Assembly: GCA_964394475.1 (NCBI GenBank)
Contig: CAYMXZ010000001.1
Coordinates: 4,480 to 68,479 of the forward strand
Direction of reading: 5' to 3'
Length of the DNA: 64,000 bases
Source of the DNA: an uncultured Caldithrix sp.
GTDB lineage: Bacteria; Calditrichota; Calditrichia; RBG-13-44-9
Positions 1 through 64,000 of the stretch are shown here, piece by piece. The notes under the pieces were generated by a model that was not told where the DNA came from, made no database searches, and saw only the letters and a program-made list of their open reading frames with translations. Every line of letters begins with the position of its first letter. The first letter of the stretch is position 1. A program made the translations under genes and the position numbers.

Positions 1-135
1 CGCACCTAAAGCAGGATAAAAAATCTCCCACAGATTTGACGCCAGCGGGAGATCATGGATTGAATTGAATTGGCAGAGATTCTGTTTCGGATTATTCAGC
101 GATGTGGTTGCTGCGATTCATCTGCTTAAATTTCC

Positions 136-426
136 TTATTTTTTTCCCATCATGGATTTCACCCATTCCACTATGGCGAGCAGGACACCACCGCCGACTT
201 CAGAGGATAAAACATTACCCACGATACTTCCTAAATTCAGAGCTCCTTCTCCAGTGGTTAGAACTCCCAATGCATCGAGGATTTGGGCACCAATGCCTTC
301 TCCGAGTATCCTTACAACAGAATTCCATAATGTGCCCGGCTAAGTTTTTTTCAGTACTCCACTCGCCAGGTTTCCGCCAATTGCTCCACTTAGCAGACTA
401 ATAATTAGTGCAATAAAACGGCCTCC
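136..426 (-). pseudogene. Probable remnant of a GlsB/YeaQ/YmgE-family small membrane protein (Gly-rich transglycosylase-associated type); in-frame TAG and no start codon
   Basis: The minus-strand translation gives ..LIISLLSGAIGGNLASGVLKKT*PGTLWNSVVRILGEGIGAQILDALGVLTTGEGALNLGSIVGNVLSSEVGGGVLLAIVEWVKSMMGKK*. This has the Gly/Ala-rich pattern of the YeaQ/YmgE family. It is interrupted by a TAG at + strand 340-342, next to a 7-nt homopolymer at 345-351. No ATG/GTG/TTG follows the upstream TGA at 427-429. The two + strand ORFs in the track (65..343, 102..401) lie antisense to it and show no recognisable features. Confidence 0.3.
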
Positions 427-598
427 TCACTTTAGTGAATAAGTGACTTTTTAACAATGTCATTGGATGAATTGACACTAGCAAAAAATTTCTTTGGGAA
501 GAAAAGAATTACCCATTTATTGAGATTCAATCTTTTCTCAATTTCTGGGAAATAATTGCCAGCCCATTATTTTATTACCATGTAAAAATTTTTTGAGG

Positions 599-2233
599 TT
601 AGAATTTCTCATCGTATTTCGTCCATAGCTCTTCGCTCAATTTCCAGGCCCTTTCAACGACTTTCTCTCCCCATTGCATGGTATATTTTGTGAGATATTG
701 CCGGGCCGTACTTTTATTTTTTTCTAAAATTTTTAATGCTTCCTGTTCGACAATGCTTTGTTTATTAAATAATTCAGTTTGCCATGGTTTCCAGACGGCG
801 GTCACATCATGACGCATGTCCCCCCAGCGTTGAGCGGTCAGAGTGCCCAATTGATTAAAAGCCCACCAGGCAGATTCCCTGGAAAATCCATGCGCACGAC
901 CATCGGTTTTATAGGAAGCCGGCAAATCCGTCACGCTACAATATACCGGGATATAGATGGAAGTTGCCACATTATCCAGCGCCAGCCATACCACACCTCC
1001 CACTTCGTCCGGCAACCAATTGCGCGATTGAGTGATAGTGGCATACATCGTATACCAGCGGGCAATGGTGCGCTCACCCAACTCACCCCACCCACCATTA
1101 ATTTTAAATAATGGGTTCATATCATAAGGCATGAAAGGATTGGCCAGGGGAGAAATTTCCACTTTTCCTTCTTTGTTTGCCCAGGTAATGTTCTTAATGA
1201 AATTATAATCCGTACCTTCAAAATAATCTTGAAATATTCTGACCAGTTTGGCAAGAGTGACCAGCGTATCAGGTTTTACCGAGAAGGGGAAATTTTCTCC
1301 ATTGGGATGCAGTTTTAAAGAAGGCGCAACCAGATCTAAAACTCGCCATTCGCGGCGACGGGCGGCGAACGATCCGCGCCCTTCTGGATCATAAGCATAG
1401 CAAAATTCAAATGGACCGTTCTCCGGCTTCCACCAGCCGCTGTCCTGTGCAACCTGAAAAACATTTTCGGAAGCCATGAAATAGTCAGGTTTACTTAAAT
1501 CGATTTGGCGAATACGGCTGCCGTTGGCATTTACCGTCACGTGATCATCCGGTACCCGTTGGGCCACCCAGATGGATCCCAGATTGCCTCTTCCAGGACC
1601 AACAATTTCTAAGACCCATGCTTCATTTTTATCGGCAATGGTTAAACATTCCCCTTCGTCGTTCCAGCCGTATTTTTGGGTGAGCTCTCCGGCTAACTGA
1701 ATGGCCTGCCGTGCGGTTGTGCAACGCTCAATCATCAACTTTACCAGCTGTTGACAATCGATCATTCCCTGTTCGGAATGCAACGATTCCCGACCACCAA
1801 AGGTTGATTCTCCTACCGCCAGCTGATGATCATTCATGCAGGGATAAGCAGTATTAATATAACCGTAGGTTGATTCCACTTGAGGGATTTCACCTACCGG
1901 CAGGTATTTATAAGCCGGCATGGCCAGAGAATCATCGTTGGTACGTTTATACACGGTGGTCATGCTACCTTTCTGGTAAGTCTGGGGAGGTACAATCCAC
2001 ACATTCGAACGCGTGCGATGACTATCACAGGTATGGGAAGTAATGACGGAACCATCTGCCGAAGCTTTCTTTCCAACCATTATAGTGGTGCAGCCATCTG
2101 GACGACCATTTTGCCAATCCGGTTTATCGTCAGCCAACACAACTCCAAAGATTGTTATCAGCATGAAGAATACTATCTGACTATTTTTAAATACATGCAT
2201 CGCCAGCTGCAAATTGATGATTGGTCTGTTCAT
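599..2233 (-). CDS. Secreted C69-family dipeptidase (Cys-nucleophile peptidase)
   Basis: A signal-peptide-like N-terminus is followed by ..DGCTTIMVGKKASADGSVITSHTCDSH... This matches the conserved N-terminal Cys motif of peptidase family C69 (dipeptidase A). The protein is 544 aa. The Met at 2200 is an alternative start. Confidence 0.75.
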   Translation of the reverse strand: MNRPIINLQLAMHVFKNSQIVFFMLITIFGVVLADDKPDWQNGRPDGCTTIMVGKKASADGSVITSHTCDSHRTRSNVWIVPPQTYQKGSMTTVYKRTNDDSLAMPAYKYLPVGEIPQVESTYGYINTAYPCMNDHQLAVGESTFGGRESLHSEQGMIDCQQLVKLMIERCTTARQAIQLAGELTQKYGWNDEGECLTIADKNEAWVLEIVGPGRGNLGSIWVAQRVPDDHVTVNANGSRIRQIDLSKPDYFMASENVFQVAQDSGWWKPENGPFEFCYAYDPEGRGSFAARRREWRVLDLVAPSLKLHPNGENFPFSVKPDTLVTLAKLVRIFQDYFEGTDYNFIKNITWANKEGKVEISPLANPFMPYDMNPLFKINGGWGELGERTIARWYTMYATITQSRNWLPDEVGGVVWLALDNVATSIYIPVYCSVTDLPASYKTDGRAHGFSRESAWWAFNQLGTLTAQRWGDMRHDVTAVWKPWQTELFNKQSIVEQEALKILEKNKSTARQYLTKYTMQWGEKVVERAWKLSEELWTKYDEKF

Positions 2234-2469
2234 AAGTTAATCCTCTCTATTTTTTTCAAATATGAAATTCAAAGTAAAAAAAAATTAAAAAAATCGCAAC
2301 CCCTTTAAAAGAAGATTTCACCCCTGAAACGGAAAGAAATCAGAAACCAGGTAAAGAAGAAAAAGGAGGGTAATGGAATTATTTCAAAAAATTCAGAGAA
2401 ATCAACCAGCGAAAAAAATGTTTAAGAGATATCTTTCTCAAGGTGAAGTGTGTTTTTCCTGCATGCAAA

Positions 2470-3324
2470 TTAACTAAAGTTTGGAAAGAGAGTAGGTGTG
2501 GGTGCTTCTTGAAAAGTTTCGGTTTGCAGGTCGATGTGCCAGACCGGCGGTTGATTTTTTTTCAAAATCTCTTCTGCTAACGCCAGATAGGCAATTGCTC
2601 CCGGCGCCAGGGCATCGAGTTGAATGAGCGGTTTTCGCTCAAAAGCGGCGTAACTGATGGCAGAGTTTTTAGGGATCTTGCTCTTAAAAACTAATTCACC
2701 GAATTTCAGATAGGTTTCTTCCACTGCTTTTTGCGAAGCTTTGGTGTTCTTTTCATAAAAATTCAGCAGGATCCCTTCGATCTTTAAGTCAGGATTCGCC
2801 CCGGCCTGAATGCGTTTGATCATGGCTAATAGCTTTTCCACCACTTTCAAGGAATAATAGCCGGTTTGCATGGGGATAAGCACCGAATTGGCCGCATACA
2901 AAGCGGCAATGGTTAAATCGCTAATGGATGGAGGCGTATCAATGAGAATAAAATCGTACTCGATTTTTCCTTTTATAACTAAATCGCTGAGTTTCCTTTT
3001 TAATAAAATTCTATTCTTCGACATCTGCTCCATACGCATTTCTTGTTCATGAGTAGGAATGTGGCAGGGGATAATATCCAGGTTAGGCAAGTCAGTGGTG
3101 TGAATAGCATCTATGCAATCGAAGGTTCCCATAAAAATTTCAAAAATTCCACCTTTAATATGTTGCTCATCTAGACCACATCCCATCGCCAGTGAACCAT
3201 TCGGATCCATTTCGACCAACAGGATCGATTTTTCGGCGATCGCTAAACTGGCGGCCAGATTCAAAGCGGTGGTGGTTTTTCCTACACCACCTTTCGGATT
3301 AGCTATAGCAATAATCTTCGTCAT
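2470..3324 (-). CDS. ParA/Soj/MinD-family P-loop ATPase (orphan, no ParB adjacent)
   Basis: The N-terminus MTKIIAIANPKGGVGKTTTALNLAASLA is a deviant Walker A (KGGxGKT) typical of ParA. The protein is 284 aa with a ~30-aa C-terminal extension. No parB/parS partner is in the window. Confidence 0.85.
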   Translation of the reverse strand: MTKIIAIANPKGGVGKTTTALNLAASLAIAEKSILLVEMDPNGSLAMGCGLDEQHIKGGIFEIFMGTFDCIDAIHTTDLPNLDIIPCHIPTHEQEMRMEQMSKNRILLKRKLSDLVIKGKIEYDFILIDTPPSISDLTIAALYAANSVLIPMQTGYYSLKVVEKLLAMIKRIQAGANPDLKIEGILLNFYEKNTKASQKAVEETYLKFGELVFKSKIPKNSAISYAAFERKPLIQLDALAPGAIAYLALAEEILKKNQPPVWHIDLQTETFQEAPTPTLFPNFS

Positions 3325-3474
3325 AAGACCTTCACGCTATTTTGAATATAAATATAAAACCGTTATCCATCATTTACCAAATTATAATCGTATTTTTAGA
3401 ATAATTATTTAGATATATTTTAGTAATTCAATAAGATAAGTCCTTTCTACAAGTTTTATAAAAAAAGGAATGTA

Positions 3475-4053
3475 TTAATTTATGGCACTTTCCCTGATGT
3501 CATTGTTAAAAGAAGGTGGTGATTCTTCAACAAATAAGGGTATGAATACCGCAATAGCAAACATCACAATGCCCAGAGAATAAAATACTATTGCTACTTC
3601 ATTTGCATGATCGAGTAAATTTAACTGACCAAGCAGATAACACCAGTCATGTTTGCCATTTCCCAATAAGGGAAGGCGCCGCAGGGGAGCATCAGCGACA
3701 TACACGCTGATATTCAGCAGATTTTGTCCCAACCAAAAAATAAAAATCTGAAAACCGATCCGATAACCATTTCGAAAAAAATACCAGCTCAAAAAAGAGG
3801 GAAAAAGAATTTGCATGAGAGTTCCACCGGCTGCCTGAATAAAATTCCCCATAAACCCGAAGAAAAAGTGACCAGCTTCATGAATGATTAAGTCGGCGTT
3901 ATCGATCAGCGAATATTTACCATGTCGCACTACAAAATATAGAATCATAGGTATGAATAATAAGGACAGGATCCACTTTTTTAAAGGTTTTATCCCACTA
4001 TAGCCAATGAGTAATGCGGGCATAGCATCATTCTCTTCCATATGATATAACAT
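3475..4053 (-). CDS. Small polytopic membrane protein with HEAGH motif (possible minimal M50/site-2-protease-like or zincin-like metalloprotease)
   Basis: The 192-aa protein has several predicted TM helices. It carries IIHEAGHFFFGF (HExxH) inside a hydrophobic segment and a later NLLDHAN (possible third ligand). There is no soluble domain. Confidence 0.45.
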   Translation of the reverse strand: MLYHMEENDAMPALLIGYSGIKPLKKWILSLLFIPMILYFVVRHGKYSLIDNADLIIHEAGHFFFGFMGNFIQAAGGTLMQILFPSFLSWYFFRNGYRIGFQIFIFWLGQNLLNISVYVADAPLRRLPLLGNGKHDWCYLLGQLNLLDHANEVAIVFYSLGIVMFAIAVFIPLFVEESPPSFNNDIRESAIN

Positions 4054-4219
4054 TACTATCGTTATTCAGACTTGAATGTTTAATTGATTTTATTTGGAAA
4101 TATGACATTCCTGCTGTAGATATTTTTATTTTCTATTTAATTCTAAATTTTTTTTACCGACTATAAAAGATATTATTTTTGATTAATTTTCAATTAACAT
4201 TTTTTCACAGGGAAGAGAG

Positions 4220-7200
4220 ATGATACGAAAAACCAAAAGTTTTATGAGGTTCTCCGGTAGTTATTTTTTTTGTTCGTTTTTTAGAAAGGCTCGGCGCTTC
4301 ACCGACTGTCTTTTTGTTCTGATGTTGTTTTTAAGCCATTCCCTCTTATTAGCGGATGTTCCTCATCCCGATCTTCTGAAAAAAATCTCGCAAGGTGAAA
4401 TTGAAGAACCGTATTATCTTAAAAATATTGATCGACTGCGCTCAGAGGGAGTCAACACCCCGGCCCTTTTGCCAGATGGGACAAAACCTGCTCTTCCCGC
4501 TGCCAATGGAGAGGCAAACTATAACGCTATTGCCATCCTGATTGATTTCAGCGATAATGTTTCGCAGGTAAACGCTTCTTATTTTGACAATTTGTTGTTC
4601 GGAACCGGCAACGGAACAGTTCGCCATTATTATAATGAAGTAACCTATGGAAATTTAACCGTAGTAACAGTAAATCTTCCAAGTTCTCTGGGCTGGAAAA
4701 GAGCGCCACAGACTTATAGTTATTACACCAATAACAGCAATGGATTAGGAAGTTATCCTCAAAATGCTCAAAAATTGGCGGAAGATGCCATCGCGCTGGC
4801 TAATCCCTATGTTAATTTTTCCCAATACGATAATAATAATGATGGCTACGTGGATGCCTTATTTATCATCCATGCTGGTCCGGGGGCTGAATTCACCGGC
4901 AACAATAATCATATCTGGTCGCATAAATGGTCTACTTATACCCCTCAATTGGTGGATGGGGTATATGCTTACATCTATTCCATGGAGCCCGAATTCTGGC
5001 AGAATCCAGGAGATATGACCTGTGGTGTCTACGCGCATGAGATGGGGCATGCGGTATTTTCTTTTCCTGATGTATATGATCGTGATGGAAGCTCTAAAGG
5101 GCTGGGTCGCTGGAGTCTGATGGCGAATGGCAGTTGGAACGGCACTCTGGGAAATTCTCCTGCTCACCCGGATGCCTGGAATCGGTCGAAGATGGGATAC
5201 GTTACTCCAGTGAATATTACCAGCGATGTAAATCACTATCCCATTCCAAATATACAGAACAATCAGGTCCTGGTTCGGTTGTGGAGACAAGGGCAAATTG
5301 GAAATCAATATTTTTTAATTGAAAATCGCCAGCGAGTGGGATATGATGCCGCCCTCCCAGCGGATGGATTGTGCATTTATCATGTGGATGAAAGTGTCAC
5401 CACCCAGAATGACCGCGAGTGGTATCCCGGTTACACCAGCAATGGCCATTATCTGGTGGCCTTAGAACAAGCCGATGGGTTATGGAGCATGGAAAAAAAT
5501 GTCAACAGCGGAAATAATGGTGATCCGTTTCCTGGCTCAACCAATAAAACGGTTTTCGATTCCACCTCTACCCCAGACAGTAAAGACTATAATTTTAATT
5601 CAACGAAAGTAGCGGTGAGAAACATCAGTGCTTCGGCAAATGTGATGTATGCCGATTTAATGGTTGGCAATCCACAACTTGTGCCAGACATTGAAATTTC
5701 CCCTTCGTCCTTCACCTTTAATGTGTTTCAAAATGACACCATGAGTCAAGATATGCAAATCGCTAATACAGGTAATGCCAATCTCATCTGGTCAATTAGC
5801 GAGTTAAATGAAAGCCATAGGGAGGTATACGGCAATTCAACTCCAACTATCACTGCCGATTGGCTTTCTGAGAATCCGACCTCTGGATTGATTCCTGCCG
5901 GAAGCAGTCGACAGGTGAAACTTTCAGTCAATGCTGCGGGAATGGCCGCAGGAAGCTATGTCTGTAGCCTGAGCGTTGCCAGTAACGATCCCGATGAAAA
6001 TCCCTGGATGGTTTTAGTGACCATGAATGTATCAGCGGTTCCGGTAAACCAACCACCGGTAGCGATAAATGATATTTTTTCGGTAAAAGAAGATCAGCTA
6101 ATTATCGCAAATATTTTGTATAATGATTATGATCCAGATGGTTCGATAAATCCCTCTTCGGTAACCGTTGTCTCTCCTCCTCAAAATGGGTCGTTCAGTG
6201 TAAATTCCACGAATGGTCGAATAACCTATCAACCCGATGATAATTTTTATGGATCAGACCAACTGAGTTATACCGTGCAGGATAATCAGGGAGCGGTTTC
6301 AAATGTGGCACAGTTGATCATCACCGTTGAACCAGTAAATGATCCACCCGATTTATCAAATCTCCCCGATGTTTTTTTTGCTGAAGACAGTTCCTCAACA
6401 CTGTTGCTGAATTCCTATGTAGTAGATGTGGATCATAGTTTCTCTCAACTAAACTTTTTTGCACAGGTGCTTACTGCTGGAAGTAATCTATCAATTGCTG
6501 GAGGTGAAAGGTTTTTGATCGAACCAACAGATCTGCAAATCACCATCGATCCGGTATCGCATGCGGCCAGTTTTCACTGTACGACTGATTCATCCGGGGT
6601 TTTCAGTGTTAGATTCACGGTAGTGGATGACAGCGGGGCGACTGATAGTGATACGATAAGTGTTACTGTTCATCCCGTGAATGATCCCCCATTGATCACT
6701 GAACTACCTGATAGTCTTTATATTTTGAATGATTCCACTCTGACTTTTTCCATATGGGATTTTGTTCGCGACCCGGAAACGCCGGATTCCACTTTACAGT
6801 ATCAGTTCAGTCAGAATCCGGTTCAGTTAATGCTAAATTTTCAGAATAAAGATGGCCAATTGCAGCTGACGCCTTTAGCCGGAAGTGCAGGAGAGGTTAA
6901 AGTGGTGGTATTGGTGACTGATCCAGAAGGGTTATCAACCGCAGATACTATCTCGGTCATTATAGAAGCATTGGTTCGCCTTGAAAATTCTTCTCTGCCT
7001 CAGGTACCAACAGTGTATTTTTTAGATCAAAATTATCCCAATCCTTTCAATCCATCGACTACTATCCGGTTTGGTCTCCCCCAGCCGAGCTGGATAAAGA
7101 TAGAAATTTTTAATCTGCCGGGTCAATGCCTAAAAGTTATTGAAGAAAGCCAGCGACCAGCCGGAATTCATACTATATTGTTTAACGCGGCAGACCTGGC

Positions 7201-7294
7201 CAGTGGAATTTATTTCTATCGGCTTTCTGCCGTGTCTGTGATAGAGCAAGGGCATTATATTTCGCAGATTAAAAAGATGATTCTTATTCGTTGA
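4220..7294 (+). CDS. M6-family (immune-inhibitor-A-like) zinc metalloprotease with tandem cadherin/VCBS-like repeat domains and C-terminal T9SS (Por) sorting domain
   Basis: The signal peptide is followed by HEMGHAVFSFPDVYD (HExxH), which fits the M6/InhA catalytic core. After that come repeated ~100-aa modules containing VNDPP / YNDYDPDG motifs. The C-terminus ..QNYPNPFNPSTTIRFGLP...SGIYFYRL...KKMILIR matches the T9SS type-A C-terminal domain consensus. Confidence 0.85.
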   Translation: MIRKTKSFMRFSGSYFFCSFFRKARRFTDCLFVLMLFLSHSLLLADVPHPDLLKKISQGEIEEPYYLKNIDRLRSEGVNTPALLPDGTKPALPAANGEANYNAIAILIDFSDNVSQVNASYFDNLLFGTGNGTVRHYYNEVTYGNLTVVTVNLPSSLGWKRAPQTYSYYTNNSNGLGSYPQNAQKLAEDAIALANPYVNFSQYDNNNDGYVDALFIIHAGPGAEFTGNNNHIWSHKWSTYTPQLVDGVYAYIYSMEPEFWQNPGDMTCGVYAHEMGHAVFSFPDVYDRDGSSKGLGRWSLMANGSWNGTLGNSPAHPDAWNRSKMGYVTPVNITSDVNHYPIPNIQNNQVLVRLWRQGQIGNQYFLIENRQRVGYDAALPADGLCIYHVDESVTTQNDREWYPGYTSNGHYLVALEQADGLWSMEKNVNSGNNGDPFPGSTNKTVFDSTSTPDSKDYNFNSTKVAVRNISASANVMYADLMVGNPQLVPDIEISPSSFTFNVFQNDTMSQDMQIANTGNANLIWSISELNESHREVYGNSTPTITADWLSENPTSGLIPAGSSRQVKLSVNAAGMAAGSYVCSLSVASNDPDENPWMVLVTMNVSAVPVNQPPVAINDIFSVKEDQLIIANILYNDYDPDGSINPSSVTVVSPPQNGSFSVNSTNGRITYQPDDNFYGSDQLSYTVQDNQGAVSNVAQLIITVEPVNDPPDLSNLPDVFFAEDSSSTLLLNSYVVDVDHSFSQLNFFAQVLTAGSNLSIAGGERFLIEPTDLQITIDPVSHAASFHCTTDSSGVFSVRFTVVDDSGATDSDTISVTVHPVNDPPLITELPDSLYILNDSTLTFSIWDFVRDPETPDSTLQYQFSQNPVQLMLNFQNKDGQLQLTPLAGSAGEVKVVVLVTDPEGLSTADTISVIIEALVRLENSSLPQVPTVYFLDQNYPNPFNPSTTIRFGLPQPSWIKIEIFNLPGQCLKVIEESQRPAGIHTILFNAADLASGIYFYRLSAVSVIEQGHYISQIKKMILIR

Positions 7295-7475
7295 TATCTC
7301 GTGATACTGGCCTGTAATTTTGACGACTTACGGAAATAACCCATGAAGATTGGCAGATAATAATTTCTTGGGATGTGCTCCCGGAAAATGAATTTTAAAT
7401 TTTTTGCAATTTTTTGCCCTACTGCGCTTTTTTTTCCTCTAAATTTCCGCTAATATTATTGATAGTGTTTATCAG

Positions 7476-8144
7476 ATGGAGGAAAATATGAAGAAATTTC
7501 ATGAGCAGTTGCTGGCCGAAAACAGGGATCTGTGGACAGCGATTTTGAGTCATCCTTTCCTGCAGGAAACGGCCAGTGGGAAAATTTCGGAACGTACCTT
7601 TAAGACCTGGATGCAACAGGATTATGTTTTTGTAAAAGAAGCTATACCATTTGTAGCGATTTTATTGGCCAAAGCGCCAGAAAATATGCGTTCTCAATTC
7701 ATCCAAATTCTGGCGGGATTAGATCAGGAGTTAGCCCTGTTTCAGAAAAATGCCGCCGATAAGAAAGTCAATTTAAAAAAGGTCAATGCTGCCCCCACCT
7801 GCCATGCCTATTTGCAATTTCTTATGGCGACTGCTTATAACGGTAGTTTTGTGGAAGGATTCACGGTACTATATGCTGCCGAAAAAGTATATCTGGATTC
7901 CTGGATGGAAGTGAAAAGAAAATTAAGAGGGAAAAGTCCCTGGAAGAGTTTTATCGATAACTGGACCAGTAAAGGATTTCAGCAATATGTGGATTGGTTA
8001 GCCGGGACTTTAGATCAGTTAGTTAAGAATTTTCCATCCCATGCTCTTCGTTCACTGCATGAATTATTTCAAACCACTGCTCGATATGAGTATCTTTTCT
8101 GGGATATGGCTTATAAAGAAGAAAAGTGGCTACCGAGGATGTAA
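7476..8144 (+). CDS. tenA: TenA/Thi-4/PqqC-family protein (thiaminase II / aminopyrimidine salvage, haem-oxygenase-like fold)
   Basis: The 222-aa protein has ..FHEQLLAENRDLWTAILSHPFLQETASGKISERTFKTWMQQDYVFVKEA.. at its N-terminus. This matches the TenA signature (F..L....W......HPF...L..G.L....F..Y..QDY.Y). Confidence 0.7.
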   Translation: MEENMKKFHEQLLAENRDLWTAILSHPFLQETASGKISERTFKTWMQQDYVFVKEAIPFVAILLAKAPENMRSQFIQILAGLDQELALFQKNAADKKVNLKKVNAAPTCHAYLQFLMATAYNGSFVEGFTVLYAAEKVYLDSWMEVKRKLRGKSPWKSFIDNWTSKGFQQYVDWLAGTLDQLVKNFPSHALRSLHELFQTTARYEYLFWDMAYKEEKWLPRM

Positions 8145-8150
8145 GGGTTA

Positions 8151-8172
8151 ATCGCTATAAAGGCATAGCGAT
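8151..8172. terminator. Possible bidirectional hairpin between convergent genes (tenA + / lipoprotein -)
   Basis: ATCGCTAT-aaaggc-ATAGCGAT forms a perfect 8-bp inverted repeat sitting 6 nt after the tenA stop. The flanking sequence is A/T-rich but lacks a clean U-tract. Confidence 0.25.
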
Positions 8173-8179
8173 AAAATCT

Positions 8180-8722
8180 TTAGAAAATCGATTCACGGTC
8201 TCGCCAGTAAGCGTCCGGGTTACGCTGGAGGGTGTAGCGTTTGTCACCCATTTTAAAAACTAATTCTTTAATCTGGTAGACAACCGGACTGAAAACTCCA
8301 TCAAGCTGGAAAAAAATTAATCGACTTTGGCCTGGATCTACAGATGTGGGATAATCTCGCAGTTTGGTAATTTTACCCAGAGAGTAAATTTTATTGTCAT
8401 AGGTCATGGTAAGTATGTCGTTGTAGTAATTCATCGGAATGGGTGATATACCTCTATTGATTACCAGAAACTCATACTGATAAGAGCCCGGGATTTCTCC
8501 CGGTCGAATCCGAGCCGCTAAGGTGAGCAGATTGTCTTGATAAATATAATGACCGGTTTTATAGTTATCAATGCCGAAAACGGGTGTTTTCTTCATCGTA
8601 CTTTTTACACCGCACGAAAATGAAACCGTGGACATCACAATATATAAAACTCCGAGATAAAATCCCTTTTGGCTAAGGAGATAGAAATTTTTTACTCTCA
8701 AAAATTTGTTCGGCATTTTCAT
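8180..8722 (-). CDS. Hypothetical lipoprotein/secreted protein
   Basis: The 180-aa protein has a hydrophobic N-terminus ending ..VSFSCG (lipobox-like). No recognisable catalytic motif is present. Confidence 0.45.
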   Translation of the reverse strand: MKMPNKFLRVKNFYLLSQKGFYLGVLYIVMSTVSFSCGVKSTMKKTPVFGIDNYKTGHYIYQDNLLTLAARIRPGEIPGSYQYEFLVINRGISPIPMNYYNDILTMTYDNKIYSLGKITKLRDYPTSVDPGQSRLIFFQLDGVFSPVVYQIKELVFKMGDKRYTLQRNPDAYWRDRESIF

Positions 8723-8986
8723 CGTATAGAAATATAAAGAATCCGCTGTTAGATATAATCGTTTTATTTAAAATAAACTCAACCGTCCCACACCAATAAT
8801 TCTTTAGAAGTTTTTCCTAAAGATATATTAGAAATGACCGCTCATCAATAGTCAAAATAGGATTTTTTTATTTTTCGTTCAAATCTTGTTCTATCTTCAA
8901 TCAGGTTTTTAAATTCAAGGAAGTGTTTAAAAATGGCTGGATGAGTATGTATAAGACGAATGAAAAAAAATGACATAATAGAGAGT

Positions 8987-9658
8987 TTACCAAATTCCAG
9001 GTAATATACGGAATTTCACTTTTTGACAATATTCTCGATAACCTATAAATTCCTTCTGCAAAGTCCGATCTTCCAGGGCGGTTCGAACAAATAACAAAAC
9101 GCCTACCAGAATAGCGGGAATAAGTGCCCAGAGCGATCCCAATGCCAGAGCCATTGAACTAACCATCAGGATGATACCTAAGTAACCGGGATGACGAACA
9201 TATCGGTAAGGGCCATCGGAGATTACGGTTTGTTCCCTTTCATGCTGTATCCTTACGGTGCTGGCGTAGAATTTATTTGATCGGATAGCCCAGATATGAA
9301 AAAGGGCGGAAACAATAAAAACCAGATAAGCGATGAGGTAAAGGTAAGAAGAGTAGGCAGGCGACCAATGAAAACGACCGGCATCTAATCCGGCAATTAC
9401 CGGAATCGCCAGGTTCATCGGACCATAAATCAGCCAGAATAGAATATCCCACCATTTTGTACCCGGTCCGCTTTTCATACGATCCTGAATTTCTTTAAAA
9501 TTTTTGCCAAATAGGAATGATATGCCGATGACTACCAACAAACAAATGAATCCGAATAGCCAGGCTTGCCAATAATTTAGTCTGCCCGCTAATATTATGA
9601 GCAATGTGATGAGAAAAACAATAGCAACTGACCCGCGTAAGATTAGAGAAAAATTCAT
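8987..9658 (-). CDS. Membrane methyltransferase of the isoprenylcysteine carboxyl methyltransferase (ICMT)/PEMT/DUF1295 superfamily
   Basis: The 223-aa protein is polytopic. Its C-terminal region ..GPYRYVRHPGYLGIILMVSSMALALGS...RTALEDRTLQKEF carries the RHP.Y...EE motif characteristic of ICMT-family SAM-dependent methyltransferases. Confidence 0.7.
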   Translation of the reverse strand: MNFSLILRGSVAIVFLITLLIILAGRLNYWQAWLFGFICLLVVIGISFLFGKNFKEIQDRMKSGPGTKWWDILFWLIYGPMNLAIPVIAGLDAGRFHWSPAYSSYLYLIAYLVFIVSALFHIWAIRSNKFYASTVRIQHEREQTVISDGPYRYVRHPGYLGIILMVSSMALALGSLWALIPAILVGVLLFVRTALEDRTLQKEFIGYREYCQKVKFRILPGIW

Positions 9659-9674
9659 TTTTAAACGGTAATTT

Positions 9675-10421
9675 TTAATCTTGACGATGGTTATTGACAG
9701 AAAAATCGTTTTTAAAGAATCCCAATTTTTTGGCCATTTTGATAATTCCTCTTCCCATGGCTGATACCTGAAAAGCCTGGGCTGGATTATTCCATCCTTT
9801 TTCTTTCTTAATTTTATACCATTGCCGAGATTCAGGTAAGGCCGATATATTTAAAAGGAGGTTTACTAAAATTATATACAAAATAACATAAATATCATGG
9901 GTTCGATACCATAACCACGGAATAAGGAAAAGCAATCCGATGGTGTACGTCAGATATAAATCTCTCAAAATAATAAGTCCAAAGATTAAACCACTGAAGG
10001 CACCGACGAAGACCCCTATCCAATCAATGGCAAAAATGCCTCCGTAGATGGCTGAAATGCCTCGCCCGCCGCGGAATTTGTGATATACTGGCCAGATGTG
10101 GCCCACCACTCCAGTCGTCGCAAAAACTAAATAATAATGAAATTCTGGAAACTGTGATTTTAAAAAGATAGTTGGAATGAATACTTTTAGCACATCACAG
10201 ACGTATGTTAAAAAACCAAACTTAGGCCCAACGTTGGTTGATACGGTAGTGGCGCTTACCAACTTCGTCACAATCTTCTTATCACTTCCTTGAATTCCGA
10301 ACGCAGTTTCTTCTGGCACTTTTTTATTTCTGCTAAACACATAGGTGATAATACGGGCAGAGGATATCGATCCGATTAAATATCCCCCAATAGCGCTGCT
10401 TAATAAAGGCAATATATTCAT
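9675..10421 (-). CDS. Divergent PlsY-family (acyl-phosphate:glycerol-3-phosphate acyltransferase-like) membrane protein
   Basis: GYLIGSISSARII lines up with PlsY's YL.GSI.SA.LV. GHIWPVYHKFRGGRGISA lines up with PlsY's GHIWPVFFGFKGGKGVAT. The canonical SGN.GATN motif is replaced (..TTVSTNVGPKFG..). There is a ~25-aa insertion after TM1. The protein is 248 aa. Confidence 0.6.
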   Translation of the reverse strand: MNILPLLSSAIGGYLIGSISSARIITYVFSRNKKVPEETAFGIQGSDKKIVTKLVSATTVSTNVGPKFGFLTYVCDVLKVFIPTIFLKSQFPEFHYYLVFATTGVVGHIWPVYHKFRGGRGISAIYGGIFAIDWIGVFVGAFSGLIFGLIILRDLYLTYTIGLLFLIPWLWYRTHDIYVILYIILVNLLLNISALPESRQWYKIKKEKGWNNPAQAFQVSAMGRGIIKMAKKLGFFKNDFSVNNHRQD

Positions 10422-10439
10422 GGTTTGACCTCCACTGAA

Positions 10440-12896
10440 TTAAAAATGTTTGAGATAAACCCGTCCGGTATATCCATCGATGGTTAATTTCTGTCCATTT
10501 TTAATAATTTTTGTGGCATTTCTTACGCTCAAAACCGCTGGTAATCCGTATTCGCGCGCAATAATAGCGCCATGAGATAGTTGACCGCCGGTTTCTGTAA
10601 TAATACCACCAATATTCGGAAATAAAGGTGTCCATCCGACATCGGTGAAAGGGACAATGAGAATATCTTGCCGGTTCAAACCAATTTTTACATCAGCAGG
10701 ATCATAGATGACTCTGGCATATCCCTGCACCCTCCCTGCACTACCGCTTATTCCCTGCAGCCACTCTTCTTTTTCCTGCGGAATGAATGAAATTGCATCC
10801 TCACAAATTATCTCAGGTGGGGTTATATTCGTATCGCTGGCAATTTCTTTTATTCTTATTTCAACAATTCTTTTTGGATCGAAATTTTTACTCTCATTAG
10901 TAATCAGTTGCTGTAACTCTGAGTAAGAAAGGTGAAAAATATCATCTCGATGGAGTAAATATTTTTTTTCTACCAATTGCTCTCCCATTGTAAGGTAAAT
11001 ACGGCGCATCTGATAGGAATCTTCAGACATAAAAAGACTTAATTTTTCGCGAAGTTTTATATAAGTAATGGTGGAATGCAACATACTATTAAAAATTATT
11101 CTCCTCCAGAAATTTAATTTTTGCTTTACATTTCGGATTGCTTTTTCTCGTTCTGTAGATCTAAAGCTCTCAGCATTGGTCACTGGTGATTCCAATTGTC
11201 GATGAATAGCCATCAATATAATCGACGGATTCTCGATCCATGGAGCTATAGAGAAATCGGTTCCGTTCATGCTCAGATGACCATAATGGTTTAAGAACTC
11301 GTTAAATTTTTTCAAAAAGGTCTGACCTTCCATACGTTCCTGCACAATAGCCGGGAAAGAAGCAGAAGGGTTACTCGGGATGGTTAACTCTAATTTTCTG
11401 GCCAGTGCAGCCAATTCATGAATTTTTTGGTTGGGCTCCAGAGATTTTAATCCGATCAACCCGCTGATAAGATCGTTTGGATTGACTTCAGGCACATATC
11501 GATTGACAAATTTTTTTAATATTCTGTTACGGATGGTCATATTCATCGCTCCGATCCACATATACCACTGGGTTTGGCGATGATATTTTCTTAAAATTTG
11601 TATATGGTGAAGTAGAGCCTCTAATCGAAAATTTTTCCATTCCTGCTTTCGGAAATTACTGAGCCGCTCTTCATGGAGGTGGATAAAATTTTGTAATTTC
11701 TTTTTAATCATGGAATATTCCACCAAAAATATGATGAAACGTAAGCTGGTTTTTACGACTCGCAGGGAAAATTTCGGGTAGCGGTTGATCGCCTTTTCAT
11801 CTCGCAGAATAGATTCAAAATAATTGATCGGTAAACCGATCTTCTGAAAAACGTCGGCCAGAAAAGTGATATTGACATACACTCTGGAGTGTATTTTTTT
11901 GATTAAATGGTGGAAGTTTATATCATTTGGTCCATAGATGTAGCTAAATATACGGCCGAAAACATTGGTGGTCATATCGAGCAGATTGGTGGACCACACC
12001 AGATTTTTAATTAATCCAGGGGTCATATCAGAAACCAGTCGATTCGAATAGACCGGCTTCACGGTGATCGTCGTAATGGGTCGTGATTGGAGAATATAGA
12101 AAGATGAACCATCCCAGGCCCATTCCACGTCCTGTGGAGTATGAAACAGCGCACTTATTTTTTTTACAATTTTTCCCAGTTCTTGTATTTGTGCAGGAGA
12201 GAGAACTGGTGAAGATGAATCCATGAGATGCTGTTCCACTAATTTCAACTCTGGATTAAGCAGATAACGATCGGGAGTTATATGGCCGGCCGCTAATTTT
12301 TCTCCCAGACCTGAAGTGGCCTCAATCAGGATGCACGGATGGCCAGTCATCGGATTGGCACTAAAAGCGACTCCGGCCGCTTTAGCTGAAATCATTTTTT
12401 GGATGATTATTGACATGGATAGCGGAGCGGAGCGTTTGAATTTCTCATTTTGTCCCAACTCTTTGCGATAGGTGATAAAACGTTTGTTCAAAATTCCAGT
12501 ATAACATTTTTGTATCGCAGCAATAAGCTGGTCATAATTTGTTATTTGCAGAAAAGAATCCAGTTGTCCAGCGTGGGAAGTATCAATTCTGTCTTCGCCG
12601 ACCACCGAGGAACGAACGGCTAAAGGCCAATCAATCGCATGCTGAATTTTCAGTAACTCTAATTTTATTTTCTCTGGCAGCTCGTCAAGAATAAAAAGCC
12701 GTCCTTCATCGGTTTTTCGAATCATTTTTCGAAAAACCCGGCTGGAAAGAATGATAGCAGGTGGAACATTAAATCCCATTTGATAAAGTTTGGCCAGGTT
12801 TGCACCTTTTCCCCCTGCTAATTTTTCCTGGCAGGCGCGTTTTTCAGATAATTGGATCAGATAACGACTCATATCGGCGAATTTATTTTGAAACAT
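10440..12896 (-). CDS. PEP-utilising-enzyme-family phosphotransferase (PpsA/pyruvate-phosphate-dikinase/rifampicin-phosphotransferase-like architecture; substrate unknown)
   Basis: The 818-aa protein has an N-terminal PPDK_N-type ATP-grasp region (..LAGGKGANLAKLYQMGFNVPP..). Its C-terminal swivelling phosphohistidine domain (..NIGGIITETGGQLSHGAIIAREYGLPAV..) has the catalytic His in a GG..SH.AI.ARE context. A long middle domain lies between them, as in rifampicin phosphotransferase. Confidence 0.8.
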   Translation of the reverse strand: MFQNKFADMSRYLIQLSEKRACQEKLAGGKGANLAKLYQMGFNVPPAIILSSRVFRKMIRKTDEGRLFILDELPEKIKLELLKIQHAIDWPLAVRSSVVGEDRIDTSHAGQLDSFLQITNYDQLIAAIQKCYTGILNKRFITYRKELGQNEKFKRSAPLSMSIIIQKMISAKAAGVAFSANPMTGHPCILIEATSGLGEKLAAGHITPDRYLLNPELKLVEQHLMDSSSPVLSPAQIQELGKIVKKISALFHTPQDVEWAWDGSSFYILQSRPITTITVKPVYSNRLVSDMTPGLIKNLVWSTNLLDMTTNVFGRIFSYIYGPNDINFHHLIKKIHSRVYVNITFLADVFQKIGLPINYFESILRDEKAINRYPKFSLRVVKTSLRFIIFLVEYSMIKKKLQNFIHLHEERLSNFRKQEWKNFRLEALLHHIQILRKYHRQTQWYMWIGAMNMTIRNRILKKFVNRYVPEVNPNDLISGLIGLKSLEPNQKIHELAALARKLELTIPSNPSASFPAIVQERMEGQTFLKKFNEFLNHYGHLSMNGTDFSIAPWIENPSIILMAIHRQLESPVTNAESFRSTEREKAIRNVKQKLNFWRRIIFNSMLHSTITYIKLREKLSLFMSEDSYQMRRIYLTMGEQLVEKKYLLHRDDIFHLSYSELQQLITNESKNFDPKRIVEIRIKEIASDTNITPPEIICEDAISFIPQEKEEWLQGISGSAGRVQGYARVIYDPADVKIGLNRQDILIVPFTDVGWTPLFPNIGGIITETGGQLSHGAIIAREYGLPAVLSVRNATKIIKNGQKLTIDGYTGRVYLKHF

Positions 12897-13283
12897 TTAA
12901 AATTTTTTAACACAAAATCAGCATCATCTTTTGGATAACGATACTTCCATTCCTGCTTTTTGCCCGTAATCCAAAATCTAAATCAAGTAACTCGCGTCAA
13001 CGAGAAGTTTTATCTCATGGTAACCTTAACTGCCCATTATTTTTTAAAATTATGATTCTCATACTAAGCCCAATGCTACTGGGATGTGAGTAAACCATAT
13101 TATGTTTTCAGACAAGTCTTACTGATCCTTCATTTTTCACCGTCCCTGTTGTTGCATAAAGAACAAAATAATAATGGATTTTTCTCTTCTTTTCTCAAAC
13201 TACTTATAGTTAAGATCTTTTAAAAATAAAGTTAGGAGCTATCTAACAAATTTTTATTTGCCAAATAAATTTAAAAAGACTTA

Positions 13284-14021
13284 TTATTTTCGTAAAGAAG
13301 CCTTGGAAAAGATGTACTCTGGTATTTCGGCATTAAATTCAATTGATCGAATAATAAAAGTAGTTCCTTCGCCGCTTTTTAGCACATCTTTGAAATTGAT
13401 TTCGGTTGCTACCCAGCGTTTTCCGATGTATTCGACTTTTTTAATTTCAGTAGTTTTCAGTAATTTTCCGCTCTTGGCGAAGCGTTCCTCTTTTAAAATA
13501 ACAAATCTTTCCTGATCCACCCAGATTTTGCGAGTGGCATAGGCTACATCCGATAGCTTGGCAGTTAATTGAAGCTTCCAGCATGGGCGGTCAGTTACAA
13601 GTTCTTCGCCGATTATGGTGGCATTGTACAGATCGGTGAGTCGTGCGTCTTCCATTAAATCTTCATATGAAAGGTCTGATCCCATGACCGATTGTCGTAA
13701 CATGTGACCGGAGATCCGGATGGTTCGGTCAGTTGAAGGGGTATAAGTCCACAATTGATCGGCAATTTTTAGCATTTTGGTACCCCTCTCCCGCGGGGGC
13801 TCTAGATATTCAGTGAATGATTGTTCTCTCCCCTGAATCCAGGATTTTAATACAATGGTTCGATTCCCGCGCTGGCCACTGATATGCATCTCCGCCAGGG
13901 ACACTTTATTTTCCGAGCCGAGATTTTGGTCAATCCTTCTCAAAATCCACTCCCCACCGGGCTCTTGCGCAAATAAGTTGACTATAATAGACCAGATCAA
14001 AATAAAAATAAGATTTTTCAT
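13284..14021 (-). CDS. LolA-like periplasmic 'outer-membrane lipoprotein-sorting' protein
   Basis: The 245-aa protein has a cleavable signal peptide (MKNLIFILIWSIIVNLFAQE). Its size and beta-rich composition fit LolA-like half-barrel carriers. It overlaps the upstream permease by 4 nt. Confidence 0.55.
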   Translation of the reverse strand: MKNLIFILIWSIIVNLFAQEPGGEWILRRIDQNLGSENKVSLAEMHISGQRGNRTIVLKSWIQGREQSFTEYLEPPRERGTKMLKIADQLWTYTPSTDRTIRISGHMLRQSVMGSDLSYEDLMEDARLTDLYNATIIGEELVTDRPCWKLQLTAKLSDVAYATRKIWVDQERFVILKEERFAKSGKLLKTTEIKKVEYIGKRWVATEINFKDVLKSGEGTTFIIRSIEFNAEIPEYIFSKASLRK

Positions 14022-15292
14022 GCTTCGAATTCCTTACTTAACTGAGAAGTTTGTCTTTTAAAAATTCCTATACCCGCCATAGCAGTTCCCAGGAAAGTAG
14101 CTACTAATCCCGGAATGAATCCAATAATAAAACTCACTGGAGTAATCTGAGCACGCAATACATCGGAGATGACCATCGAGGCATTTTTCAACATTCCAGA
14201 AATATCCAGTCCCTTCACCTGCAGATAGTACGATATTGCTAAACCAAGTAAGGTACCTAAAATGGAACCCATCAAGCCAATGATTAAAGATTCAGCGATC
14301 ATTAATAGATAGAGATGTCTTTTATCTTCTCCGATGGCTAGGCGGATGCCAATTTCTCCATAGCGGCGTAAACTGGACATCAAACCGGCATTCCACAAAA
14401 CGATGGCCATAATGATAACAAATATGCCCACGAAAATAGAAGATAGATAGGTGGTATAGTCTAAAATTTGTGCTAATCCCGCTTGCTCGCGCAGGGTAAA
14501 CATTTCCGGTGAAAAGGAATCATCGCTCTGGGAAAATTTAGCATTAAATTTTTTCGCTATTTCTTTGGCCTGTTCATGGTGATAAAGGTGATCGTTAAAA
14601 AAACCAAGAATTTCCCCCGCCGCATCCGGCATATCAAGCGCCTGCTGGATATCATGAAGATCAGAGATCATGGCCCCGCGATCCATAGCCGATATTCCAA
14701 ATCGGATGGTTCCTACTATTTTGAAATTATAGGTGGCCATACTCCCATACATGCTGGAACTAATAAGAGTGGCAGTTTCATTTAGAGAAGCCTTCAGTTT
14801 TTGATACAATTCTTCACTCACCAGAATTTCCCCCGTTTGGGCGGGCAATCGTCCACGAACTAAAGCTCTGGAGAGTCGCAGGATCTGCGGTTCCAGGTTC
14901 TTGCCGGAAAACAAATCTACTCCCATACCGGCAATCGGGCTTTGACTTCTGGTCTCTCCCGAGTCGTCTGGAATATCCAGCAATCCCCCAAAACGAATGC
15001 GAGCGGTCCAATCCAGTTGGGGAAAATCGGCATAAAGCTGGTTCAACAGAGAATCCACGCCCATGTAAGCCAGGTCATTGGGAAGTTGATCGGCCTGTCT
15101 GGCATAGGCACGGGACATCACTTTTAGATGGCCAGTATTAAAGTTTGCATTCGCTTGTATGATATCATTTTCTGTACCTTTGATCCAACAGTAAAGCAAG
15201 ACGGTTAGACTAACTCCTGCCATTACGATAAGAAGGGGAAAAAGACTGCGCGAACGGTCACGGATTATACCTTTGATAATAAAAAAGATCAT
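14018..15292 (-). CDS. ABC transporter permease, FtsX/MacB/LolC-E type
   Basis: The 424-aa protein has an N-terminal TM helix, a ~200-aa periplasmic domain and C-terminal FtsX-type TM helices. It overlaps both the upstream and downstream genes by 4 nt. Confidence 0.8.
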   Translation of the reverse strand: MIFFIIKGIIRDRSRSLFPLLIVMAGVSLTVLLYCWIKGTENDIIQANANFNTGHLKVMSRAYARQADQLPNDLAYMGVDSLLNQLYADFPQLDWTARIRFGGLLDIPDDSGETRSQSPIAGMGVDLFSGKNLEPQILRLSRALVRGRLPAQTGEILVSEELYQKLKASLNETATLISSSMYGSMATYNFKIVGTIRFGISAMDRGAMISDLHDIQQALDMPDAAGEILGFFNDHLYHHEQAKEIAKKFNAKFSQSDDSFSPEMFTLREQAGLAQILDYTTYLSSIFVGIFVIIMAIVLWNAGLMSSLRRYGEIGIRLAIGEDKRHLYLLMIAESLIIGLMGSILGTLLGLAISYYLQVKGLDISGMLKNASMVISDVLRAQITPVSFIIGFIPGLVATFLGTAMAGIGIFKRQTSQLSKEFEA

Positions 15293-16461
15293 ATCATTCT
15301 TCCCCGCAATGCATCGGTTGGTTTAAGTTTGGAAATTTTTCGGGTTGGCAGGAAACTGACGATGGTAGTAACCATTAAAACCAGCAATGTCGTTCCAATG
15401 ATCAAACCTGCACTAAAAGCTGGAAATAATTTTTCGCCGATGGCAAAACCATAGGAATCTGCCTGGGTGGGAAGCTTCCAGCCAACTCTGACGAAGTAGG
15501 ATAATAGTGGGATGCCGTATGCCGCCGCCAAAATGACTGCCAGAACTCCATGCAGGCTACCCTCCAGCGTGAAAAGTCTGATTACCTCTCCGCGGGTCAT
15601 TCCCAGGGCCATTAAAGTCCCCATTTCTTTGCGCCGGCGAAATATGGAAAGCACCTGCGTATCAAAAATAGCCAACATCGCTAAAAATAAGAGCAGAAGA
15701 TAAATAATTGAAGAACCCACTGATTTTGATTTCACTAACTCATTTATGTCTTTGAGTAAAAAGTGGATATCTCTAAACTTCCAGCCCTCGAGGGATGGCC
15801 GATTGACCACTCCAGATCTCATGATCACCAGCGTGGCCTCATCCGTTACTCCAACCATCTCCTGTAGCAATTGAAGAGGAATCCACAGTTGTCCAATATC
15901 AATGGTCTGAACGGAGGTTTGCATTATTTGTACAATTTCCACTTCTTTGGCATCATAGGTGCCATTCACATCGCGCCATTGTAAAATCACCTGATCGCCC
16001 TGCTTTAGACCGGTGCTTTCTGCCATTCGCCGACCGATGAGAGCCGGGATCATATCGCTCGTGCCATGTAAAAAATGCGAAGGGATGGCAATTAATTTCT
16101 GCTCGGGGTCAATTCCATTAATAATAATTGGTTTGATTCTTCCTCCTGGATAAATAGTTCCAGGTATAATAAGCAAGGGTGTTGCCTCACCCATAGAAAT
16201 GAATTTTTTTAACGTTTCAGGGAGTGGTTGATGAGATTCATCCAGCGTCAAAGGATCATAAGGGTCGTAGTTTTCACTCCAGTATTGACCACCGCCATAA
16301 TAGGTGTCGATCATGGCCTGTGCCGTTTGCTTATTCATCCCTTCTAACAAACCCTGCAACGAAACAATGGCAAAGAAAGCAAAGGAGAGCACAATCACAT
16401 TTAACCAGGTACGTAAACCGGCCCCCAGTAAATTTTGCAGAGCTAATTTGATGATCACCAT
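15289..16461 (-). CDS. ABC transporter permease, FtsX/MacB/LolC-E type (second paralogue)
   Basis: The 390-aa protein has the same architecture as the neighbouring permease. The two different permeases plus one ATPase parallel LolC/LolE/LolD. Confidence 0.8.
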   Translation of the reverse strand: MVIIKLALQNLLGAGLRTWLNVIVLSFAFFAIVSLQGLLEGMNKQTAQAMIDTYYGGGQYWSENYDPYDPLTLDESHQPLPETLKKFISMGEATPLLIIPGTIYPGGRIKPIIINGIDPEQKLIAIPSHFLHGTSDMIPALIGRRMAESTGLKQGDQVILQWRDVNGTYDAKEVEIVQIMQTSVQTIDIGQLWIPLQLLQEMVGVTDEATLVIMRSGVVNRPSLEGWKFRDIHFLLKDINELVKSKSVGSSIIYLLLLFLAMLAIFDTQVLSIFRRRKEMGTLMALGMTRGEVIRLFTLEGSLHGVLAVILAAAYGIPLLSYFVRVGWKLPTQADSYGFAIGEKLFPAFSAGLIIGTTLLVLMVTTIVSFLPTRKISKLKPTDALRGRMI

Positions 16462-16496
16462 ATTTTATTCATCTTTAATTTTTTGAGTGAATGATT

Positions 16497-17192
16497 TTAT
16501 TCTTTCTTTTCGTCCTTTACAACTTTGCCATCAAATAAAGTAATTTTTCGTTTCAGATATTGGATCACCTTTTCATCATGGGTAGAAAAAATAAAAGTCG
16601 TGTGCAATTCCCTGTTTAAATTTTCCATGGTTTTCAGAATATGATGCGAATTTTCTGCATCCAGGTTGGCGGTGGGTTCATCGGCCAGAATGATTTCTGG
16701 ATTTTTCACGACGGCTCGGGCAATGGCTACCCGCTGACTTTCTCCTCCTGAAAGTTGATTGGGCCTGGAATTGGCGCGATCCTGCAAGTAGACCCACTCC
16801 AGAGCTTGCATTACTCTTTTTTTCCTCTCACTCGCTGACAAACGCTGCAATAATAATGGAAATTCAACATTTTCATATACCGTATAAACAGGCAATAAAT
16901 TGAAAGTCTGAAAAATAAATCCAATATGATAGTTCCGCAATTTGGCCGCGCTTTTGTGAGAGAGGGTTTCCACCCGATGCTTTAATACCATCACGCTTCC
17001 GCTGGTCGGGATATCCAGTGAACCAACGATATTTAATAATGTAGTTTTTCCCGATCCGCTTGGACCTACTATTCCGGCAAATTCGCCTCTATAAAAGGTT
17101 AAGTTTATGTGATCTAACGCCATCAGCTGGTTTTGACCCATTGGATATATTTTTACCACATCTCGCGTTTCGATAAGAATTTCGTTCTTCAT
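16497..17192 (-). CDS. ABC transporter ATP-binding protein (LolD/MacB-ATPase type)
   Basis: Walker A is GPSGSGKTTLLNIVG. The ABC signature is [14 protein letters not shown]. Walker B is IILADEPT. The protein is 231 aa. Confidence 0.9.
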   Translation of the reverse strand: MKNEILIETRDVVKIYPMGQNQLMALDHINLTFYRGEFAGIVGPSGSGKTTLLNIVGSLDIPTSGSVMVLKHRVETLSHKSAAKLRNYHIGFIFQTFNLLPVYTVYENVEFPLLLQRLSASERKKRVMQALEWVYLQDRANSRPNQLSGGESQRVAIARAVVKNPEIILADEPTANLDAENSHHILKTMENLNRELHTTFIFSTHDEKVIQYLKRKITLFDGKVVKDEKKE

Positions 17193-17229
17193 GCTCTCCT
17201 CAAAAAAGTAAAATATTCAACAGATGCGC

Positions 17230-18369
17230 CTAATGATTAAACACCACCATGATCTGAAAACCTTTACCAGCGAAATTATTGACAACTGAGGAACTGGAAT
17301 ATGTACGAGTAATTTCTGGATTCCAAAATGCCATCAAGAAAAAAGACCAGTGATCATAAGTTCTCCGCCAACTAAAAAAACGATAGTAATCTTCCTGCTT
17401 CCAGTGGTAATACAAAATTCCTTGCAACTGATCCATGATTCCAATGGGATAGTTGAAAGAAACCCCGCTAATAGAAAATCCTTCTCCAGCAGTAAACGCG
17501 TTATCAGCCTCTTCTGAGATGAAGTGTTCGGCTAAAAGGTTCAGACCGTTGCCAATCTTGAGAGTGTAATCTGCACCAATATTTCCCAGATGTCTCCAGG
17601 CATAGGGCCATAATTGATTGCTTTGCTGTGAAATGGTGAACTCCAGCCAAAGTCCAATTTCAAGATCCCATTTACCATCCACACCAAAACGATTCTCAAT
17701 CCCGGTCTGCTTGCCAAAGATGTCGATGGGAAGCAGTTTCTCGTTGAGTTGCAGTTTTCTGTGATGGAAGGATAAGGCCACTTCTCCCGCCGGCATTGGA
17801 TACTGGATTCTTCCCCCAAATTCTGGTTGGTCTTTCAGAGAAGGATGAATTTCCCAACCCCGCAGATCTTTGTTTCCGATTAATCCCCATAACCAGATAT
17901 TGGCATTGTTCAGGAAGTAATAACGCAAAAGCACGGCATACACTCCGCTGGTGATCTGTAACGGATCTCGCGGATCCAGTGAGTCGAACCACATCAGTGG
18001 CCGGAAAAGAGTAGCCGATCCAAAATTGATTTTCTGCAAACCAATCCGGAATTCGAATTGAGAGGTGGAGTATCGAGACCAAAATCGATAAAGTTTAATG
18101 TCTTGTGATGATTCACTTTTTTGAAAATTGTGGAAACGTCCGGAATGAAAGGCATTTAACGAAAATTCAAGATCCATATTATGTTCGCCGGGGAGAGCGT
18201 GGTGGAACATCAGGGTGGGAAGATAACGGATTCCATAAAAATGGTCTGGTGATGCGATATCATTCTGACCATACCAGCCGGAAAGCTCTCCCTGCCAACC
18301 GATTGGTTTGGCATAAAGCTTCAGCATAAGCAATAAAACTATCACAAGGAACTGCAGGAACTTTCTCAT
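17230..18369 (-). CDS. Secreted hypothetical protein, probable outer-membrane beta-barrel
   Basis: The 379-aa protein has a signal peptide (MRKFLQFLVIVLLLMLKLYA). It is rich in alternating aromatic/hydrophilic beta-strand-like segments (..YTLKIGNGLNL.., ..GFSISGVSFNYPIG..). It is the first gene of the ABC/LolA-like operon. Confidence 0.45.
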   Translation of the reverse strand: MRKFLQFLVIVLLLMLKLYAKPIGWQGELSGWYGQNDIASPDHFYGIRYLPTLMFHHALPGEHNMDLEFSLNAFHSGRFHNFQKSESSQDIKLYRFWSRYSTSQFEFRIGLQKINFGSATLFRPLMWFDSLDPRDPLQITSGVYAVLLRYYFLNNANIWLWGLIGNKDLRGWEIHPSLKDQPEFGGRIQYPMPAGEVALSFHHRKLQLNEKLLPIDIFGKQTGIENRFGVDGKWDLEIGLWLEFTISQQSNQLWPYAWRHLGNIGADYTLKIGNGLNLLAEHFISEEADNAFTAGEGFSISGVSFNYPIGIMDQLQGILYYHWKQEDYYRFFSWRRTYDHWSFFLMAFWNPEITRTYSSSSVVNNFAGKGFQIMVVFNH

Positions 18370-18817
18370 TGCTTCGAATGCTCCGTATAATCCAATAATA
18401 TTTTGTGATATATTTCAAGTCAAATCAAGCCCTAAATATCTCTGATGGTATACACTTTTTATTCAAAGTCAGAGATTCACAAAATTTCTGGTAAATAAAC
18501 CATTTCTCAATCATAGGCAACCATGGTTGTTAATTATGGGTATAAGTGGACGTTCCCACTTTCCTGCTATAATTCATTTGAGAATAATTTCATAGACCAT
18601 CCATCTTAGAAAAAACATCAGAATTCGGGGTGGAATCGCTTAACCCAACAAATCTTTGCCTAAGAATTCTCCAGGCAAAATTTTAAAAATAATTTATGTA
18701 ACCCACTGTTTGATTTTTCGTATTTGCAATTGTTTTGTGAATTCATTGAAGAATTGATCTGTTTTAAAAACAGTGAAGATAACGGGGAAGTCAATTTCAA
18801 ATGGAGAAAATTGTCTT
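18370..18817. promoter_or_regulatory. Divergent control region between two MacB/Lol-type ABC operons; contains perfect palindromes CAACCATGGTTG (18518-18529) and CTGTTTTAAAAACAG (18759-18773)
   Basis: This ~450-bp AT-rich non-coding region lies between the minus-strand operon (start 18369) and the plus-strand operon (likely start 18818). The two dyad-symmetric sites are seen directly in the sequence. Confidence 0.3.
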
Positions 18818-20074
18818 ATGTCGAAGAAACGAATTTTAATTCTGGCCATTGCTCTGGGAGTCATCATTGTTGTGCTGGTTGCTATTCTTTCTCGCAATGG
18901 GGGTGTGAAACCAATAAGTGTGCAGACCGCTAAAGTGTATCACCAAAAAATTGTGGAAACAGTGACGGCCACGGGTCGTATTCAACCGCAAACGCAGGTA
19001 AAAATAAGCGCCGATGTAGCGGCGAAAATTATTCAATTGGGAGTAAAGGAAGGGGATTGGGTGGAGAAAGGGCAATTTTTAGTTCAGCTGGATAGAGAGC
19101 GATTTCTGGCGGCGGTGCAGCGTGCCGAGGCAAATGTTCGTTCTGCCGAAGCCGATGCGAAACTGGCCAAAGAAAATTTATTAAAAGTGGAAAAAGATTA
19201 CCAGCGCAGCAAAGAACTATTCCAGCGCCAATTAGAATCGCAAGCGGTGCATGATCAGGCCTATGCGGCGTATCAGGTGGAAAAAGCCCGCTATCAATCT
19301 GCACTGGAGATGGTTGAACAGGCGCGCGCCACCTTGAAGCAAGCACAGGACGATCTCTCGAAAACCACCATTTACGCCCCAATGGCCGGCACCATCAGCA
19401 CATTGAATAAAGAAGTGGGGGAAATTGCTTTGGGATCTCAATTTCAGGAAGATGTGATTCTGATTGTGTCGGATCTGAATGGCATGGAAGCCCAGGTTGA
19501 CGTGGATGAAAATGATATCGTTAATGTCGCTATCGGAGATAGTGCAACCATTGAAGTTGATGCTCTGCCAGATAAAATTTTTAAAGGAACTGTTACTGAA
19601 ATCGCCAGCAGTGCCAAAATTTCCGGACAGGGTTCGGCTGACCAGAAAACGGATTTTGAAGTAAAAATTCATGTACTGGATGCGGGAGATTTGTTGCGGC
19701 CAGGAATGACCGCCAGCAGTGATATTATCACTGATATCCGTGACAGCGCTTTGGCCGTTCCCATTCAGTGTGTGGCAGTTCGCACACCTGATCAACTTAA
19801 ACCACTGCAGCCCGCTGTCAAAACCAACGAAGCAATGGCCGATGATTCCTCTCTTCAAAATTATGTCCCGGGCAAAGATGGTTTTGTGGAAGTGGTATTT
19901 GTGGTGAAAAATAAAATGGTCGAAGCCCGGCAGGTAAAAACTGGTATTCAAAGCGATACCCACATTGAAATTATAGAAGGTCTGAACCTGGATGATGAAA
20001 TCGTAATTGGCAATTATCGGGCGATCAGTCAAGATCTCCGCAATGGCTCCATCGTGACTTACGCTCAAAAATAA
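18818..20074 (+). CDS. HlyD/MacA-family periplasmic adaptor (membrane fusion protein)
   Basis: An N-terminal TM anchor (MSKKRILILAIALGVIIVVLVAIL) is followed by a biotinyl/lipoyl-like region and a long coiled-coil hairpin (..RAEANVRSAEADAKLAKENLLKVEKDYQRSKELFQ..). A beta-barrel and membrane-proximal domains follow. The track ORF starts at 18773; the Met at 18818 precedes the TM segment. Confidence 0.8.
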   Translation: MSKKRILILAIALGVIIVVLVAILSRNGGVKPISVQTAKVYHQKIVETVTATGRIQPQTQVKISADVAAKIIQLGVKEGDWVEKGQFLVQLDRERFLAAVQRAEANVRSAEADAKLAKENLLKVEKDYQRSKELFQRQLESQAVHDQAYAAYQVEKARYQSALEMVEQARATLKQAQDDLSKTTIYAPMAGTISTLNKEVGEIALGSQFQEDVILIVSDLNGMEAQVDVDENDIVNVAIGDSATIEVDALPDKIFKGTVTEIASSAKISGQGSADQKTDFEVKIHVLDAGDLLRPGMTASSDIITDIRDSALAVPIQCVAVRTPDQLKPLQPAVKTNEAMADDSSLQNYVPGKDGFVEVVFVVKNKMVEARQVKTGIQSDTHIEIIEGLNLDDEIVIGNYRAISQDLRNGSIVTYAQK

Positions 20075-20122
20075 AGATGACAATGATGAAATGAATGAAA
20101 CAGGAAGGAAAGGGGAAGAAGC

Positions 20123-20818
20123 ATGTCGCTTAGAATAGTAGATGTGATCAAAACTTATAAAATGGGTAATGAAATTATTGCCGCTCTGCAGGGAGTTTCT
20201 TTAGAGGTAGGGGAAAATGAGTATCTGGCTATTATGGGACCATCGGGTTCTGGTAAATCGACTATGATGAACATTTTAGGTTGTCTGGATAAACCCACCA
20301 GCGGGAATTACTTCTTAGGGGAACAGGATGTGAGCAAAATGAACGATGATCAGTTGGCCGATATTCGGAATCAAAAAATTGGTTTTGTATTTCAAACCTT
20401 TAATTTACTTCCTCGCGCCGATGTATTTCACAATGTCGAACTGCCTATGATATACAGTGGAATATCGGCTTCCAGACGCCGTCGGCTGGCAGAAGAAGCG
20501 ATTGAGAAAGTCGGATTGGCTGATCGGATGAAACATAAACCGAGCGAGTTATCCGGGGGACAGCGACAAAGGGTAGCCATTGCCCGAGCGCTGGTGAATA
20601 ACCCCTCTATTATTCTGGCCGATGAACCAACCGGCAATTTGGATTCGGCCACCGGTAAGGAAATTATGAGCATTTTCGACCAGCTTCATCGAGCGGGTAA
20701 TACCATCATTCTGGTCACTCATGAAAATGATATCGCCATGTATGCCCATCGGATTGTTCGTCTGAAGGATGGAATGATTGAAAGTGACTCGTCAAATCAT
20801 AAACATTATGCCGCCTGA
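20123..20818 (+). CDS. ABC transporter ATP-binding protein (MacB-type ATPase)
   Basis: Walker A is [15 protein letters not shown]. The ABC signature is [14 protein letters not shown]. Walker B is ILADEPT. The protein is 231 aa. Confidence 0.9.
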
Positions 20819-20839
20819 GAAAAAATCTGATGAACCGTT

Positions 20840-22075
20840 ATGAAATCATTTTATGAATTAGGAGAATCGTTTCGAATCGCTTATGGAGCCATACGAGCGA
20901 ATAAAGTGAGAGGAATTCTGACTACTTTGGGAATTATCATAGGGATCGTCGCCGTGGTGACGACAATGACTGCGGCGAATGGATTGGGAAATCGTTTTAA
21001 GGAAAGTCTTTCGGCTATTGGATCGGATGTCTTGTTTGTCTCGCGCACTCCCTGGGTTTTTACCGGTAACTTTTTTGAATTTCGCAACCGGAAAAATTTA
21101 GTCCTGAAAGACAGTGAAAAGTTGGAAAAACAACTTCCCACCGCCCGGGCCATTGATCCTCGCTCCTATACCAACCAGAATGTAAAATACCATTCCAAAC
21201 AACTAGAAAATATTGCCATTATTGGAGCTACGGATAATTATCTGTTCGTTTCCACCTCCGTTCCAGCCATTGGACGTTTTATACTTTCCAATGATGTTCA
21301 GTATAAAAAGAAAGTGTGTATCATCGGCAATGAAATCAAGGACCAGTTGTTTAAGGATCTCGACCCGATCAATAAGAAAATTAAGATTGGCAGGCATATT
21401 TTCCTGGTAGCAGGAGTCATGGAGAAACAGGGCAGTGCTAGCTTTTTCGGCGGCCCAAATTTCGACCGGCAAATCATTATTCCCATCACCACTTTAATCA
21501 AATGTTTCGGCGGCACAAACCGACCCTTCGATATTGTAGTAAAAGCACCCAGTGCCGAAGAAATGAGTGATTTTGAATATGCCCTGATTGGAGAAATGAG
21601 AAAGATTCGAAAACTGAAACCCAGTGAAAAAGAGGATTTCTCAATCAATAAATTAGACACCCTGATGACTGCCTATAATAATGTCATGGGTGTAGTCGTG
21701 CTGATCGGGTTGATCATTACCGGTATATCTCTTTTTGTCGGAGGAATCGGAGTGATGAATATCATGTTTGTATCCGTCACCGAGAGAACCCGTGAAATTG
21801 GAATTCGTAAGGCCATCGGTGCTACGAGAAGGACTATTCTTACTCAATTTCTTTTCGAATCATCCTCCATCTGTCTATTAGGTGGATTCATTGGTTTGCT
21901 CTTAGCCGTCGGAATTACCAAACTAATCAATGCCTTTCTTCTGCCTGCCAGTATATCCCTGCATATTGTGATTGTGGCATTACTGATTTCTGTCCTGGTA
22001 GGTATTTTATCCGGTGTTATTCCGGCTTATCGGGCATCGCGCCTGAATCCAATAGAAGCCTTGCGATATGAATAA
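20840..22075 (+). CDS. ABC transporter permease, MacB/FtsX type
   Basis: The 411-aa protein has an N-terminal TM helix, a periplasmic domain and a C-terminal FtsX domain (..GIGVMNIMFVSVTERTREIGIRKAIGA..). Confidence 0.8.
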   Translation: MKSFYELGESFRIAYGAIRANKVRGILTTLGIIIGIVAVVTTMTAANGLGNRFKESLSAIGSDVLFVSRTPWVFTGNFFEFRNRKNLVLKDSEKLEKQLPTARAIDPRSYTNQNVKYHSKQLENIAIIGATDNYLFVSTSVPAIGRFILSNDVQYKKKVCIIGNEIKDQLFKDLDPINKKIKIGRHIFLVAGVMEKQGSASFFGGPNFDRQIIIPITTLIKCFGGTNRPFDIVVKAPSAEEMSDFEYALIGEMRKIRKLKPSEKEDFSINKLDTLMTAYNNVMGVVVLIGLIITGISLFVGGIGVMNIMFVSVTERTREIGIRKAIGATRRTILTQFLFESSSICLLGGFIGLLLAVGITKLINAFLLPASISLHIVIVALLISVLVGILSGVIPAYRASRLNPIEALRYE

Positions 22076-22097
22076 GATCAAATGAGAGAAGGAAATT

Positions 22098-23345
22098 ATG
22101 GGATTCATTGAAGCTTTTAAGATGGCGCGCACTGCGATTACCACTCATAAGTTGCGATCGTTTCTGACCCTGATCGGTATCATTGCCGGGGTAGCCTCTA
22201 TCATTGCGGTTATGACCGGAATTTCGGTCATCCAATCGACTATCGAATCGGAATTGAGTGTGCTGGGAACAACGACCTTTCAGGTACAAAAGTGGGCGGC
22301 AGGTGGTCCGCTGAGTGAAGAAGAAGCCAGGAAAATTCAGCGTCGTCGCCCCCTGACCACTGCACATGCCGACGCCATTCGCAGCAAAGTGAAATCGGTG
22401 GATCTGGTTGGCTCTGAACTGTGGAGCTTTGGACATCTGGCAAGCTATAAAGATCTTAAAACCAATTCCAATCTCACACTTTGTGGCGGTACCCCAGAAT
22501 ATGCACCGAATAATACCCATTATATTCAACTCGGTCGTAACATTACCCAGGAGGACATAAAGGTAGGACGAAATGTGGCGGTAATCGGAGCAGCGGTTGC
22601 CGATCGGCTCTTTCCCTGGACCGATCCCATTCAAAAAATTATAAAAATAGATGGACGCAAATTCACAGTGGTGGGAGTGTTTGAATCAAAAAAATCGGCG
22701 CTGGGTGGAAATTATGATAATTATTTGTTAATACCAATCAACACCTTTAAGCGTTATTACGGAGAGCGTGATCCCCGAGGTTTTGACCGCTCAGTAAATA
22801 TCACGGTGAATGCCCGATCTCCGGAATTGGTGCAGGACGCCATTGCCGAAGTCCGTGCGGTGATGCGCTTTGAGCGGAATCTCAAACCGGATCAGGAAGA
22901 TGATTTTACGATTTTTACCAATGATAGCCAGATAAAAGTTTTTAATGAAACCACATCCGGAATAAAAACCGCTGCTTTTGTCATTGGGATTGTCGCTCTG
23001 ATTGTGGCTGGAATTGGGATTATGAATATTATGCTGGTATCGGTCACAGAACGTACCAAAGAAATAGGTATTCGGAAATCACTGGGAGCAAAGCGCAAAA
23101 ATATTTTAATCCAGTTCCTATTAGAAGCAATTATTCTATGTAACATCGGTGGTACAATTGGTGTCCTGGTTGGTTTTGGTTTGGGTAATCTTGTCTCAGT
23201 TTTTACCGGCTTTCAGGTAACTGTGCCATTGCCCTGGGCAGTTATCGGATTGCTTTTCTGTACAGCGGTTGGCTTAACTTTTGGTATGTGGCCAGCCATG
23301 GTGGCCTCTAAAATGGATCCGGTGGAAGCGCTACGATTTGAATAA
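22098..23345 (+). CDS. ABC transporter permease, MacB/FtsX type (second paralogue)
   Basis: The 415-aa protein has the same architecture (..GIGIMNIMLVSVTERTKEIGIRKSLGA..). Confidence 0.8.
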   Translation: MGFIEAFKMARTAITTHKLRSFLTLIGIIAGVASIIAVMTGISVIQSTIESELSVLGTTTFQVQKWAAGGPLSEEEARKIQRRRPLTTAHADAIRSKVKSVDLVGSELWSFGHLASYKDLKTNSNLTLCGGTPEYAPNNTHYIQLGRNITQEDIKVGRNVAVIGAAVADRLFPWTDPIQKIIKIDGRKFTVVGVFESKKSALGGNYDNYLLIPINTFKRYYGERDPRGFDRSVNITVNARSPELVQDAIAEVRAVMRFERNLKPDQEDDFTIFTNDSQIKVFNETTSGIKTAAFVIGIVALIVAGIGIMNIMLVSVTERTKEIGIRKSLGAKRKNILIQFLLEAIILCNIGGTIGVLVGFGLGNLVSVFTGFQVTVPLPWAVIGLLFCTAVGLTFGMWPAMVASKMDPVEALRFE

Positions 23346-23504
23346 AACGAAGCCATAACAATGAAATAAATCGGTTCAGAAAATATCTTCCAGTTACTGT
23401 TTCGCAACGAATAATTTCCCTTTCATCAGTAAAATTCCTTCCGGTGGTATAAAAATCAAAAAATTTGGGGAACATATTTTTATTTTCAGGTATTACTTCC
23501 TATA

Positions 23505-24176
23505 TTGAGATTTAAAATAGTAGCGCGAAGTATGATTAAGAAAAGTCCTTTAATCCCTGATTTTCAGACTGCTGTTAAACAGGTGCAATCGAAACTACAA
23601 AATTATCAGCCGCACAGGATTCATCATGAAGGGGTGAAAAGATCGGCAGTGATGATTTTATTTATCAATAAACAATCCGTTCCTCATATCATCTTTACCC
23701 GGCGGACTGAATGGGTTGAGAATCATAAAGGGCAAATTTCTTTTCCCGGTGGAATGCAAGATGAGAACGATGTTGACTTACGATATACTGCCCGGCGAGA
23801 AACCTTTGAAGAAATTGGGATACGTCCGGAACAGATCAACATCCTGGGCCAATTGGATGATTTTTTTACGGTTACCAATTTCATTGTTACCCCTTTTGCC
23901 GGTTATGTGACTAATGATTTCGCTTATCAAATTAATGAACGGGAAGTGGCTAAAGTTCTGGAAGTGCCTCTGGAAGTTTTTCTGCGTTCCGATAAATTCG
24001 AAGTGAAGAAGTGGCCTTATAAAAATCAAATCTATGATGTGTTTTTCTATTATTATGAGCAGGAAGTAATTTGGGGAGTTACGGCTTTTATTTTGAATCG
24101 TTTTATTGATTTAGTTTTTCATTATAATCCAGCCCCGACCTCGCTCACTTTAGATACTCGGCAGGTAAAAATTTAA
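23505..24176 (+). CDS. NUDIX hydrolase, CoA-pyrophosphatase (NudL) type
   Basis: The Nudix box is GGMQDENDVDLRYTARRETFEEIGI. It is preceded by IFTRRTEWVENHKGQISFPGG, which matches the CoA-pyrophosphatase-specific upstream motif (LLT.R......G.v.FPGG). Confidence 0.75.
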   Translation: MRFKIVARSMIKKSPLIPDFQTAVKQVQSKLQNYQPHRIHHEGVKRSAVMILFINKQSVPHIIFTRRTEWVENHKGQISFPGGMQDENDVDLRYTARRETFEEIGIRPEQINILGQLDDFFTVTNFIVTPFAGYVTNDFAYQINEREVAKVLEVPLEVFLRSDKFEVKKWPYKNQIYDVFFYYYEQEVIWGVTAFILNRFIDLVFHYNPAPTSLTLDTRQVKI

Positions 24177-24522
24177 TAATTCAATACGCCATTCAATAGT
24201 CATCTGCTGCTCCTGTGGAGCGTAATATGTTTAATAGGAGTGCCGAGCGATGGATCGCTCGCCTCTGGGCGGCTCTGCCTAAAAATTCTTTATGGCTTTC
24301 CAGAAAAGTGAAGTAAAAAATATTATTTTAGATGAGAGTGGTTCGTACTATCCTCTCGTTTTCATTGGAAATCAAAATCCATTGTATTTTTGATTTGATG
24401 TAATATCCTCACCCATTAATGTCTCAATAAATATCTTCTTGCTAATTGACTATTTCAAATTTACTGTGTATTATTAGCACCATGAATGGATAAACAAGCA
24501 TGCCGCTAAAAGGAAGGAAGCT

Positions 24523-26223
24523 ATGAGCTGGTATCTTTATTTGATTTTGGCCTATTTGCTGATTCTGATGGGATTCAATTTTTATCGATCTTTTAAAGTA
24601 AAAACTCAGGATGAAATGATGGTGGCGGGTCGCTCTTTGAGTGTCCGAGTGATGGTGTTTACTCTGATCTGCACCTGGATTGGATCGGGTACCTTCATTG
24701 CTGGAGCCGAATACGCCGTGAAAGCCGGTTGGTCCAGTCTGTGGTTTCCCGCCGGCGCCTGGGTGGGAATTGTTCTGATTTATTTTCTGGCTGAAAAAAT
24801 TCGCACCTTTGGTAAGTATACCATTGGAGATATTTTGGAAGTTCGATATGGTAAATTTGCACGATTGTTTGGCGCTTTGGCCTTAATTGTCAGTTTTACT
24901 GCCATCGTCAGTTATCAATTTCGGGCGGGAGGCTACATCCTTAATGTGGTGAGCAACGGGTCTATTAGTGTGGAGCTTGGACAGACTATTACCGCCGCCT
25001 TTGTTATTTTATTTACGGCTGCCGCGGGAATGGTAGCGGTAGCGTATACTGATCTGCCCAATGGCATTATTATTTTATCGGCTTCTGTCTTAGCCGCCCC
25101 GGTGATGTATTTTCTGGCGGGTGGGTGGGAAAATTCTGTGCAAGTGTTGCCTTCTGAGCACTTTGCGGTTTTTAATAAAGATTTTGGGGCGCAACCATTG
25201 CTCAAAGCTGGAGGTTATTTTCTGGCAACTATGTTTTTACTGCTCGGCGTGCAAAGCATGTATCAAAAATTTTATAGCGCTAAAACTCCCCGAGATGCCC
25301 GGCAAGCAGTCGCGATATGGGTATTCGGAACGGTGATTGTTGAAACGGTTGTTATCGTTATTGCTATTTTCGCTGCTACCTATTATTGGGAACCTATTAA
25401 AGAGTTTGAAATTCTAACCCGGGTGAAAAATCAGCTGGCTCGTCAGGAGATTTCCATTGAACAGGTGCAACCTACTTTACAGAATTTGATCGATCAGGAA
25501 TTCAAGAATGGAAATATCAAGGATTTTCAGAAAGAGATAATTGAGAACGATCTAATTTTAGAACAAAAATTTGATCGCCCAGAACGCATTGATGAGGTGA
25601 TTAATCAGAAAACCATTGATCCAGCTTCCATTGTCCTGCAAGCCGCCCAGACCATTGCGAATCGAGGAGGGATTTTACTTATCATTGGATTACTGTTGTT
25701 AGCCGCCGCCGTCGCAGTGGTTATTTCTACCGGGATGAATTATCTTCTGTCCCCCACAACGAACATGATGCGGGATATTTATCAGCGCTTCCTTAATCCA
25801 TCCGCCAGTCAGAAATCCATGGTGGCGATTCAAAAAGTACTGATTATTATTCTGGGACTGGCCGCTTTTTATATTGCCACCAATTTGCAATCCGTTTTGG
25901 AAATGAGTTATTTTGCTTATACTATTTACGGGGTTTCCATTACGCCGGCCCTGCTGGCCGCCCTAGCCTGGAAGAGAGCCTCTCGCCTGGGTGGCTTGGT
26001 ATCGATTATCGGTGGAGCAGTAATTACCATATTCCTGAAAATGGCTGGTTATATCTGGCCATCGATTATGGTTCCGGCTGGTGATCCCAATGGCGATCCC
26101 TGGGGAATTCCCTTGATTTATCCGGCGCTGTTTTTTTCAATTCTCAGCTTAATTGTGGTTAGCTATCTGAGCAAAGCTCCGACACCTGAGGAACTTAAAG
26201 AACTGTTTCCAGAAAAAAAATAG
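24523..26223 (+). CDS. Sodium:solute symporter (SSS) family transporter with a ~100-aa cytoplasmic coiled-coil insertion
   Basis: The 566-aa protein has about 13 predicted TM helices. Its N-terminus ..YRSFKVKTQDEMMVAGRSLS.. fits the SSS family (PutP/PanF-like). A hydrophilic insert (..ILTRVKNQLARQEISIEQVQ...) sits between TM blocks. Confidence 0.75.
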   Translation: MSWYLYLILAYLLILMGFNFYRSFKVKTQDEMMVAGRSLSVRVMVFTLICTWIGSGTFIAGAEYAVKAGWSSLWFPAGAWVGIVLIYFLAEKIRTFGKYTIGDILEVRYGKFARLFGALALIVSFTAIVSYQFRAGGYILNVVSNGSISVELGQTITAAFVILFTAAAGMVAVAYTDLPNGIIILSASVLAAPVMYFLAGGWENSVQVLPSEHFAVFNKDFGAQPLLKAGGYFLATMFLLLGVQSMYQKFYSAKTPRDARQAVAIWVFGTVIVETVVIVIAIFAATYYWEPIKEFEILTRVKNQLARQEISIEQVQPTLQNLIDQEFKNGNIKDFQKEIIENDLILEQKFDRPERIDEVINQKTIDPASIVLQAAQTIANRGGILLIIGLLLLAAAVAVVISTGMNYLLSPTTNMMRDIYQRFLNPSASQKSMVAIQKVLIIILGLAAFYIATNLQSVLEMSYFAYTIYGVSITPALLAALAWKRASRLGGLVSIIGGAVITIFLKMAGYIWPSIMVPAGDPNGDPWGIPLIYPALFFSILSLIVVSYLSKAPTPEELKELFPEKK

Positions 26224-26426
26224 GAAGCTTTATTTTTTTTTAAAAAAAATCTGACATGTATTTCAATCTGAGCATTTTTTATGTAAATTTTGATGGTTTC
26301 TATCTCATATGATGGATGTGGTGGGTTAATTAGTCTTCGGTTGTGGACATCTGGAAAGCCAAACAGTCATAGAAATCTGGAGAAGCATCAACAAAGGCTT
26401 TTAGAAATTTTCAGGCAGGGAAAAAG

Positions 26427-27491
26427 ATGAATCAGTTAGGGATAACACCGTTAGACAGCCTTCTTAATTTTACTCAATTACACTTACTCGTTTTAACTCC
26501 TCAATGGAAACTTCTTGGCCTTTACCCCAATCATCGAAGCTTTTTAGGGTGGGATAAAAGTGACCTGGACTCCTTCCAATTTGAAGAAAATTTCCTGAAA
26601 CCCAATCAACTGGATCTCCCCGGCTTTTTAGCGAATTTTCAACAAAAGAATCATCTGGTAAAAAGTTTTTACTGGCGCAGTGCAGACCAGCACATCAGCG
26701 GGCCTTTTGAAACTTATTTCCGCCTGAAAAAGCAGGAGAGTCACCTGCAGATGATAATGGCTTTCGTTAAAGTACAAGGTCGCCTGAATACGATCGAGAT
26801 CTTACCAGAGCAAAAACATCAGTTATTTATCGCTCAACCCCTGGCAGGTTTACTTCATAATCTGTTTGATCCTTTAAATACGGTTGCAGGACGTTTGGAA
26901 GCGCTGAGAAACAAAAATTCTGAGATCAAGGAATTGGACGAAATCCTGAAAATGACCTACCATTTGCAGTCTACCCTGAAAATTCTCGGCGAGAAATTGA
27001 ATCGTGAACAATATCCCTACCCGGTTGAGATTGATTTGAATCTGTTCCTGCGTGATGAATTACAATACCTGCTCTCTGATCCATTTTTTAAGCATCAGGT
27101 GAAGCGAATGATAAAATATGTGAAAGATGCTAAAAAATATATGGGATCATATTCCTCACTCAGTGGAATTTTCAGTGAATTTTATTATTTCATTCGTCGT
27201 TTTGTGATTGATGATCAGGAATATCAACTGCAGGCAGAAGTTTTCCGGGAAGGCGAGAAAAGCGGTTTTTATTTGAATTTTTTAGGAGATTTCCGGGTGC
27301 CTTCCGACTTGAACCTCCGCTTTCCTTTTGAAATAGAAGGTTTTGCCCCTCAGATTGCACAACAAAAAATTCCTGGCCTGGATATTCCTTTTCTGGTTCA
27401 TTGTCTGCAAAAAAATGCCGGCTATCTGGAAATGGCCGGGAAAAAGGAAATGATGAAAATGCGGTTACTTCTCTCCCATAACCAAAAATGA
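26427..27491 (+). CDS. Hypothetical protein with a HisKA-like dimerisation motif (possible degenerate histidine kinase)
   Basis: ..PLAGLLHNLFDPLNTVAGRLEAL.. resembles the H-box of HisKA domains. The N/G1/G2 ATPase boxes are not evident. The protein is 354 aa. Confidence 0.35.
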   Translation: MNQLGITPLDSLLNFTQLHLLVLTPQWKLLGLYPNHRSFLGWDKSDLDSFQFEENFLKPNQLDLPGFLANFQQKNHLVKSFYWRSADQHISGPFETYFRLKKQESHLQMIMAFVKVQGRLNTIEILPEQKHQLFIAQPLAGLLHNLFDPLNTVAGRLEALRNKNSEIKELDEILKMTYHLQSTLKILGEKLNREQYPYPVEIDLNLFLRDELQYLLSDPFFKHQVKRMIKYVKDAKKYMGSYSSLSGIFSEFYYFIRRFVIDDQEYQLQAEVFREGEKSGFYLNFLGDFRVPSDLNLRFPFEIEGFAPQIAQQKIPGLDIPFLVHCLQKNAGYLEMAGKKEMMKMRLLLSHNQK

Positions 27492-28718
27492 CGACGTCGA
27501 TGTCATCATTTTCTGCTTGATTTTCTTCCCCTTCAACAAATGCTCTCTTCCTGTAATCATCAGAATAGCAAAAGGAATAACAGGCAGTAAATATTTCTCC
27601 CAATTGTTGTAGGAAAATGCCATGATGAACAGGAAAAATAGTGTGGCCAGTTCGGCGAAGAACACCGGTCCAGCAGACCGAGAGCGAATCTGTTTAGAAA
27701 GGCTGATCAGCAGGTTGATGAAGAGGGGCAAAGCGAATAAAAATGTGAGATAGAAAACCAGATGTTCTGCACTCTCGCCAACTACCCGGCGAACAAGACG
27801 ATGAAATAATCCGGAAGTATAGACTTTGAATTGGGAGACAGATTCAGAGGATTTTATAGGAAAAAGAAAGTATGTCCATGAAAAAATAAAGGAAACGACA
27901 TTTATTTTTGAATGAATATAAATTTTTCTCCAATACCAGAGAATAAGCGGTGAGAGATAAACGAACAGCGAGCACAGGTAAAACACGATGTATTCAGTAT
28001 GGAAATAAAATCCGTTGTTGAGATAATATTTTTTCAATTCATTATTCGGACTCAATCCCTGCCACAGTAAGAATAACATCAGCAATGGAATGTGGGCCAT
28101 ACACAACGCGACCACCATTTTTAAATAGCCTTTTTCTTTAGAAATATACACTCCCCATAAGAAGTAAAAGAATGCTGCTAAACTCCAGAAGAGAAGATAC
28201 TGCCGGCATAAAAGACCGCCTGCCAGTGAAATGGCAAACAAAGTGGCTTTTCGGTCGTGAAAAGAAATGAGACTGATGGCGATAAAAAACATCGCCAACA
28301 TATCGGTATAGATAAAAACAGTCAGGCCAATCATATAGGGTTGTAAAATCATAAAAGCAGTGAGGAGTAAGGCGGTTGATGTGTCCTGATACCAGCGATG
28401 AAAAAACTGGTAAAAGGCCAGAAAAGTAAAAAATGCAATGATCAAAGACAAAAGTCGCAATCGTGCTAATTCAAATCCAACTATTTTTCCCCATAGTCCA
28501 TAAATTAAAAAGGGCAGAGGGGTGGACATTTCATTATACTGGGTTAAGGTCTGCAGATTTAAATTTTCAATAAGATAGGTGCTGGTTTTGATGTAATGAC
28601 CTTCATCGTGCCAGACAGGCTGACGGCGGGCCACTGTAAAATAGAGAATGGTTTCATACACCAAAAGAAATGTAATAAGCAGAAGGAGAGATGTTTTGAA
28701 AGAAGATAGAATCTTCAT
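27465..28718 (-). CDS. Polytopic membrane protein, GT-C-fold glycosyltransferase-like (ArnT/PMT family 39/83-like)
   Basis: The 417-aa protein has at least 10 TM helices. The N-terminal loop carries ..VWHDEGHYIKTSTY.. (a DE..Y-type motif of GT-C transferases). Confidence 0.45.
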   Translation of the reverse strand: MKILSSFKTSLLLLITFLLVYETILYFTVARRQPVWHDEGHYIKTSTYLIENLNLQTLTQYNEMSTPLPFLIYGLWGKIVGFELARLRLLSLIIAFFTFLAFYQFFHRWYQDTSTALLLTAFMILQPYMIGLTVFIYTDMLAMFFIAISLISFHDRKATLFAISLAGGLLCRQYLLFWSLAAFFYFLWGVYISKEKGYLKMVVALCMAHIPLLMLFLLWQGLSPNNELKKYYLNNGFYFHTEYIVFYLCSLFVYLSPLILWYWRKIYIHSKINVVSFIFSWTYFLFPIKSSESVSQFKVYTSGLFHRLVRRVVGESAEHLVFYLTFLFALPLFINLLISLSKQIRSRSAGPVFFAELATLFFLFIMAFSYNNWEKYLLPVIPFAILMITGREHLLKGKKIKQKMMTSTSSFLVMGEK

Positions 28719-28827
28719 TTTGAAGGATGTGAAGTTAAAAAATGTATTTCATGGTTTTTCAGAGCGATAGATGATGCAAAGATATTCAATCAACAATAAT
28801 CGGTAATCTGACTGATCCTGCTTTTCA

Positions 28828-30093
28828 TCAAATGATATCACCCGCACTTTCGCGCCGGATATCCGCTCCCAGCTGCTGCAGCTTTTGTTCGATTTTTTCA
28901 TATCCACGATCAATATGGTATACCCGAAAAATTTCGCTGGTGCCTTTTGCGGCCAGAGCGGCAATGACCAGAGAGGCTGAAGCTCGTAGATCAGTGCTCA
29001 TTACCGGCGCTCCTTTCAATTCCTTAACTCCTTGAATGAAGGCCGAATTATTTTTTTGAACGATTTGAGCTCCCAGCCGATTTAATTCTGGCACATGCGT
29101 AAATCGGTCCGTAAAAATGGTATCTGTAACGACACTGCTGCCTTCCGCCAGACTCATTAAAGCAATCCATTGGGCTTGCATATCGGTTGGAAAACCTGGA
29201 TAAACGGCGGTGGTGACATTTACCGGTTGAATGGGGCCGTGGCTTTTCAGAGTGATCTGGTTGTCGCTGAAGTCGATCTGACTGCCGCTTTCTCGCAATT
29301 TCTCAATCACTTCCAGCAGGTGTTGTGGTTGACAGGAGGTGAGGGTAATTTCTCCGCCGGTAATACGAGCGGCGGTGAGGAAAGTGGCGGTTTCAATACG
29401 GTCTGGAATAACCGTATAATCGGTAGGATGAAGGCCAGGCATACCTTCAATCTGCACCGTTTTTGTACCGAGTCCCTGAATCCGTGCGCCCATCTGAATA
29501 AGGAAATGTCCCAGATCCACGATTTCCGGTTCAATAGCGGCGTTTTCCAGAATGGTAAGGCCATCTGCCAGAACAGCGGCCATCATCACATTGCCAGTAG
29601 CGCCCACACTGGAAACGTCGAAGTGGATAGGGGTGCCATGCAATTTTTTGCAGGAAGCGACAATAAAACCGCGATCGAGGTCTATCTCGGCACCCAGTTT
29701 TTTCATTCCCTTAATATGGAGATCAACCGGCCGTGGTCCCCAGGCACATCCTCCTGGTAAGGATACCTTTGCATTTTTAAAACGAGCTAATAAGGGTCCA
29801 AGCACATAAATTGAAGCCCTCATGGTTTTCACCAGTTCATAAGGAGCTTCAGGGAAATCAGCCTGGGTGGTATCAATGATCAGAGTATGCTCTGAAAATT
29901 CAACTTTTGCACCGATGATTCTCAGCAGGTGAGCCATGGTACGAACATCACGCAGTTCAGGAACATTATATAGAGTGTATTTCCCAGGAGCAAGCAGCGT
30001 GGCAGCCATAATGGGCAACATGGCATTTTTTGACCCGCTCACCGGAATAGTTCCCTGCAATGGTTTACCGCCACTAACGATAAATTTGTCCAC
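28828..30093 (-). CDS. murA: UDP-N-acetylglucosamine 1-carboxyvinyltransferase
   Basis: The N-terminus MDKFIVSGGKPLQGTIPVSGSKNAMLPIMAATLLA and full-length colinearity match MurA. The protein is 421 aa. Confidence 0.92.
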   Translation of the reverse strand: MDKFIVSGGKPLQGTIPVSGSKNAMLPIMAATLLAPGKYTLYNVPELRDVRTMAHLLRIIGAKVEFSEHTLIIDTTQADFPEAPYELVKTMRASIYVLGPLLARFKNAKVSLPGGCAWGPRPVDLHIKGMKKLGAEIDLDRGFIVASCKKLHGTPIHFDVSSVGATGNVMMAAVLADGLTILENAAIEPEIVDLGHFLIQMGARIQGLGTKTVQIEGMPGLHPTDYTVIPDRIETATFLTAARITGGEITLTSCQPQHLLEVIEKLRESGSQIDFSDNQITLKSHGPIQPVNVTTAVYPGFPTDMQAQWIALMSLAEGSSVVTDTIFTDRFTHVPELNRLGAQIVQKNNSAFIQGVKELKGAPVMSTDLRASASLVIAALAAKGTSEIFRVYHIDRGYEKIEQKLQQLGADIRRESAGDII

Positions 30094-30137
30094 ATCATCC
30101 TCCGGCTCTTTTCCTCAAGAATATAAACAAAAACCGC

Positions 30138-31862
30138 TCATCGGTTTTCGCTGATCTGTTCTTCGGCTTCTTTAATCAGCTGGCGTGCACTTTGTAAAAT
30201 CTCTTCGCTGAGTTTTTTCCCGCCCATTAGACTGGCAATTTCTTTCACTCGATTTTCACCAGACAATAAATTTACCCGACTGAAAGTTCGCCCATTATCA
30301 ACATATTTTTCCACCCGATAGTGTGCTTTCCCAAAAGCCGCAATCTGTGGAAGGTGAGTGATACAAATAATCTGATGGGTTTGAGCTAATTGACGAATAC
30401 TTTTCCCTACCGCTAAAGCAATTTGCCCAGATACGCCGGCATCGATCTCGTCAAAGATTAACAGCGGAATTCGATCGGCATCGGCCAAAATATTTTTTAA
30501 TGTTAACATGATGCGTGAAATCTCACCACCTGAAGCAATCCTGGCCAGTGGCTTAAAGTCCTCACCCGGGTTGGGGGAAATGTAAAATTCAATCTGATCA
30601 ATTCCCCACTCATCACCCTGATAGTTTTTGCCTTGATAATGACAGATTCCTGTTTCGCTCTCCTGCCAGGTAAAATCGACCCGAAATTTCATCTTTGGCA
30701 TGCCGATTTCTTTGAGTAATGCGATTACCTGTTGTTCTAATTTTTTAGCCACCTCTTTACGCTGCTGGGAGAGTGAAATAGCGCTCTGGCTATAGACCGA
30801 AATTTTATCTGCTAATTTTTTTTGGCACTTTTCCACTTCGAAATCGATATTCTCCTGCAGGTATAAATCCTTTTCAATTGTTGCCAGATAGTTCAAAATC
30901 TCTTCAATACTTTTCCCATATTTTTTCTTTAATGCCGAAATCGTCGCCAGGCGTTGCTCAATTTCTTCCAATCGTTTTGGATTGAATTCCAGATGATTTT
31001 GAAATTCTTCAATGCTGCGGCCCGCTTCCTCAATGATGATTTTGGCCGATGCAAATTCATTGCTGATGGCTTTTAGCTCCTGAGAAAAGTCCGATAGTTC
31101 CAGCAGAATATGCTGAGCCGTTCCCATCAATTGACTTAAATTACTTTCTTTGTTCCCTTCAACGATTTCTTGAAACTGAGCAGCCAGAGAATAAATTTTC
31201 TCGGCATTCATTAAGATCTTGCGTTCGTTTTCCAGTTGCTGGTCTTCCTCTTTCTGCAACTGTGCTTTTTTTATCTCCTGAATCTGAAACTGATAGAGTT
31301 CGTACTTTTCAGCCAGCGCTTTGCGCTGAGCTTCTAAATTCTGGAGATCTTCTCTGGCTTTCTGGACTTCCTGATATGCCTGACTGACTTTCTGAATTTC
31401 CGGAGAAAGTTTTCCCAAAGAATCAATAAAATAGCGGTGAGTCTCTTTCCTCAACAAACTCTGATGTTCGTTTTGGCTGTGGATATCTACCAATAAATCT
31501 CCAATTTCGGCCAGGGTACCAATGGTGACCGGCACATCATTAATAAAAGCCCGTGAGCTGCCTTTTACTGAAATTTCTCTTCGCAAAATAATTTCATCAT
31601 CGGGTTCCAGTCCCTTTTCTTTCAAGAGATGTCGTAGATCTGGTAAGTGGCGGGTATCAAAAATGGCTTCCACAGAAGCTTTCTCTGCTCCGCTGCGAAC
31701 AACTTCAGAAAATACTCTTCCTCCTAATACCGCCGAAATCGCCCCAATTAAGATAGACTTACCGGTACCGGTTTCACCGGTGAGAATATTCAAACCGTTC
31801 TGAAATTCCAATTGCAGGTTATGAGCCAGAGCAAAGTTTTGTATGAAAATGGATTTTAACAT
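30138..31862 (-). CDS. recN: DNA repair protein RecN
   Basis: The N-terminus is MLKSIFIQNFALAHNLQLEFQNGLNILTGETGTGKSILIGAI (SMC-like Walker A). A long coiled coil follows. The C-terminus carries the signature and D-loop (..LLIFDEIDAGVSG..). The protein is 574 aa. Confidence 0.9.
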   Translation of the reverse strand: MLKSIFIQNFALAHNLQLEFQNGLNILTGETGTGKSILIGAISAVLGGRVFSEVVRSGAEKASVEAIFDTRHLPDLRHLLKEKGLEPDDEIILRREISVKGSSRAFINDVPVTIGTLAEIGDLLVDIHSQNEHQSLLRKETHRYFIDSLGKLSPEIQKVSQAYQEVQKAREDLQNLEAQRKALAEKYELYQFQIQEIKKAQLQKEEDQQLENERKILMNAEKIYSLAAQFQEIVEGNKESNLSQLMGTAQHILLELSDFSQELKAISNEFASAKIIIEEAGRSIEEFQNHLEFNPKRLEEIEQRLATISALKKKYGKSIEEILNYLATIEKDLYLQENIDFEVEKCQKKLADKISVYSQSAISLSQQRKEVAKKLEQQVIALLKEIGMPKMKFRVDFTWQESETGICHYQGKNYQGDEWGIDQIEFYISPNPGEDFKPLARIASGGEISRIMLTLKNILADADRIPLLIFDEIDAGVSGQIALAVGKSIRQLAQTHQIICITHLPQIAAFGKAHYRVEKYVDNGRTFSRVNLLSGENRVKEIASLMGGKKLSEEILQSARQLIKEAEEQISENR

Positions 31863-31982
31863 GTCTGTTTATTTCCCGACCACCATCGAATTTACACACA
31901 GTTAAAAGAGAAATTCAAGATTTGTTTTGGAATCGTTAATTTCCAACTCCGGAAATCAGTATATAAATATCACGGAAATAAT

Positions 31983-34355
31983 TTATTCCCGGATAATCAA
32001 AAATTTTCCCGCTTTTGAGTTGCCCGCTTCATCGGTAATCATATAGATATAAACGCCGCTGGACACCAACCGCCCTTCATTATTACGGCAATTCCAGCGG
32101 GCGAAACTGCCAAAAAAATCCAGACTGTTTTTCAGATTCAACGTGCGCACCAATCGCCCGGTCGAAGTCAAGACCTTGATTTCGCTGTTGGGCGTTAAAT
32201 TGCGGAAATAAATATAATTTTCCCGGCCCTCAGCAATTTGTAATGGAGAAGGACCCACCTGGTGCTGATCAAGACTTTTGAGAGGTGTGGTAAAAGGATT
32301 ACTGCGCAATATAGCTAATCCGGATAACGTCGTGCAGTACACATCACCGGTTTGGGCATCCACGTACACTCCACGGATTTCCTGGCTGGGTAGATTGGTA
32401 AAATAGATATTCTGCCCGGTCACTTCGCTGGTCTTGGGCACAAAATGAACCCAGCTCTTTTGGTCAAAAGGTGAACTGCGGGAGAGCAGGAGACTTAAAC
32501 CCTGATCAGTGGCGAACCACTTGTTATTTTCTGAATCCACAAAAATTCCGTTTATTTTTAAGCCTATCGGCTGATAATCTTCTCGGAAATCATAGACATA
32601 GCCGTTAAAATAGGCATTCAGTCCGGCCACCGTCCCAAACCAGACATACCCATCCTGATCGCTGGCGATGGCGAAACAGGAATTATTTTTAATATTATCG
32701 GTTTCAGTATATTTTGACCAGACAATATTCTGAGAATCCTGGAAGCGCATAGAAACGATTCCATAGCGATCGGTTCCAATCCAGTTATTGTTGAATATAT
32801 CGCTGGTAATCACTGCGGCCGGGGCTCCTTCAATTTGCAACTCTTCGCCAATTTGAATTTTTTCCCAACTGGTGCTGTCGTAAGCCTGTACACCAAAGGA
32901 AGTGCCGTTATAACGAATGATCGGTCTCCCACTTCTCACAGCCGGAGTGATAATCCAGATACAATTCCGGAATCTGTCTACTAAGAAATCAGTCACAACT
33001 AAAAGATTGGGAGCGTTCACGGTGTAGGAGAGAAAATGTCGGACGGAATCAGGGGGGTAGACCATGATGGTATCATTCTCGGTGGCAGAAGAAATCCATA
33101 ACAAACCCGGATCAACATAATTATTGAAATGATAAAATATGAAATCAGGATCGATGATCAGCATCCCTCCATTCCAGGTACCGATCCACATATTATTTTG
33201 ATCATCTTCTATTACTTTTTGAGCCGAGGCGGTGTTCTGCCAACCCCCTAAATAACGAAAATTTTTCCACTGCCCGTCCGGAAATAAAACGGAGAAACCT
33301 TTGGCTCTTTGATCGGAATAAATTCCTGATGTCACCCATAGTTCTCTTCGACTATTCAGGATGAGACTTCCCAGAATGTTATCCACCGGCCCATTAAATC
33401 GGATGGTTTGAAGGCTTCTGGTGTTTAATAATCCCTGTTCAGCAAAACTGACCCAAAAACCACCGTTGGGATCAGGAATAAAATCATTAATGGTATTCAC
33501 CGATGTGGAATATTGTGGAGAAAAATCGTTATTTTGAAAATGATAAATTGTCCTGGAATTATCGATAAATATTTGTGATTGATTTATCTGGATATGTCTG
33601 ATAGCGAGATTGCCAAAATTTTGAAAATTTTCTTGATAATAAATAGACAGTCCGGTACTGGTACCTATTAGAAGGCTATCGGCTTTTACTGCCAGAGATA
33701 AAATAGTGTTGTGTGGAAGCCCATTACTGGTGGTATATGATCTCCAATTTCCAGCCGATTTTAGATTATTATTCAAGAAATTACCCGGTGCAGAAAATAA
33801 TCCGTTATTGCTTGCTACCCATATCTTATGCTGAAAATATATGATTTGCTGGAAAGTATCAAAATCTCGATTGAAATTGGTAAAAAAATCCCTGAATTGA
33901 TAGCGTTGTCTTTCCTGATCGTATAGATACACCGCGATTAATTTTTTGCATCCGATCCATAAAGTATCTTCCACCGCCTCTATCGAGAAAATCTCATTTC
34001 CCTTTAAACTGTAATCTTCGGTAATTAATTGGCCATTTTTCTGGAAAAATGAAACGATTCCACCACTGGTGGCAGCAATGAAAGTACCTCGAGCTGTAAA
34101 GGCGCCGGTGGTAAACTGATGATCCGTTAATCCATTTTCCACTGTAATTTTTTGATAGAGATTGGAGGAGAGAGGATAAATGATCAGTCCACCGGTTGTG
34201 AGTAAATAAAGAGTATCCTGGCTGCTCAGAATGTCTTTAACATCATTGGAGTTTGTTATAATTTCCCAATTAAAATTAATTGCCAATACATGGAGAGGAA
34301 TAACGCACATGAAAAAGATAATAAAGGATAATTTAGTTCGATTCATGAAAAACAC
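31983..34355 (-). CDS. Secreted beta-propeller protein (two-component-regulator-propeller / Y_Y_Y-like repeats) with C-terminal T9SS sorting domain
   Basis: The 790-aa protein has a signal peptide and repeated W/G-rich propeller blades (..NNMWIGTWNGGMLI.., ..GYVWFGTVAGLNAY..). The C-terminus ..YIYFRNLTPNSEIKVLTSTGRLV...SGVYIYMITDEAGNSKAGKFLIIRE matches the T9SS type-A CTD. Confidence 0.7.
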   Translation of the reverse strand: MFFMNRTKLSFIIFFMCVIPLHVLAINFNWEIITNSNDVKDILSSQDTLYLLTTGGLIIYPLSSNLYQKITVENGLTDHQFTTGAFTARGTFIAATSGGIVSFFQKNGQLITEDYSLKGNEIFSIEAVEDTLWIGCKKLIAVYLYDQERQRYQFRDFFTNFNRDFDTFQQIIYFQHKIWVASNNGLFSAPGNFLNNNLKSAGNWRSYTTSNGLPHNTILSLAVKADSLLIGTSTGLSIYYQENFQNFGNLAIRHIQINQSQIFIDNSRTIYHFQNNDFSPQYSTSVNTINDFIPDPNGGFWVSFAEQGLLNTRSLQTIRFNGPVDNILGSLILNSRRELWVTSGIYSDQRAKGFSVLFPDGQWKNFRYLGGWQNTASAQKVIEDDQNNMWIGTWNGGMLIIDPDFIFYHFNNYVDPGLLWISSATENDTIMVYPPDSVRHFLSYTVNAPNLLVVTDFLVDRFRNCIWIITPAVRSGRPIIRYNGTSFGVQAYDSTSWEKIQIGEELQIEGAPAAVITSDIFNNNWIGTDRYGIVSMRFQDSQNIVWSKYTETDNIKNNSCFAIASDQDGYVWFGTVAGLNAYFNGYVYDFREDYQPIGLKINGIFVDSENNKWFATDQGLSLLLSRSSPFDQKSWVHFVPKTSEVTGQNIYFTNLPSQEIRGVYVDAQTGDVYCTTLSGLAILRSNPFTTPLKSLDQHQVGPSPLQIAEGRENYIYFRNLTPNSEIKVLTSTGRLVRTLNLKNSLDFFGSFARWNCRNNEGRLVSSGVYIYMITDEAGNSKAGKFLIIRE

Positions 34356-34432
34356 CTGTGAATGGTTCGGCTCATTTCAATTACCTATTAAACGGGATTT
34401 CGAATATATTGATTTATTGTATGTCGATTTTT

Positions 34433-34900
34433 TCAGGATAATTTGGGCAACAGATCGGCCATTTCAATTGCCGAAAGGGCGGCATCCCAACCCTTGTTGC
34501 CGGCTTTTGTACCCGCTCGTTCGATTGCTTGTTCCAGAGTATCAGCGGTAATAATTCCAAAAATTACTGGTTTGCCAGTCTCCATAGAAGAGTGGGCTAT
34601 TCCTTTTGCCACCTCAGCCGCGATATATTCGAAATGCGGAGTTGCTCCGCGGATCACCGCTCCCAGACAGATGACGGCATCATACTGGTTGCTTTTGGCT
34701 AACCGGTGGGCGACAGTTGGAATTTCAAAAGAGCCGGGCACCCAAAAAATCCGGATGTCTTTTTCATTTGCCTTATGCCTGTATAAACAATCCAGTGCCC
34801 CTTCCAATAATTTGGAGGAAATAAATTCATTAAAACGGCTAATGACAATAGCGAATTTACGCTTTTCGGCAGAAAGCATTCCTTGAATATGTTCTGGCAT
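34433..34900 (-). CDS. ribH: 6,7-dimethyl-8-ribityllumazine synthase
   Basis: ..[25 protein letters not shown]...[16 protein letters not shown].. is the canonical RibH core. The likely start is MPEH at 34900; the track ORF extends to 34918. Confidence 0.9.
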
Positions 34901-34989
34901 AATTTTTTCCCCTATCATATGTGAAAGTAATACAGCATTTAAAATTTATCAAGTACTGAATTTATCTCTATAACTAATTTTGTTCAATT

Positions 34990-36219
34990 TTAGGGATTTG
35001 GTTTTTTATCGAATAACAACAAGTGTCCTAGTTTTTCCTTTTTGGTTTTTAAGTACCCTTCATTAATTGGATTTGGAGAAATTTGAATCGGCACCCGTTC
35101 CAGAATTTCTAATCCGTAACCCTGCAGACCCACTACCTTTTTGGGATTGTTGGTCATTAACCTTATTTTTTTAATTCCCAGATCCAGCAGCATCTGAGCA
35201 CCCAAACCATAATCTCGCAAATCAGCTTTGAATCCCAACATTTCATTGGCTTCGACAGTATCTTTACCTTCATCCTGTAATTTGTAGGCTAAAATCTTGT
35301 TGGGGAGCCCGATCCCCCGTCCTTCCTGGCGCATGTAAAGTAAAGCTCCCCGTCCTTCTTTTTCAATTTGCTGGAGAGCATGGTGAAGTTGATCGCCGCA
35401 ATCACAGCGCAATGAACCGAAAGTATCACCGGTAAGACATTCCGAATGGACTCTTACCAGCACAGGTTTGCCGTCTGCCACATCGCCCTTTACCAGTGCC
35501 AGATGATGATCTTTAGGGTCAAGTGTGTTTTCATAAAGAATTAATTGAAATTGTCCATAGGCGGTGGGAAGCTTCACTTCGGTAATTCGTTTTACCAGTT
35601 TTTCGCGCCGCCTTCGATACTTAATGAGGTCCGCGATGGTAATCATCTTCAGTTGGTGCTGTTGGGCAATTTTCTGCAAAGTAGGAACACGGGCCATGTG
35701 GCCATCTTCATCAAGGATTTCACATAAGACCCCCGAAGGATTCATGCCGGCCATCTGGGTGAGATCAATCACCGCTTCAGTGTGACCTGCCCGCCGTAAA
35801 ACTCCACCTGGCTTGGCAATGAGCGGAAAAATATGTCCCGGCCGTGCCAGATCATGTGGTTTGGTTTTGGGATCAATAGCGGTCTTGATAGTTAAAGCTC
35901 TATCGTAAGCCGATACGCCGGTGGTGGTGCCATGACGGGCATCGATGGTTACCGTAAAGGCAGTTCCATGCAGAGCGGTATTATAATCCACCATGTTATC
36001 AAGCTCTAATTCTTGCGCGCGTTTTTCGGTGAGAGCCAGACAGACAATCCCCCGGCCGAACTTGGTCATAAAATTAATAGCCTCGGAAGTTACCTTCTCG
36101 GCAGCCATGATGAAATCTCCCTCGTTCTCCCGATCTTCATCATCGACGACAATTAAAATTTTACCCTGTCGGAGGTCTTCCAGAGCTTCTTCAATCGTTG
36201 AGAAAACAGGTTTTACCAT
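34990..36219 (-). CDS. ribBA: Bifunctional 3,4-dihydroxy-2-butanone-4-phosphate synthase / GTP cyclohydrolase II
   Basis: The N-terminal DHBP synthase region has ..[16 protein letters not shown].. The C-terminal GTP cyclohydrolase II region has ..[21 protein letters not shown].. The protein is 409 aa. Confidence 0.92.
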
Positions 36220-36238
36220 TTGGTACTTCTCCCTTAAA

Positions 36239-36874
36239 TTAATATCCCCAATCTTTTATTTTTTCATATGTTAGAGAATTCGGTGTACTGGACAGCAAAA
36301 GTTTTTCCAGATAGCGCGGAATGATATCAACCTCGATGTTGACTAAATCTCCTGCGTGCTTTTCCCGCAAGGTAGTATGCTGGGCCGTGTAAGGGATAAT
36401 GCTGATTCCAATTAAATTGCCCTCCATTCTGGCAATGGTAAGGCTTATTCCGTCTACGGCAATGCTACCTTCCGGGATACAATAGCGTACAAATTCCGCT
36501 GGTAGGTGTATCTCCAAATAATAATTTTCCGCTCGCTTATCCAGACGTTGAATCCTGGCGGTGCTGTTCACATGGCCTAAAACCAGATGTCCTCCCAGAG
36601 GAGTTTCTAAAGTAAGGGAGGTTTCTAAATTGACTTTGCGACCGATTTTATACTCTCCAAGGGTGGTCTTTTGTAATGTTTCTCCGACCGCCTGGACGGT
36701 AAATTCTCGCTCTTTCATCCGGATGACAGTCTGACAGGCACCATCAATAGCGATCGAATCATGAGCCTTTAATTTAGAAATAACCTTCGGAGCAGCAATG
36801 GTCAGCTCACGCCCGTCAGCCATTTTTTTAATGTGAATTACTTCTCCGATTTCTTCGATTATTCCGGTAAACAT
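36239..36874 (-). CDS. ribE: Riboflavin synthase (alpha subunit)
   Basis: [12 protein letters not shown].. is the canonical N-terminus. An internal lumazine-binding repeat is present. The start at 36874 sits 4 nt after the ribD stop; the track ORF extends to 36943. Confidence 0.9.
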
Positions 36875-36878
36875 GGGT

Positions 36879-38015
36879 TTAATCCATAATGGATTGATAG
36901 TCACGATAACCCTCAATAATTGCCTGCTGATCAAGGATTTCAATATTTACATTTTTGAGTTTAATGGCATCCCCCAGGGTCTCAATTCCTAAATCACCTA
37001 TACTCTGGATACCGGCCCCAATCATCATGGGGGCAATAAAAAAGGAGATTTTGTCAAATAACCGTTGTTTGATGAAGCTGGTGAAAATTTCTCCACCCCC
37101 CTCAACCAGGATGGAAGTAATTCTTTCGTTTGATAAGATTTCCAGGACTTTAGAGAGATTGGTAAATTTTTGCTGATCAGGCGCTAAATGAAATATTTTT
37201 ATCCCCTGTTTGACTAATTTTTCTACTTTAGGATCATTTTCTGACTTTAAGGTAAAAATGATAGTTTTATGCTTTTCCTGGTCAGTGACTAAGTGGGAAT
37301 CCAGAGGTATTTGCAGTTGATCATCAAGCACAATTCGGAACGGATTTCTCCCTTCAACCAATCGGACGGTGAGAGAGGGATTATCTTTAAGTACCGTATT
37401 TATGCCCACCAGAACCGCATCGTATTCACTGCGCCATTGATGCACTTTACGAAGAGCATTCTGATTGGTAATCCATTTCGAATTTCCATTGCTGGTGGCG
37501 ATACGTCCATCCAGTGATTGTGCGATTTTCAGATGGATGAAAGGTCGGTTATTCTTGATATAAAAGAAATATTTTTCGTTTAGTTTAATCGCTTCCTCTT
37601 TAAGAATCCCTACCTCTACCTCAATATGGTGCTGACGCAGAAGGTCAATTCCTCTGCCATTAACGTAGGGATTGGGATCTTTAGTGCAAATCACCACCCG
37701 TTTGATTTTTTCAGAAATAATGCGTTCAGAACATGGTGGAGTTTTTTTATTTGGTATGCCGTTCAAACATGGTTCTAAATTGCAGTAAAGTGTAGCACTG
37801 GCTACCGATTCAGAAGCATTATCGATGGCCATAATCTCAGCGTGTTTTTCTCCATACCGCTGATGATATCCCTCCCCAATAATTCGTTGATTTTTTACAA
37901 TAACCGTACCAACCAGTGGATTGGGTGAAGTATATCCTTTTCCCTTTTTAGCCAGTTCCAGTACCCTTTGCATGTAAAGCGCGTCATCCACGCTGTTCTC
38001 CTTGATTAGCTCCAT
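36879..38015 (-). CDS. ribD: Bifunctional diaminohydroxyphosphoribosylaminopyrimidine deaminase / 5-amino-6-(5-phosphoribosylamino)uracil reductase
   Basis: The deaminase zinc motifs are HAEIMAI and NLEPC....PPC. The C-terminus is a reductase domain. The protein is 378 aa. Confidence 0.9.
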   Translation of the reverse strand: MELIKENSVDDALYMQRVLELAKKGKGYTSPNPLVGTVIVKNQRIIGEGYHQRYGEKHAEIMAIDNASESVASATLYCNLEPCLNGIPNKKTPPCSERIISEKIKRVVICTKDPNPYVNGRGIDLLRQHHIEVEVGILKEEAIKLNEKYFFYIKNNRPFIHLKIAQSLDGRIATSNGNSKWITNQNALRKVHQWRSEYDAVLVGINTVLKDNPSLTVRLVEGRNPFRIVLDDQLQIPLDSHLVTDQEKHKTIIFTLKSENDPKVEKLVKQGIKIFHLAPDQQKFTNLSKVLEILSNERITSILVEGGGEIFTSFIKQRLFDKISFFIAPMMIGAGIQSIGDLGIETLGDAIKLKNVNIEILDQQAIIEGYRDYQSIMD

Positions 38016-38017
38016 TC

Positions 38018-38048
38018 AAAAAAAAACCCTGAATCATGGTCTTCAGGG
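38018..38048 (-). terminator. Intrinsic terminator / expression platform of the rib-leader FMN riboswitch
   Basis: The minus-strand RNA reads CCCUGAA-GACCAUGA-UUCAGGG followed by U9. The + strand shows ccctgaa 38027-38033, ttcaggg 38042-38048 and an A-run 38018-38026. The run ends 3 nt before the ribD start codon. Confidence 0.6.
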
Positions 38049-38262
38049 CGCAATATAATAAAATATTGTGAGTAATCTTCTTTCATCCGGACTATACCGT
38101 CGGCACCGGAATTTAACCGGTTCTGGAAGTGCTCTAAAAAAAGTGTGCTTCTTTACTGCGTTTCTACACTCTTAACTCGTTCACACTTCCTCGCGGGCTA
38201 TACCGCCGGTCAGGAATTCCCTTTGTCACCGGGTCACCTTGCCCTGAAGATTACAAAAATTT
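38049..38262 (-). ncRNA. FMN riboswitch (RFN element) in the ribDEBAH leader
   Basis: The minus-strand sequence UCUUCAGGGCAAGGUGA...GGGAAUUCCUGACCGGCGGUAUAGCCCGCGAG.......GGUUAAAUUCCGGUGCCGACGGUAUAGUCCGGAUGAAAGAAGA contains the conserved RFN blocks (CUUCGGGGCAGGGUGAAAUUCCCGACCGGCGGUAGUAAAGCAC ... AGCCGACAGUGAAAGUCUGGAUGGGAGAAGG). The 5' strand UCUUCAGGGC is also complementary to the left arm of the terminator (GCCCUGAAGA). This allows an antiterminator/terminator switch. Confidence 0.85.
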
Positions 38263-38348
38263 ATTTTATTTTCTTAAATATGTCAAGTATTTAAAAAATC
38301 TTCACTCTGCCTTAATTCAATTAGAACTCTTCCATCGGCATAATGATT

Positions 38349-39740
38349 TTAGATTGACGTGCCCTCGGCGGAATTATTATCACCAGACGGTGTAAAGGAT
38401 AGATTTCTCTGGAATAGAAATGGTACGGTCATCATTAAGTAAGGAATCACCGGCATACGCAGTCGTGAGGCACCTAAAGGACCTACCATCACGGCAAAAT
38501 AGCAGACGACCCCAACAATGAACCATTTAAGTTCACGAGGTAAATGTCCTTTTAATATAAATACTATCAATGAAATAAATAGCAAAATATTTATTGATGC
38601 CATTAAAAATAAATAACCAATTACCAGAGGTGGAATATTTTTTAACTGGTTTAAGATACCCACTATACCCTGTCGACTGATGAGATGAAAAAATCCGGTT
38701 TCCGCAGGCAGGCCCAGGAATTGATAGATATCATAGCGACCGGGATCAATGAAGAAAAAGAATGCTCCCCTTAAATGGTAAAGACTATAATCAATGGCGT
38801 TAGCAGAGAGTACCGCGAAACAGGATTTTTCTATCAAACGATTGCTTTCCGCAAAATTGAGCGTCTGAGTTTTTGATTCGAGTTCTAAAATGAATTTCTC
38901 AGCCTGTTCTGATCCATATTTATAGGTGAGAAAAGAGTGAGTATTATAATACAATAGATTGAAATTTTTAATAGAACTGTAATGAAAATAACCAGTGTGA
39001 AAATAGTTTCTCATACTCCATGAGGAAATTGTGAAAATAAAGAGCAGAGACATGACCACGATTTGTTTTCTTCGATCTCTCATAAATAACCAGAGGTGTA
39101 AAATCAGATTGGGAATCCAGAAATATAAAAGAATCGGTTTGGTGAGAACCGCCAGACTCACCGCTATATTATACCAGAACAGATGCTTCAATTGATGAGT
39201 TAACTGGAACTGTAAGAATTGAAGGAGTGCCCATAATAAAAAGGTTTGTAGTACTATTTCAGACATGATCATGTGAGTATAGATGATGTGGGAGGGATAT
39301 AAAAGATATAGAATAAGAATCAGGTCTTTTGTTATGGAAGATAATTTAAAACAGGAAAGTATTTTCCATAATAGCAGGAGATTGAGAAGATATAGTGCGA
39401 TTTGAGTTAGAATGATAAATTGGTGGTTTTTGAATACAAGAGTTGATAGGAAGATAAAAACTGGATAAAGGGGAGGGCGCCGGCTATACAGGGCAGGATT
39501 GATGGGCTGCTGGATATCTCCTGCATATAAAATAAAATGGTGTCTCACATTATCTGCGGCCTGCAAATATTCCCGTGAATCTGCCGTATACATCGTATTG
39601 GGATTTCTGAGAGTGTGAAAACCGATCAATCCCTGCAAACAGATACCTGCAAGTATAATTAATAAGAGTGGTTGCTTTTTCATCCTTTGATGAATTTGTG
39701 AGACATTGCCTAACAAAGAATGGCGAATTTTAATATTCAT
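38349..39740 (-). CDS. Polytopic membrane protein, GT-C-fold glycosyltransferase-like (second paralogue-type)
   Basis: The 463-aa protein has many TM helices. An early loop carries ..YTADSREYLQAADNVRHHF.. (a D..EY motif). The Met at ~39680 (MKKQPLLLIIL) is an alternative start. Confidence 0.4.
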   Translation of the reverse strand: MNIKIRHSLLGNVSQIHQRMKKQPLLLIILAGICLQGLIGFHTLRNPNTMYTADSREYLQAADNVRHHFILYAGDIQQPINPALYSRRPPLYPVFIFLSTLVFKNHQFIILTQIALYLLNLLLLWKILSCFKLSSITKDLILILYLLYPSHIIYTHMIMSEIVLQTFLLWALLQFLQFQLTHQLKHLFWYNIAVSLAVLTKPILLYFWIPNLILHLWLFMRDRRKQIVVMSLLFIFTISSWSMRNYFHTGYFHYSSIKNFNLLYYNTHSFLTYKYGSEQAEKFILELESKTQTLNFAESNRLIEKSCFAVLSANAIDYSLYHLRGAFFFFIDPGRYDIYQFLGLPAETGFFHLISRQGIVGILNQLKNIPPLVIGYLFLMASINILLFISLIVFILKGHLPRELKWFIVGVVCYFAVMVGPLGASRLRMPVIPYLMMTVPFLFQRNLSFTPSGDNNSAEGTSI

Positions 39741-40135
39741 TTTTTTATCCGGGATGAATAACTATTGTGTGCCCATTAAATCTTCAGTAAGAACTTTTAT
39801 TTATATGCTAAGAGAACAATATTTCTATTTTAGATATACCTTCATTTAACAGCGATTGGAAAGCGATATATTTTCTCAGTCTCAACGGATCAACCCGAAT
39901 TTTAAAATTTTTTTTGATTATATTTTCCAGACACTTTTTTATTTGAACTCACCGCTGATGCCATTCTGAAAATTACCCTAAAAATACTTATATTTAATGA
40001 AATTAGAAATATAAAAATTATACCACAATTTTTTCTAAAATTAGTTAACTTTATACCGTTTGATACGAATTCAGCAAAAGATATATAAAGATAAACAGCT
40101 GGATAATGAGAATTTTACGATGAGGGGTATGAACA

Positions 40136-41599
40136 ATGAGCTTGATGATTTATAACAGCCTGACGCGTCGCAAGGAAGAATTTGTTCCTCTGGTTCCTCA
40201 GCGAGTTCATATCTATGTCTGCGGACCAACAGTGTATTCTCACGCCCATATTGGTCATGCCAAAAGTTATCTCAGTTTTGATGCCATCGTTCGTTACCTT
40301 CGTTACCGCGGTTATAAAGTGAAATATGTTCAGAATATCACCGATGTCGGTCATCTGACCGATGATGCGGATGCGGGGGAGGATAAGATTTTGAAAAAGG
40401 CTCGTGAGGAAAAATTAGATCCGATGGAAGTGGCTGAATATTTTGCCTGGAGTTATTTCGATGATATGCAAAAGTTAGGAATCCTGAGGGCAAATATTCA
40501 CCCCCGCGCTACCGGTCATATAATTGAACAAATAGAATTAATAAAAAAATTGCTGGCCGGGGGATATGCTTATGAAGTGAATGGGAATGTGTATTATGAT
40601 GTGTCACGATTTGCTGATTATGGGAAACTGAGTGGTCGCAAAGTGGAAGAAATGGAAGCAGGTGCCCGGGTGGAGATTAATCCGGAAAAGCGGCACCCAG
40701 CTGATTTTGCTTTATGGAAAAAAGCTGACCCTTCCCATCTAATGCGCTGGCCCAGCCCCTGGGGAGAAGGATATCCAGGTTGGCATATCGAATGTTCAGC
40801 CATGTCAATGAAATATCTGGGAGAAACTTTTGATATTCACGGTGGCGGACTGGATAACATTTTTCCGCATCATGAGTGCGAAATTGCTCAATCTGAGGCG
40901 GCGACCGGAAAACCCTTTGTTCGCTACTGGATGCATAATAATATGGTCACTGTTAACGGAAGTAAAATGAGCAAATCAACCGGTAATTTTGTGACTATAA
41001 AAGATGCTCTGCAGCAATACGATACACCCACCTTGCGCTTTTTTATCCTCAGCAGTCATTATCGCAGTCGGCTGGATTTTAGTAAGGAGGCCCTGGAATC
41101 CGCTCAGACCGGAATTGAGAAATTGCTGCTTACCGTGAAAAATCTTAAAAACCAGTTAAGTCGGGCCGCTCATCTGAAAAATTTTCATTCGCCCTTTGAG
41201 CCCCAGGCTTATCGCCGCCAATTTGAAGAAATGATGGATGATGATTTTAATACTCCTCGTGCCATGGCGGTTTTATTTGACCTTTCCCGCGAAGTAAATA
41301 CCTATCTCAATTCTCCAGGTCCTTTGCACCAGCCTTTTTTAGCGGATATTGATCAACTTTTTCAGGATACCGCCGCGGGAGTTCTGGGACTCTTGCCAGA
41401 GAATCTTGGAACGCCATCGGATACCCATTTAAAGGGTGATATTGAAAAAATTATCCAGGTGGTAATCGATATTCGCAAAAAACTGCGGGACCAGAAACAA
41501 TACCAGCTGGCTGATCAATTGCGGGCTGACCTGTCGCGAATAGGAATTATACTGGTAGACCGGCCAGAAGGAACTACCTTCGAATATAATCCGGATTAA
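40136..41599 (+). CDS. cysS: Cysteine--tRNA ligase
   Basis: The HIGH motif is ..[19 protein letters not shown].. The KMSKS motif is ..[10 protein letters not shown].. The protein is 487 aa. Confidence 0.93.
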
Positions 41600-41808
41600 T
41601 CATCGGCGGTGAATCTTTCCTTGCTCCAGATTGACCGATATTTCGACACTGAGCTGTTGAAAAACAAGTCATTCAGACCAGGGAGTTGATTTCTCTTCTC
41701 CGATTTCATCAATCTATTCTTTTGTAAAATATAAACTTACAAATATAAGTTATTTTTTCCTCATTTCAGGCACATAATTTGTAGTTATTAGAAATTGTGA
41801 AACGGCGC

Positions 41809-41875
41809 GAATGAGAGCGTTTGTAAAAAATTAGATCACAAATCATCTAATTTGCAACGCTCTCATTCTTATTTT
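41809..41875. promoter_or_regulatory. Long nested inverted repeat (13-bp + 9-bp perfect arms) followed by a T-tract, 15 nt upstream of the GGDEF gene start
   Basis: GAATGAGAGCGTT (41809-41821) pairs with AACGCTCTCATTC (41856-41868). AAATTAGAT (41828-41836) pairs with ATCTAATTT (41845-41853). The loop is CACAAATC. CTTATTTT follows. All of this is seen directly in the sequence. Confidence 0.35.
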
Positions 41876-41889
41876 AAGATATCAGCTCT

Positions 41890-43398
41890 ATGAATGAAGA
41901 ACAGATACTATCTACCTGGGCGAACAGCCCGGAGCTATTGACGCCTCCTCCTTATCTTAGGCAGGCGCTCATATTAAATTTCCGGCCGGAAAGTCAAAGC
42001 TTTGACCATGATGGATTTGTTCACTCTTTATCTGGCAAAGTTGACCAATTTTTCTCGATACTGGATGCAGCTCCCGACCTGTATGGAAAAAAATATTCTT
42101 CTCTTGATCAACTTTTACAACCGGAAAATCTGGGAATTCTCAGAAATTTGTTGCTGCTTTCCTGGTTTCAGGAAGAAAAAATTAACTATGCTCCGAGTGA
42201 TTTCAACCTGGATCGATGGAAAAAAGAAGCCTACATTTCCGCCAGCCTTTCTCAGTGTCTGGCGAAAAGACTCTCACTCAAAAATGAGGTTGATGTCTTT
42301 ACCCTGGTCTTTCTCAAGGATGTTTATCAGCTCCCGCTCTGTCGTTTTTTTCCAAAACTTTTTGAGGCTTTGATGAAAATGGATGTCCGGCAACGCCTTA
42401 AACCGGCAGAACAGGAAAAAATTCTGGGGGCTTATCCGGGTGATCTGAGTGCCTGGGTCCTGGAACGCTGGGGATTTCCAGAATCGTTTACGCTGCCTCT
42501 GAAAAAATTCTCATCGGAAGAGTCAGAGATGGTTTTAGAAAAAATTATATTCTTTTCACGGTATATCGCTGAATTTTTTCTGAATTTCGAACGTCATCTT
42601 CATTACAGTGAAGTCGAAAATTTATTTCAATTATTATTCAACCAAACCTCCCGGGAGTTTCAGGAATTACTGGTAGAAACCATTCGTTTTCTGCCCAGAC
42701 AGGCTGTCTATGCTGGTTTTCCAGAATTAGCTGACTTAACAGTCATGGAACTTCTGCAGGACCATTTGAATATTTTCGATCAAAAATTACTTGCCTATCA
42801 TGATCTGATCAATGAAGCCTTCAAAGCCCAGCGAAAAATTGCCAGGCAGACCAAAGAAATCCAGCAATTGATAACTCAGATTGATCGTCAATATATCAGA
42901 GATTTCACTACTGGTCTCTACAACCATTCATACTTTCAGGAATTTTTAGATCAAAAAATTAAAGAAGCCTGCCGGTATGAGTTTCCGTTGACTCTTATCC
43001 TGTTTGACCTGGATAATTTTCAGGCTTTCAATCGAGAAAATGGATACCACTCAGGTAATGAAATATTAAAGCAGATATCTGATATAGTAAGAAAAAATAT
43101 CCGTCAGTCAGATTTTTTTGCCCGTTTTGGAGCTGATGAGTTTGCATTGATATTGCCCTATACCGGTCTGCCGCAATCGAAATTGGTAGCAGAAAAAATC
43201 AAAGATGTCATCACCAATTATAAATTTAAAATAGCGGATCAGACCATCGATTACCCCATTACGGTCAGTATGGCCTACATTAGTATTTTACCAGATAAAT
43301 CGTATCTGCAAGATAACGAATTGGTGAATTTTGTACTAAAAGCGCTTAAACGATGTCAGCGATCGGGCGGGAATTCAGTTGTGGAAGCGTCGGCTTAA
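41890..43398 (+). CDS. GGDEF-domain protein with variant GADEF active-site motif and intact RxxD I-site; N-terminal non-catalytic domain
   Basis: The C-terminal ~170 aa has ..NGYHSGNEILKQ...RQSDFFARFGADEFALILPY.. The I-site is RQSD. The signature is G-A-D-E-F rather than GG(D/E)EF. The protein is 502 aa. Confidence 0.75.
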   Translation: MNEEQILSTWANSPELLTPPPYLRQALILNFRPESQSFDHDGFVHSLSGKVDQFFSILDAAPDLYGKKYSSLDQLLQPENLGILRNLLLLSWFQEEKINYAPSDFNLDRWKKEAYISASLSQCLAKRLSLKNEVDVFTLVFLKDVYQLPLCRFFPKLFEALMKMDVRQRLKPAEQEKILGAYPGDLSAWVLERWGFPESFTLPLKKFSSEESEMVLEKIIFFSRYIAEFFLNFERHLHYSEVENLFQLLFNQTSREFQELLVETIRFLPRQAVYAGFPELADLTVMELLQDHLNIFDQKLLAYHDLINEAFKAQRKIARQTKEIQQLITQIDRQYIRDFTTGLYNHSYFQEFLDQKIKEACRYEFPLTLILFDLDNFQAFNRENGYHSGNEILKQISDIVRKNIRQSDFFARFGADEFALILPYTGLPQSKLVAEKIKDVITNYKFKIADQTIDYPITVSMAYISILPDKSYLQDNELVNFVLKALKRCQRSGGNSVVEASA

Positions 43399-43492
43399 AG
43401 GTGGTGCCGGATAAAGTCGGTAGAATAGTTTCATCCAGAGCATACTGCTAAATAATAACAATCTCCCTTGTCTGAGAGTTACATAAAGTAAA

Positions 43493-44239
43493 TTATTTTT
43501 CTTCCAATTTCTTCTTCTCCAATTGATCAATATATTGATCGAAGGAATCGAGAATTTTATGCCACACTCGCACATCGCGCACTTCCGTGTTGGCTCTACC
43601 CAACAAGCGGCTGAAACGCAGAATAAAATTTTCCCAGCTATCAATCGGAACAAATCCGACCCGTCTCAGGCTCTTCTGTAAATGAGAGTACAAAGCTTCC
43701 AATTCCTGATGGTTAGCAAGTCGCCAGTTATATTTTTTTAGCTCACCATAGGCATGAGTAAAAAGCTCGTAACAATAAATCATAACCGCCTGCGCCAGAT
43801 TTAAAGAAGGGTGACGGGTATGAGAGGGGATGGTAGTTACGGCGTGACATAAACTCAATTCTTCATTAGTCAATCCACTCTGCTCTCTTCCAAAAACCAG
43901 AGCCACTTGATGTTCGGTAGCAATAGGGATAATTTTTTCGGCCAATTCTTTGGGATGGTAATACGGCAGATGAAAACTGCGCTGGCGTTGGGTGGTAGCG
44001 ACCACAAAGTGTTTATCTTTGATGGCCTCCGGTAACGAAGAATAGATCATTGCTTTTTTTAAAATATCTTCTGAAGCGTGGGCCATCCATTGCGCTTCGG
44101 GAGCCAGATAATCGCCGGGATTTACCAGAATGAGATGGTGAAAGCCCATGGTTTTTAAAGCCCTGGCCACGGCTCCAATATTCCCCGGGACTTTGGGTTC
44201 TACTAAAACGAAATAAATGTTTTTGACATTCAGGCGCAT
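43493..44239 (-). CDS. trmJ: tRNA (cytidine/uridine-2'-O)-methyltransferase, SpoU/TrmH family (TrmJ-like)
   Basis: The N-terminus is ..IYFVLVEPKVPGNIGAVARALKTMGF..LILVNP.. The SPOUT motifs are ..VALVFGREQSGLTNEEL.. The protein is 248 aa. Confidence 0.8.
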   Translation of the reverse strand: MRLNVKNIYFVLVEPKVPGNIGAVARALKTMGFHHLILVNPGDYLAPEAQWMAHASEDILKKAMIYSSLPEAIKDKHFVVATTQRQRSFHLPYYHPKELAEKIIPIATEHQVALVFGREQSGLTNEELSLCHAVTTIPSHTRHPSLNLAQAVMIYCYELFTHAYGELKKYNWRLANHQELEALYSHLQKSLRRVGFVPIDSWENFILRFSRLLGRANTEVRDVRVWHKILDSFDQYIDQLEKKKLEEK

Positions 44240-44524
44240 GTTCTGTTCATCAAATCAGGATATCTATCGCTTTGAATCACCGTGTCTTTTCTCAAATGAT
44301 TATGACCATCTTTTACAGGATGGTTCTGCTCTGAAAATATCGGGAACACTCGGCGTATTATAATCCCTTACCAGTTGTATTAAAAGATTTTTCTTACCGC
44401 CATTACGGGTGGTGAAAAAAAATTTTGATTACAATCCCTGCAGAAAATACTGATAGTCTGCGAATTAGAATTATTTTCGTCCCATTCATTGAGAAATCAT
44501 TCTCGAAATAAGAAAAGTGCCAGG

Positions 44525-45844
44525 TTAAGATAAATCTTTTTTTATCTCAGATACTAGTTCACTAAGTGAAACCACTCTTTGTTGACCCGTGTGCATGTTT
44601 TTAATAGACACTTGCTGGGCTTTCATTTCATCAGGTCCGGCCACAATGACCAGGGGAATGGATTTATCATTAGCCAGGCCGAATTGACCTCTTAATTTTG
44701 AATGACCAGTATAGAGTTCGGTATTTATATTAGCCTGTCGTAAAAGTTGGGCCACCTGAATGGAGTATGGCAGGGTTTGTGAGTCGAATACCGATACCAG
44801 GACTTTAATGGGTGTCTTGATTTCTGCTGGAAACATGTTCAGTTCCTCCATCACCGTCACGATTCTTTCCAGTCCAATACTGCAGCCGGTAGCTGGTTGA
44901 TCGACGCCGGAAAATAATCCGATGAGTTTATCATATCGTCCTCCACCGGTAATACTGCCGATCCTGGCTGTTTCCACCACGGTCTCGAAAATTGGACCCG
45001 TATAATAATCAAGTCCACGGGCTAAAAATAAATCGAATAGCAAAAATTTTTCAGGAATCTGGTAATTGGCTAAATAATAAAAAAGTTCTGTTACTTCATG
45101 AATTCCACGGATTCCGATTTCGCTTTTCTGGAGAGCGTGAGCGGTCTGCTGTAATTTTTCCTGATTATTCCCTGAAAAATGAAAAGTATGGAAAATCTTT
45201 TCAATCTCCTGCGAATCAATTCCGGCTTTTTGCAATTCCTGGCTTACTCCTTCTTCACCTATTTTATCCAGTTTGTCAATGGCTCTGGCGAATGCCGCTT
45301 CCTGCTGACTTGGAATTCCGGCTGCTTCGACCATACCGCTCAGAATTTTTCGGTTGTTGATGCGTATTTTAAAATCATTAAAACCAAGTTTGATCAGCAC
45401 TTCATAGATGGCGGCTAGGATTTCTGCCTCGGCCAGCATGGATGAACTACCAATAACATCAATGTCGCACTGATAAAATTCCCGGAATCTGCCTTTCTGA
45501 GGTTTATCCGCTCGCCACACGGGCTGGATTTGATATCTTTTAAAAGGTTTAGGTAAGTGCGGGTACATGGCAATCACTCGTGAGAGCGGTACCGTCAGAT
45601 CGTATCGCAATCCCACCTCGCGTTTTCCCCGGTCAAAAAAGCGGTAGGTAAGTTGATCACCCTCTTCGCCGTATTTACCAGCCAGGGTTTCCCACAATTC
45701 CAGAGTTGGCGTTTCCAGCGGTTCAAAGCCGTATTTTTCAAAGATCTCTCTTATCAGGCCAATCACATACTGGCGTTTAATCATTTGCTCAGGTAAAAAA
45801 TCGCGTGTTCCTTTATAAATGCGAGGTTCAGTTTTTTTTGTCAA
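44525..45844 (-). CDS. hisS: Histidine--tRNA ligase
   Basis: ..IYKGTRDFLPEQM.. is followed by class-II motifs and a C-terminal anticodon-binding domain. The protein is 439 aa. Confidence 0.92.
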   Translation of the reverse strand: MTKKTEPRIYKGTRDFLPEQMIKRQYVIGLIREIFEKYGFEPLETPTLELWETLAGKYGEEGDQLTYRFFDRGKREVGLRYDLTVPLSRVIAMYPHLPKPFKRYQIQPVWRADKPQKGRFREFYQCDIDVIGSSSMLAEAEILAAIYEVLIKLGFNDFKIRINNRKILSGMVEAAGIPSQQEAAFARAIDKLDKIGEEGVSQELQKAGIDSQEIEKIFHTFHFSGNNQEKLQQTAHALQKSEIGIRGIHEVTELFYYLANYQIPEKFLLFDLFLARGLDYYTGPIFETVVETARIGSITGGGRYDKLIGLFSGVDQPATGCSIGLERIVTVMEELNMFPAEIKTPIKVLVSVFDSQTLPYSIQVAQLLRQANINTELYTGHSKLRGQFGLANDKSIPLVIVAGPDEMKAQQVSIKNMHTGQQRVVSLSELVSEIKKDLS

Positions 45845-45857
45845 TTGACACTCCGCT

Positions 45858-46274
45858 TTATTTGTTGATTATCGCCCCTTCTTCTATCCAGGTCTTTATG
45901 GCTCTAATTTGCGCTTCCGGAAGCATACCTCGGTTTTTGGGCATACGAGGAATACCGAAATCATTCGCGAGTAATAATCGATAAAGCCGACTGTTTTGAG
46001 CATCGAAGGGAATGACCACCGGTCCATTAATGCTGTTGAAGGTAGGAATCATGGTTTCCAGATCAAGGCCATTGGCTGGACTGATGCTTTCATGACAACC
46101 ACTGTAGGCGCAGTTATTTAAGAAAATCGGATGAATATGTTGAATGAAACTCAGGTTAGAATCCGGATAGAAAGTCTGGTCTGGTTCAGTGCCCTGTTTG
46201 TTGCAGTTCATGCCCAGAAATATGAACACCCAAGCAAACAAAAAGAATAAAAAAATGAAAACATTTTTGGACAT
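45858..46274 (-). CDS. Small lipoprotein consisting of a PSCyt1-type ('planctomycete cytochrome c') domain with non-canonical C-x4-CH motif
   Basis: A lipobox-like N-terminus (..FLGMNCNK) is followed by ..IHPIFLNNCAYSGCHESISPANGLDLET...GPVVIPFDAQNSRLYRLL...RMPKNRGMLPEAQIRAIKTWIEEGA. This follows the PSCyt1 consensus (..Pil...C..CH.....gLrL......G..vvpG....S.L.......MPp....L...ei..l..WI..GA). CAYSGCH stands in place of CxxCH. The protein is 138 aa. Confidence 0.6.
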   Translation of the reverse strand: MSKNVFIFLFFLFAWVFIFLGMNCNKQGTEPDQTFYPDSNLSFIQHIHPIFLNNCAYSGCHESISPANGLDLETMIPTFNSINGPVVIPFDAQNSRLYRLLLANDFGIPRMPKNRGMLPEAQIRAIKTWIEEGAIINK

Positions 46275-46335
46275 ATTTATTTCGTGCGTATATTTTTTTT
46301 CAAAAATCGGACTGATAATAGAGTCCGATAAAAAA

Positions 46336-46364
46336 TTGACTGAAAATTTACAAAATTATATTGT
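46336..46364 (+). promoter_or_regulatory. Candidate sigma70-like promoter (TTGACT-17nt-TATTGT) upstream of the REC-GGDEF operon, preceded by a 6-bp-stem inverted repeat (46308-46327)
   Basis: TTGACT is at 46336-46341 and TATTGT at 46359-46364. The inverted repeat CGGACT-gataatag-AGTCCG lies 9 nt upstream. Promoter consensus for this lineage is uncertain. Confidence 0.25.
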
Positions 46365-46413
46365 ATATTTAAAGAAAATTCTCAGATCTTCACTTATCGG
46401 AAAAAAGGTTCAT

Positions 46414-47964
46414 ATGGATAAAAAAGTTTCCCGCCTAGTATCTCAGAAGATTCTTATTGTCGATGATGAGCCTGCCTTTCAAAAAATGATGGAATCCCAG
46501 CTGGAAAAAAAGAATTTTGAAGTCATTCCCTGTTTGGATAGTGAAGAAGCCATTCATGCCATTGAGGTACACTTACCCGATCTGGTACTGATGGATATTA
46601 TGATGCCCAAATTAGATGGCCTGACATTGATCCCCTTAATCCGAGAGTTGAATTTGAAATCGTATTTACCCATCATTGTGGTGACAGCCAGAAATGAGAC
46701 CCGGGATTTGGTAGAAGCATTGGAAGCAGGGGCAGATGATTATATCAGTAAACCCTTCGAATTTGTGGAGTTGTATGCCCGCATCATGAACATGTTACGT
46801 TTGAAAACCTTGCATGATTCACTCATGACCAAAACGAATGAGTTGAATGAAGCGAATATGCAAATTAATCATCTGAATCTGACCCTGGAGGAAGCGAATC
46901 GGGAGCTGAAGAAAAAAGTATATGACATGCATAACCTGTTCGAGATTAGTTTTAAAGTAATGGGAGTAACAGAAGAAGAACAATTAATCAATACAGCCTT
47001 ACTCAACGCGTTGGGAATTTTTACCGCAAAAAGTGTGATGCTTCTGCAAGTTGATCCCGATGATCATGATAATTTTGTAGTGAAGCAATCCAAGGGATTT
47101 TTAAGTGATAAAGTGTCTCAATTCAGTGTTCGTCGAGAAGACCGCCTCATCCGTTATCTGGAATTCATCAAAAAACCCTTTCAAATCAAAGATATGACCT
47201 ATGAATTTCAGAACATGATGCCAATACTGCAGGAATTAGAAATAAAGGCTATGGCTCCACTTTTTCAGGAAGGGGAAATTTTTGGCGTTTTGTGTCTGGG
47301 TCCGCCGGTATCGAATAAAGAATATTCTCCGGATGTATTGGAAATATTTGGGACGATGACCAATATGCTATCGGTGGCTTTACATAATGCCCAAAATTTC
47401 GAACAGATTAAAGCGCAATCTTATACTGATGAGATGACCGGTCTGCATAATTATCGTTATTTTACCATGCGATTACGGGAAGAAATTGCCCGAGCCAACA
47501 GGAATAACTCTTTGCTGTCATTGTTAATTCTGGATGTGGATTATTTTAAAAATTATAATGATACTCTTGGCCATCCGGCTGGTGATGAAGTTTTGCGGCA
47601 GTTAAGTACTTTGCTTAAAAAATCGGTGCGCGATAATGATATTGTGGCCCGCTATGGGGGAGAAGAATTTGCCATTATTCTACCATCTGCCGATAGAGAA
47701 GGTACCTTAAAGCTGGCTGAAAGAATTCGATTAGCCGTGGAAAAGCATCATTTCCCCAACCAGGAAATTCAACCAGGTGGAGTGCTAACAATCAGTATTG
47801 GCGTGGCCATTTTCCCGGAGGATGCGCTTACCATGGAAGATATTATTGTTGCTGCCGATCGTGCTTTATACGGAGCGAAAGCCAGCGGCCGAAACCGGGT
47901 AGTTGAATTTCAGCATATCGGAAGTCTTTCCAATAACCTAAAGCCTGAAAACAATCAGTCATGA
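46414..47964 (+). CDS. Response-regulator receiver (REC) - coiled coil - GAF-like - GGDEF diguanylate cyclase
   Basis: The REC domain is ..KILIVDDEPAF...DLVLMDIMMPKLDG.. (phospho-acceptor Asp context). The C-terminal GGDEF is ..RDNDIVARYGGEEFAIILP.. with a canonical GGEEF and an RxxD I-site. The start at 46414 avoids overlap with the upstream gene; the track ORF starts at 46189. Confidence 0.8.
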   Translation: MDKKVSRLVSQKILIVDDEPAFQKMMESQLEKKNFEVIPCLDSEEAIHAIEVHLPDLVLMDIMMPKLDGLTLIPLIRELNLKSYLPIIVVTARNETRDLVEALEAGADDYISKPFEFVELYARIMNMLRLKTLHDSLMTKTNELNEANMQINHLNLTLEEANRELKKKVYDMHNLFEISFKVMGVTEEEQLINTALLNALGIFTAKSVMLLQVDPDDHDNFVVKQSKGFLSDKVSQFSVRREDRLIRYLEFIKKPFQIKDMTYEFQNMMPILQELEIKAMAPLFQEGEIFGVLCLGPPVSNKEYSPDVLEIFGTMTNMLSVALHNAQNFEQIKAQSYTDEMTGLHNYRYFTMRLREEIARANRNNSLLSLLILDVDYFKNYNDTLGHPAGDEVLRQLSTLLKKSVRDNDIVARYGGEEFAIILPSADREGTLKLAERIRLAVEKHHFPNQEIQPGGVLTISIGVAIFPEDALTMEDIIVAADRALYGAKASGRNRVVEFQHIGSLSNNLKPENNQS

Positions 47965-49091
47965 AAATCGGAATTGTGTGTTATCCCACTTACGGCGGTA
48001 GCGGAATCGTTGCCACGGAGTTGGGTAAATATTTAGCTAAATTAGGTCATGAAGTTCATTTTGTGGCTTATGCCCTTCCTTCCCGTCTGAATGAATACTT
48101 CGATAACGTTTTTTATCATGAAGTGAAGGTTTTGGATTATCCACTATTCGAGTACCCACCTTATTCTTTAGCCTTAGCCAGCAAACTAGCAGAAATTGTT
48201 CGCTATCAAAGATTAGATCTACTTCATGCCCATTATGCTATCCCACATGCTACCTCGGCGTATCTGGCCCGGGAAATCTTAAAAAATGAATATCCTCTAA
48301 AAGTGGTTACCACTCTGCATGGTACTGATATCACTCTGGTGGGTCGAGATCCTTCTTTCATGGAGGTAACCCGTTTCAGCATTGAACAAAGCGATGGGAT
48401 TACCGCCGTATCTAATTATTTGCGAGAAAAGACGATTGAAATTTTTGGTATCAAAAAACCGATCGAAGTGATTTATAATTTTATTGAGGAACAACCTGAT
48501 CAGACCAAGAAATGCCAGGATCTGCGGCGCAGAATTGCTCCAGTGGGGGAGATCATCTTAAGTCATCTTTCTAATTTTCGGCCAGTGAAACAGGTGGAGG
48601 ATGTTATTGAAATTGTTTATCGAGTAATGCAGGTCAGACCGGCCAAGCTGATCATGATCGGAGATGGACCGGAACGTTCCAAAGCGGAAGCAAGGGCACG
48701 CGAATTGAACATTTCAGACCATGTCCATTTTTTAGGCAAGCAAGACAATATTTATCTCTTGCTCTCATCCTCAGATGTATTCTTGATGCCCAGCCGTCTT
48801 GAAAGCTTTGGTCTGGCTGCTCTGGAAGCAATGTCCTGCGGCGTTCCATGTGTGACCAGTGATGCGGGTGGACTAAAAGAGTTAGTGAAAAACGGCGTTT
48901 CCGGCTTTACCGCTCCGGTTGGGGATATTGACCGCATGGCTCAGCTGGTTTTACAAATCGTGAAAGATCAGAAAACCTGGGAAAAGATGTCCGCCCAGTG
49001 CCGGGAATATGCCTTTCAAAATTTTCATGCCAATAAAATTATTCCTCAATATTTAAATCTCTATAAAAAAGTTATCTCTGAAACAGAGTAA
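47961..49091 (+). CDS. bshA: GT4 glycosyltransferase, BshA-like (N-acetyl-alpha-D-glucosaminyl L-malate synthase type)
   Basis: [35 protein letters not shown] closely parallels the BshA N-terminus (MKIGITCYP..GGSG.VATELGK.LA..GHE.HF). The C-terminus has an E..E GT4 motif. The ATGA overlaps with the upstream gene. Confidence 0.75.
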
Positions 49092-49849
49092 TGAGTACCC
49101 ATCTGAAATTTTTAGAGGGACTTAAACCGCCGGTACTCATCGCTCACCGCGGTTCGCAGGTGGTGAACCACTATCCCGAAAATACTTTACCGGCGTTTGA
49201 GGAAGCTTTACAGGTGGAAGCCCATGGAATTGAGTTGGATATCTGGTTAACCAGCGATGGAGAATTAGCCGTGTTCCATGATCGAAACTTAGACCGACTC
49301 ATTGGTTCTCATCAACAGATCGATCACTGCAGTTCCCACCAGCTGCAGCAATTGCGATTTACTGGATATGAAGCTAATCCTGAAATTAAAATTCCCATGT
49401 TGCACGAAGTTTTTGCCAGATTTGGGGGAAAATTATATTATAATATCGAAATCAAACACCAGACAGGCTCATATCGGAAGTTAGTCCAGCGCTTGCAAGC
49501 ACTTTTACAGGAATATGATCTGGCTTCCCGGGTTTGGTTATCCAGCTTTGATGCCCGTTTTTTACGGGAATGGATTGCAACCAATAGCCCCGTTCCCTGT
49601 GCATTATTATTTTCGAAATGGAATTGGTTCATCCGTCGGCACTGTTCTCAACCATATCCACAGATTTTACACCCGTCAGTTGCTTTGATACCGCGGCTGC
49701 CTGACCTGCTCCGCTTTTCAAAACCACTATGCTTCTGGACGGTCAATCAGGAAGAAACACTGAAAGAAATTCTTCACCCTGCCGTTTTCGGGATTATCAG
49801 CGATAACATTCCGCTCATAAAAAGATGCCTGGGGGCTTTAAAGCTGTAG
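49091..49849 (+). CDS. Glycerophosphodiester phosphodiesterase family protein
   Basis: ..LIAHRGSQVVNHYPENTLPAFEEALQVEAHGIELDIWLTSDGELAVFHD.. matches the GDPD catalytic motifs (HRG, E.D). Its start codon overlaps the bshA-like stop. Confidence 0.8.
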   Translation: MSTHLKFLEGLKPPVLIAHRGSQVVNHYPENTLPAFEEALQVEAHGIELDIWLTSDGELAVFHDRNLDRLIGSHQQIDHCSSHQLQQLRFTGYEANPEIKIPMLHEVFARFGGKLYYNIEIKHQTGSYRKLVQRLQALLQEYDLASRVWLSSFDARFLREWIATNSPVPCALLFSKWNWFIRRHCSQPYPQILHPSVALIPRLPDLLRFSKPLCFWTVNQEETLKEILHPAVFGIISDNIPLIKRCLGALKL

Positions 49850-50025
49850 TTATAAAAAATCTATTTTGTTCTTCTCAAGTGTAAAATTGAAAGGTACGGA
49901 ACATTCCTGAAAAGTGAAAGGTTAATAATTCGGTATTTTAAGAATATTACGGATTAATTGATGGATTTCCTCTCAAATTTTTATGTAAATTTTACATCAA
50001 AAATAATTGCAAGGGTGAATCTTTA

Positions 50026-53000
50026 ATGAAATTAATAAAATTTTTGCTCATCATCTTGACCATAATGCTATTAACTAACAGTGCCTACTCACAGTTTGGG
50101 AAGAATAAGATTCAATATAAAAATTTTGAATGGTATTATATTCAAAGTAAGCATTTTGATGTTTATTATTATCCAGGGGCTGAAAAACTGGCTGAGTTTA
50201 CGGCAGAAGTGGCCGAAGATGCCTATGAACAACTCAAGCGAGATTTTTCATATGAGGTGAAAGAGCGCCTGGTTTTTATCGTTTATAGATCTCATAATGA
50301 TTGGCAGCAAACCAATGTGGTTTTGAGTTACCTGGAAGAAGGCATCGGTGGAGTAACTGAGTTATATAAAAATCGAATTGTCGTTCCCTTCGAAGGTTCC
50401 TATGCCCAGTTCCGCCATGTGATTCATCACGAATTAGTCCATGGGGTAATGAATGATTTACTGTATGGCGGATCGGTTCAATCTTTAGTGATGGGAGAAG
50501 TGGTACCGGTCCCTTCATGGGTCGCTGAAGGATTATCAGAATTTCAATCGACCGGCTGGAATACCAATACGGATATGATTGTTCGTGATGCGGTATTATC
50601 TAATTATATCCCTTCCATTCAATATTTAGAATATTTTCTGGTTTACCAGGGAGGGAATTCAGTTTTTCGATATATTGCAGAAACATACGGGCGGGAAAAA
50701 ATTGGTGAAATATTATTGAAAGCCCGTGGAAATATTGGTTTTCAGCAGATTTTAGTCTCGAGCATTGGTTTGGACTATGAGGGTTTGACAGAAAAATGGC
50801 ATCGATATTTGCAAAAAAATTATGCCCCGGAGATTACCAACCGCCAGATTCCGAAGGAGTTCAGTGAGCAATTAACCAATCATAAGAAATTAAACAATTT
50901 TTTAAATCTCAGTCCGGCCATAGCTCCACAGGGAGATAAGATCGCCTATATTTCCGATCGATCTGGCTTTCAAAACATTTATCTGATGTCCGCCATTGAT
51001 GGGAAAGAAATAAAAGTACTGGTGAAAGGGGAGAGGTCAGAAAGTTTTGAGGAACTCCATTTTTTGCGGCCGGGTATGAGTTTTTCTCCTGACGGAAAAA
51101 AGTTAGCCTTCACGGCAAAGTCAGGCCCATGGGATGCGATTTATATAGTGGATGTGAAAAGTGGTAAGACCGAAAAACATGTTATAAAATTAGATGGTGC
51201 TTTCACAGCCTCCTGGTCACCGGATGGAGATAAAATTGCCTTTGTGGGAAATTTGAATGAAAAGAGTGATATCTTCATTTTCAATTTAAAAACCAGACAG
51301 TATAGCCAGCTGACCAATGATGTTTTCACTGATGACCAACCCTCCTGGTCTCCGGATGGTCGTTATATCGCTTTTGTTTCTGACCGAGGAGCGTATCTCT
51401 CAGATAAGGATTTACCTTCCGACTTTCGCATGCATGAATATGATTATGAATTTCGTGATGTGTACTTGATTGATGTGAATAGTGGAGAAATCATTCGTTG
51501 CACCAATACTCCCTGGGAGGAGGCGTATCCTATTTTCTCTCCAGATGGGAAAAAACTGGCATATACCTCTGATGAAAGTGGCATCTTTAATATTTATCTG
51601 CAGGATTTACAAACCGGTGAGTATTATCCGGTGACTAATATTCAATCTGGCGTTCTGCAGATCAATTGGGACAAAGAGGCCAATAAATTAGTTTACACCA
51701 CTTTTTTCCAGGGCGGTTTTGATATTTATCTTATTAATAATCCATTAAAATTAGCACCACAGAAACTGGAACTTACTCAATTTGCGCGGGATATGCGAAG
51801 TGATAAACCCCCTATCTATTCTCGAAAATGGGAACCGGAGATAAAAGAAACAGCAGAAGAAGATAAAAGACCTCAAGAAATGAAGGGTGAACAACCAGCC
51901 GATTACAGCCGTTACGTTTTTGGAAGCTACCGTCCCCGACCGGAAAGAAAAGATCCAAAAGAAATCGAAATGCCTGATTTTAAGGTGAAGGATGAATTCG
52001 GCAACTATCGTTCCCGAAAATATAAGATAAAATTTTCTCCAGATATTGTGACCGGGACTGCCGGTTACAACACTTTTTTTGGCTTTGAAGGATATACTTC
52101 TTTTGCCTTCAGTGATCTATTGGGAGATCATCAGATTTTTGTTAATGCGGCCTTATGGGCCGATCTGCGAAACAGTAATTTTGCGTTGATGTATTATTTC
52201 CTGAAGCGACGATTGAATTTAGGATTCGGCGGATTTCATCTGGTCTATTTGCTTTCTGACGGCTTTTATATTTTTCGTTATCGAAATTATGGGGTAAATT
52301 TTTTAGCTTCCTATCCCCTCACCAGATTCAACCGCTTCGATTTATTTTTCATCTGGTATAACGTCAATTTAGAATATCTGGATTTTATTATTCCGACCAC
52401 AAAAATCAGTGCCATCTTACCTGAAATTCAATATGTGCACGATAATGTATTATGGGGTGTTCGCTGGGGAGTATATTCCCCGGTCAGCGGATCCCGTTAT
52501 TATGTTTCCATGCGCCTCAGTCCCAAGTTTAGTGACACGAATCTGGATTTCAGAACATTCAGTGCAGATTATCGGCGCTACTTTATGCTCAGCCCTCAGT
52601 ACCAACTGGCTTTTCGAACAACTTTTGGTGCCAGTTTCGGAACCGATGCTCAACAATTTTTCGTGGGTGGAATGGATAACTGGATCAACCAGAAATACCG
52701 TATGGGGAAAAGAATAAGCAACATTAAGGATGTTTTTTTCTCTGAATTCATTACCCCATTACGTGGTGCCTATTATTATGAAAGAACGGGTAACCGCTTC
52801 TTTTTAGTCAATGCTGAGTTTCGTTTTCCACTGATAAAGTATATGCAATTAGGTTTTCCACCTGTCAGTTTCTTTAATATCAGTGGCGTGGTCTTTTATG
52901 ATATCGGAGCGGCCTGGGATCAGGAGGATTCCCGCTGGTGGAGCCTTGATAATTTTCAGGGCATGGCCAATGGCAAATTTCGCGACCTGATTAGTGGTTA

Positions 53001-53121
53001 TGGAATTGGCGCTCGAATTTATTTCTTCGGCTTTATGGTGCGATATGATATCGCCTGGCCGTATGATTTTGATAGAAGCTCAAGACCGATTCATTATATT
53101 TCGTTGGGTTTAAATTTCTAA
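50026..53121 (+). CDS. Large secreted/outer-membrane protein: N-terminal HExxH (MA-clan-like) domain + TolB-type WD40-like beta-propeller repeats + C-terminal probable Omp85/BamA-like beta-barrel
   Basis: The signal peptide is MKLIKFLLIILTIMLLTNSAYSQ. The HExxH region is ..HVIHHELVHGVMND...VAEGLSEF (HExxH + E). PD40-like repeats follow (..SPDGKKLAFTAKSG.., ..SWSPDGDKIAFVGN.., ..SPDGRYIAFVSDRG.., ..SPDGKKLAYTSDESG..). The C-terminal ~400 aa are rich in amphipathic beta strands and end ..YISLGLNF. The protein is 1031 aa. Confidence 0.55.
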   Translation: MKLIKFLLIILTIMLLTNSAYSQFGKNKIQYKNFEWYYIQSKHFDVYYYPGAEKLAEFTAEVAEDAYEQLKRDFSYEVKERLVFIVYRSHNDWQQTNVVLSYLEEGIGGVTELYKNRIVVPFEGSYAQFRHVIHHELVHGVMNDLLYGGSVQSLVMGEVVPVPSWVAEGLSEFQSTGWNTNTDMIVRDAVLSNYIPSIQYLEYFLVYQGGNSVFRYIAETYGREKIGEILLKARGNIGFQQILVSSIGLDYEGLTEKWHRYLQKNYAPEITNRQIPKEFSEQLTNHKKLNNFLNLSPAIAPQGDKIAYISDRSGFQNIYLMSAIDGKEIKVLVKGERSESFEELHFLRPGMSFSPDGKKLAFTAKSGPWDAIYIVDVKSGKTEKHVIKLDGAFTASWSPDGDKIAFVGNLNEKSDIFIFNLKTRQYSQLTNDVFTDDQPSWSPDGRYIAFVSDRGAYLSDKDLPSDFRMHEYDYEFRDVYLIDVNSGEIIRCTNTPWEEAYPIFSPDGKKLAYTSDESGIFNIYLQDLQTGEYYPVTNIQSGVLQINWDKEANKLVYTTFFQGGFDIYLINNPLKLAPQKLELTQFARDMRSDKPPIYSRKWEPEIKETAEEDKRPQEMKGEQPADYSRYVFGSYRPRPERKDPKEIEMPDFKVKDEFGNYRSRKYKIKFSPDIVTGTAGYNTFFGFEGYTSFAFSDLLGDHQIFVNAALWADLRNSNFALMYYFLKRRLNLGFGGFHLVYLLSDGFYIFRYRNYGVNFLASYPLTRFNRFDLFFIWYNVNLEYLDFIIPTTKISAILPEIQYVHDNVLWGVRWGVYSPVSGSRYYVSMRLSPKFSDTNLDFRTFSADYRRYFMLSPQYQLAFRTTFGASFGTDAQQFFVGGMDNWINQKYRMGKRISNIKDVFFSEFITPLRGAYYYERTGNRFFLVNAEFRFPLIKYMQLGFPPVSFFNISGVVFYDIGAAWDQEDSRWWSLDNFQGMANGKFRDLISGYGIGARIYFFGFMVRYDIAWPYDFDRSSRPIHYISLGLNF

Positions 53122-53293
53122 TCTATTGCAGGCGATTCGTCATTAACTAACGGTAAAGAATTTAGAAATGGTGCCGGGTTCCGTTTGCTGATTTCGGAGT
53201 GGCGCGGATTGAAATCTGAAACTATCACTCATGTGGATTGATTCGCCCGCCCGGATACATGATTGGTATTTATGATGAAATAAGTGGCATAGC

Positions 53294-54670
53294 ATGGTTA
53301 AGTCGAAGTCCATATACATCTGTAACCAGTGTGGGTATGAGAGCCCAAAATGGACCGGAAAATGTCCTGAGTGCGGAAAATGGAATAGCCTGGAAGAGAG
53401 CAAACCTCAACCCAAAACAACCAAAATCCAGAAGTCTTCTACCCGAGTTCCTTTATTACTTTCCACCACTGACCTGCAACCGCAAACGCGCCTGATTTCT
53501 GGAATCCGCGAGTTTGATCGGGTCCTGGGAGGAGGGATTTTTCATTCATCGGTCAATCTCATTGCCGGTGATCCGGGAATTGGAAAATCAACTTTATTGC
53601 TGCAGGTCGCTGGCGCTCTGGCTCAAAAAGGAATTACGATAATTTTTGTGAGCGCCGAGGAATCATTCTGGCAAATTCAAAATCGTGCCCAACGCCTGGG
53701 ATTAGATAAACTCCCCATTCCAATTTTAGTAGAAACTGAATTAGAAAATATCCTTTATCATATCAATCAGGTCCAGCCGCAAGTGGTGGTGATTGATTCT
53801 ATCCAGGCCGTTTATACTCAGAATGCGGTTGGCGCACCGGGGAATGTGAGCCAGATTCGGGAATGCTCCGCCCAGCTTTTCCGGGACGCTAAAGAAAAAG
53901 GTTGGTCTCTTTTTCTGGTGGGACATATTACCAAAGAAGGCGGTATTGCTGGTCCTAAGTTACTGGAACATACGGTAGATGTGGTTATCTATTTTGAAGG
54001 AGACTCATTTAATCAATACCGGATTTTACGATCCTTGAAAAATCGTTTTGGTCCCTCCCAGGAAATCGGTCTGTTTTGTATGGAAAAAGATGGATTAAAA
54101 GAAGTAACTAATCCATCTCACCTGTTTATTGATGAACAATCGTCCAATCGGGTGGGGTCGAGCGTGGTGTGCAGTTTCCAGGGATCACGGCCAATATTAG
54201 CCGAAGTTCAGTCTCTGGTGGCTCGCTCCAATTATGGAGTACCCCAGCGCACCGTCAGTGGATTTGACCACCGCAAATTAGCGCTGCTGCTGGCCATCCT
54301 TGAGAAACATTGCGGATTAAATTTTTCGTTCTACGATGTATTTGTCAAAATTGCCGGTGGACTTCGTATTGACGATCCAGCTATCGATCTGGGGATTTCG
54401 GCGTCGCTATACTCCAGCTATGTGAATCAACCCTTAGATCATCAGTCAGTATATATCGGCGAGATTGGTTTAAATGGACAGGTGCGAAGTGTTTCCCAGC
54501 TTGATAAAAGAGTGGAGGAAGCCATGCGACTGGGTTTTCACTCCATTTTTATTCCTGCCTGGGAAAAATTAAAAGTTCCCTCTTCATCGAACCTCAACCT
54601 CAAACCTCTGAAACACATTTCCGATTTTATAAAAAAAGCTAACTTACACGATACGAAGAGTGAAAGATGA
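53294..54670 (+). CDS. radA: DNA repair protein RadA (Sms)
   Basis: The N-terminal Zn ribbon is ..YICNQCGYESPKWTGKCPECGKWNS.. Walker A is GDPGIGKSTLLLQ. The KNRFG motif and a C-terminal Lon-like domain are present. The protein is 458 aa. Confidence 0.92.
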   Translation: MVKSKSIYICNQCGYESPKWTGKCPECGKWNSLEESKPQPKTTKIQKSSTRVPLLLSTTDLQPQTRLISGIREFDRVLGGGIFHSSVNLIAGDPGIGKSTLLLQVAGALAQKGITIIFVSAEESFWQIQNRAQRLGLDKLPIPILVETELENILYHINQVQPQVVVIDSIQAVYTQNAVGAPGNVSQIRECSAQLFRDAKEKGWSLFLVGHITKEGGIAGPKLLEHTVDVVIYFEGDSFNQYRILRSLKNRFGPSQEIGLFCMEKDGLKEVTNPSHLFIDEQSSNRVGSSVVCSFQGSRPILAEVQSLVARSNYGVPQRTVSGFDHRKLALLLAILEKHCGLNFSFYDVFVKIAGGLRIDDPAIDLGISASLYSSYVNQPLDHQSVYIGEIGLNGQVRSVSQLDKRVEEAMRLGFHSIFIPAWEKLKVPSSSNLNLKPLKHISDFIKKANLHDTKSER

Positions 54671-55605
54671 TTTTCCAAAATTTACATTTCCATAAGACCA
54701 TTCTTATCGGTTTGTGGGTCGGATTCTCTCATGTTTTATTTTCTCAGGAAATTACATCCACGGCAGGTGTCAATTGGTCGGTCCGCGCCATAATCGATGC
54801 TCAGGAAACTCCCACCGGGATATTGCAAAATGTCACTGCAATCGATCTGGATACCGAAGGTAATCTCTACATTATAGATAGTGGACGGAATCGTTTGCTC
54901 AAATATTCAGCTGCCGGAACATTTATGAAAGAAATAGGAGGATTTGGAAGGGGACCCGAGCAATTTAACGATCCACGCGATGTGGATGCTCATCTCACGC
55001 TAAATATCTTTGTGGCTGATTTTAACAACAATCGAATTGTGCGGTTTGATTCGAACCTAAATTACCTGAATGATTTTAATCCGGTCTTTAATAGTTCGTT
55101 TTATTTTGAAATGCCTTTAAGCGTGGCGGTGAATAACCAATATGATGTATTTATCCTGGAAGATTTAAATAAGCGCATTGTTAAAATTGGTCGCTTTAAT
55201 CAGCCGCTGACGGTCTTTGGAGCGACTTCTGAGAATTTAGGTCAATTGCTGGGACCTTATCAAGTTACTCTGGGCAGTCGAAATATGCTTTATGTTTCTG
55301 ATCCACTGAGTGGCTCAATTCAAATTTATGATTTCTTGGGAAATTATATTGGGAATATCATCCATCCTGATTTTATTGAACCAAAAGGAATTTTTACGAC
55401 AGCACAGGGAGAATTGCTGGTGGCTGATCCCAAAGGTCAAACCATCTATTTTTTTAATCATCATCACCTGCTTGACGATATTCTGGATGTGAAGATTTTG
55501 GCGATCAATCCCCTGGATATTGCACTCTGGAATCCGGGCGCGGAAAGAAACCGCATTCTTTACATTGTTTCCTCTCGCGCTTGTGTTGTTCTCTCTTCTG
55601 AATAA
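54667..55605 (+). CDS. NHL-repeat (six-bladed beta-propeller) protein, secreted
   Basis: Repeated ..LYIIDSGRNRLLKYS.., ..IFVADFNNNRIVRFDS.., ..DVFILEDLNKRIVKI.. are NHL-type blades. The N-terminus is hydrophobic. The start overlaps the radA stop (ATGA). Confidence 0.6.
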   Translation: MIFQNLHFHKTILIGLWVGFSHVLFSQEITSTAGVNWSVRAIIDAQETPTGILQNVTAIDLDTEGNLYIIDSGRNRLLKYSAAGTFMKEIGGFGRGPEQFNDPRDVDAHLTLNIFVADFNNNRIVRFDSNLNYLNDFNPVFNSSFYFEMPLSVAVNNQYDVFILEDLNKRIVKIGRFNQPLTVFGATSENLGQLLGPYQVTLGSRNMLYVSDPLSGSIQIYDFLGNYIGNIIHPDFIEPKGIFTTAQGELLVADPKGQTIYFFNHHHLLDDILDVKILAINPLDIALWNPGAERNRILYIVSSRACVVLSSE

Positions 55606-55844
55606 ACGATTTCTTCAAAAACTGCTTAGAATGAATGTTCGACGAACCGCTGAAATGTCATACTGAATTCATGCAGAAATATGTTTAATGATAATTCAGT
55701 AGTGTGAGGAGGCAATATTCCTCTATTTTCTTTTGAAATCATAAGTCCATCGGCGTGACCAGCATAATCCAAAATTTATATTTTTTTACTATCATTAAGG
55801 TTATATATTATTGATTCGAAGATTTAAATAAGTAATTTTTTACC

Positions 55845-57461
55845 ATGGAGTATACAATGAATATTATCATAATAACAGTGGCTTTTATTAGCGGGTTATT
55901 TTTTGGAGCGATAGTTTATCATTTCCTTCGAAAACGGAAAATAAACCAGGCTGAGCAACGAGTCAAAGAGATGATGCATGAAGCTCAGAAGAAGCAGGAA
56001 AAAATGGAACGGGAGGCCTACCTGGCCGCCAAGGAAAAACTGTATCATGAAAAGAATCAATTTGTGAAGCAGATGAAGCAGCGGGAGAGTGAATTTAACA
56101 ATATGGAAGAGCGTCTGCGGCAAAAGGAGAAGGAGATTAAAAAACAAGCCAGCAAATATCAGGAAAAAGAATGGCAGATAAATAAGCGGGAGCAGGAACT
56201 GAATAAATGGGAAAGAAGTATTCGTGAGAAAGAAAAAGAAATCAATCTACTTCGCGAACAACAGATGAAAAATCTGGAGGAAATCAGTGCGCTGACCCGC
56301 GAGGAAGCAAAAAAATTATTAATTGATTCTATGATTACTCAGGCGCGAGCTGAAGCGGCACAAAGCATTATCGATATCAAGCGTGAAGCCGAAGAACGAG
56401 CCCGCATAGAAGCCAAAGAAATTATGGCATTTGCCATTGAACGGATGGCGACCGAATACACGATGGAATCGACCTTGATATCGGTTGAGCTTCCCAATGA
56501 TGAATGGAAAGGTATTGTGATCGGGAGGGATGGTCGCAATATTAAAGCGTTTGAAGCGGCTACCGGTGTAAAAGTGATTGTGGATGATACACCAGAAACA
56601 GTCGTTATGTCCAGTTTTGATCCGGTCAAGCGCGAAATCGCTCGAATTGCCATGGAGCGGTTGATTAAGATAAAAAATATTAATCCCAAAACCATTGAAA
56701 GCGAAGTTGAAAAAGCTTCCCGCGAGGTAGAAGCCAGCGTTAAAAAAGCCGCTGAAGAAACCTTGCAGGAATTGAAGATTAAAAATGTGCATCCTGATAT
56801 GCGGGAATATCTGGGGAGACTAAAATATCGAACCAGCTACGGACAAAATATTCTCCAGCACTCGAAGGAAGTAGCCTGGCTGGCAGCAGGAATGGCGGCA
56901 GAATTGGGATTAGATGTTCATTTAGCCAAACGGGCAGGTTTATTCCACGATATCGGAAAGGCCGTTAGTGGGGACTCCGAAGGAAGCCATGTGTCAATTG
57001 GAGTCGAATTGGCAACCCGCTGTAATGAACATCCGGTTGTTATTAATTCTATTTTAGCTCATCATGAGGAAGCAGAACCTATTTCACCAATTTCCGTGTT
57101 AGTCACAGCGGCCGATCGCATCAGTGGGGCTCGCCCGGGTGCCCGGCGGGAATCCCTGGAAGCTTATGCAGAGCGAATTACTAAGTTAGAAGAATTGGCG
57201 AATTCCTTTGAGGGTGTGGGGAAAACTTATGCCTTATCAGCCGGTCGCGAAATTCGGGTAATGATTATACCGGAAAAAATTTCTGATAATGAGGCAAAGC
57301 TGCTGGCTTCTGATATTGCTCGAAAAATTAAAGAGACCATGGAATATCCCGGCCAGATAAAAGTCACTGTTATTCGTCAAACGATTGCCAACAGTTTCAC
57401 TGACGAATTTTTACCTGGACAAAATGGGAAGAAATCGGAACCTGTGGTGACTGAAAATTAA
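55845..57461 (+). CDS. rny: Ribonuclease Y
   Basis: An N-terminal TM helix is followed by a long Lys/Glu-rich coiled coil. A KH domain (..IVIGRDGRNIKAFEAATGVKVIVDD..) and an HD domain (..GLFHDIGKA..) follow. The protein is 538 aa. Confidence 0.9.
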   Translation: MEYTMNIIIITVAFISGLFFGAIVYHFLRKRKINQAEQRVKEMMHEAQKKQEKMEREAYLAAKEKLYHEKNQFVKQMKQRESEFNNMEERLRQKEKEIKKQASKYQEKEWQINKREQELNKWERSIREKEKEINLLREQQMKNLEEISALTREEAKKLLIDSMITQARAEAAQSIIDIKREAEERARIEAKEIMAFAIERMATEYTMESTLISVELPNDEWKGIVIGRDGRNIKAFEAATGVKVIVDDTPETVVMSSFDPVKREIARIAMERLIKIKNINPKTIESEVEKASREVEASVKKAAEETLQELKIKNVHPDMREYLGRLKYRTSYGQNILQHSKEVAWLAAGMAAELGLDVHLAKRAGLFHDIGKAVSGDSEGSHVSIGVELATRCNEHPVVINSILAHHEEAEPISPISVLVTAADRISGARPGARRESLEAYAERITKLEELANSFEGVGKTYALSAGREIRVMIIPEKISDNEAKLLASDIARKIKETMEYPGQIKVTVIRQTIANSFTDEFLPGQNGKKSEPVVTEN

Positions 57462-57483
57462 TGAAAATCGATCGGGTAGCATT

Positions 57484-57939
57484 ATGACAAATTTCTCTCT
57501 TGATTCGATCCATGCTCTGCAAATCGCCATGCAGAATGAAAAAGATACAATCCAGATTTATGAGCATATGCTCAACCATGTCCGGGATTCAAAAGGGAGA
57601 GAATTGATTCATCGTTTAATTATTGACGAACATCAGCATCAAGCCAGGATAAAAGAAAAGATTCTACTCGCAGGAGGAAGAATAGCCCCCCTTGATGTGA
57701 CGATTGAGATTGGCTTTCCCAATCGTGAGCAGATTTTTGAAATGGAATTGGAAAACTGCTCGGTCTCGGAATTAATAAATATCGCCCTGCAAAGTGAACA
57801 AATGAATCGGGACTTTTACGATTACCAATTCAAAAGGGCCAGGAACAAGGAAGTAAAAAACATTTTCAAATGGTTAATGGATCAAGAAGATTTACATATT
57901 CAGAATTTACAGGAAGAGTATCAACAATATTTAGCGTGA
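57484..57939 (+). CDS. Ferritin-like/rubrerythrin-like di-iron four-helix-bundle protein
   Basis: The 151-aa protein has two E...ExxH half-sites: ..QNEKDTIQIYE...IIDEHQHQ.. and ..QSEQMNRDFY...LMDQEDLHIQNL.. It starts 22 nt after the rny stop. Confidence 0.55.
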   Translation: MTNFSLDSIHALQIAMQNEKDTIQIYEHMLNHVRDSKGRELIHRLIIDEHQHQARIKEKILLAGGRIAPLDVTIEIGFPNREQIFEMELENCSVSELINIALQSEQMNRDFYDYQFKRARNKEVKNIFKWLMDQEDLHIQNLQEEYQQYLA

Positions 57940-58112
57940 TAGACCATCGGGGTTCCGTTCCCACTTTCTAAAACATGTTCCTTTCATAGATTATCTGATC
58001 AGGACCATGCCTACTGACTGAAAGCAGAGGCTATTTTTCAGGAGAAAAGTAGGCGAGAAAAATTGTTTACAAATCTATATTTTTTTTTATTATATTCATT
58101 ATCACAAAAGGA

Positions 58113-58961
58113 TTGTTTGATAGCGAGGCGATGGAACCACTAAGAAAGTATCGTAAAGCCGGCAGCGCAGGATCTTTCTATTCCCGCGATAAATTAATCC
58201 TCGAACGCGAATTAAGCATGTTCTTAGAATCTGCTCCTACTCTCGAGCTGTCGCGTCCTATTCGCAGCATTATAGTCCCCCATGCCGGTTATCTTTATTC
58301 CGGCGGCGTGGCAGCGCGCGCCTATGCTCAGATATTAAATTCCCGGTACCGACGGGTCATTGTTATTGCCGTCAGCACCGAAGAGCAATACCCTTTCTGC
58401 AGTATTTATCCTGGTTTAGGCTATGAAACTCCCTTCGGTGAAGTTCCGATTGACCAACTTTACACCAAAAAGTTATGTTCCTATTCAAACTTAATCCAAT
58501 TATCCGAAAGTGGGCATTCCACGAAGGAACATACCATTGAAGTTCAGCTTCCTTTTTTGCAATTATGCCTGGGAAAGTTTGACCTTATTCCCATCATGAT
58601 GGGTGAGCAAAATTTAAATTTGATCAACAGCCTGGTAGAAGCGATTACTAAAAATATCCCGGCTGAGAATACCCTGATTGTAGCCAGCAGTGATCTTTCC
58701 CATGGCCATCCGGATCAAAAAGCACGGGTATTAGACCAGGTAGCCATTGATCTCATCAACCAATTCGACGAAAAGAGGCTCTGGCGAGAAATCCAAGAAC
58801 AACAAACTGAGTTATCGGGTCATAGTGCGGTTATCGCTTCCATGAAAATAGCCAAAGCAATGGGTGCAAAAGATGCCAAGGTTTTAATCCATCGCCATTC
58901 GGGAGATATATCGGGAAATACCCGTGAAGTAGAAGGTTACCTCTCTGCTGTAATCTGGTAA
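58113..58961 (+). CDS. MEMO1-family protein (AmmeMemoRadiSam system protein B type)
   Basis: ..RSIIVPHAGYLYSGGVAARAYAQI.. is the Memo-family signature (PHAGY.YSG). A later ..SSDLSHGHP.. is present. The protein is 282 aa. Confidence 0.8.
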   Translation: MFDSEAMEPLRKYRKAGSAGSFYSRDKLILERELSMFLESAPTLELSRPIRSIIVPHAGYLYSGGVAARAYAQILNSRYRRVIVIAVSTEEQYPFCSIYPGLGYETPFGEVPIDQLYTKKLCSYSNLIQLSESGHSTKEHTIEVQLPFLQLCLGKFDLIPIMMGEQNLNLINSLVEAITKNIPAENTLIVASSDLSHGHPDQKARVLDQVAIDLINQFDEKRLWREIQEQQTELSGHSAVIASMKIAKAMGAKDAKVLIHRHSGDISGNTREVEGYLSAVIW

Positions 58962-59058
58962 TGAAGGAGTTGATGATTGTGAAGAGAATTTTAGATTTAT
59001 AGCAGCCCGGGAAATGATGAAGCAAGCGGAAAGGTGATCAAATAACAGGGGTAATTAG

Positions 59059-59697
59059 ATGCGTGGCAGAATATTTCTGCTGATTTTATCAGTCATATTG
59101 TGGAAAGGATTTATCATGAATGCCGGCGATACCCAACCGATCGTAGGATTAAATCATGATGAAAAGGTGTATCTGCTTTCTCTGGCACGAAATACTATTT
59201 CACATTATCTGGAAACAAAAAAATTACCAACAACGACTCCGGTTAGTGAGAAACTGAAAGAAAAATTTGGTGTATTTGTAACTCTTCACAAGCATGGTCA
59301 ATTGCGGGGATGTATTGGATATGTGGAAGGTATTAGTCCCCTTTATCAGGCGGTTATGGAAATGGCTAAATCAGCCGCTTTTAATGATCCACGCTTTCCT
59401 CCGGTTCAGAAGAATGAAGTTCCGGAATTGGAGATTGAAATATCGGTTCTATCGCCTTTAAAGAAAATAAAAGATGTGAAGGAAATTCAGGTCGGTAAGC
59501 ATGGCATCATCATTCAGCAAGGTTTTCATCGCGGTCTTTTACTGCCACAGGTCGCTACCGAGTGGGGATGGAACCGTGAAGAATTTTTGCAGCAAACCTG
59601 TCATAAAGCCGGACTACCGCCGGAGGCCTGGAAAGATCCGTCCAGTGATATTTATATCTTTTCTGCCGAAATTTTTAATGAGAAGGACGTCAAGTAG
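59059..59697 (+). CDS. AMMECR1-domain protein (AmmeMemoRadiSam system protein A type)
   Basis: ..GVFVTLHKHGQLRGCIGYVEGISPLYQAVMEMAKSAAFNDPRFPPV.. is the AMMECR1 core, with the conserved LRGCIG motif. Confidence 0.8.
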   Translation: MRGRIFLLILSVILWKGFIMNAGDTQPIVGLNHDEKVYLLSLARNTISHYLETKKLPTTTPVSEKLKEKFGVFVTLHKHGQLRGCIGYVEGISPLYQAVMEMAKSAAFNDPRFPPVQKNEVPELEIEISVLSPLKKIKDVKEIQVGKHGIIIQQGFHRGLLLPQVATEWGWNREEFLQQTCHKAGLPPEAWKDPSSDIYIFSAEIFNEKDVK

Positions 59698-59744
59698 AGC
59701 TTCAAATTACTTTTGCTAAATGAAGATTTGTCTGAACGAATTGG

Positions 59745-60368
59745 TTGAAAGGGAAGAAGATGGGAACTACCGCTAAAATACTGATTGGAATTCTGGTATT
59801 GATCGTTATAGTCGCCGTTATCGTCATCGGCTGGTTATTCAGTATACGAAACCAAATGGTGACTCTTGAAGAAAGCGTCAATTCGAGTTGGGCACAGGTG
59901 CAAAATCAGTATCAACGAAGATATGATTTAATTCCCAATTTAGTGGAAACTGTTAAAGGTTATGCCGCACAGGAGAGAGAAGTGCTGCTGGGGGTGACTG
60001 AAGCGCGGGCGAAAGCGGGTGGAGTAATGAATATGTCGCCCGAACTCTTAAATGATCCTCAGGCCTTTGCCCGTTTCCAGGAAGCGCAAGCTGGATTAAG
60101 CAGCGCCTTGCAACGTCTGTTAGTGGTGGTCGAACGATATCCGGATTTGAAGTCGAATCAGAATTTCTTAACCTTACAAGCCCAGCTGGAAGGCACTGAG
60201 AATCGAATCGCTGTAGAACGAAGAAGATTTAATGAACAGGTTCAGGCATATAATAGTTATATACGCCGTTTTCCGCAAGCCCTGGTGGCAAGCATTTTTG
60301 GATTTAAAACAAAGTCTTATTTTGAGGCTACCGCCGAGGCTGAACAAGCACCAAAGGTCCAATTTTAA
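59745..60368 (+). CDS. lemA: LemA family protein
   Basis: An N-terminal TM helix is followed by ..SWAQVQNQYQRRYDLIPNLVETVKGYAAQEREVL..., the canonical LemA core. The protein is 207 aa. Confidence 0.85.
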   Translation: MKGKKMGTTAKILIGILVLIVIVAVIVIGWLFSIRNQMVTLEESVNSSWAQVQNQYQRRYDLIPNLVETVKGYAAQEREVLLGVTEARAKAGGVMNMSPELLNDPQAFARFQEAQAGLSSALQRLLVVVERYPDLKSNQNFLTLQAQLEGTENRIAVERRRFNEQVQAYNSYIRRFPQALVASIFGFKTKSYFEATAEAEQAPKVQF

Positions 60369-60399
60369 AATACGGGCAAAGGCTGCTGGTGAGAAATTC

Positions 60400-61554
60400 T
60401 TATTCCAAAAAAATATTTTCGCGGGTTTCTCTCAATAGATTTTCCACCACATATCGATAATCAGCAGGGCGGTGTTTACTCCATTCGCGTTGGCGCAAGT
60501 AACTGGGACCTTTCTGGATAATTTCCTTTATAACAGCCAGATAAGGTTGTGTTTCTTGTAAATTTTTTTGCTCGGAATAATCCCAGATTTCCTGATATAA
60601 TTCAAGCAAAGAATCCTTCAATTTTTTGGTGATACCTTTTTTGTTCAAGATGATTTCACCCTGGATTCCATAGCGCGCGGCCCGCCATTTATTCTCTTTT
60701 AAAATCCAGCGCTCCAGTTTTGGCATCTTCCCATTTAATTCAAACTCATCAGCAAATTTCCTCACTAAAAGATAAATCAAAGCCGTTAAAGCCAGATTTT
60801 CTTTCAGAGTGGGCATGGCATCGCATACACGCACCTCGATGGTGCCAAAAATAGGGTGAGGGCGTATATCCCACCACAGATCGCGCACCGTATCAATTGA
60901 ATTGGATTCAATGAGTTTTTCCACCAGCTGGCTGTACATTTTCCAATTTTTAAAATAGTAGGGGATACCAGCGTTAGGGAGCTCTTCAAAGATTTTAATG
61001 CGGGTGGTGGCCAGGCCAGTATCAAATCCATTCCAGAAAGGAGAACTGGCGGAAAGAGAGATTAAATGCGGTAAATATTTGGTGAGCCGATTCATTACAT
61101 AAATCGCTTTATCGGCATTATTTATACCGATATGCACATGCAGTCCAAAAATCAAAAACTGCCGCACTGGCCATTGGATTTTTCGGAGGAGATTCTGGTA
61201 GCGTTCTTGTTCAGTGATTTGTTGCTCCTGCCAGTTTGAAAAAGGATGACACCCCGAGATGAGAATATTTATTTCATGCTCATGGGCAATTTCCTGAATG
61301 ATCTGCAAGTTTTTTTTTAGTACGCCTTCTAACTCGGTAATCGTTTGACAAATCGGCGTATTAATCTCAATCGTTGAATTAAACAGTTCCGGTTTGAAAT
61401 AAATTTCACCGGGCAGTTGCGATAAAATAATCTCAGCACCAGGAACTAAATCCGCCGTGCGCTGGCTAATCGTTTGAACTTCCAGCTCAATTCCAATACT
61501 ATAATTCGGTACGGCATTAAAATTGATATACATAGGACTATGACTAATGACCAA
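60400..61554 (-). CDS. ybdK: Carboxylate-amine ligase, glutamate-cysteine ligase family 2 (YbdK type)
   Basis: ..IGIELEVQTIS.. and ..HVHIGINNADKAIYVMNRL...ISLSASSPF.. and ..DLWWDIRPHPIFGTIEVRVCD.. are colinear with the E. coli YbdK motifs. The protein is 384 aa. Confidence 0.85.
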   Translation of the reverse strand: MVISHSPMYINFNAVPNYSIGIELEVQTISQRTADLVPGAEIILSQLPGEIYFKPELFNSTIEINTPICQTITELEGVLKKNLQIIQEIAHEHEINILISGCHPFSNWQEQQITEQERYQNLLRKIQWPVRQFLIFGLHVHIGINNADKAIYVMNRLTKYLPHLISLSASSPFWNGFDTGLATTRIKIFEELPNAGIPYYFKNWKMYSQLVEKLIESNSIDTVRDLWWDIRPHPIFGTIEVRVCDAMPTLKENLALTALIYLLVRKFADEFELNGKMPKLERWILKENKWRAARYGIQGEIILNKKGITKKLKDSLLELYQEIWDYSEQKNLQETQPYLAVIKEIIQKGPSYLRQREWSKHRPADYRYVVENLLRETRENIFLE

Positions 61555-61615
61555 ATAATGAGGGACTAAATTTTAATAAATGCTTGAGAGTAATGCAAAT
61601 TAAAACGACAGCCTC

Positions 61616-62644
61616 TCAATATTTTTTTAATTTGTCATTCACGAGGTTGAGCATGATTGATTTTGCCCGATTAGGAAGGAAGGCACTTTTAAAACCATCC
61701 AAAATGATCGACTTTAAATCATCCATATTTAAGTTGTGGTATTTGGCTATTAGATAGAGTTCATTGGTCAGATTAGTATCAGAGACCAGTCGATTATCGG
61801 TATTGATAGTTACTCGCAGACCATAGTCGTAATAGAATCGAAAGGGGTGAGAATCAAAAGACTTCGCTGCGCCAGTCTGTACATTGCTGGTCAGGCATAT
61901 TTCTAACGGAATGCGGTGATCATTGATGTAATTGAGCAAATCACCATCTTCATAGAGTCGGGTACCATGACCAATGCGGTGAGCACCACAATCGTGTATG
62001 GCCTGATGAATGCTCTCCGGTCCAAATGCTTCTCCGGCATGAGCGGTGGTGTTGATATTATTTTTCCGAATAAGAAAAAATGCTTCTTTGTGATCTTTGG
62101 CGGGGTAATTTTCTTCCTGACCGGCCAGGTCAAAACCGACTACCCCTTTATTTTTATAAAATACCGCCAATTCCGCCAGTTTTAGCGAGGTTTCGGGATT
62201 GATGTTGCGCATACCGCAGATGATAATGCCGGTTTTAATATTAAATTTTTTCTCAGCTTCCTGCAATCCACTCAGAACGGCATCGACAATCGTCGTCAGT
62301 TTTAGTCCCCTCTGGATATGCAGAATGGGAGAAAAACGAACCTCCATATACCAGATATTTTCCTCGGCGGCATCCTCGGCCAGCTCATAGGCAATACGGT
62401 ATAAAGCTTCGGGTTCTTGCATGACGGATAAGGTGATTTCGAAACCCTGCAAATATTCGCTCAGACTTTTGCAATGACTGCCACTTTTCACCAATTTGGC
62501 CAGCTCGGTCGGATTAGAGGTAGGCAAAGAAATGTGTTGTTTCCTGGCTAAATCAATCAGTGTATCTAACCGCAGAGAACCATCCAGATGGACATGCAAA
62601 TCAGTTTTCGGTAATTCTTTAAGTAATTCTCGCGGTATTTCCAT
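61616..62644 (-). CDS. add: Adenosine deaminase
   Basis: The N-terminus ..LPKTDLHVHLDGSLR.. is the Add signature. Downstream ..HAGE.. and ..SLNTDDP-like (..VTINTDN..) motifs are present. The protein is 342 aa. Confidence 0.88.
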   Translation of the reverse strand: MEIPRELLKELPKTDLHVHLDGSLRLDTLIDLARKQHISLPTSNPTELAKLVKSGSHCKSLSEYLQGFEITLSVMQEPEALYRIAYELAEDAAEENIWYMEVRFSPILHIQRGLKLTTIVDAVLSGLQEAEKKFNIKTGIIICGMRNINPETSLKLAELAVFYKNKGVVGFDLAGQEENYPAKDHKEAFFLIRKNNINTTAHAGEAFGPESIHQAIHDCGAHRIGHGTRLYEDGDLLNYINDHRIPLEICLTSNVQTGAAKSFDSHPFRFYYDYGLRVTINTDNRLVSDTNLTNELYLIAKYHNLNMDDLKSIILDGFKSAFLPNRAKSIMLNLVNDKLKKY

Positions 62645-62687
62645 TGAAAGATTCCCTGCCGGTAATGCACAAACTACGATCCTGCTT

Positions 62688-63401
62688 TCATTTCACCGAT
62701 TGAACAGAATCGGGGGCAGCCGGGATGGGCATGGCCGGTTTTTCCTCTGGTTTAATCGGACTCAAGGTAATGAGACCCGCTTGTCGGAGTTGATCAAATC
62801 GTTGCTGCGCCAATCTGGACCATTCCGTTCCCTGGTATTTGATTATGGTGGTCTGATAAGCTAAACCTGCTTCCTGATATTTTCCCAGCTTGCTATACAA
62901 TTCACCGATCTGAAATTGCGAATATGATTTTGCTTTCATATCGTCACTGTTCGGGTAATCCACGGCTTTCTGATAATAGCTTAGCGCTTTCAGATAATCT
63001 TCTTCCTCTTTAGAAACACCGGATTGCCGTCCATACAAAGCCGAGACCTCGTAGTATTTTGCCATTTCGTTGTAAATTTCAGGAACACGACTGGGAACTA
63101 AATTTTCACGAATCAAATTGTACAACAAATTAAATCCCTGTTCAAAATCGCCCATATTGTTGTAGGCTCGAGCCATGCCTAATACCGCATCGATATACTC
63201 TCGACTGGTGGGATAGCGGTTATAAATGACTCCATAAGCCTGCAGGGCTTCTTCCATATTGCCTTCCAGGTAAGCACGATTTCCTTTATTGAGTAATTCT
63301 ATCGGTTGCATTCCTTCCATTGATTGAATAGATGTTTGTTTTTTTCCGCAGCCCGCTAACCAGATAAAAATAATGAGGAGCAGAATTATGCATTTTTTCA
63401 T
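62688..63401 (-). CDS. TPR-repeat lipoprotein, BamD-like
   Basis: The signal peptide plus lipobox is ..IIFIWLAGCGKK. Several TPR-like helical pairs follow (..EEALQAYGVIYNRYPTS.., ..AKYYEVSALYGRQ..). The protein is 237 aa. Confidence 0.45.
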   Translation of the reverse strand: MKKCIILLLIIFIWLAGCGKKQTSIQSMEGMQPIELLNKGNRAYLEGNMEEALQAYGVIYNRYPTSREYIDAVLGMARAYNNMGDFEQGFNLLYNLIRENLVPSRVPEIYNEMAKYYEVSALYGRQSGVSKEEEDYLKALSYYQKAVDYPNSDDMKAKSYSQFQIGELYSKLGKYQEAGLAYQTTIIKYQGTEWSRLAQQRFDQLRQAGLITLSPIKPEEKPAMPIPAAPDSVQSVK

Positions 63402-63402
63402 A

Positions 63403-64000
63403 TTAGACCTCCTTCAGCAATTCAGATGATGATTTTTGTCTTGCCAATAAAAGTTGAAGTTGTCTCCAGGCATTATCGATAATTTGTTCTTCTGAGTAAT
63501 TGTTTATTTTTTTATTAAACACCATCCATTTTCCATCTATCATGACATGCCATACATTTGAGGTATTGCCAGAATAAACTATTTGTGAATAAATATCATC
63601 GGCAGGGATACTATGGACTTTATTCAACTCCAGCACGACCAGATCGGCTTTTTTGCCCACTTCCAGACTGCCAATTTTGTCGCTCAGACCTAAGGTTTTT
63701 GCCCCTCCACGGGTGGCCATATCAAATACCATTTTTGCTGAAATTGAATTTACCCCAGTTCGAGGTTTTTGGATTAACGCAGCCAGACGCATCTCATTAA
63801 AAATATCCAGATTATTGTTACAGGCGGCACCATCCGAACCCAGACTTACATTTATTCCTTTGTCCAGGAATTCAGGGATTGGTGCAATACCAGAACCTAA
63901 TTTAAGATTCGCGGTGGGACAATGTAAGACATTTATATCATAGTCGGAAATCCATTGAATTTCTCTCTTTGATACCCAGATGCAGTGTGCCAGGCAGAGA
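63403..64000 (-). CDS. Amidohydrolase-family deaminase (MtaD/SsnA/guanine-deaminase-like), C-terminal part; N-terminus lies beyond the window
   Basis: ..LGSDGAACNNNLDIFNEMRLAALIQK...GGAKTLGL...GSLEVGKKADLVVL.. are typical C-terminal motifs of metal-dependent amidohydrolase deaminases. The reading frame stays open to position 64000. Confidence 0.7.
   Translation of the reverse strand, partial: LCLAHCIWVSKREIQWISDYDINVLHCPTANLKLGSGIAPIPEFLDKGINVSLGSDGAACNNNLDIFNEMRLAALIQKPRTGVNSISAKMVFDMATRGGAKTLGLSDKIGSLEVGKKADLVVLELNKVHSIPADDIYSQIVYSGNTSNVWHVMIDGKWMVFNKKINNYSEEQIIDNAWRQLQLLLARQKSSSELLKEV

Follow-up and report, generated by a model that had tools for sequence, protein, structure and literature searches.

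The closest described relatives of the two core genes studied here belong to two enzyme families. In the structure of the acyltransferase aaPlsY, the acyl-phosphate is bound by H92, T41 and the loop 100-107, and glycerol-3-phosphate (G3P) by S35, R45, K104, N180, S142 and H177 (PMC5700162). Enzymes of the rifampin phosphotransferase (Rph) family make a phospho-activated intermediate that is then displaced by a nucleophile, as in PigC and HapC (PMC13534948). Here we describe a 64-kb stretch of DNA from an uncultured Caldithrix sp. (hereafter the window) in which divergent members of both families are encoded side by side. We found no literature on this pair. Its presence in hundreds of uncultured species, usually beside a predicted lipid-extracting transporter, suggests a pathway of membrane-lipid acylation that has yet to be described.

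The kinase and its PlsY-like partner

The first-pass annotation had reported a tight same-strand trio, and the window does carry three closely spaced minus-strand ORFs (Table 1), whose family assignments were also correct by Pfam. The kinase and PlsY-like genes are separated by 18 nt (TAA ttcagtggaggtcaaacc ATG, with GGAGG inside), and the PlsY-like and ICMT-like genes by 16 nt. Such short spacers are by themselves ordinary; it is the conservation of the neighbourhood across phyla that sets this locus beyond chance. The kinase may start instead at an ATG at 12872, since its homologues usually begin at the residue that aligns with M9.

Table 1 Genes of the locus and of the adjoining transporter module
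Feature	Position in window	Strand	Supporting matches
Rph/PigC-type three-domain phosphotransferase (kinase), 818 aa, core gene 1	10440..12896	-	Pfam PPDK_N, PEP-utilizers
Divergent PlsY-family seven-helix membrane acyltransferase, 248 aa, core gene 2	9675..10421	-	PF02660; AF2/Foldseek
ICMT/PEMT-superfamily membrane methyltransferase, 223 aa, optional accessory	8987..9658	-	Pfam ICMT, PEMT
LolA-superfamily (TP_0789-like) periplasmic carrier	13284..14021	-	PF17131, 203 bits; PDB 9tp6, 3buu
FtsX/MacB-type (type VII ABC) permease, weakly LolC/E-like	14018..15292	-	Pfam FtsX; TIGR02212 lolCE, 29 bits
Second FtsX/MacB-type permease, weakly LolC/E-like	15289..16461	-	Pfam FtsX, weak MacB_PCD; TIGR02212, 50 bits
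ABC ATPase, LolD the closest curated model	16497..17192	-	TIGR02211, 239 bits (cut-off 308)
Signal peptide and 18-strand outer-membrane beta-barrel	17230..18369	-	Family without Pfam model

The kinase has the three-domain order of Rph, as had been proposed at first pass: an ATP-grasp domain, a substrate domain and a swivelling His domain, the last at the extreme C-terminus. Pfam placed PPDK_N at residues 25-278 (177 bits) and the PEP-utilizers mobile domain at 742-811 (82 bits), and the same search found no PEP-utilizers_C domain (PF02896, the PEP/pyruvate TIM barrel). The nearest solved structures are those of the Listeria rifampin phosphotransferase, 5hv1 and 5fbs (E = 3e-70). Alignment to 5hv1 covers the ATP-grasp domain and residues 463-813, and residues 281-463 of the substrate domain fail to align with Rph. 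The catalytic His lies within GGQLSH775GAIIAREYG and aligns with the catalytic His motif of Rph, GGLMTHGAVIAREYG; H775 and the GG.LSH..I.ARE motif are invariant among 28 kinase homologues.

Every NCBIfam equivalog score of the kinase fell far under its cut-off: 294 bits against 999 (NF041857) and 208 against 1700 (NF000283) for Rph, 284-287 against 1300-1350 for the prodigiosin ligases PigC/RedH, and 218 against 740 for PEP synthase (TIGR01418). The missing TIM barrel and the TIGR01418 score rule out PEP synthase (PpsA), the ordinary enzyme that the first-pass annotation had named as an alternative. A PigC/RedH prodigiosin ligase was also rejected, given the missed cut-offs and the lack of a prodiginine cluster context, no pig or red genes being present near the pair among the ORFs of the window and of the pair loci.

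The seven-helix PlsY fold of the second protein was confirmed in its predicted structure: the only significant PDB matches of the AF2 model (pLDDT 83.6, pTM 0.80) in Foldseek were aaPlsY entries 5xj5-5xj8 (probability 1.00, target-normalised TM 0.76-0.80). The protein passes the cut-off of PF02660 (G3P_acyltransf; 61.2 bits, cut-off 24.1) and misses that of the PlsY equivalog TIGR00023 (55.9 bits, cut-off 137.2). In agreement with the initial reading, it keeps the GHIWPV..F.GG.G-type motif (GHIWPVYHKFRGGRG), carries TKLVSATT in place of SGNxGATN, and has gained an insertion of ~17 residues after TM1, modelled as a beta-hairpin (residues 39-52). Its C-terminal extension carries an invariant MGRG.

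We carried out the alignment to PlsY suggested at first pass on 132 family members, taking residue roles from the aaPlsY structure paper (PMC5700162). The acyl-phosphate residues survive: the H92 equivalent (H108) is His in 131/132 members, none of the 132 lacks G118, G119 or G121, and Thr or Ser occupies the T41 position in 107. Among the G3P residues, S35, R45, K104 and N180 make up the phosphate clamp, and S142 and H177 are ligands of the 2-OH. The position of S35 holds Leu, Val or Met in 97 members, that of R45 is mostly hydrophobic and never Arg (0/132), that of the oxyanion residue N37 is never Asn (0/132), and that of K104 is Arg in 104. Motif 3 (H177/N180) aligns uncertainly; N187 may match N180, and the H177 position appears hydrophobic. 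Because of this uncertainty, a clamp for G3P or another phosphate may have been rebuilt from R23, which is family-specific and invariant, and the highly conserved R173 and R224. Judged by alignment, the G3P clamp residues S35 and R45 are replaced across the family and the acyl-phosphate site (His, Thr/Ser, GGxG loop) is kept. Together with the TIGR00023 score (56 against 137), this pattern supports assigning the protein to a separate subfamily, inside the PlsY superfamily but outside the equivalog.

Conservation of the pair and its neighbouring genes

In 69 of 80 species genomes the kinase and PlsY-like genes lie next to each other; of the 11 exceptions, 8 fall at contig ends with <2.3 kb of flanking DNA. 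A reverse search of metagenomes started from the kinase found a PlsY-like gene at 60 of 80 loci, and at every type-A locus (gap between the two genes, 17-106 nt) with enough downstream DNA. The pair ranges over Calditrichota, Acidobacteriota (including Aminicenantes), Zixibacteria, KSB1, Cloacimonadota, Spirochaetota and Chloroflexota, its hosts being uncultured anaerobes of sediment and digesters. The PlsY-like family was found in 474 of 185,579 species genomes and forms only 142 clusters (50% identity) at E <= 1e-30. In some Chloroflexi clusters an MFS gene lies between two PlsY-like genes.

The suggestion that the gene adjacency is meaningful is thus borne out for the pair, but its extension to a three-gene operon cassette is not, as the ICMT-like gene occurs at only 16 of 120 pair loci, in three different positions. 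Homologues of this gene (46-50% identity) are also found in unrelated gene contexts. The conserved core is the kinase/PlsY-like pair rather than the three-gene set, with the ICMT-like gene as an optional accessory. The commoner third partner is a small alpha/beta hydrolase (30/120 pair loci); both accessory genes usually directly follow the PlsY-like gene. The 223-aa protein does belong to the ICMT/PEMT superfamily, as first assigned, with 48.4 bits to ICMT PF04140 (cut-off 24) and 47.1 bits to PEMT PF04191 (cut-off 25), and misses the cut-off of protein-S-isoprenylcysteine O-methyltransferase NF040696 (41.8 bits, cut-off 160).

A five-gene module that went unnoticed at first pass adjoins the pair (13284-18369). 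One ATPase, two MacB-type permeases and a LolA-fold carrier reproduce the LolCDE/LolA layout, although both permeases score below the lolCE cut-off of 362. The carrier matches the TP_0789-like/LolA_like family rather than LolA proper, both of its PDB matches belong to the LolA superfamily, and the start of its gene is overlapped by the stop of the 14018..15292 permease. Beside these genes the window also encodes a second pump, of MacAB type.

The module adjoins the pair at 25 of ~38 non-Chloroflexi genome loci and flanks it in most double-membrane lineages. It stands beside the pair in two orientations, overlapping the kinase start codon at some loci. A LolA-like gene is present at 30 of 120 pair loci, all of them non-Chloroflexi; Chloroflexi loci carry an ABC/FtsX pair in place of the module. 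The barrel-ABC-LolA-like module is far commoner than the kinase/PlsY-like pair, having at least 4178 homologues where the pair has a few hundred, and it also occurs alone, behind a TetR regulator. The linkage may therefore reflect shared regulation or a stress response rather than one pathway.

A candidate acylation pathway and its alternatives

We tentatively read the region as a copy of an envelope-lipid module that is conserved but uncharacterised, a possibility that we favour while holding it short of probable. The kinase would use ATP to load the swivelling H775 and phosphorylate the carboxylate of a lipophilic acid (in the simplest case a free fatty acid), yielding an acyl-phosphate, AMP and Pi. 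The acyl-phosphate would dock in the retained phosphate hole of the PlsY-like enzyme, which would work at the cytoplasmic face of the inner membrane and hand the acyl group to an acceptor other than free G3P, probably a hydrophobic one without a phosphomonoester. The product might then be tailored, in the window by the ICMT-type methyltransferase and in other genomes by a small lipase-like alpha/beta hydrolase. The order of steps suggested at first pass (activation, transfer, O-methylation) is likewise a candidate. In double-membrane lineages the Lol-like machine could draw its cargo, either this product or the offending free acid, out of the inner membrane and send it outward.

In favour of this pathway are the co-conservation of the pair, the Rph architecture and invariant catalytic His of the kinase, the PlsY fold and active-site pattern of its partner, and the linkage to the transporter and accessory genes. 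Transfer of phosphate from phosphohistidine to a carboxylate has a precedent in succinyl-CoA synthetase, which forms succinyl phosphate. Besides the possibly rebuilt phosphate clamp and the wide occurrence of the transporter module, three points count against this pathway. We know of no Rph-family enzyme that phosphorylates a fatty acid. The K104 equivalent, which helps to shape the phosphate hole, is non-basic in 28/132 PlsY-like members. In addition, MacB-type transporters load from the periplasmic side, so a product made at the cytoplasmic face would need an unexplained flipping step. In its boldest form, which we consider doubtful, the proposal makes the pair a third, hitherto unknown route to acyl-phosphates, with a PpsA/Rph-type "fatty acid, water dikinase" feeding the first PlsY-family acyltransferase that does not act on glycerol-phosphate. 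This route would yield an envelope lipid of a new class, carrying a methyl ester in some lineages and delivered to the outer membrane by a Lol-like ABC system in Calditrichota, Acidobacteriota, Zixibacteria, Cloacimonadota and their relatives.

Alternatively, the locus could be a detoxification or resistance island, in which the Rph-like enzyme phosphorylates a hydroxyl of a lipophilic xenobiotic or antibiotic, much as Rph treats rifamycins, the pump expels the compound, and the PlsY-like and ICMT proteins modify or handle it in the membrane. A rifampin phosphotransferase is the closest solved relative of the kinase, the barrel resembles Occ/OprD substrate channels, the second MacAB-type pump adjoins, and the barrel-ABC-FtsX-LolA-like operon stands alone elsewhere like an efflux pump and is headed by a TetR regulator at three loci (L002, L087, L088). 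We nonetheless regard this as unlikely: the kinase falls far short of the curated Rph model, its substrate domain cannot be aligned to Rph over residues 281-463, and the organisms that carry the pair are uncultured anaerobes of sediments and digesters, from many different phyla. Moreover, phosphorylation inactivates an antibiotic without help from a partner, whereas here a PlsY-like gene that keeps its acyl-phosphate site nearly always accompanies the kinase.

Less likely still, the Rph-like enzyme could phosphorylate a membrane lipid (a glycerolipid or polyprenol hydroxyl) presented by a PlsY-like receptor or scaffold that has lost its acyltransferase chemistry. The loss of the catalytic-support residue N37 and of the G3P clamp would fit such an adaptor, and the cytoplasmic, family-specific beta-hairpin 39-52 and C-terminal MGRG helix could provide a surface for docking. 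Rph and PpsA phosphorylate oxygens of non-carboxylate substrates, as plant glucan water dikinases also do. However, near-invariance of both the H92 equivalent and the phosphate hole (131-132/132) is to be expected of a working acyl-phosphate site and not of a scaffold. An ordinary housekeeping set, with a normal PlsY, a PEP synthase and an ICMT gene adjacent by chance, would agree with the source annotations of homologues ("glycerol-3-phosphate acyltransferase PlsY", "phosphoenolpyruvate synthase") and with the lack of a canonical PlsY elsewhere in the 64-kb window, but is highly improbable and largely refuted by the wide margins under all equivalog cut-offs, the kinase's missing PEP-utilizers_C domain, the lost G3P clamp, the strong synteny of the pair and a PlsY-like family far too rare for a housekeeping gene.

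Comparison with known systems

The adjoining module resembles both LolCDE-LolA and the Borrelia BBJ23-29 cluster (PMC13078400) in its LolD-closest ATPase, two MacB-type permeases, LolA-fold carrier and outer-membrane barrel. It differs in missing all Lol equivalog cut-offs, in the TetR regulation of related operons, and in having as its barrel an 18-strand Occ/AlgE-like channel rather than an Omp85 protein or LolB. The 223-aa protein shares its Pfam domains with ICMT/Ste14 and, like it, is a multi-pass membrane SAM methyltransferase acting at the membrane interface; however, it scores 42 bits against an equivalog cut-off of 160, a prenylated protein substrate is not implied, and its gene joins the cluster only occasionally.

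Re-acylation of lysophospholipids by E. coli Aas-LplT combines ATP-dependent fatty-acid activation, membrane acyl transfer and a transporter, as the pair clusters may. Aas, however, uses an acyl-AMP/acyl-ACP route and its enzyme families are unrelated to those of the pair, and the MFS protein of the Chloroflexi clusters does not match the LplT model.

With Rph and PigC/RedH/HapC the kinase shares the order of ATP-grasp, substrate-binding and C-terminal swivel domains and the catalytic His; the phosphorylated intermediate of PigC/HapC serves as the activated electrophile in a second reaction. It is nevertheless distant from these enzymes, scoring 284-294 bits against cut-offs of 999-1350 with the first half of its substrate domain unalignable, and whereas their known members have no membrane acyltransferase homologue as partner, the kinase here is almost always paired with one.

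The PlsY-like protein shares with the PlsX/PlsY and FakAB/PlsY systems the PlsY fold and the acyl-phosphate site (H92, T41 and the GGxG phosphate hole). It departs from canonical PlsY in its replaced S35, R45 and N37, its beta-hairpin insertion and its C-terminal MGRG helix, and its partner is an Rph-type His-swivel dikinase rather than PlsX or FakA/FakB. In the FakAB/PlsY system FakA supplies the phosphorylated donor, and the neighbouring ATP-dependent kinase could do likewise here.

A conserved pair of kinase and PlsY-like genes

We show here that an Rph-type His-swivel phosphotransferase (the kinase) and a PlsY-fold enzyme whose predicted acyl-phosphate site is intact (the PlsY-like protein) are inherited together, their genes forming an operonic pair. 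The first-pass annotation had described the two genes, together with that of an ICMT/PEMT-superfamily methyltransferase (ICMT), as a three-gene operon that might serve lipid or small-molecule modification. Its account of the genes themselves was accurate, as the open reading frames, the spacers (18 nt between the kinase and PlsY-like genes, 16 nt between the PlsY-like and ICMT genes) and the Pfam families all agree. The 18-nt spacer contains GGAGG, 8 nt 5' of the PlsY-like ATG. The kinase start is ambiguous (12872-12896, minus strand): homologues begin at the residue aligned to M9, encoded by the ATG at 12872, which may be the start in place of 12896.

Pfam places a PPDK_N (ATP-grasp) domain and, at the extreme C-terminus, a PEP-utilizers mobile His domain in the kinase, and detects no PEP/pyruvate TIM barrel there. 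The PlsY-like protein matches G3P_acyltransf (PlsY), and the third product matches ICMT and PEMT. All three proteins miss the cut-offs of the curated NCBIfam equivalogs widely (see table). Judged by the sequence tests run here, the source annotations "PlsY" and "phosphoenolpyruvate synthase" are thus wrong at the level of specific function. The window probably derives from a MAG related to Calditrichota, the closest named relatives being from Calditrichaeota or Calditrichia bacteria, at 57-68% identity. No Rfam match was found in 8000-19000 at E <= 1, including the 387-nt leader 5' of the kinase gene, and scans for promoter and terminator consensus sequences were uninformative, with as many matches as in shuffled controls. 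Lying 264 nt past the ICMT gene, a 180-aa ORF was rejected as a module member because it has no family match and is conserved in the same organism only.

Features of the gene pair and its surroundings in the window
Feature	Position	Strand	Description	Model, bits vs cut-off
Kinase	12896..10440	-	ORF, 818 aa	NCBIfam PEP synthase TIGR01418, 218 vs 740; Rph, 294 vs 999; PigC/RedH, about 285 vs 1300-1350
PlsY-like	10421..9675	-	ORF, 248 aa	NCBIfam PlsY, 56 vs 137
ICMT	9658..8987	-	ORF, 223 aa	NCBIfam ICMT, 42 vs 160
180-aa ORF	8180-8722	-	Hydrophobic N-terminus, possible lipobox (VSFSC)	
Secreted protein	4220-7294	+	1024 aa; M6 (immune inhibitor A) peptidase, Big_9/cadherin-like repeats, type IX secretion C-terminal sorting domain	
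ABC ATPase	within 13284-18369	-	Closest to LolD	LolD, 239 vs 308
Two FtsX/MacB-type permeases	within 13284-18369	-	Weakly LolC/E-like	
LolA-superfamily protein	within 13284-18369	-	TP_0789-like, family match	
Outer-membrane barrel	17230-18369	-	379 aa; family without Pfam or NCBIfam model	
Second efflux cluster	18773-23345	+	HlyD-family adaptor, 433 aa; ABC ATPase, 231 aa; two MacB_PCD+FtsX permeases, 411 and 415 aa	

The PlsY-like family is genuine but rare. Close relatives numbered at least 263 in a protein search. With each species represented by a single genome, 474 of 185,579 species had a relative, and among 1.84 billion representatives, searched in full with an HMM, only 142 clusters reached E <= 1e-30. 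In the type A arrangement, the kinase gene precedes the PlsY-like gene with a gap of 17-106 nt; its hosts are Calditrichota, Krumholzibacteria, Aminicenantes and other Acidobacteriota, Zixibacteria, KSB1, Cloacimonadota, WOR-3 and some Anaerolineae. In type B, found mostly in Chloroflexota and in one Bacteroidota locus, the PlsY-like gene is followed by a more distant kinase (26-30% identity) and then by ABC and FtsX genes. An Rph-like gene adjoins the PlsY-like gene in 69 of 80 species loci. The contig ends within 2.3 kb of the PlsY-like gene in 8 of the 11 exceptions, and the only three full-flank loci without a kinase are all from Chloroflexota. The reverse test, starting from the kinase alignment, found the PlsY-like gene in 60 of 80 metagenome loci, and in every type A locus with sufficient downstream DNA. 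Since the association holds in both directions, the adjacency of the two genes is not the coincidence that the first-pass annotation had allowed for.

Some loci carry a duplicated pair or PlsY-like gene (L121 556-9240, with two kinase/PlsY-like pairs in tandem; L003 8001-11196; L034, L044, L074 and L078). In several Anaerolineae loci a further divergent PlsY-like paralogue accompanies the first copy, and in some of these an MFS transporter gene separates the two; no match to an LplT model was obtained for the MFS gene of the Chloroflexi clusters. A membrane-anchored 410-aa protein weakly similar to CbiX/ferrochelatase/nickelochelatase is encoded at L049 8504-9736 and in 12 other Chloroflexi loci.

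Predicted active sites of the two proteins

The AlphaFold model of the PlsY-like protein (pLDDT 83.6, pTM 0.80) matched only crystal structures of Aquifex PlsY (aaPlsY) in the PDB, with target-normalised TM scores of 0.76-0.80, and aaPlsY structure 5xj5 aligned to the protein with E = 2e-10. In aaPlsY, H92 and T41 bind acyl-phosphate together with a backbone "phosphate hole" in loop 100-107, while S35, R45, K104, N180, S142 and H177 bind G3P and N37 stabilises the oxyanion (PMC5700162). We compared these positions in 132 distinct PlsY-like family members from the retrieved loci, aligned to the family profile. On the donor side, H92 is His in 131 of the 132, the glycines of loop 100-107 (G118, G119 and G121) are invariant, and T41 is Thr or Ser in 107. 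On the acceptor side, most replacements in the G3P clamp are hydrophobic: S35 is Leu, Val or Met in 97 members and R45 is never Arg (Met, Ile, Leu, Ala or Val instead). K104, also of the clamp, is Arg in 104, and the oxyanion residue N37 is never Asn. Canonical motif 3 (HxxNxxRL) gave shifted, low-confidence alignments with both MAFFT and the profile, so that the mapping of H177 and N180 is ambiguous. The family also has an insertion of ~17 residues that forms a beta-hairpin (39-52) in the model, a C-terminal helix with MGRG, and invariant or highly conserved R23, D133/W134 and PW.W.RT. Together, these retained, lost and family-specific features make the predicted donor site look intact and the acceptor site rebuilt.

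No canonical PlsY was found in the window or the retrieved loci, either by the SGNxGATN motif or by phmmer; the PlsY sequences of E. coli and B. subtilis served as comparators there and in the alignments. The second copies in Anaerolineae loci were considered as canonical PlsY and rejected, being further members of the divergent family.

The solved structures nearest to the kinase are those of Listeria rifampin phosphotransferase (5hv1 and 5fbs, E = 3e-70), which align over the ATP-grasp domain and residues 463-813. H775, within GGQLSHGAIIAREYG, lies opposite the Rph catalytic-His motif and is invariant, as is the surrounding motif, among 28 kinase homologues. Two precedents bear on the mechanism proposed below. 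Phosphohistidine-to-carboxylate transfer is known from succinyl-CoA synthetase. In the Rph-family ligases HapC/PigC, a phosphorylated intermediate serves as the activated electrophile (PMC13534948).

Accessory genes and the Lol-like transporter module

The three-gene cassette of the first-pass annotation did not hold up as the conserved unit. ICMT accompanies the pair in only 16 of 120 loci, in three different places: 5' of the kinase gene, 3' of the PlsY-like gene or within the transporter operon. Its family is large (5530 matches), with members of 46-50% identity in unrelated neighbourhoods. The commoner third gene, in 30 of the 120 loci and nearly always directly 3' of the PlsY-like gene, encodes a small cytoplasmic alpha/beta hydrolase with a GHSxG motif and weak Palm_thioest, PGAP1 and Lipase_3 matches (for example L013 8524-9270 and L003 11186-11905). 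It is absent from the window and co-occurs with ICMT in 2 loci only. Being infrequent, variable in position and rarely found with the commoner hydrolase, ICMT most plausibly represents one of two tailoring or accessory options rather than a member of an obligatory trio.

Directly upstream of the pair, on the same strand, are five genes that the first-pass annotation had missed, encoding a Lol-like module (13284-18369). Such modules flank the pair in 25 of ~38 non-Chloroflexi genome loci, either upstream and co-directional or downstream and convergent, and in L012 and L095 the stop of the LolA-like gene overlaps the kinase start. This proximity survives rearrangement, which argues for a functional link. 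Chloroflexi versions retain an ABC/FtsX pair without the periplasmic carrier or barrel, consistent with the common view of this phylum as lacking an outer membrane. With no fewer than 4178 homologues, each labelled "hypothetical", the barrel family far outnumbers the PlsY-like family, and TetR-barrel-ABC-FtsX-FtsX-TP_0789-like operons also occur without the pair (L086-L088). Together with the Chloroflexi versions, these findings complicate the reading of a functional link; as the module also stands alone behind a TetR regulator, the pair resembles a passenger of a broader extraction or efflux machine.

Divergent from the barrel gene lies a further efflux cluster, of the classical MacA/MacB type, so that two type VII ABC systems lie back to back. 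Two database proteins, P0385 (622 aa) and P0403 (381 aa), comprise a PlsY-like N-terminal part and a p379-type barrel. A signal-peptide-like segment lies between the parts. We rejected the two as true fusions; more probably, neighbouring genes were joined during gene calling, and they show a further arrangement with the PlsY-like gene directly upstream of the barrel gene.

Possible role and relation to known systems

We tentatively infer that the pair makes an acyl-phosphate and transfers its acyl group. The kinase would phosphorylate the carboxylate of a lipophilic acid to give AMP, Pi and acyl-phosphate (a "fatty acid, water dikinase"), and the PlsY-like enzyme, working on the cytoplasmic side of the membrane, would acylate an acceptor other than G3P, probably a hydrophobic one. 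The product would be tailored by ICMT or by the hydrolase, and the Lol-like machine would carry it, or excess free acid, outward. Lipid-type accessory enzymes and the Lol-like transporter travel with the pair, and its overall role may be exported-lipid biosynthesis or the salvage or detoxification of free fatty acids. The TetR and efflux link would also suit a xenobiotic phosphorylation island, which we consider unlikely, and it seems quite improbable that the kinase is a lipid kinase using the PlsY-like protein as a lipid-presenting adaptor. An ordinary housekeeping PlsY with a PEP synthase is essentially refuted by the missed equivalog cut-offs and by a family too rare for such a role.

PlsY is viewed as having one function only, to direct acyl chains into phospholipid, and to our knowledge acyl-phosphate is known from PlsX or FakAB only. 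Under the acyl-phosphate reading, a PlsY subfamily that appears to keep its donor site, rebuild its acceptor site and be locked to its own Rph-type kinase suggests that this chemistry has been put to another use in bacterial envelopes. The pair is spread over hundreds of uncultured species. The phyla that carry it are dominant in anoxic sediments and digesters, where stress from free long-chain fatty acids is considerable, and the unusual lipids of these phyla serve as biomarkers. As a defined gene pair, it is directly testable by heterologous expression with lipidomics. Our literature search, which covered PlsY-like proteins, homologs and paralogs as well as PlsY with Rph, PEP synthase or dikinases, turned up no account of the pair. 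The superfamilies of all the parts were already known; what is new, as far as sequence comparison can tell, is the PlsY subfamily with its dedicated Rph-type kinase and the gene-cluster architecture. The pair also offers a way into the function of two large families that lack annotation, the 18-strand barrels and the TP_0789-like/MacB-type "second Lol" modules, the latter also present in spirochaetes. The sole find in our search of the literature on LolA-like and FtsX proteins was a recently described Borrelia cluster of LolA-like, MacB-type and outer-membrane-barrel components (PMC13078400), which is analogous to the Lol-like module of the window.

Follow-up and report, generated by a model that had tools for sequence, protein, structure and literature searches.

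Type VII ABC transporters are known to cooperate with different partners in the cell envelope, with an adaptor and TolC in MacAB, with a carrier and a lipoprotein acceptor in the Lol system, and with periplasmic enzymes in FtsEX and YbbAP. A separate set of systems combines DUF1302 and DUF1329 proteins, with or without a BNR protein, with an RND pump of the HAE3/MMPL type. Among these are AmeABCD from Castellaniella defragrans, Sama_1588-1591 and PP_0765/0766, and DUF1302/DUF1329 pairs work with RND pumps in the export of hydrophobic compounds. AmeABCD confers tolerance to monoterpenes and efflux of Nile Red (PMC6394551), and DUF1302, DUF1329, BNR and RND genes have been found to be cofit (10.1101/072470). 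For DUF1302, a barrel of 18 strands was described, with Occ channels and AlgE as the most similar solved folds, and AlphaFold-Multimer predicts a DUF1302-DUF1329 complex with an ipTM of 0.84 (PMC13499233); the strand number in a further report is 18 in one passage but 16 in a second one (10.64898/2026.03.07.710327). The functional data on these proteins are ambiguous, with export of envelope components, efflux and ester metabolism all being proposed. Price et al. suggested "export of a cell wall component", Pseudomonas putida DUF1302/DUF1329 mutants are less fit on fatty esters, and DUF1329 genes are found in aromatic and steroid catabolic clusters. A related system is known from Porphyromonas gingivalis, where LolA3 (PGN0947, PDB 9TP6), judged from its annotation to be the product of a hemin-regulated gene, would belong to a TetR-MMPL-LolA-like-hypothetical operon that is induced by hemin limitation. 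We describe here a five-gene unit whose parts are drawn from two known toolkits. We consider it a putative accessory trans-envelope exporter of hydrophobic or amphiphilic non-protein cargo, corresponding to AmeABCD and other DUF1302-DUF1329-RND systems but driven by an ABC transporter, a reading to which we give a probability of roughly 0.55.

The unit lies on the minus strand of the 64-kb stretch of DNA that was analyzed as a whole (the window). A sequence-only reading had placed nine open reading frames in two divergent operons; all nine are present at these positions and on these strands, and families were confirmed by Pfam, NCBIfam and PDB sequence searches. The minus-strand order is a gene for a secreted 379-aa barrel protein (17230..18369), an ABC ATPase of the MacB/LolD/FtsE type (231 aa; 16497..17192; PF00005, 121 bits), permease A (390 aa; 15289..16461), permease B (424 aa; 14018..15292) and a soluble periplasmic LolA-superfamily carrier of the PF17131/DUF1329 class (245 aa; 13284..14021). 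This arrangement is far beyond chance. Three overlaps of 4 nt had been claimed, and two of them stand: the start of permease B overlaps the stop of permease A (ATGA; checked on the sequence) and the start of the carrier gene overlaps the stop of permease B, likewise with ATGA. The third does not, because ATPase and permease A are separated by a 35-nt spacer. Between barrel and ATPase genes lies a 37-nt spacer with a GAGGAG Shine-Dalgarno sequence. The window also encodes a T9SS-tailed protein, which together with the nearest named homologues points to an uncultured relative of Calditrichota as the probable source.

The transporter at the core of the unit has a well-defined architecture. Walker A (GPSGSGKT), signature (LSGGE) and Walker B (IILADE) motifs of the ATPase are intact, and both permeases carry an FtsX domain (PF02687) with scores of 61.2 bits for permease A and 60.2 bits for permease B, both above the gathering cut-off of 25.5 bits. 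Hydropathy analysis reveals the same topology in both, a first transmembrane segment, a large periplasmic domain (~210 aa in permease A, ~245 aa in permease B) and three further transmembrane segments. The segments span residues 20-38, 248-266, ~306-324 and 353-371 in permease A and 17-35, 287-305, 335-353 and 383-401 in permease B. FtsX domain, topology and a MacB/LolD/FtsE-type nucleotide binding domain with intact motifs identify the transporter as having the type VII "mechanotransmission" architecture known from LolCDE and MacB. The two permeases are very divergent, with 25% identity over only 77 residues, and families, hydropathy and identity thus confirm the suggested LolCDE-like composition of one ATPase gene and two non-identical FtsX-type permeases with four transmembrane segments each. 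A MacB_PCD domain is seen at a sub-threshold 21 bits in permease A (cut-off 27) and was absent from permease B in the Pfam search. The closest solved relatives of permease A are LolF (1.9e-6), YtrF and LolC (5.9e-6), those of permease B YtrF (1.4e-7), LolF and MacB. Such a transporter also invites comparison with YbbAP-TesA, a type VII ABC system proposed to remove hydrophobic compounds from the inner membrane and hand them over to a partner in the periplasm (PMC12646458). There, the partner is a lipid hydrolase and not a carrier, the permease is a single fused protein, and an outer membrane barrel is not included.

One possibility is that the unit is a self-contained Lol-like lipoprotein trafficking system. 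Lipoproteins would be extracted by the ABC transporter and carried by the LolA-like protein to the barrel, which would take the place of LolB as outer membrane acceptor. Like LolCDE-LolA-LolB of E. coli and LolDF of Acinetobacter, the unit has one nucleotide binding domain gene and FtsX-fold permeases with four transmembrane segments and large periplasmic domains; as with LolC and LolE the permeases are two different proteins, and a soluble LolA-superfamily carrier is present while a membrane-fusion adaptor is absent, which makes a shuttle mechanism plausible. The solved structures closest to permease A include those of LolF and LolC, and LolD (TIGR02211) is the top-scoring NCBIfam model for the ATPase. 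The score of 239.1 bits is nevertheless below the cut-off of 307.75, with the FtsE, DarD and MacB models close behind, and the permeases reach only 49.7 and 29.1 bits with the lolCE model TIGR02212 (cut-off 362), so that the unit fails all equivalog cut-offs. The carrier matches PF17131 (LolA_like) with 203 bits, far above the cut-off of 30, and has an SPI signal peptide (..LFAQ/EP) without lipobox. This confirms the predicted periplasmic half-barrel of the LolA superfamily as last gene product. However, the protein does not qualify as a member of the LolA family proper, either by Pfam PF03548 or by having a fold closest to LolA, and falls into another structural subgroup. Among solved structures, P. 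gingivalis LolA3 is the closest to the carrier; it does not bind LolB, and Flavobacterium johnsoniae lolA3 mutants have no defect in gliding, T9SS or surface lipoproteins. The outer membrane partner is an integral barrel and not a LolB-type lipoprotein, and all parts are encoded in one operon that is often linked to TetR. The assumption that only Proteobacteria have LolB, from which the barrel had been suggested as a LolB substitute, is also outdated, since LolB homologues have been described in Bacteroidota (PMC11885536, PMC13103446), and the substitute role is not supported. A canonical lolA/lolCDE/lolB set was not found in the rest of the 64-kb window. An analogous in silico proposal exists for the Borrelia BBJ23-29 cluster (PMC13078400). 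Homology to that cluster was rejected, as tblastn against plasmids returned no Borrelia match. A parallel in Treponema pallidum, suggested by the Pfam rename "TP_0789-like", was likewise dismissed: TP0789 adjoins the RND protein TP0790 and offers no ABC parallel, and TP0784-0786 have been modelled as Lpt proteins. Overall, a role in lipoprotein sorting appears very unlikely, and the annotation "outer membrane lipoprotein-sorting protein", which implies a Lol function for the carrier, is tempting but probably wrong.

The preferred reading, an accessory exporter, draws on the kinship of barrel and carrier. The barrel protein has an SPI-type signal peptide and no lipobox, and its structure is predicted as an 18-stranded beta-barrel (pLDDT 86, pTM 0.78), a model that supports the earlier proposal of a barrel at this position. 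The nearest folds to the model are Occ, AlgE and Wzi, and also OprD, ChiP and maltoporin; by sequence the protein does not belong to the OprD/Occ porin or AlgE families, and Pfam, NCBIfam and PDB sequence searches gave no family assignment. The barrel family is absent from Pfam and comprises ~950 clusters at 50% identity. Fusions of carrier and barrel were sought among the long homologues and none was found; one is a PlsY-like read-through or fusion (P0390), one has a SPOR domain, and the remaining ones are low-complexity extensions. None of 46 barrel-family members matches PF06980 (DUF1302), even at E<=10, and a direct comparison of the family profile with one DUF1302 sequence gives only 31% probability (E 5e-4). 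A link is provided by a Burkholderia-type barrel family, which is connected to the barrel family with a profile probability of 86.5% (E 4.6e-6, 248 columns) and to a genuine DUF1302 protein with 94% (E 1.5e-7, 312 columns), and several members of which carry PF06980. From these profile comparisons, the barrel is probably a remote, transitively linked relative of DUF1302.

In the unit and in the DUF1302-RND systems alike, an 18-stranded outer membrane barrel, with Occ and AlgE as nearest folds, is paired with a secreted protein of the LolA superfamily that is encoded next to it, and the pair is linked to an inner membrane transporter and a local regulator. Barrels share the motif RxGxQxIxxG...PxD..NP and carriers the PF17131/DUF1329 fold. 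One difference is the energy source, since the unit has an ATP-driven type VII ABC transporter with two permeases, while the described systems use a proton-driven RND/MMPL pump; the P. gingivalis LolA3 operon is also MMPL-driven. The five genes include neither an RND gene nor one for a BNR/COG4447 protein as in AmeABCD, the barrel is much shorter (379 aa compared to 435-605 aa) and is not matched by the PF06980 model, TetR takes the place of LuxR or AraC as regulator, and the unit occurs in the FCB group, Acidobacteriota and allies, while the described systems are found in Proteobacteria. Carrier and barrel are not restricted to one type of engine: they occur with MMPL and DUF1302 in Prevotella, with an ABC transporter having a fused permease in Burkholderia, and as a stand-alone two-gene unit in one locus (L036). 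This marks the barrel-carrier pair as a portable module, able to join either ABC or RND/MMPL transporters.

The arrangement is strongly conserved. Of 61 related loci that have sufficient flanking sequence and come from about ten phyla, 56 keep the exact five-gene order. The ATGA overlap between the permease genes is retained in 51 of the 56, and the ATPase has a median identity of 71% across these syntenic loci. At least 577 GTDB species matches were obtained, again from about ten phyla. Hence the half-barrel, the barrel and the conserved order, on which the sequence-only reading had made its proposal depend, all hold where they could be tested. In 34 of 80 loci (~40%) the gene directly upstream belongs to the TetR family, and the cultured Persicobacter psychrovividus also has the unit together with TetR. 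The frequent TetR linkage and the kinship of barrel and carrier to DUF1302/DUF1329 both favor an exporter with an accessory function over a sorter with a housekeeping role. The copy in the window is without TetR and inducibility is extrapolated here. In the mechanism that we propose, an ATPase dimer would power a heterodimer of permeases A and B, which would pull cargo out of the inner membrane's outer leaflet or take it from the periplasm. The soluble carrier would receive the cargo, shuttle across the periplasm and dock on the barrel, which might release it outside or insert it into the outer membrane. Where present, TetR may derepress the unit in response to a build-up of the cargo or of a related compound.

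Many conserved charged residues in the barrel suggest that polar or amphiphilic cargo fits better than a purely hydrophobic one, and a 30-residue loop L3 (~113-142; GLQKINFGSA..RPLMWFD..DPRDPLQ) is also strongly conserved. Both features would suit a polar head group and thereby a dedicated lipid transporter for outer membrane biogenesis or remodelling, with a barrel that inserts lipid as LptD does LPS. The cargo would be a membrane lipid made by the neighboring PlsY-like acyltransferase, PEP-utilising enzyme and ICMT/PEMT-like methyltransferase. Genes for a PEP-utilising and a PlsY-like enzyme are indeed located directly downstream of the unit in the window and in four related loci (L004, L012, L013, L023), and nearby in a further one (L050); in L013 the unit is interrupted by an ICMT-like gene, and in P0390 a member of this PlsY-like subfamily (39% identity, E 7e-50) is joined directly to the barrel. 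The cell wall component proposed by Price et al. would be in line with such a role. However, only ~6 of the 83 loci, together with one fusion, have these enzyme neighbors, most of them from lineages near that of the window, and in the window itself a 387-nt gap splits them from the unit. Furthermore, TetR control fits efflux at least equally well and the enzyme trio allows no prediction of a lipid product. We therefore regard a dedicated lipid transporter as a possible but unlikely explanation.

Transport might also run in the opposite direction, with a hydrophobic nutrient admitted by the barrel, carried inward by the LolA-like protein and delivered to the inner membrane by the ABC transporter. 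The uptake channels Occ/OprD, ChiP and maltoporin among the nearest folds of the barrel, the fatty ester phenotype in P. putida and the catabolic clusters with DUF1329 genes would be compatible with this. Yet the only direct transport data in related systems, those for AmeABCD, point outwards, and catabolic genes are not conserved neighbors across the loci. Moreover, we know of no importer among the FtsX-fold (type VII) ABC transporters (MacB, LolCDE, FtsEX, YbbAP). Nutrient uptake is thus hardly probable.

On the plus strand the unit is flanked by a MacAB-like operon, and shared regulation or cargo hand-over between the two had been considered. This operon encodes a HlyD/MacA-type periplasmic adaptor (18773..20074; HlyD_D23, HlyD_3), an ABC ATPase (20123..20818; PF00005, 117 bits) and two MacB-type permeases with MacB_PCD and FtsX domains (20840..22075, 118 and 81 bits; 22098..23345, 130 and 75 bits). 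The adaptor, a membrane-fusion protein with a single N-terminal transmembrane segment, scores 166.5 bits with RND_mfp (TIGR01730, cut-off 94.9) and 125 bits with the MacA model, below its cut-off of 342. The ATPase is best matched by the MacB nucleotide binding domain region (267 bits) and is 45% identical to that of the minus strand; the permeases, 33% identical to each other, match MacB structures at E = 1.5e-56 (permease 1 to 5LIL). The adaptor, the MacB-type nucleotide binding domain and the permease domains are shared with MacAB-TolC. Unlike in E. coli MacB, the nucleotide binding domain is a separate polypeptide and not fused to the permease, and the permeases form a pair of paralogues. 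Among window ORFs of at least 150 aa no OEP/TolC family match was found, and the outer membrane factor may be encoded elsewhere in the genome. The intergenic region to the barrel gene (18370..18817) measures 448 bp up to the likely true adaptor start, ATG 18818 (MSKKRILILAI...), or 403 bp up to GTG 18773. Neither a TetR gene nor an Rfam element lies within it, and its palindromes are weak. In the control region and at the operon ends, promoter, terminator and inverted-repeat matches are no more frequent than by chance; one sigma-70-like site is located at 18423..18395 on the minus strand. Across 80 related loci a divergent MacAB-like neighbor is never found, and in the set of 83 loci only 2-3 have such genes close to the unit, never divergent. 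We therefore rejected shared control and hand-over, as the adjacency is not common to related loci; the plus-strand genes encode an ordinary efflux pump of the split MacAB type, adjacent by happenstance.

The five-gene set is widely conserved yet unstudied. With a soluble carrier and a dedicated integral outer membrane barrel, it would be a fourth type VII ABC arrangement, strictly conserved in hundreds of species from about ten phyla, and it connects DUF1302 and DUF1329/PF17131, families without established function, to an ATP-driven engine. The analysis also corrects a likely misannotation of the carrier as a lipoprotein-sorting protein. Since the cultured P. psychrovividus carries a TetR-linked copy, identification of the cargo is within experimental reach. 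A further step, that the unit is an unrecognized type VII ABC class whose route leads via the DUF1329-class carrier to a DUF1302-like barrel acting as an LptD-like insertase, we consider quite unlikely. If true, it would give a function to the large "dark" families DUF1302 and DUF1329 and reveal a lipid delivery route to the outer membrane in bacteria of the FCB group, Acidobacteriota and allied phyla.

Gene order in the minus-strand unit is strongly conserved. Among the loci with at least 5.3 kb of sequence downstream (n = 61), barrel, ATPase, permA, permB and carrier are colinear in 56, which bears out the expectation that the five-gene arrangement is conserved. In the window, all coordinates of the sequence-only reading were reproduced exactly by our ORF map. 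The unit opens with a secreted protein of 379 aa (18369..17230, minus strand), the barrel, which carries a signal peptide and has no Pfam or NCBIfam family. It is followed on the same strand by an ABC ATPase identified by Pfam/NCBIfam searches (17192..16497), the FtsX-domain permeases permA (390 aa, 16461..15289) and permB (424 aa, 15292..14018), and a 245-aa LolA-like carrier (14021..13284) that matches PF17131, 'LolA_like', with 203 bits against a cut-off of 30. The last three junctions had been described as 4-nt overlaps. This holds for permA/permB and permB/carrier, both ATGA, but not for ATPase/permA, where a 35-nt spacer is read on the sequence; barrel and ATPase are separated by a 37-nt spacer bearing a GAGGAG ribosome-binding site. 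The permA/permB ATGA overlap is present in 51 of the 56 colinear loci. Promoter and terminator scans of the control region and the operon ends were uninformative.

Relative to the window proteins, median identity is highest in the ATPase (71%), followed by the carrier (59%), the two permeases (57% and 56%) and lastly the barrel (45%). Clustering of the barrel family gives 4,178 groups at 90% identity; at 50% identity there are 951, of which 532 have E <= 1e-30. Its members are annotated as 'hypothetical' throughout and have no Pfam match, even at E <= 10 (46 members were checked for PF06980). When one genome per GTDB species was scanned, there were at least 577 matches, whose record titles name Calditrichia, Aminicenantes/Acidobacteriota, Gemmatimonadota, KSB1, Zixibacteria, Ignavibacteriota, Bacteroidota, Desulfobacterota, Deferribacteres, Chrysiogenales and Omnitrophica; the closest named homologues come from Calditrichota MAGs. 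Several variants exist. In two MAGs (L006, labelled Aminicenantes, and L035) the barrel gene and a four-gene operon headed by TetR point towards each other, and permA is duplicated in an Ignavibacterium and a Melioribacteraceae MAG (L039 and L056). Locus L036 encodes barrel and carrier alone as a two-gene unit (7953-9938); a double FtsX permease, fused into one protein of 809 aa, is encoded on the opposite strand at a distance of 2.8 kb. In 34 of 80 loci the gene immediately upstream, in the same orientation, is a TetR-family orthologue, and the megaplasmid pPP1 of the cultured Persicobacter psychrovividus carries such a TetR-linked unit; the window copy has no TetR gene. Complete genomes with the unit are CP070750.1, CP070758.1, CP070766.1, OY969586.1 and that of P. 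psychrovividus NBRC 101262. Two barrel homologues, P0418 (636 aa) and P0405 (644 aa), have long N-terminal extensions, one with a SPOR (peptidoglycan-binding) domain, the other with a Pro/Ser/Thr-rich low-complexity region.

The Walker A, signature and Walker B motifs of the ATPase are all intact, and both permeases show the topology of type VII ABC transporters, with TM1, a periplasmic domain of 210-245 aa and TM2-4. They have diverged extremely, permA and permB being 25% identical over 77 residues only, and they are distant from all solved relatives (LolF, YtrF, LolC and MacB at E ~1e-5 to 1e-7). The ATPase does not reach the LolD model (239 bits vs 307.75), nor do the permeases reach the lolCE equivalog model (49.7 and 29.1 bits vs 362). 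As these defining cut-offs were missed, the unit falls outside the Lol pathway; it belongs to the type VII ABC superfamily and to PF17131. The earlier proposal of a self-contained Lol-like lipoprotein pathway, in which the barrel stands in for LolB, is weak and improbable. No description of the five-gene unit was found in the literature searched. The closest published architecture is the Borrelia BBJ23-29 cluster, itself an in-silico proposal, which unlike the unit has an Omp85 barrel and a single permease; a plasmid search detected no sequence relation between this cluster and the window carrier.

The other ORFs of the window of at least 150 aa include no lol or TolC gene and are chiefly housekeeping and regulatory, with a few lacking a Pfam match. 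The divergent plus-strand operon encodes an HlyD/RND_mfp adaptor, an ATPase and two MacB_PCD+FtsX permeases, which match MacB structures at E = 1.5e-56. The product is a split pump of the ordinary MacAB type, and no TolC gene adjoins the operon. Its adaptor most likely starts at ATG 18818 (MSKKRILILAI...), so that the divergent intergenic region measures 448 bp. MacAB-like genes occur near the unit in just two or three loci and are never divergent; the operon is not a conserved neighbour. Elsewhere in the window, an FMN riboswitch (38071-38255, minus strand; 97.7 bits vs a cut-off of 66.2) precedes a riboflavin operon of ribD (38015..36879), riboflavin synthase (36943..36239), ribBA (36219..34990) and lumazine synthase (34918..34433), an ordinary arrangement. 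A secreted M6-family peptidase of 1,024 aa (4220-7294, plus strand) combines cadherin-like/Big_9 domains with a C-terminal T9SS sorting domain (Por_Secre_tail), consistent with the window coming from the FCB group. Two plus-strand diguanylate cyclases (41890-43398 and 46189-47964), one HDOD-GGDEF and one REC-GAF-GGDEF, were found; behind the second lie genes for a GT4 glycosyltransferase and a glycerophosphodiester phosphodiesterase. No Pfam family matches four ORFs of 180-417 aa: 26427-27491 (plus), 27465-28718 (minus), 8180-8722 (minus) and 3475-4053 (minus); the 3' ends of the first two, which lie on opposite strands, share 27 nt.

Downstream of the unit, after a gap of 387 nt in the window, three minus-strand genes (8987-12896) encode in this order a PEP-utilising enzyme (818 aa; PPDK_N and a mobile His domain; under every NCBIfam cut-off), a PlsY-like acyltransferase (248 aa, with a C-terminal extension) and an ICMT/PEMT-like membrane methyltransferase (223 aa). 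They may be a lipid-making trio tied to the exporter in this lineage. The observation on this neighbourhood takes in the loci L004, L012, L013, L023, L050 and L045 as well as the window. A reading in which the unit serves a dedicated lipid is a minority option. It is favoured by the PEP-utilising and PlsY-like pair, which comes after the unit in the window, L004, L012, L013 and L023 and near it in L050, by an ICMT-like gene within the unit of L013, between barrel and ATPase, and by the homologue P0390, in which a member of this PlsY-like subfamily is linked directly to the barrel. In P0390 (622 aa; 5.4-kb contig of JGI sample 3300075153), residues 1-234 share 39% identity (E 7e-50) with the window PlsY-like protein, and the signal peptide and barrel come straight after. 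Be it a read-through or a true fusion, the PlsY-like gene directly precedes the barrel in this GC-rich lineage. The gene before P0390 has weak ferrochelatase/CbiX matches.

PF17131 genes elsewhere show the same three-part logic as the unit. In Prevotella nigrescens (NZ_CP082843.1 363937-378698), TetR and two ABC genes precede an MMPL-PF17131-DUF1302 cluster whose LolA-like protein matches both PF17131 and DUF1329. Among the genes that hemin limitation induces most in P. gingivalis is a TetR-MMPL-'lipoprotein-sorting'-hypothetical operon (PMC10470040); from annotation we infer that its carrier is LolA3 (PGN0947). Plasmid p1 of Burkholderia thailandensis (NZ_CP068711.1 276928-291614) encodes a PF17131 carrier, an ATPase, a fused double MacB_PCD/FtsX permease of 832 aa and a 380-aa DUF1302-like barrel; the genes after the barrel encode an AarF/UbiB-family kinase and a VTT/DedA-domain protein, and an ICMT-family gene lies 4.7 kb upstream, past copper-ATPase genes. 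The family of this 380-aa protein (alignment A2), part of whose members match PF06980, aligns to a genuine DUF1302 protein with 94% probability (E 1.5e-7, 312 columns) in profile comparison. Against A2, the window barrel family scored 61% when its profile was shallow; with the more diverse alignment A4 (Neff 5.0) the probability was 86.5% (E 4.6e-6, 248 columns). For one DUF1302 sequence compared directly, the probability rose from 1.4% to 31%. Common to these barrels is a strand-5/L3 core motif, RxGxQxIxxG...PxD..NP. DUF1302 has been described as an 18-stranded barrel with an Acinetobacter Occ channel and AlgE as best structural neighbours, and a DUF1302-DUF1329 complex has been predicted with an ipTM of 0.84 (PMC13499233). 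We therefore place the window barrel, as a probable distant branch, in the DUF1302 superfamily and regard the barrel-carrier pair as a portable module.

Direct functional data come from RND-linked relatives only. AmeABCD, consisting of the DUF1302 protein AmeA, the DUF1329 protein AmeB, AmeC and the HAE3 RND protein AmeD, provides tolerance to monoterpenes and has a part in Nile Red efflux (PMC6394551). In several Proteobacteria, DUF1302, DUF1329, BNR and RND genes are cofit, and export of a cell wall component was proposed (10.1101/072470); in P. putida, mutants are less fit on fatty esters (10.1101/2020.07.04.188060). Taken with how often TetR is linked to the unit and with its type VII ABC design, these data point to a model that we consider the best supported, at a probability of about 0.55. 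A molecule that is hydrophobic or amphiphilic would be extracted by the ABC complex on the periplasmic side of the inner membrane; the soluble carrier would ferry it across the periplasm, and the barrel would move it out of, or into, the outer membrane. Transport in the opposite direction, as uptake, is unlikely because FtsX-fold ABC transporters are not known to import. The description that suits the unit best is that of a DUF1302/DUF1329 envelope system in a new variant, driven by an ABC complex.
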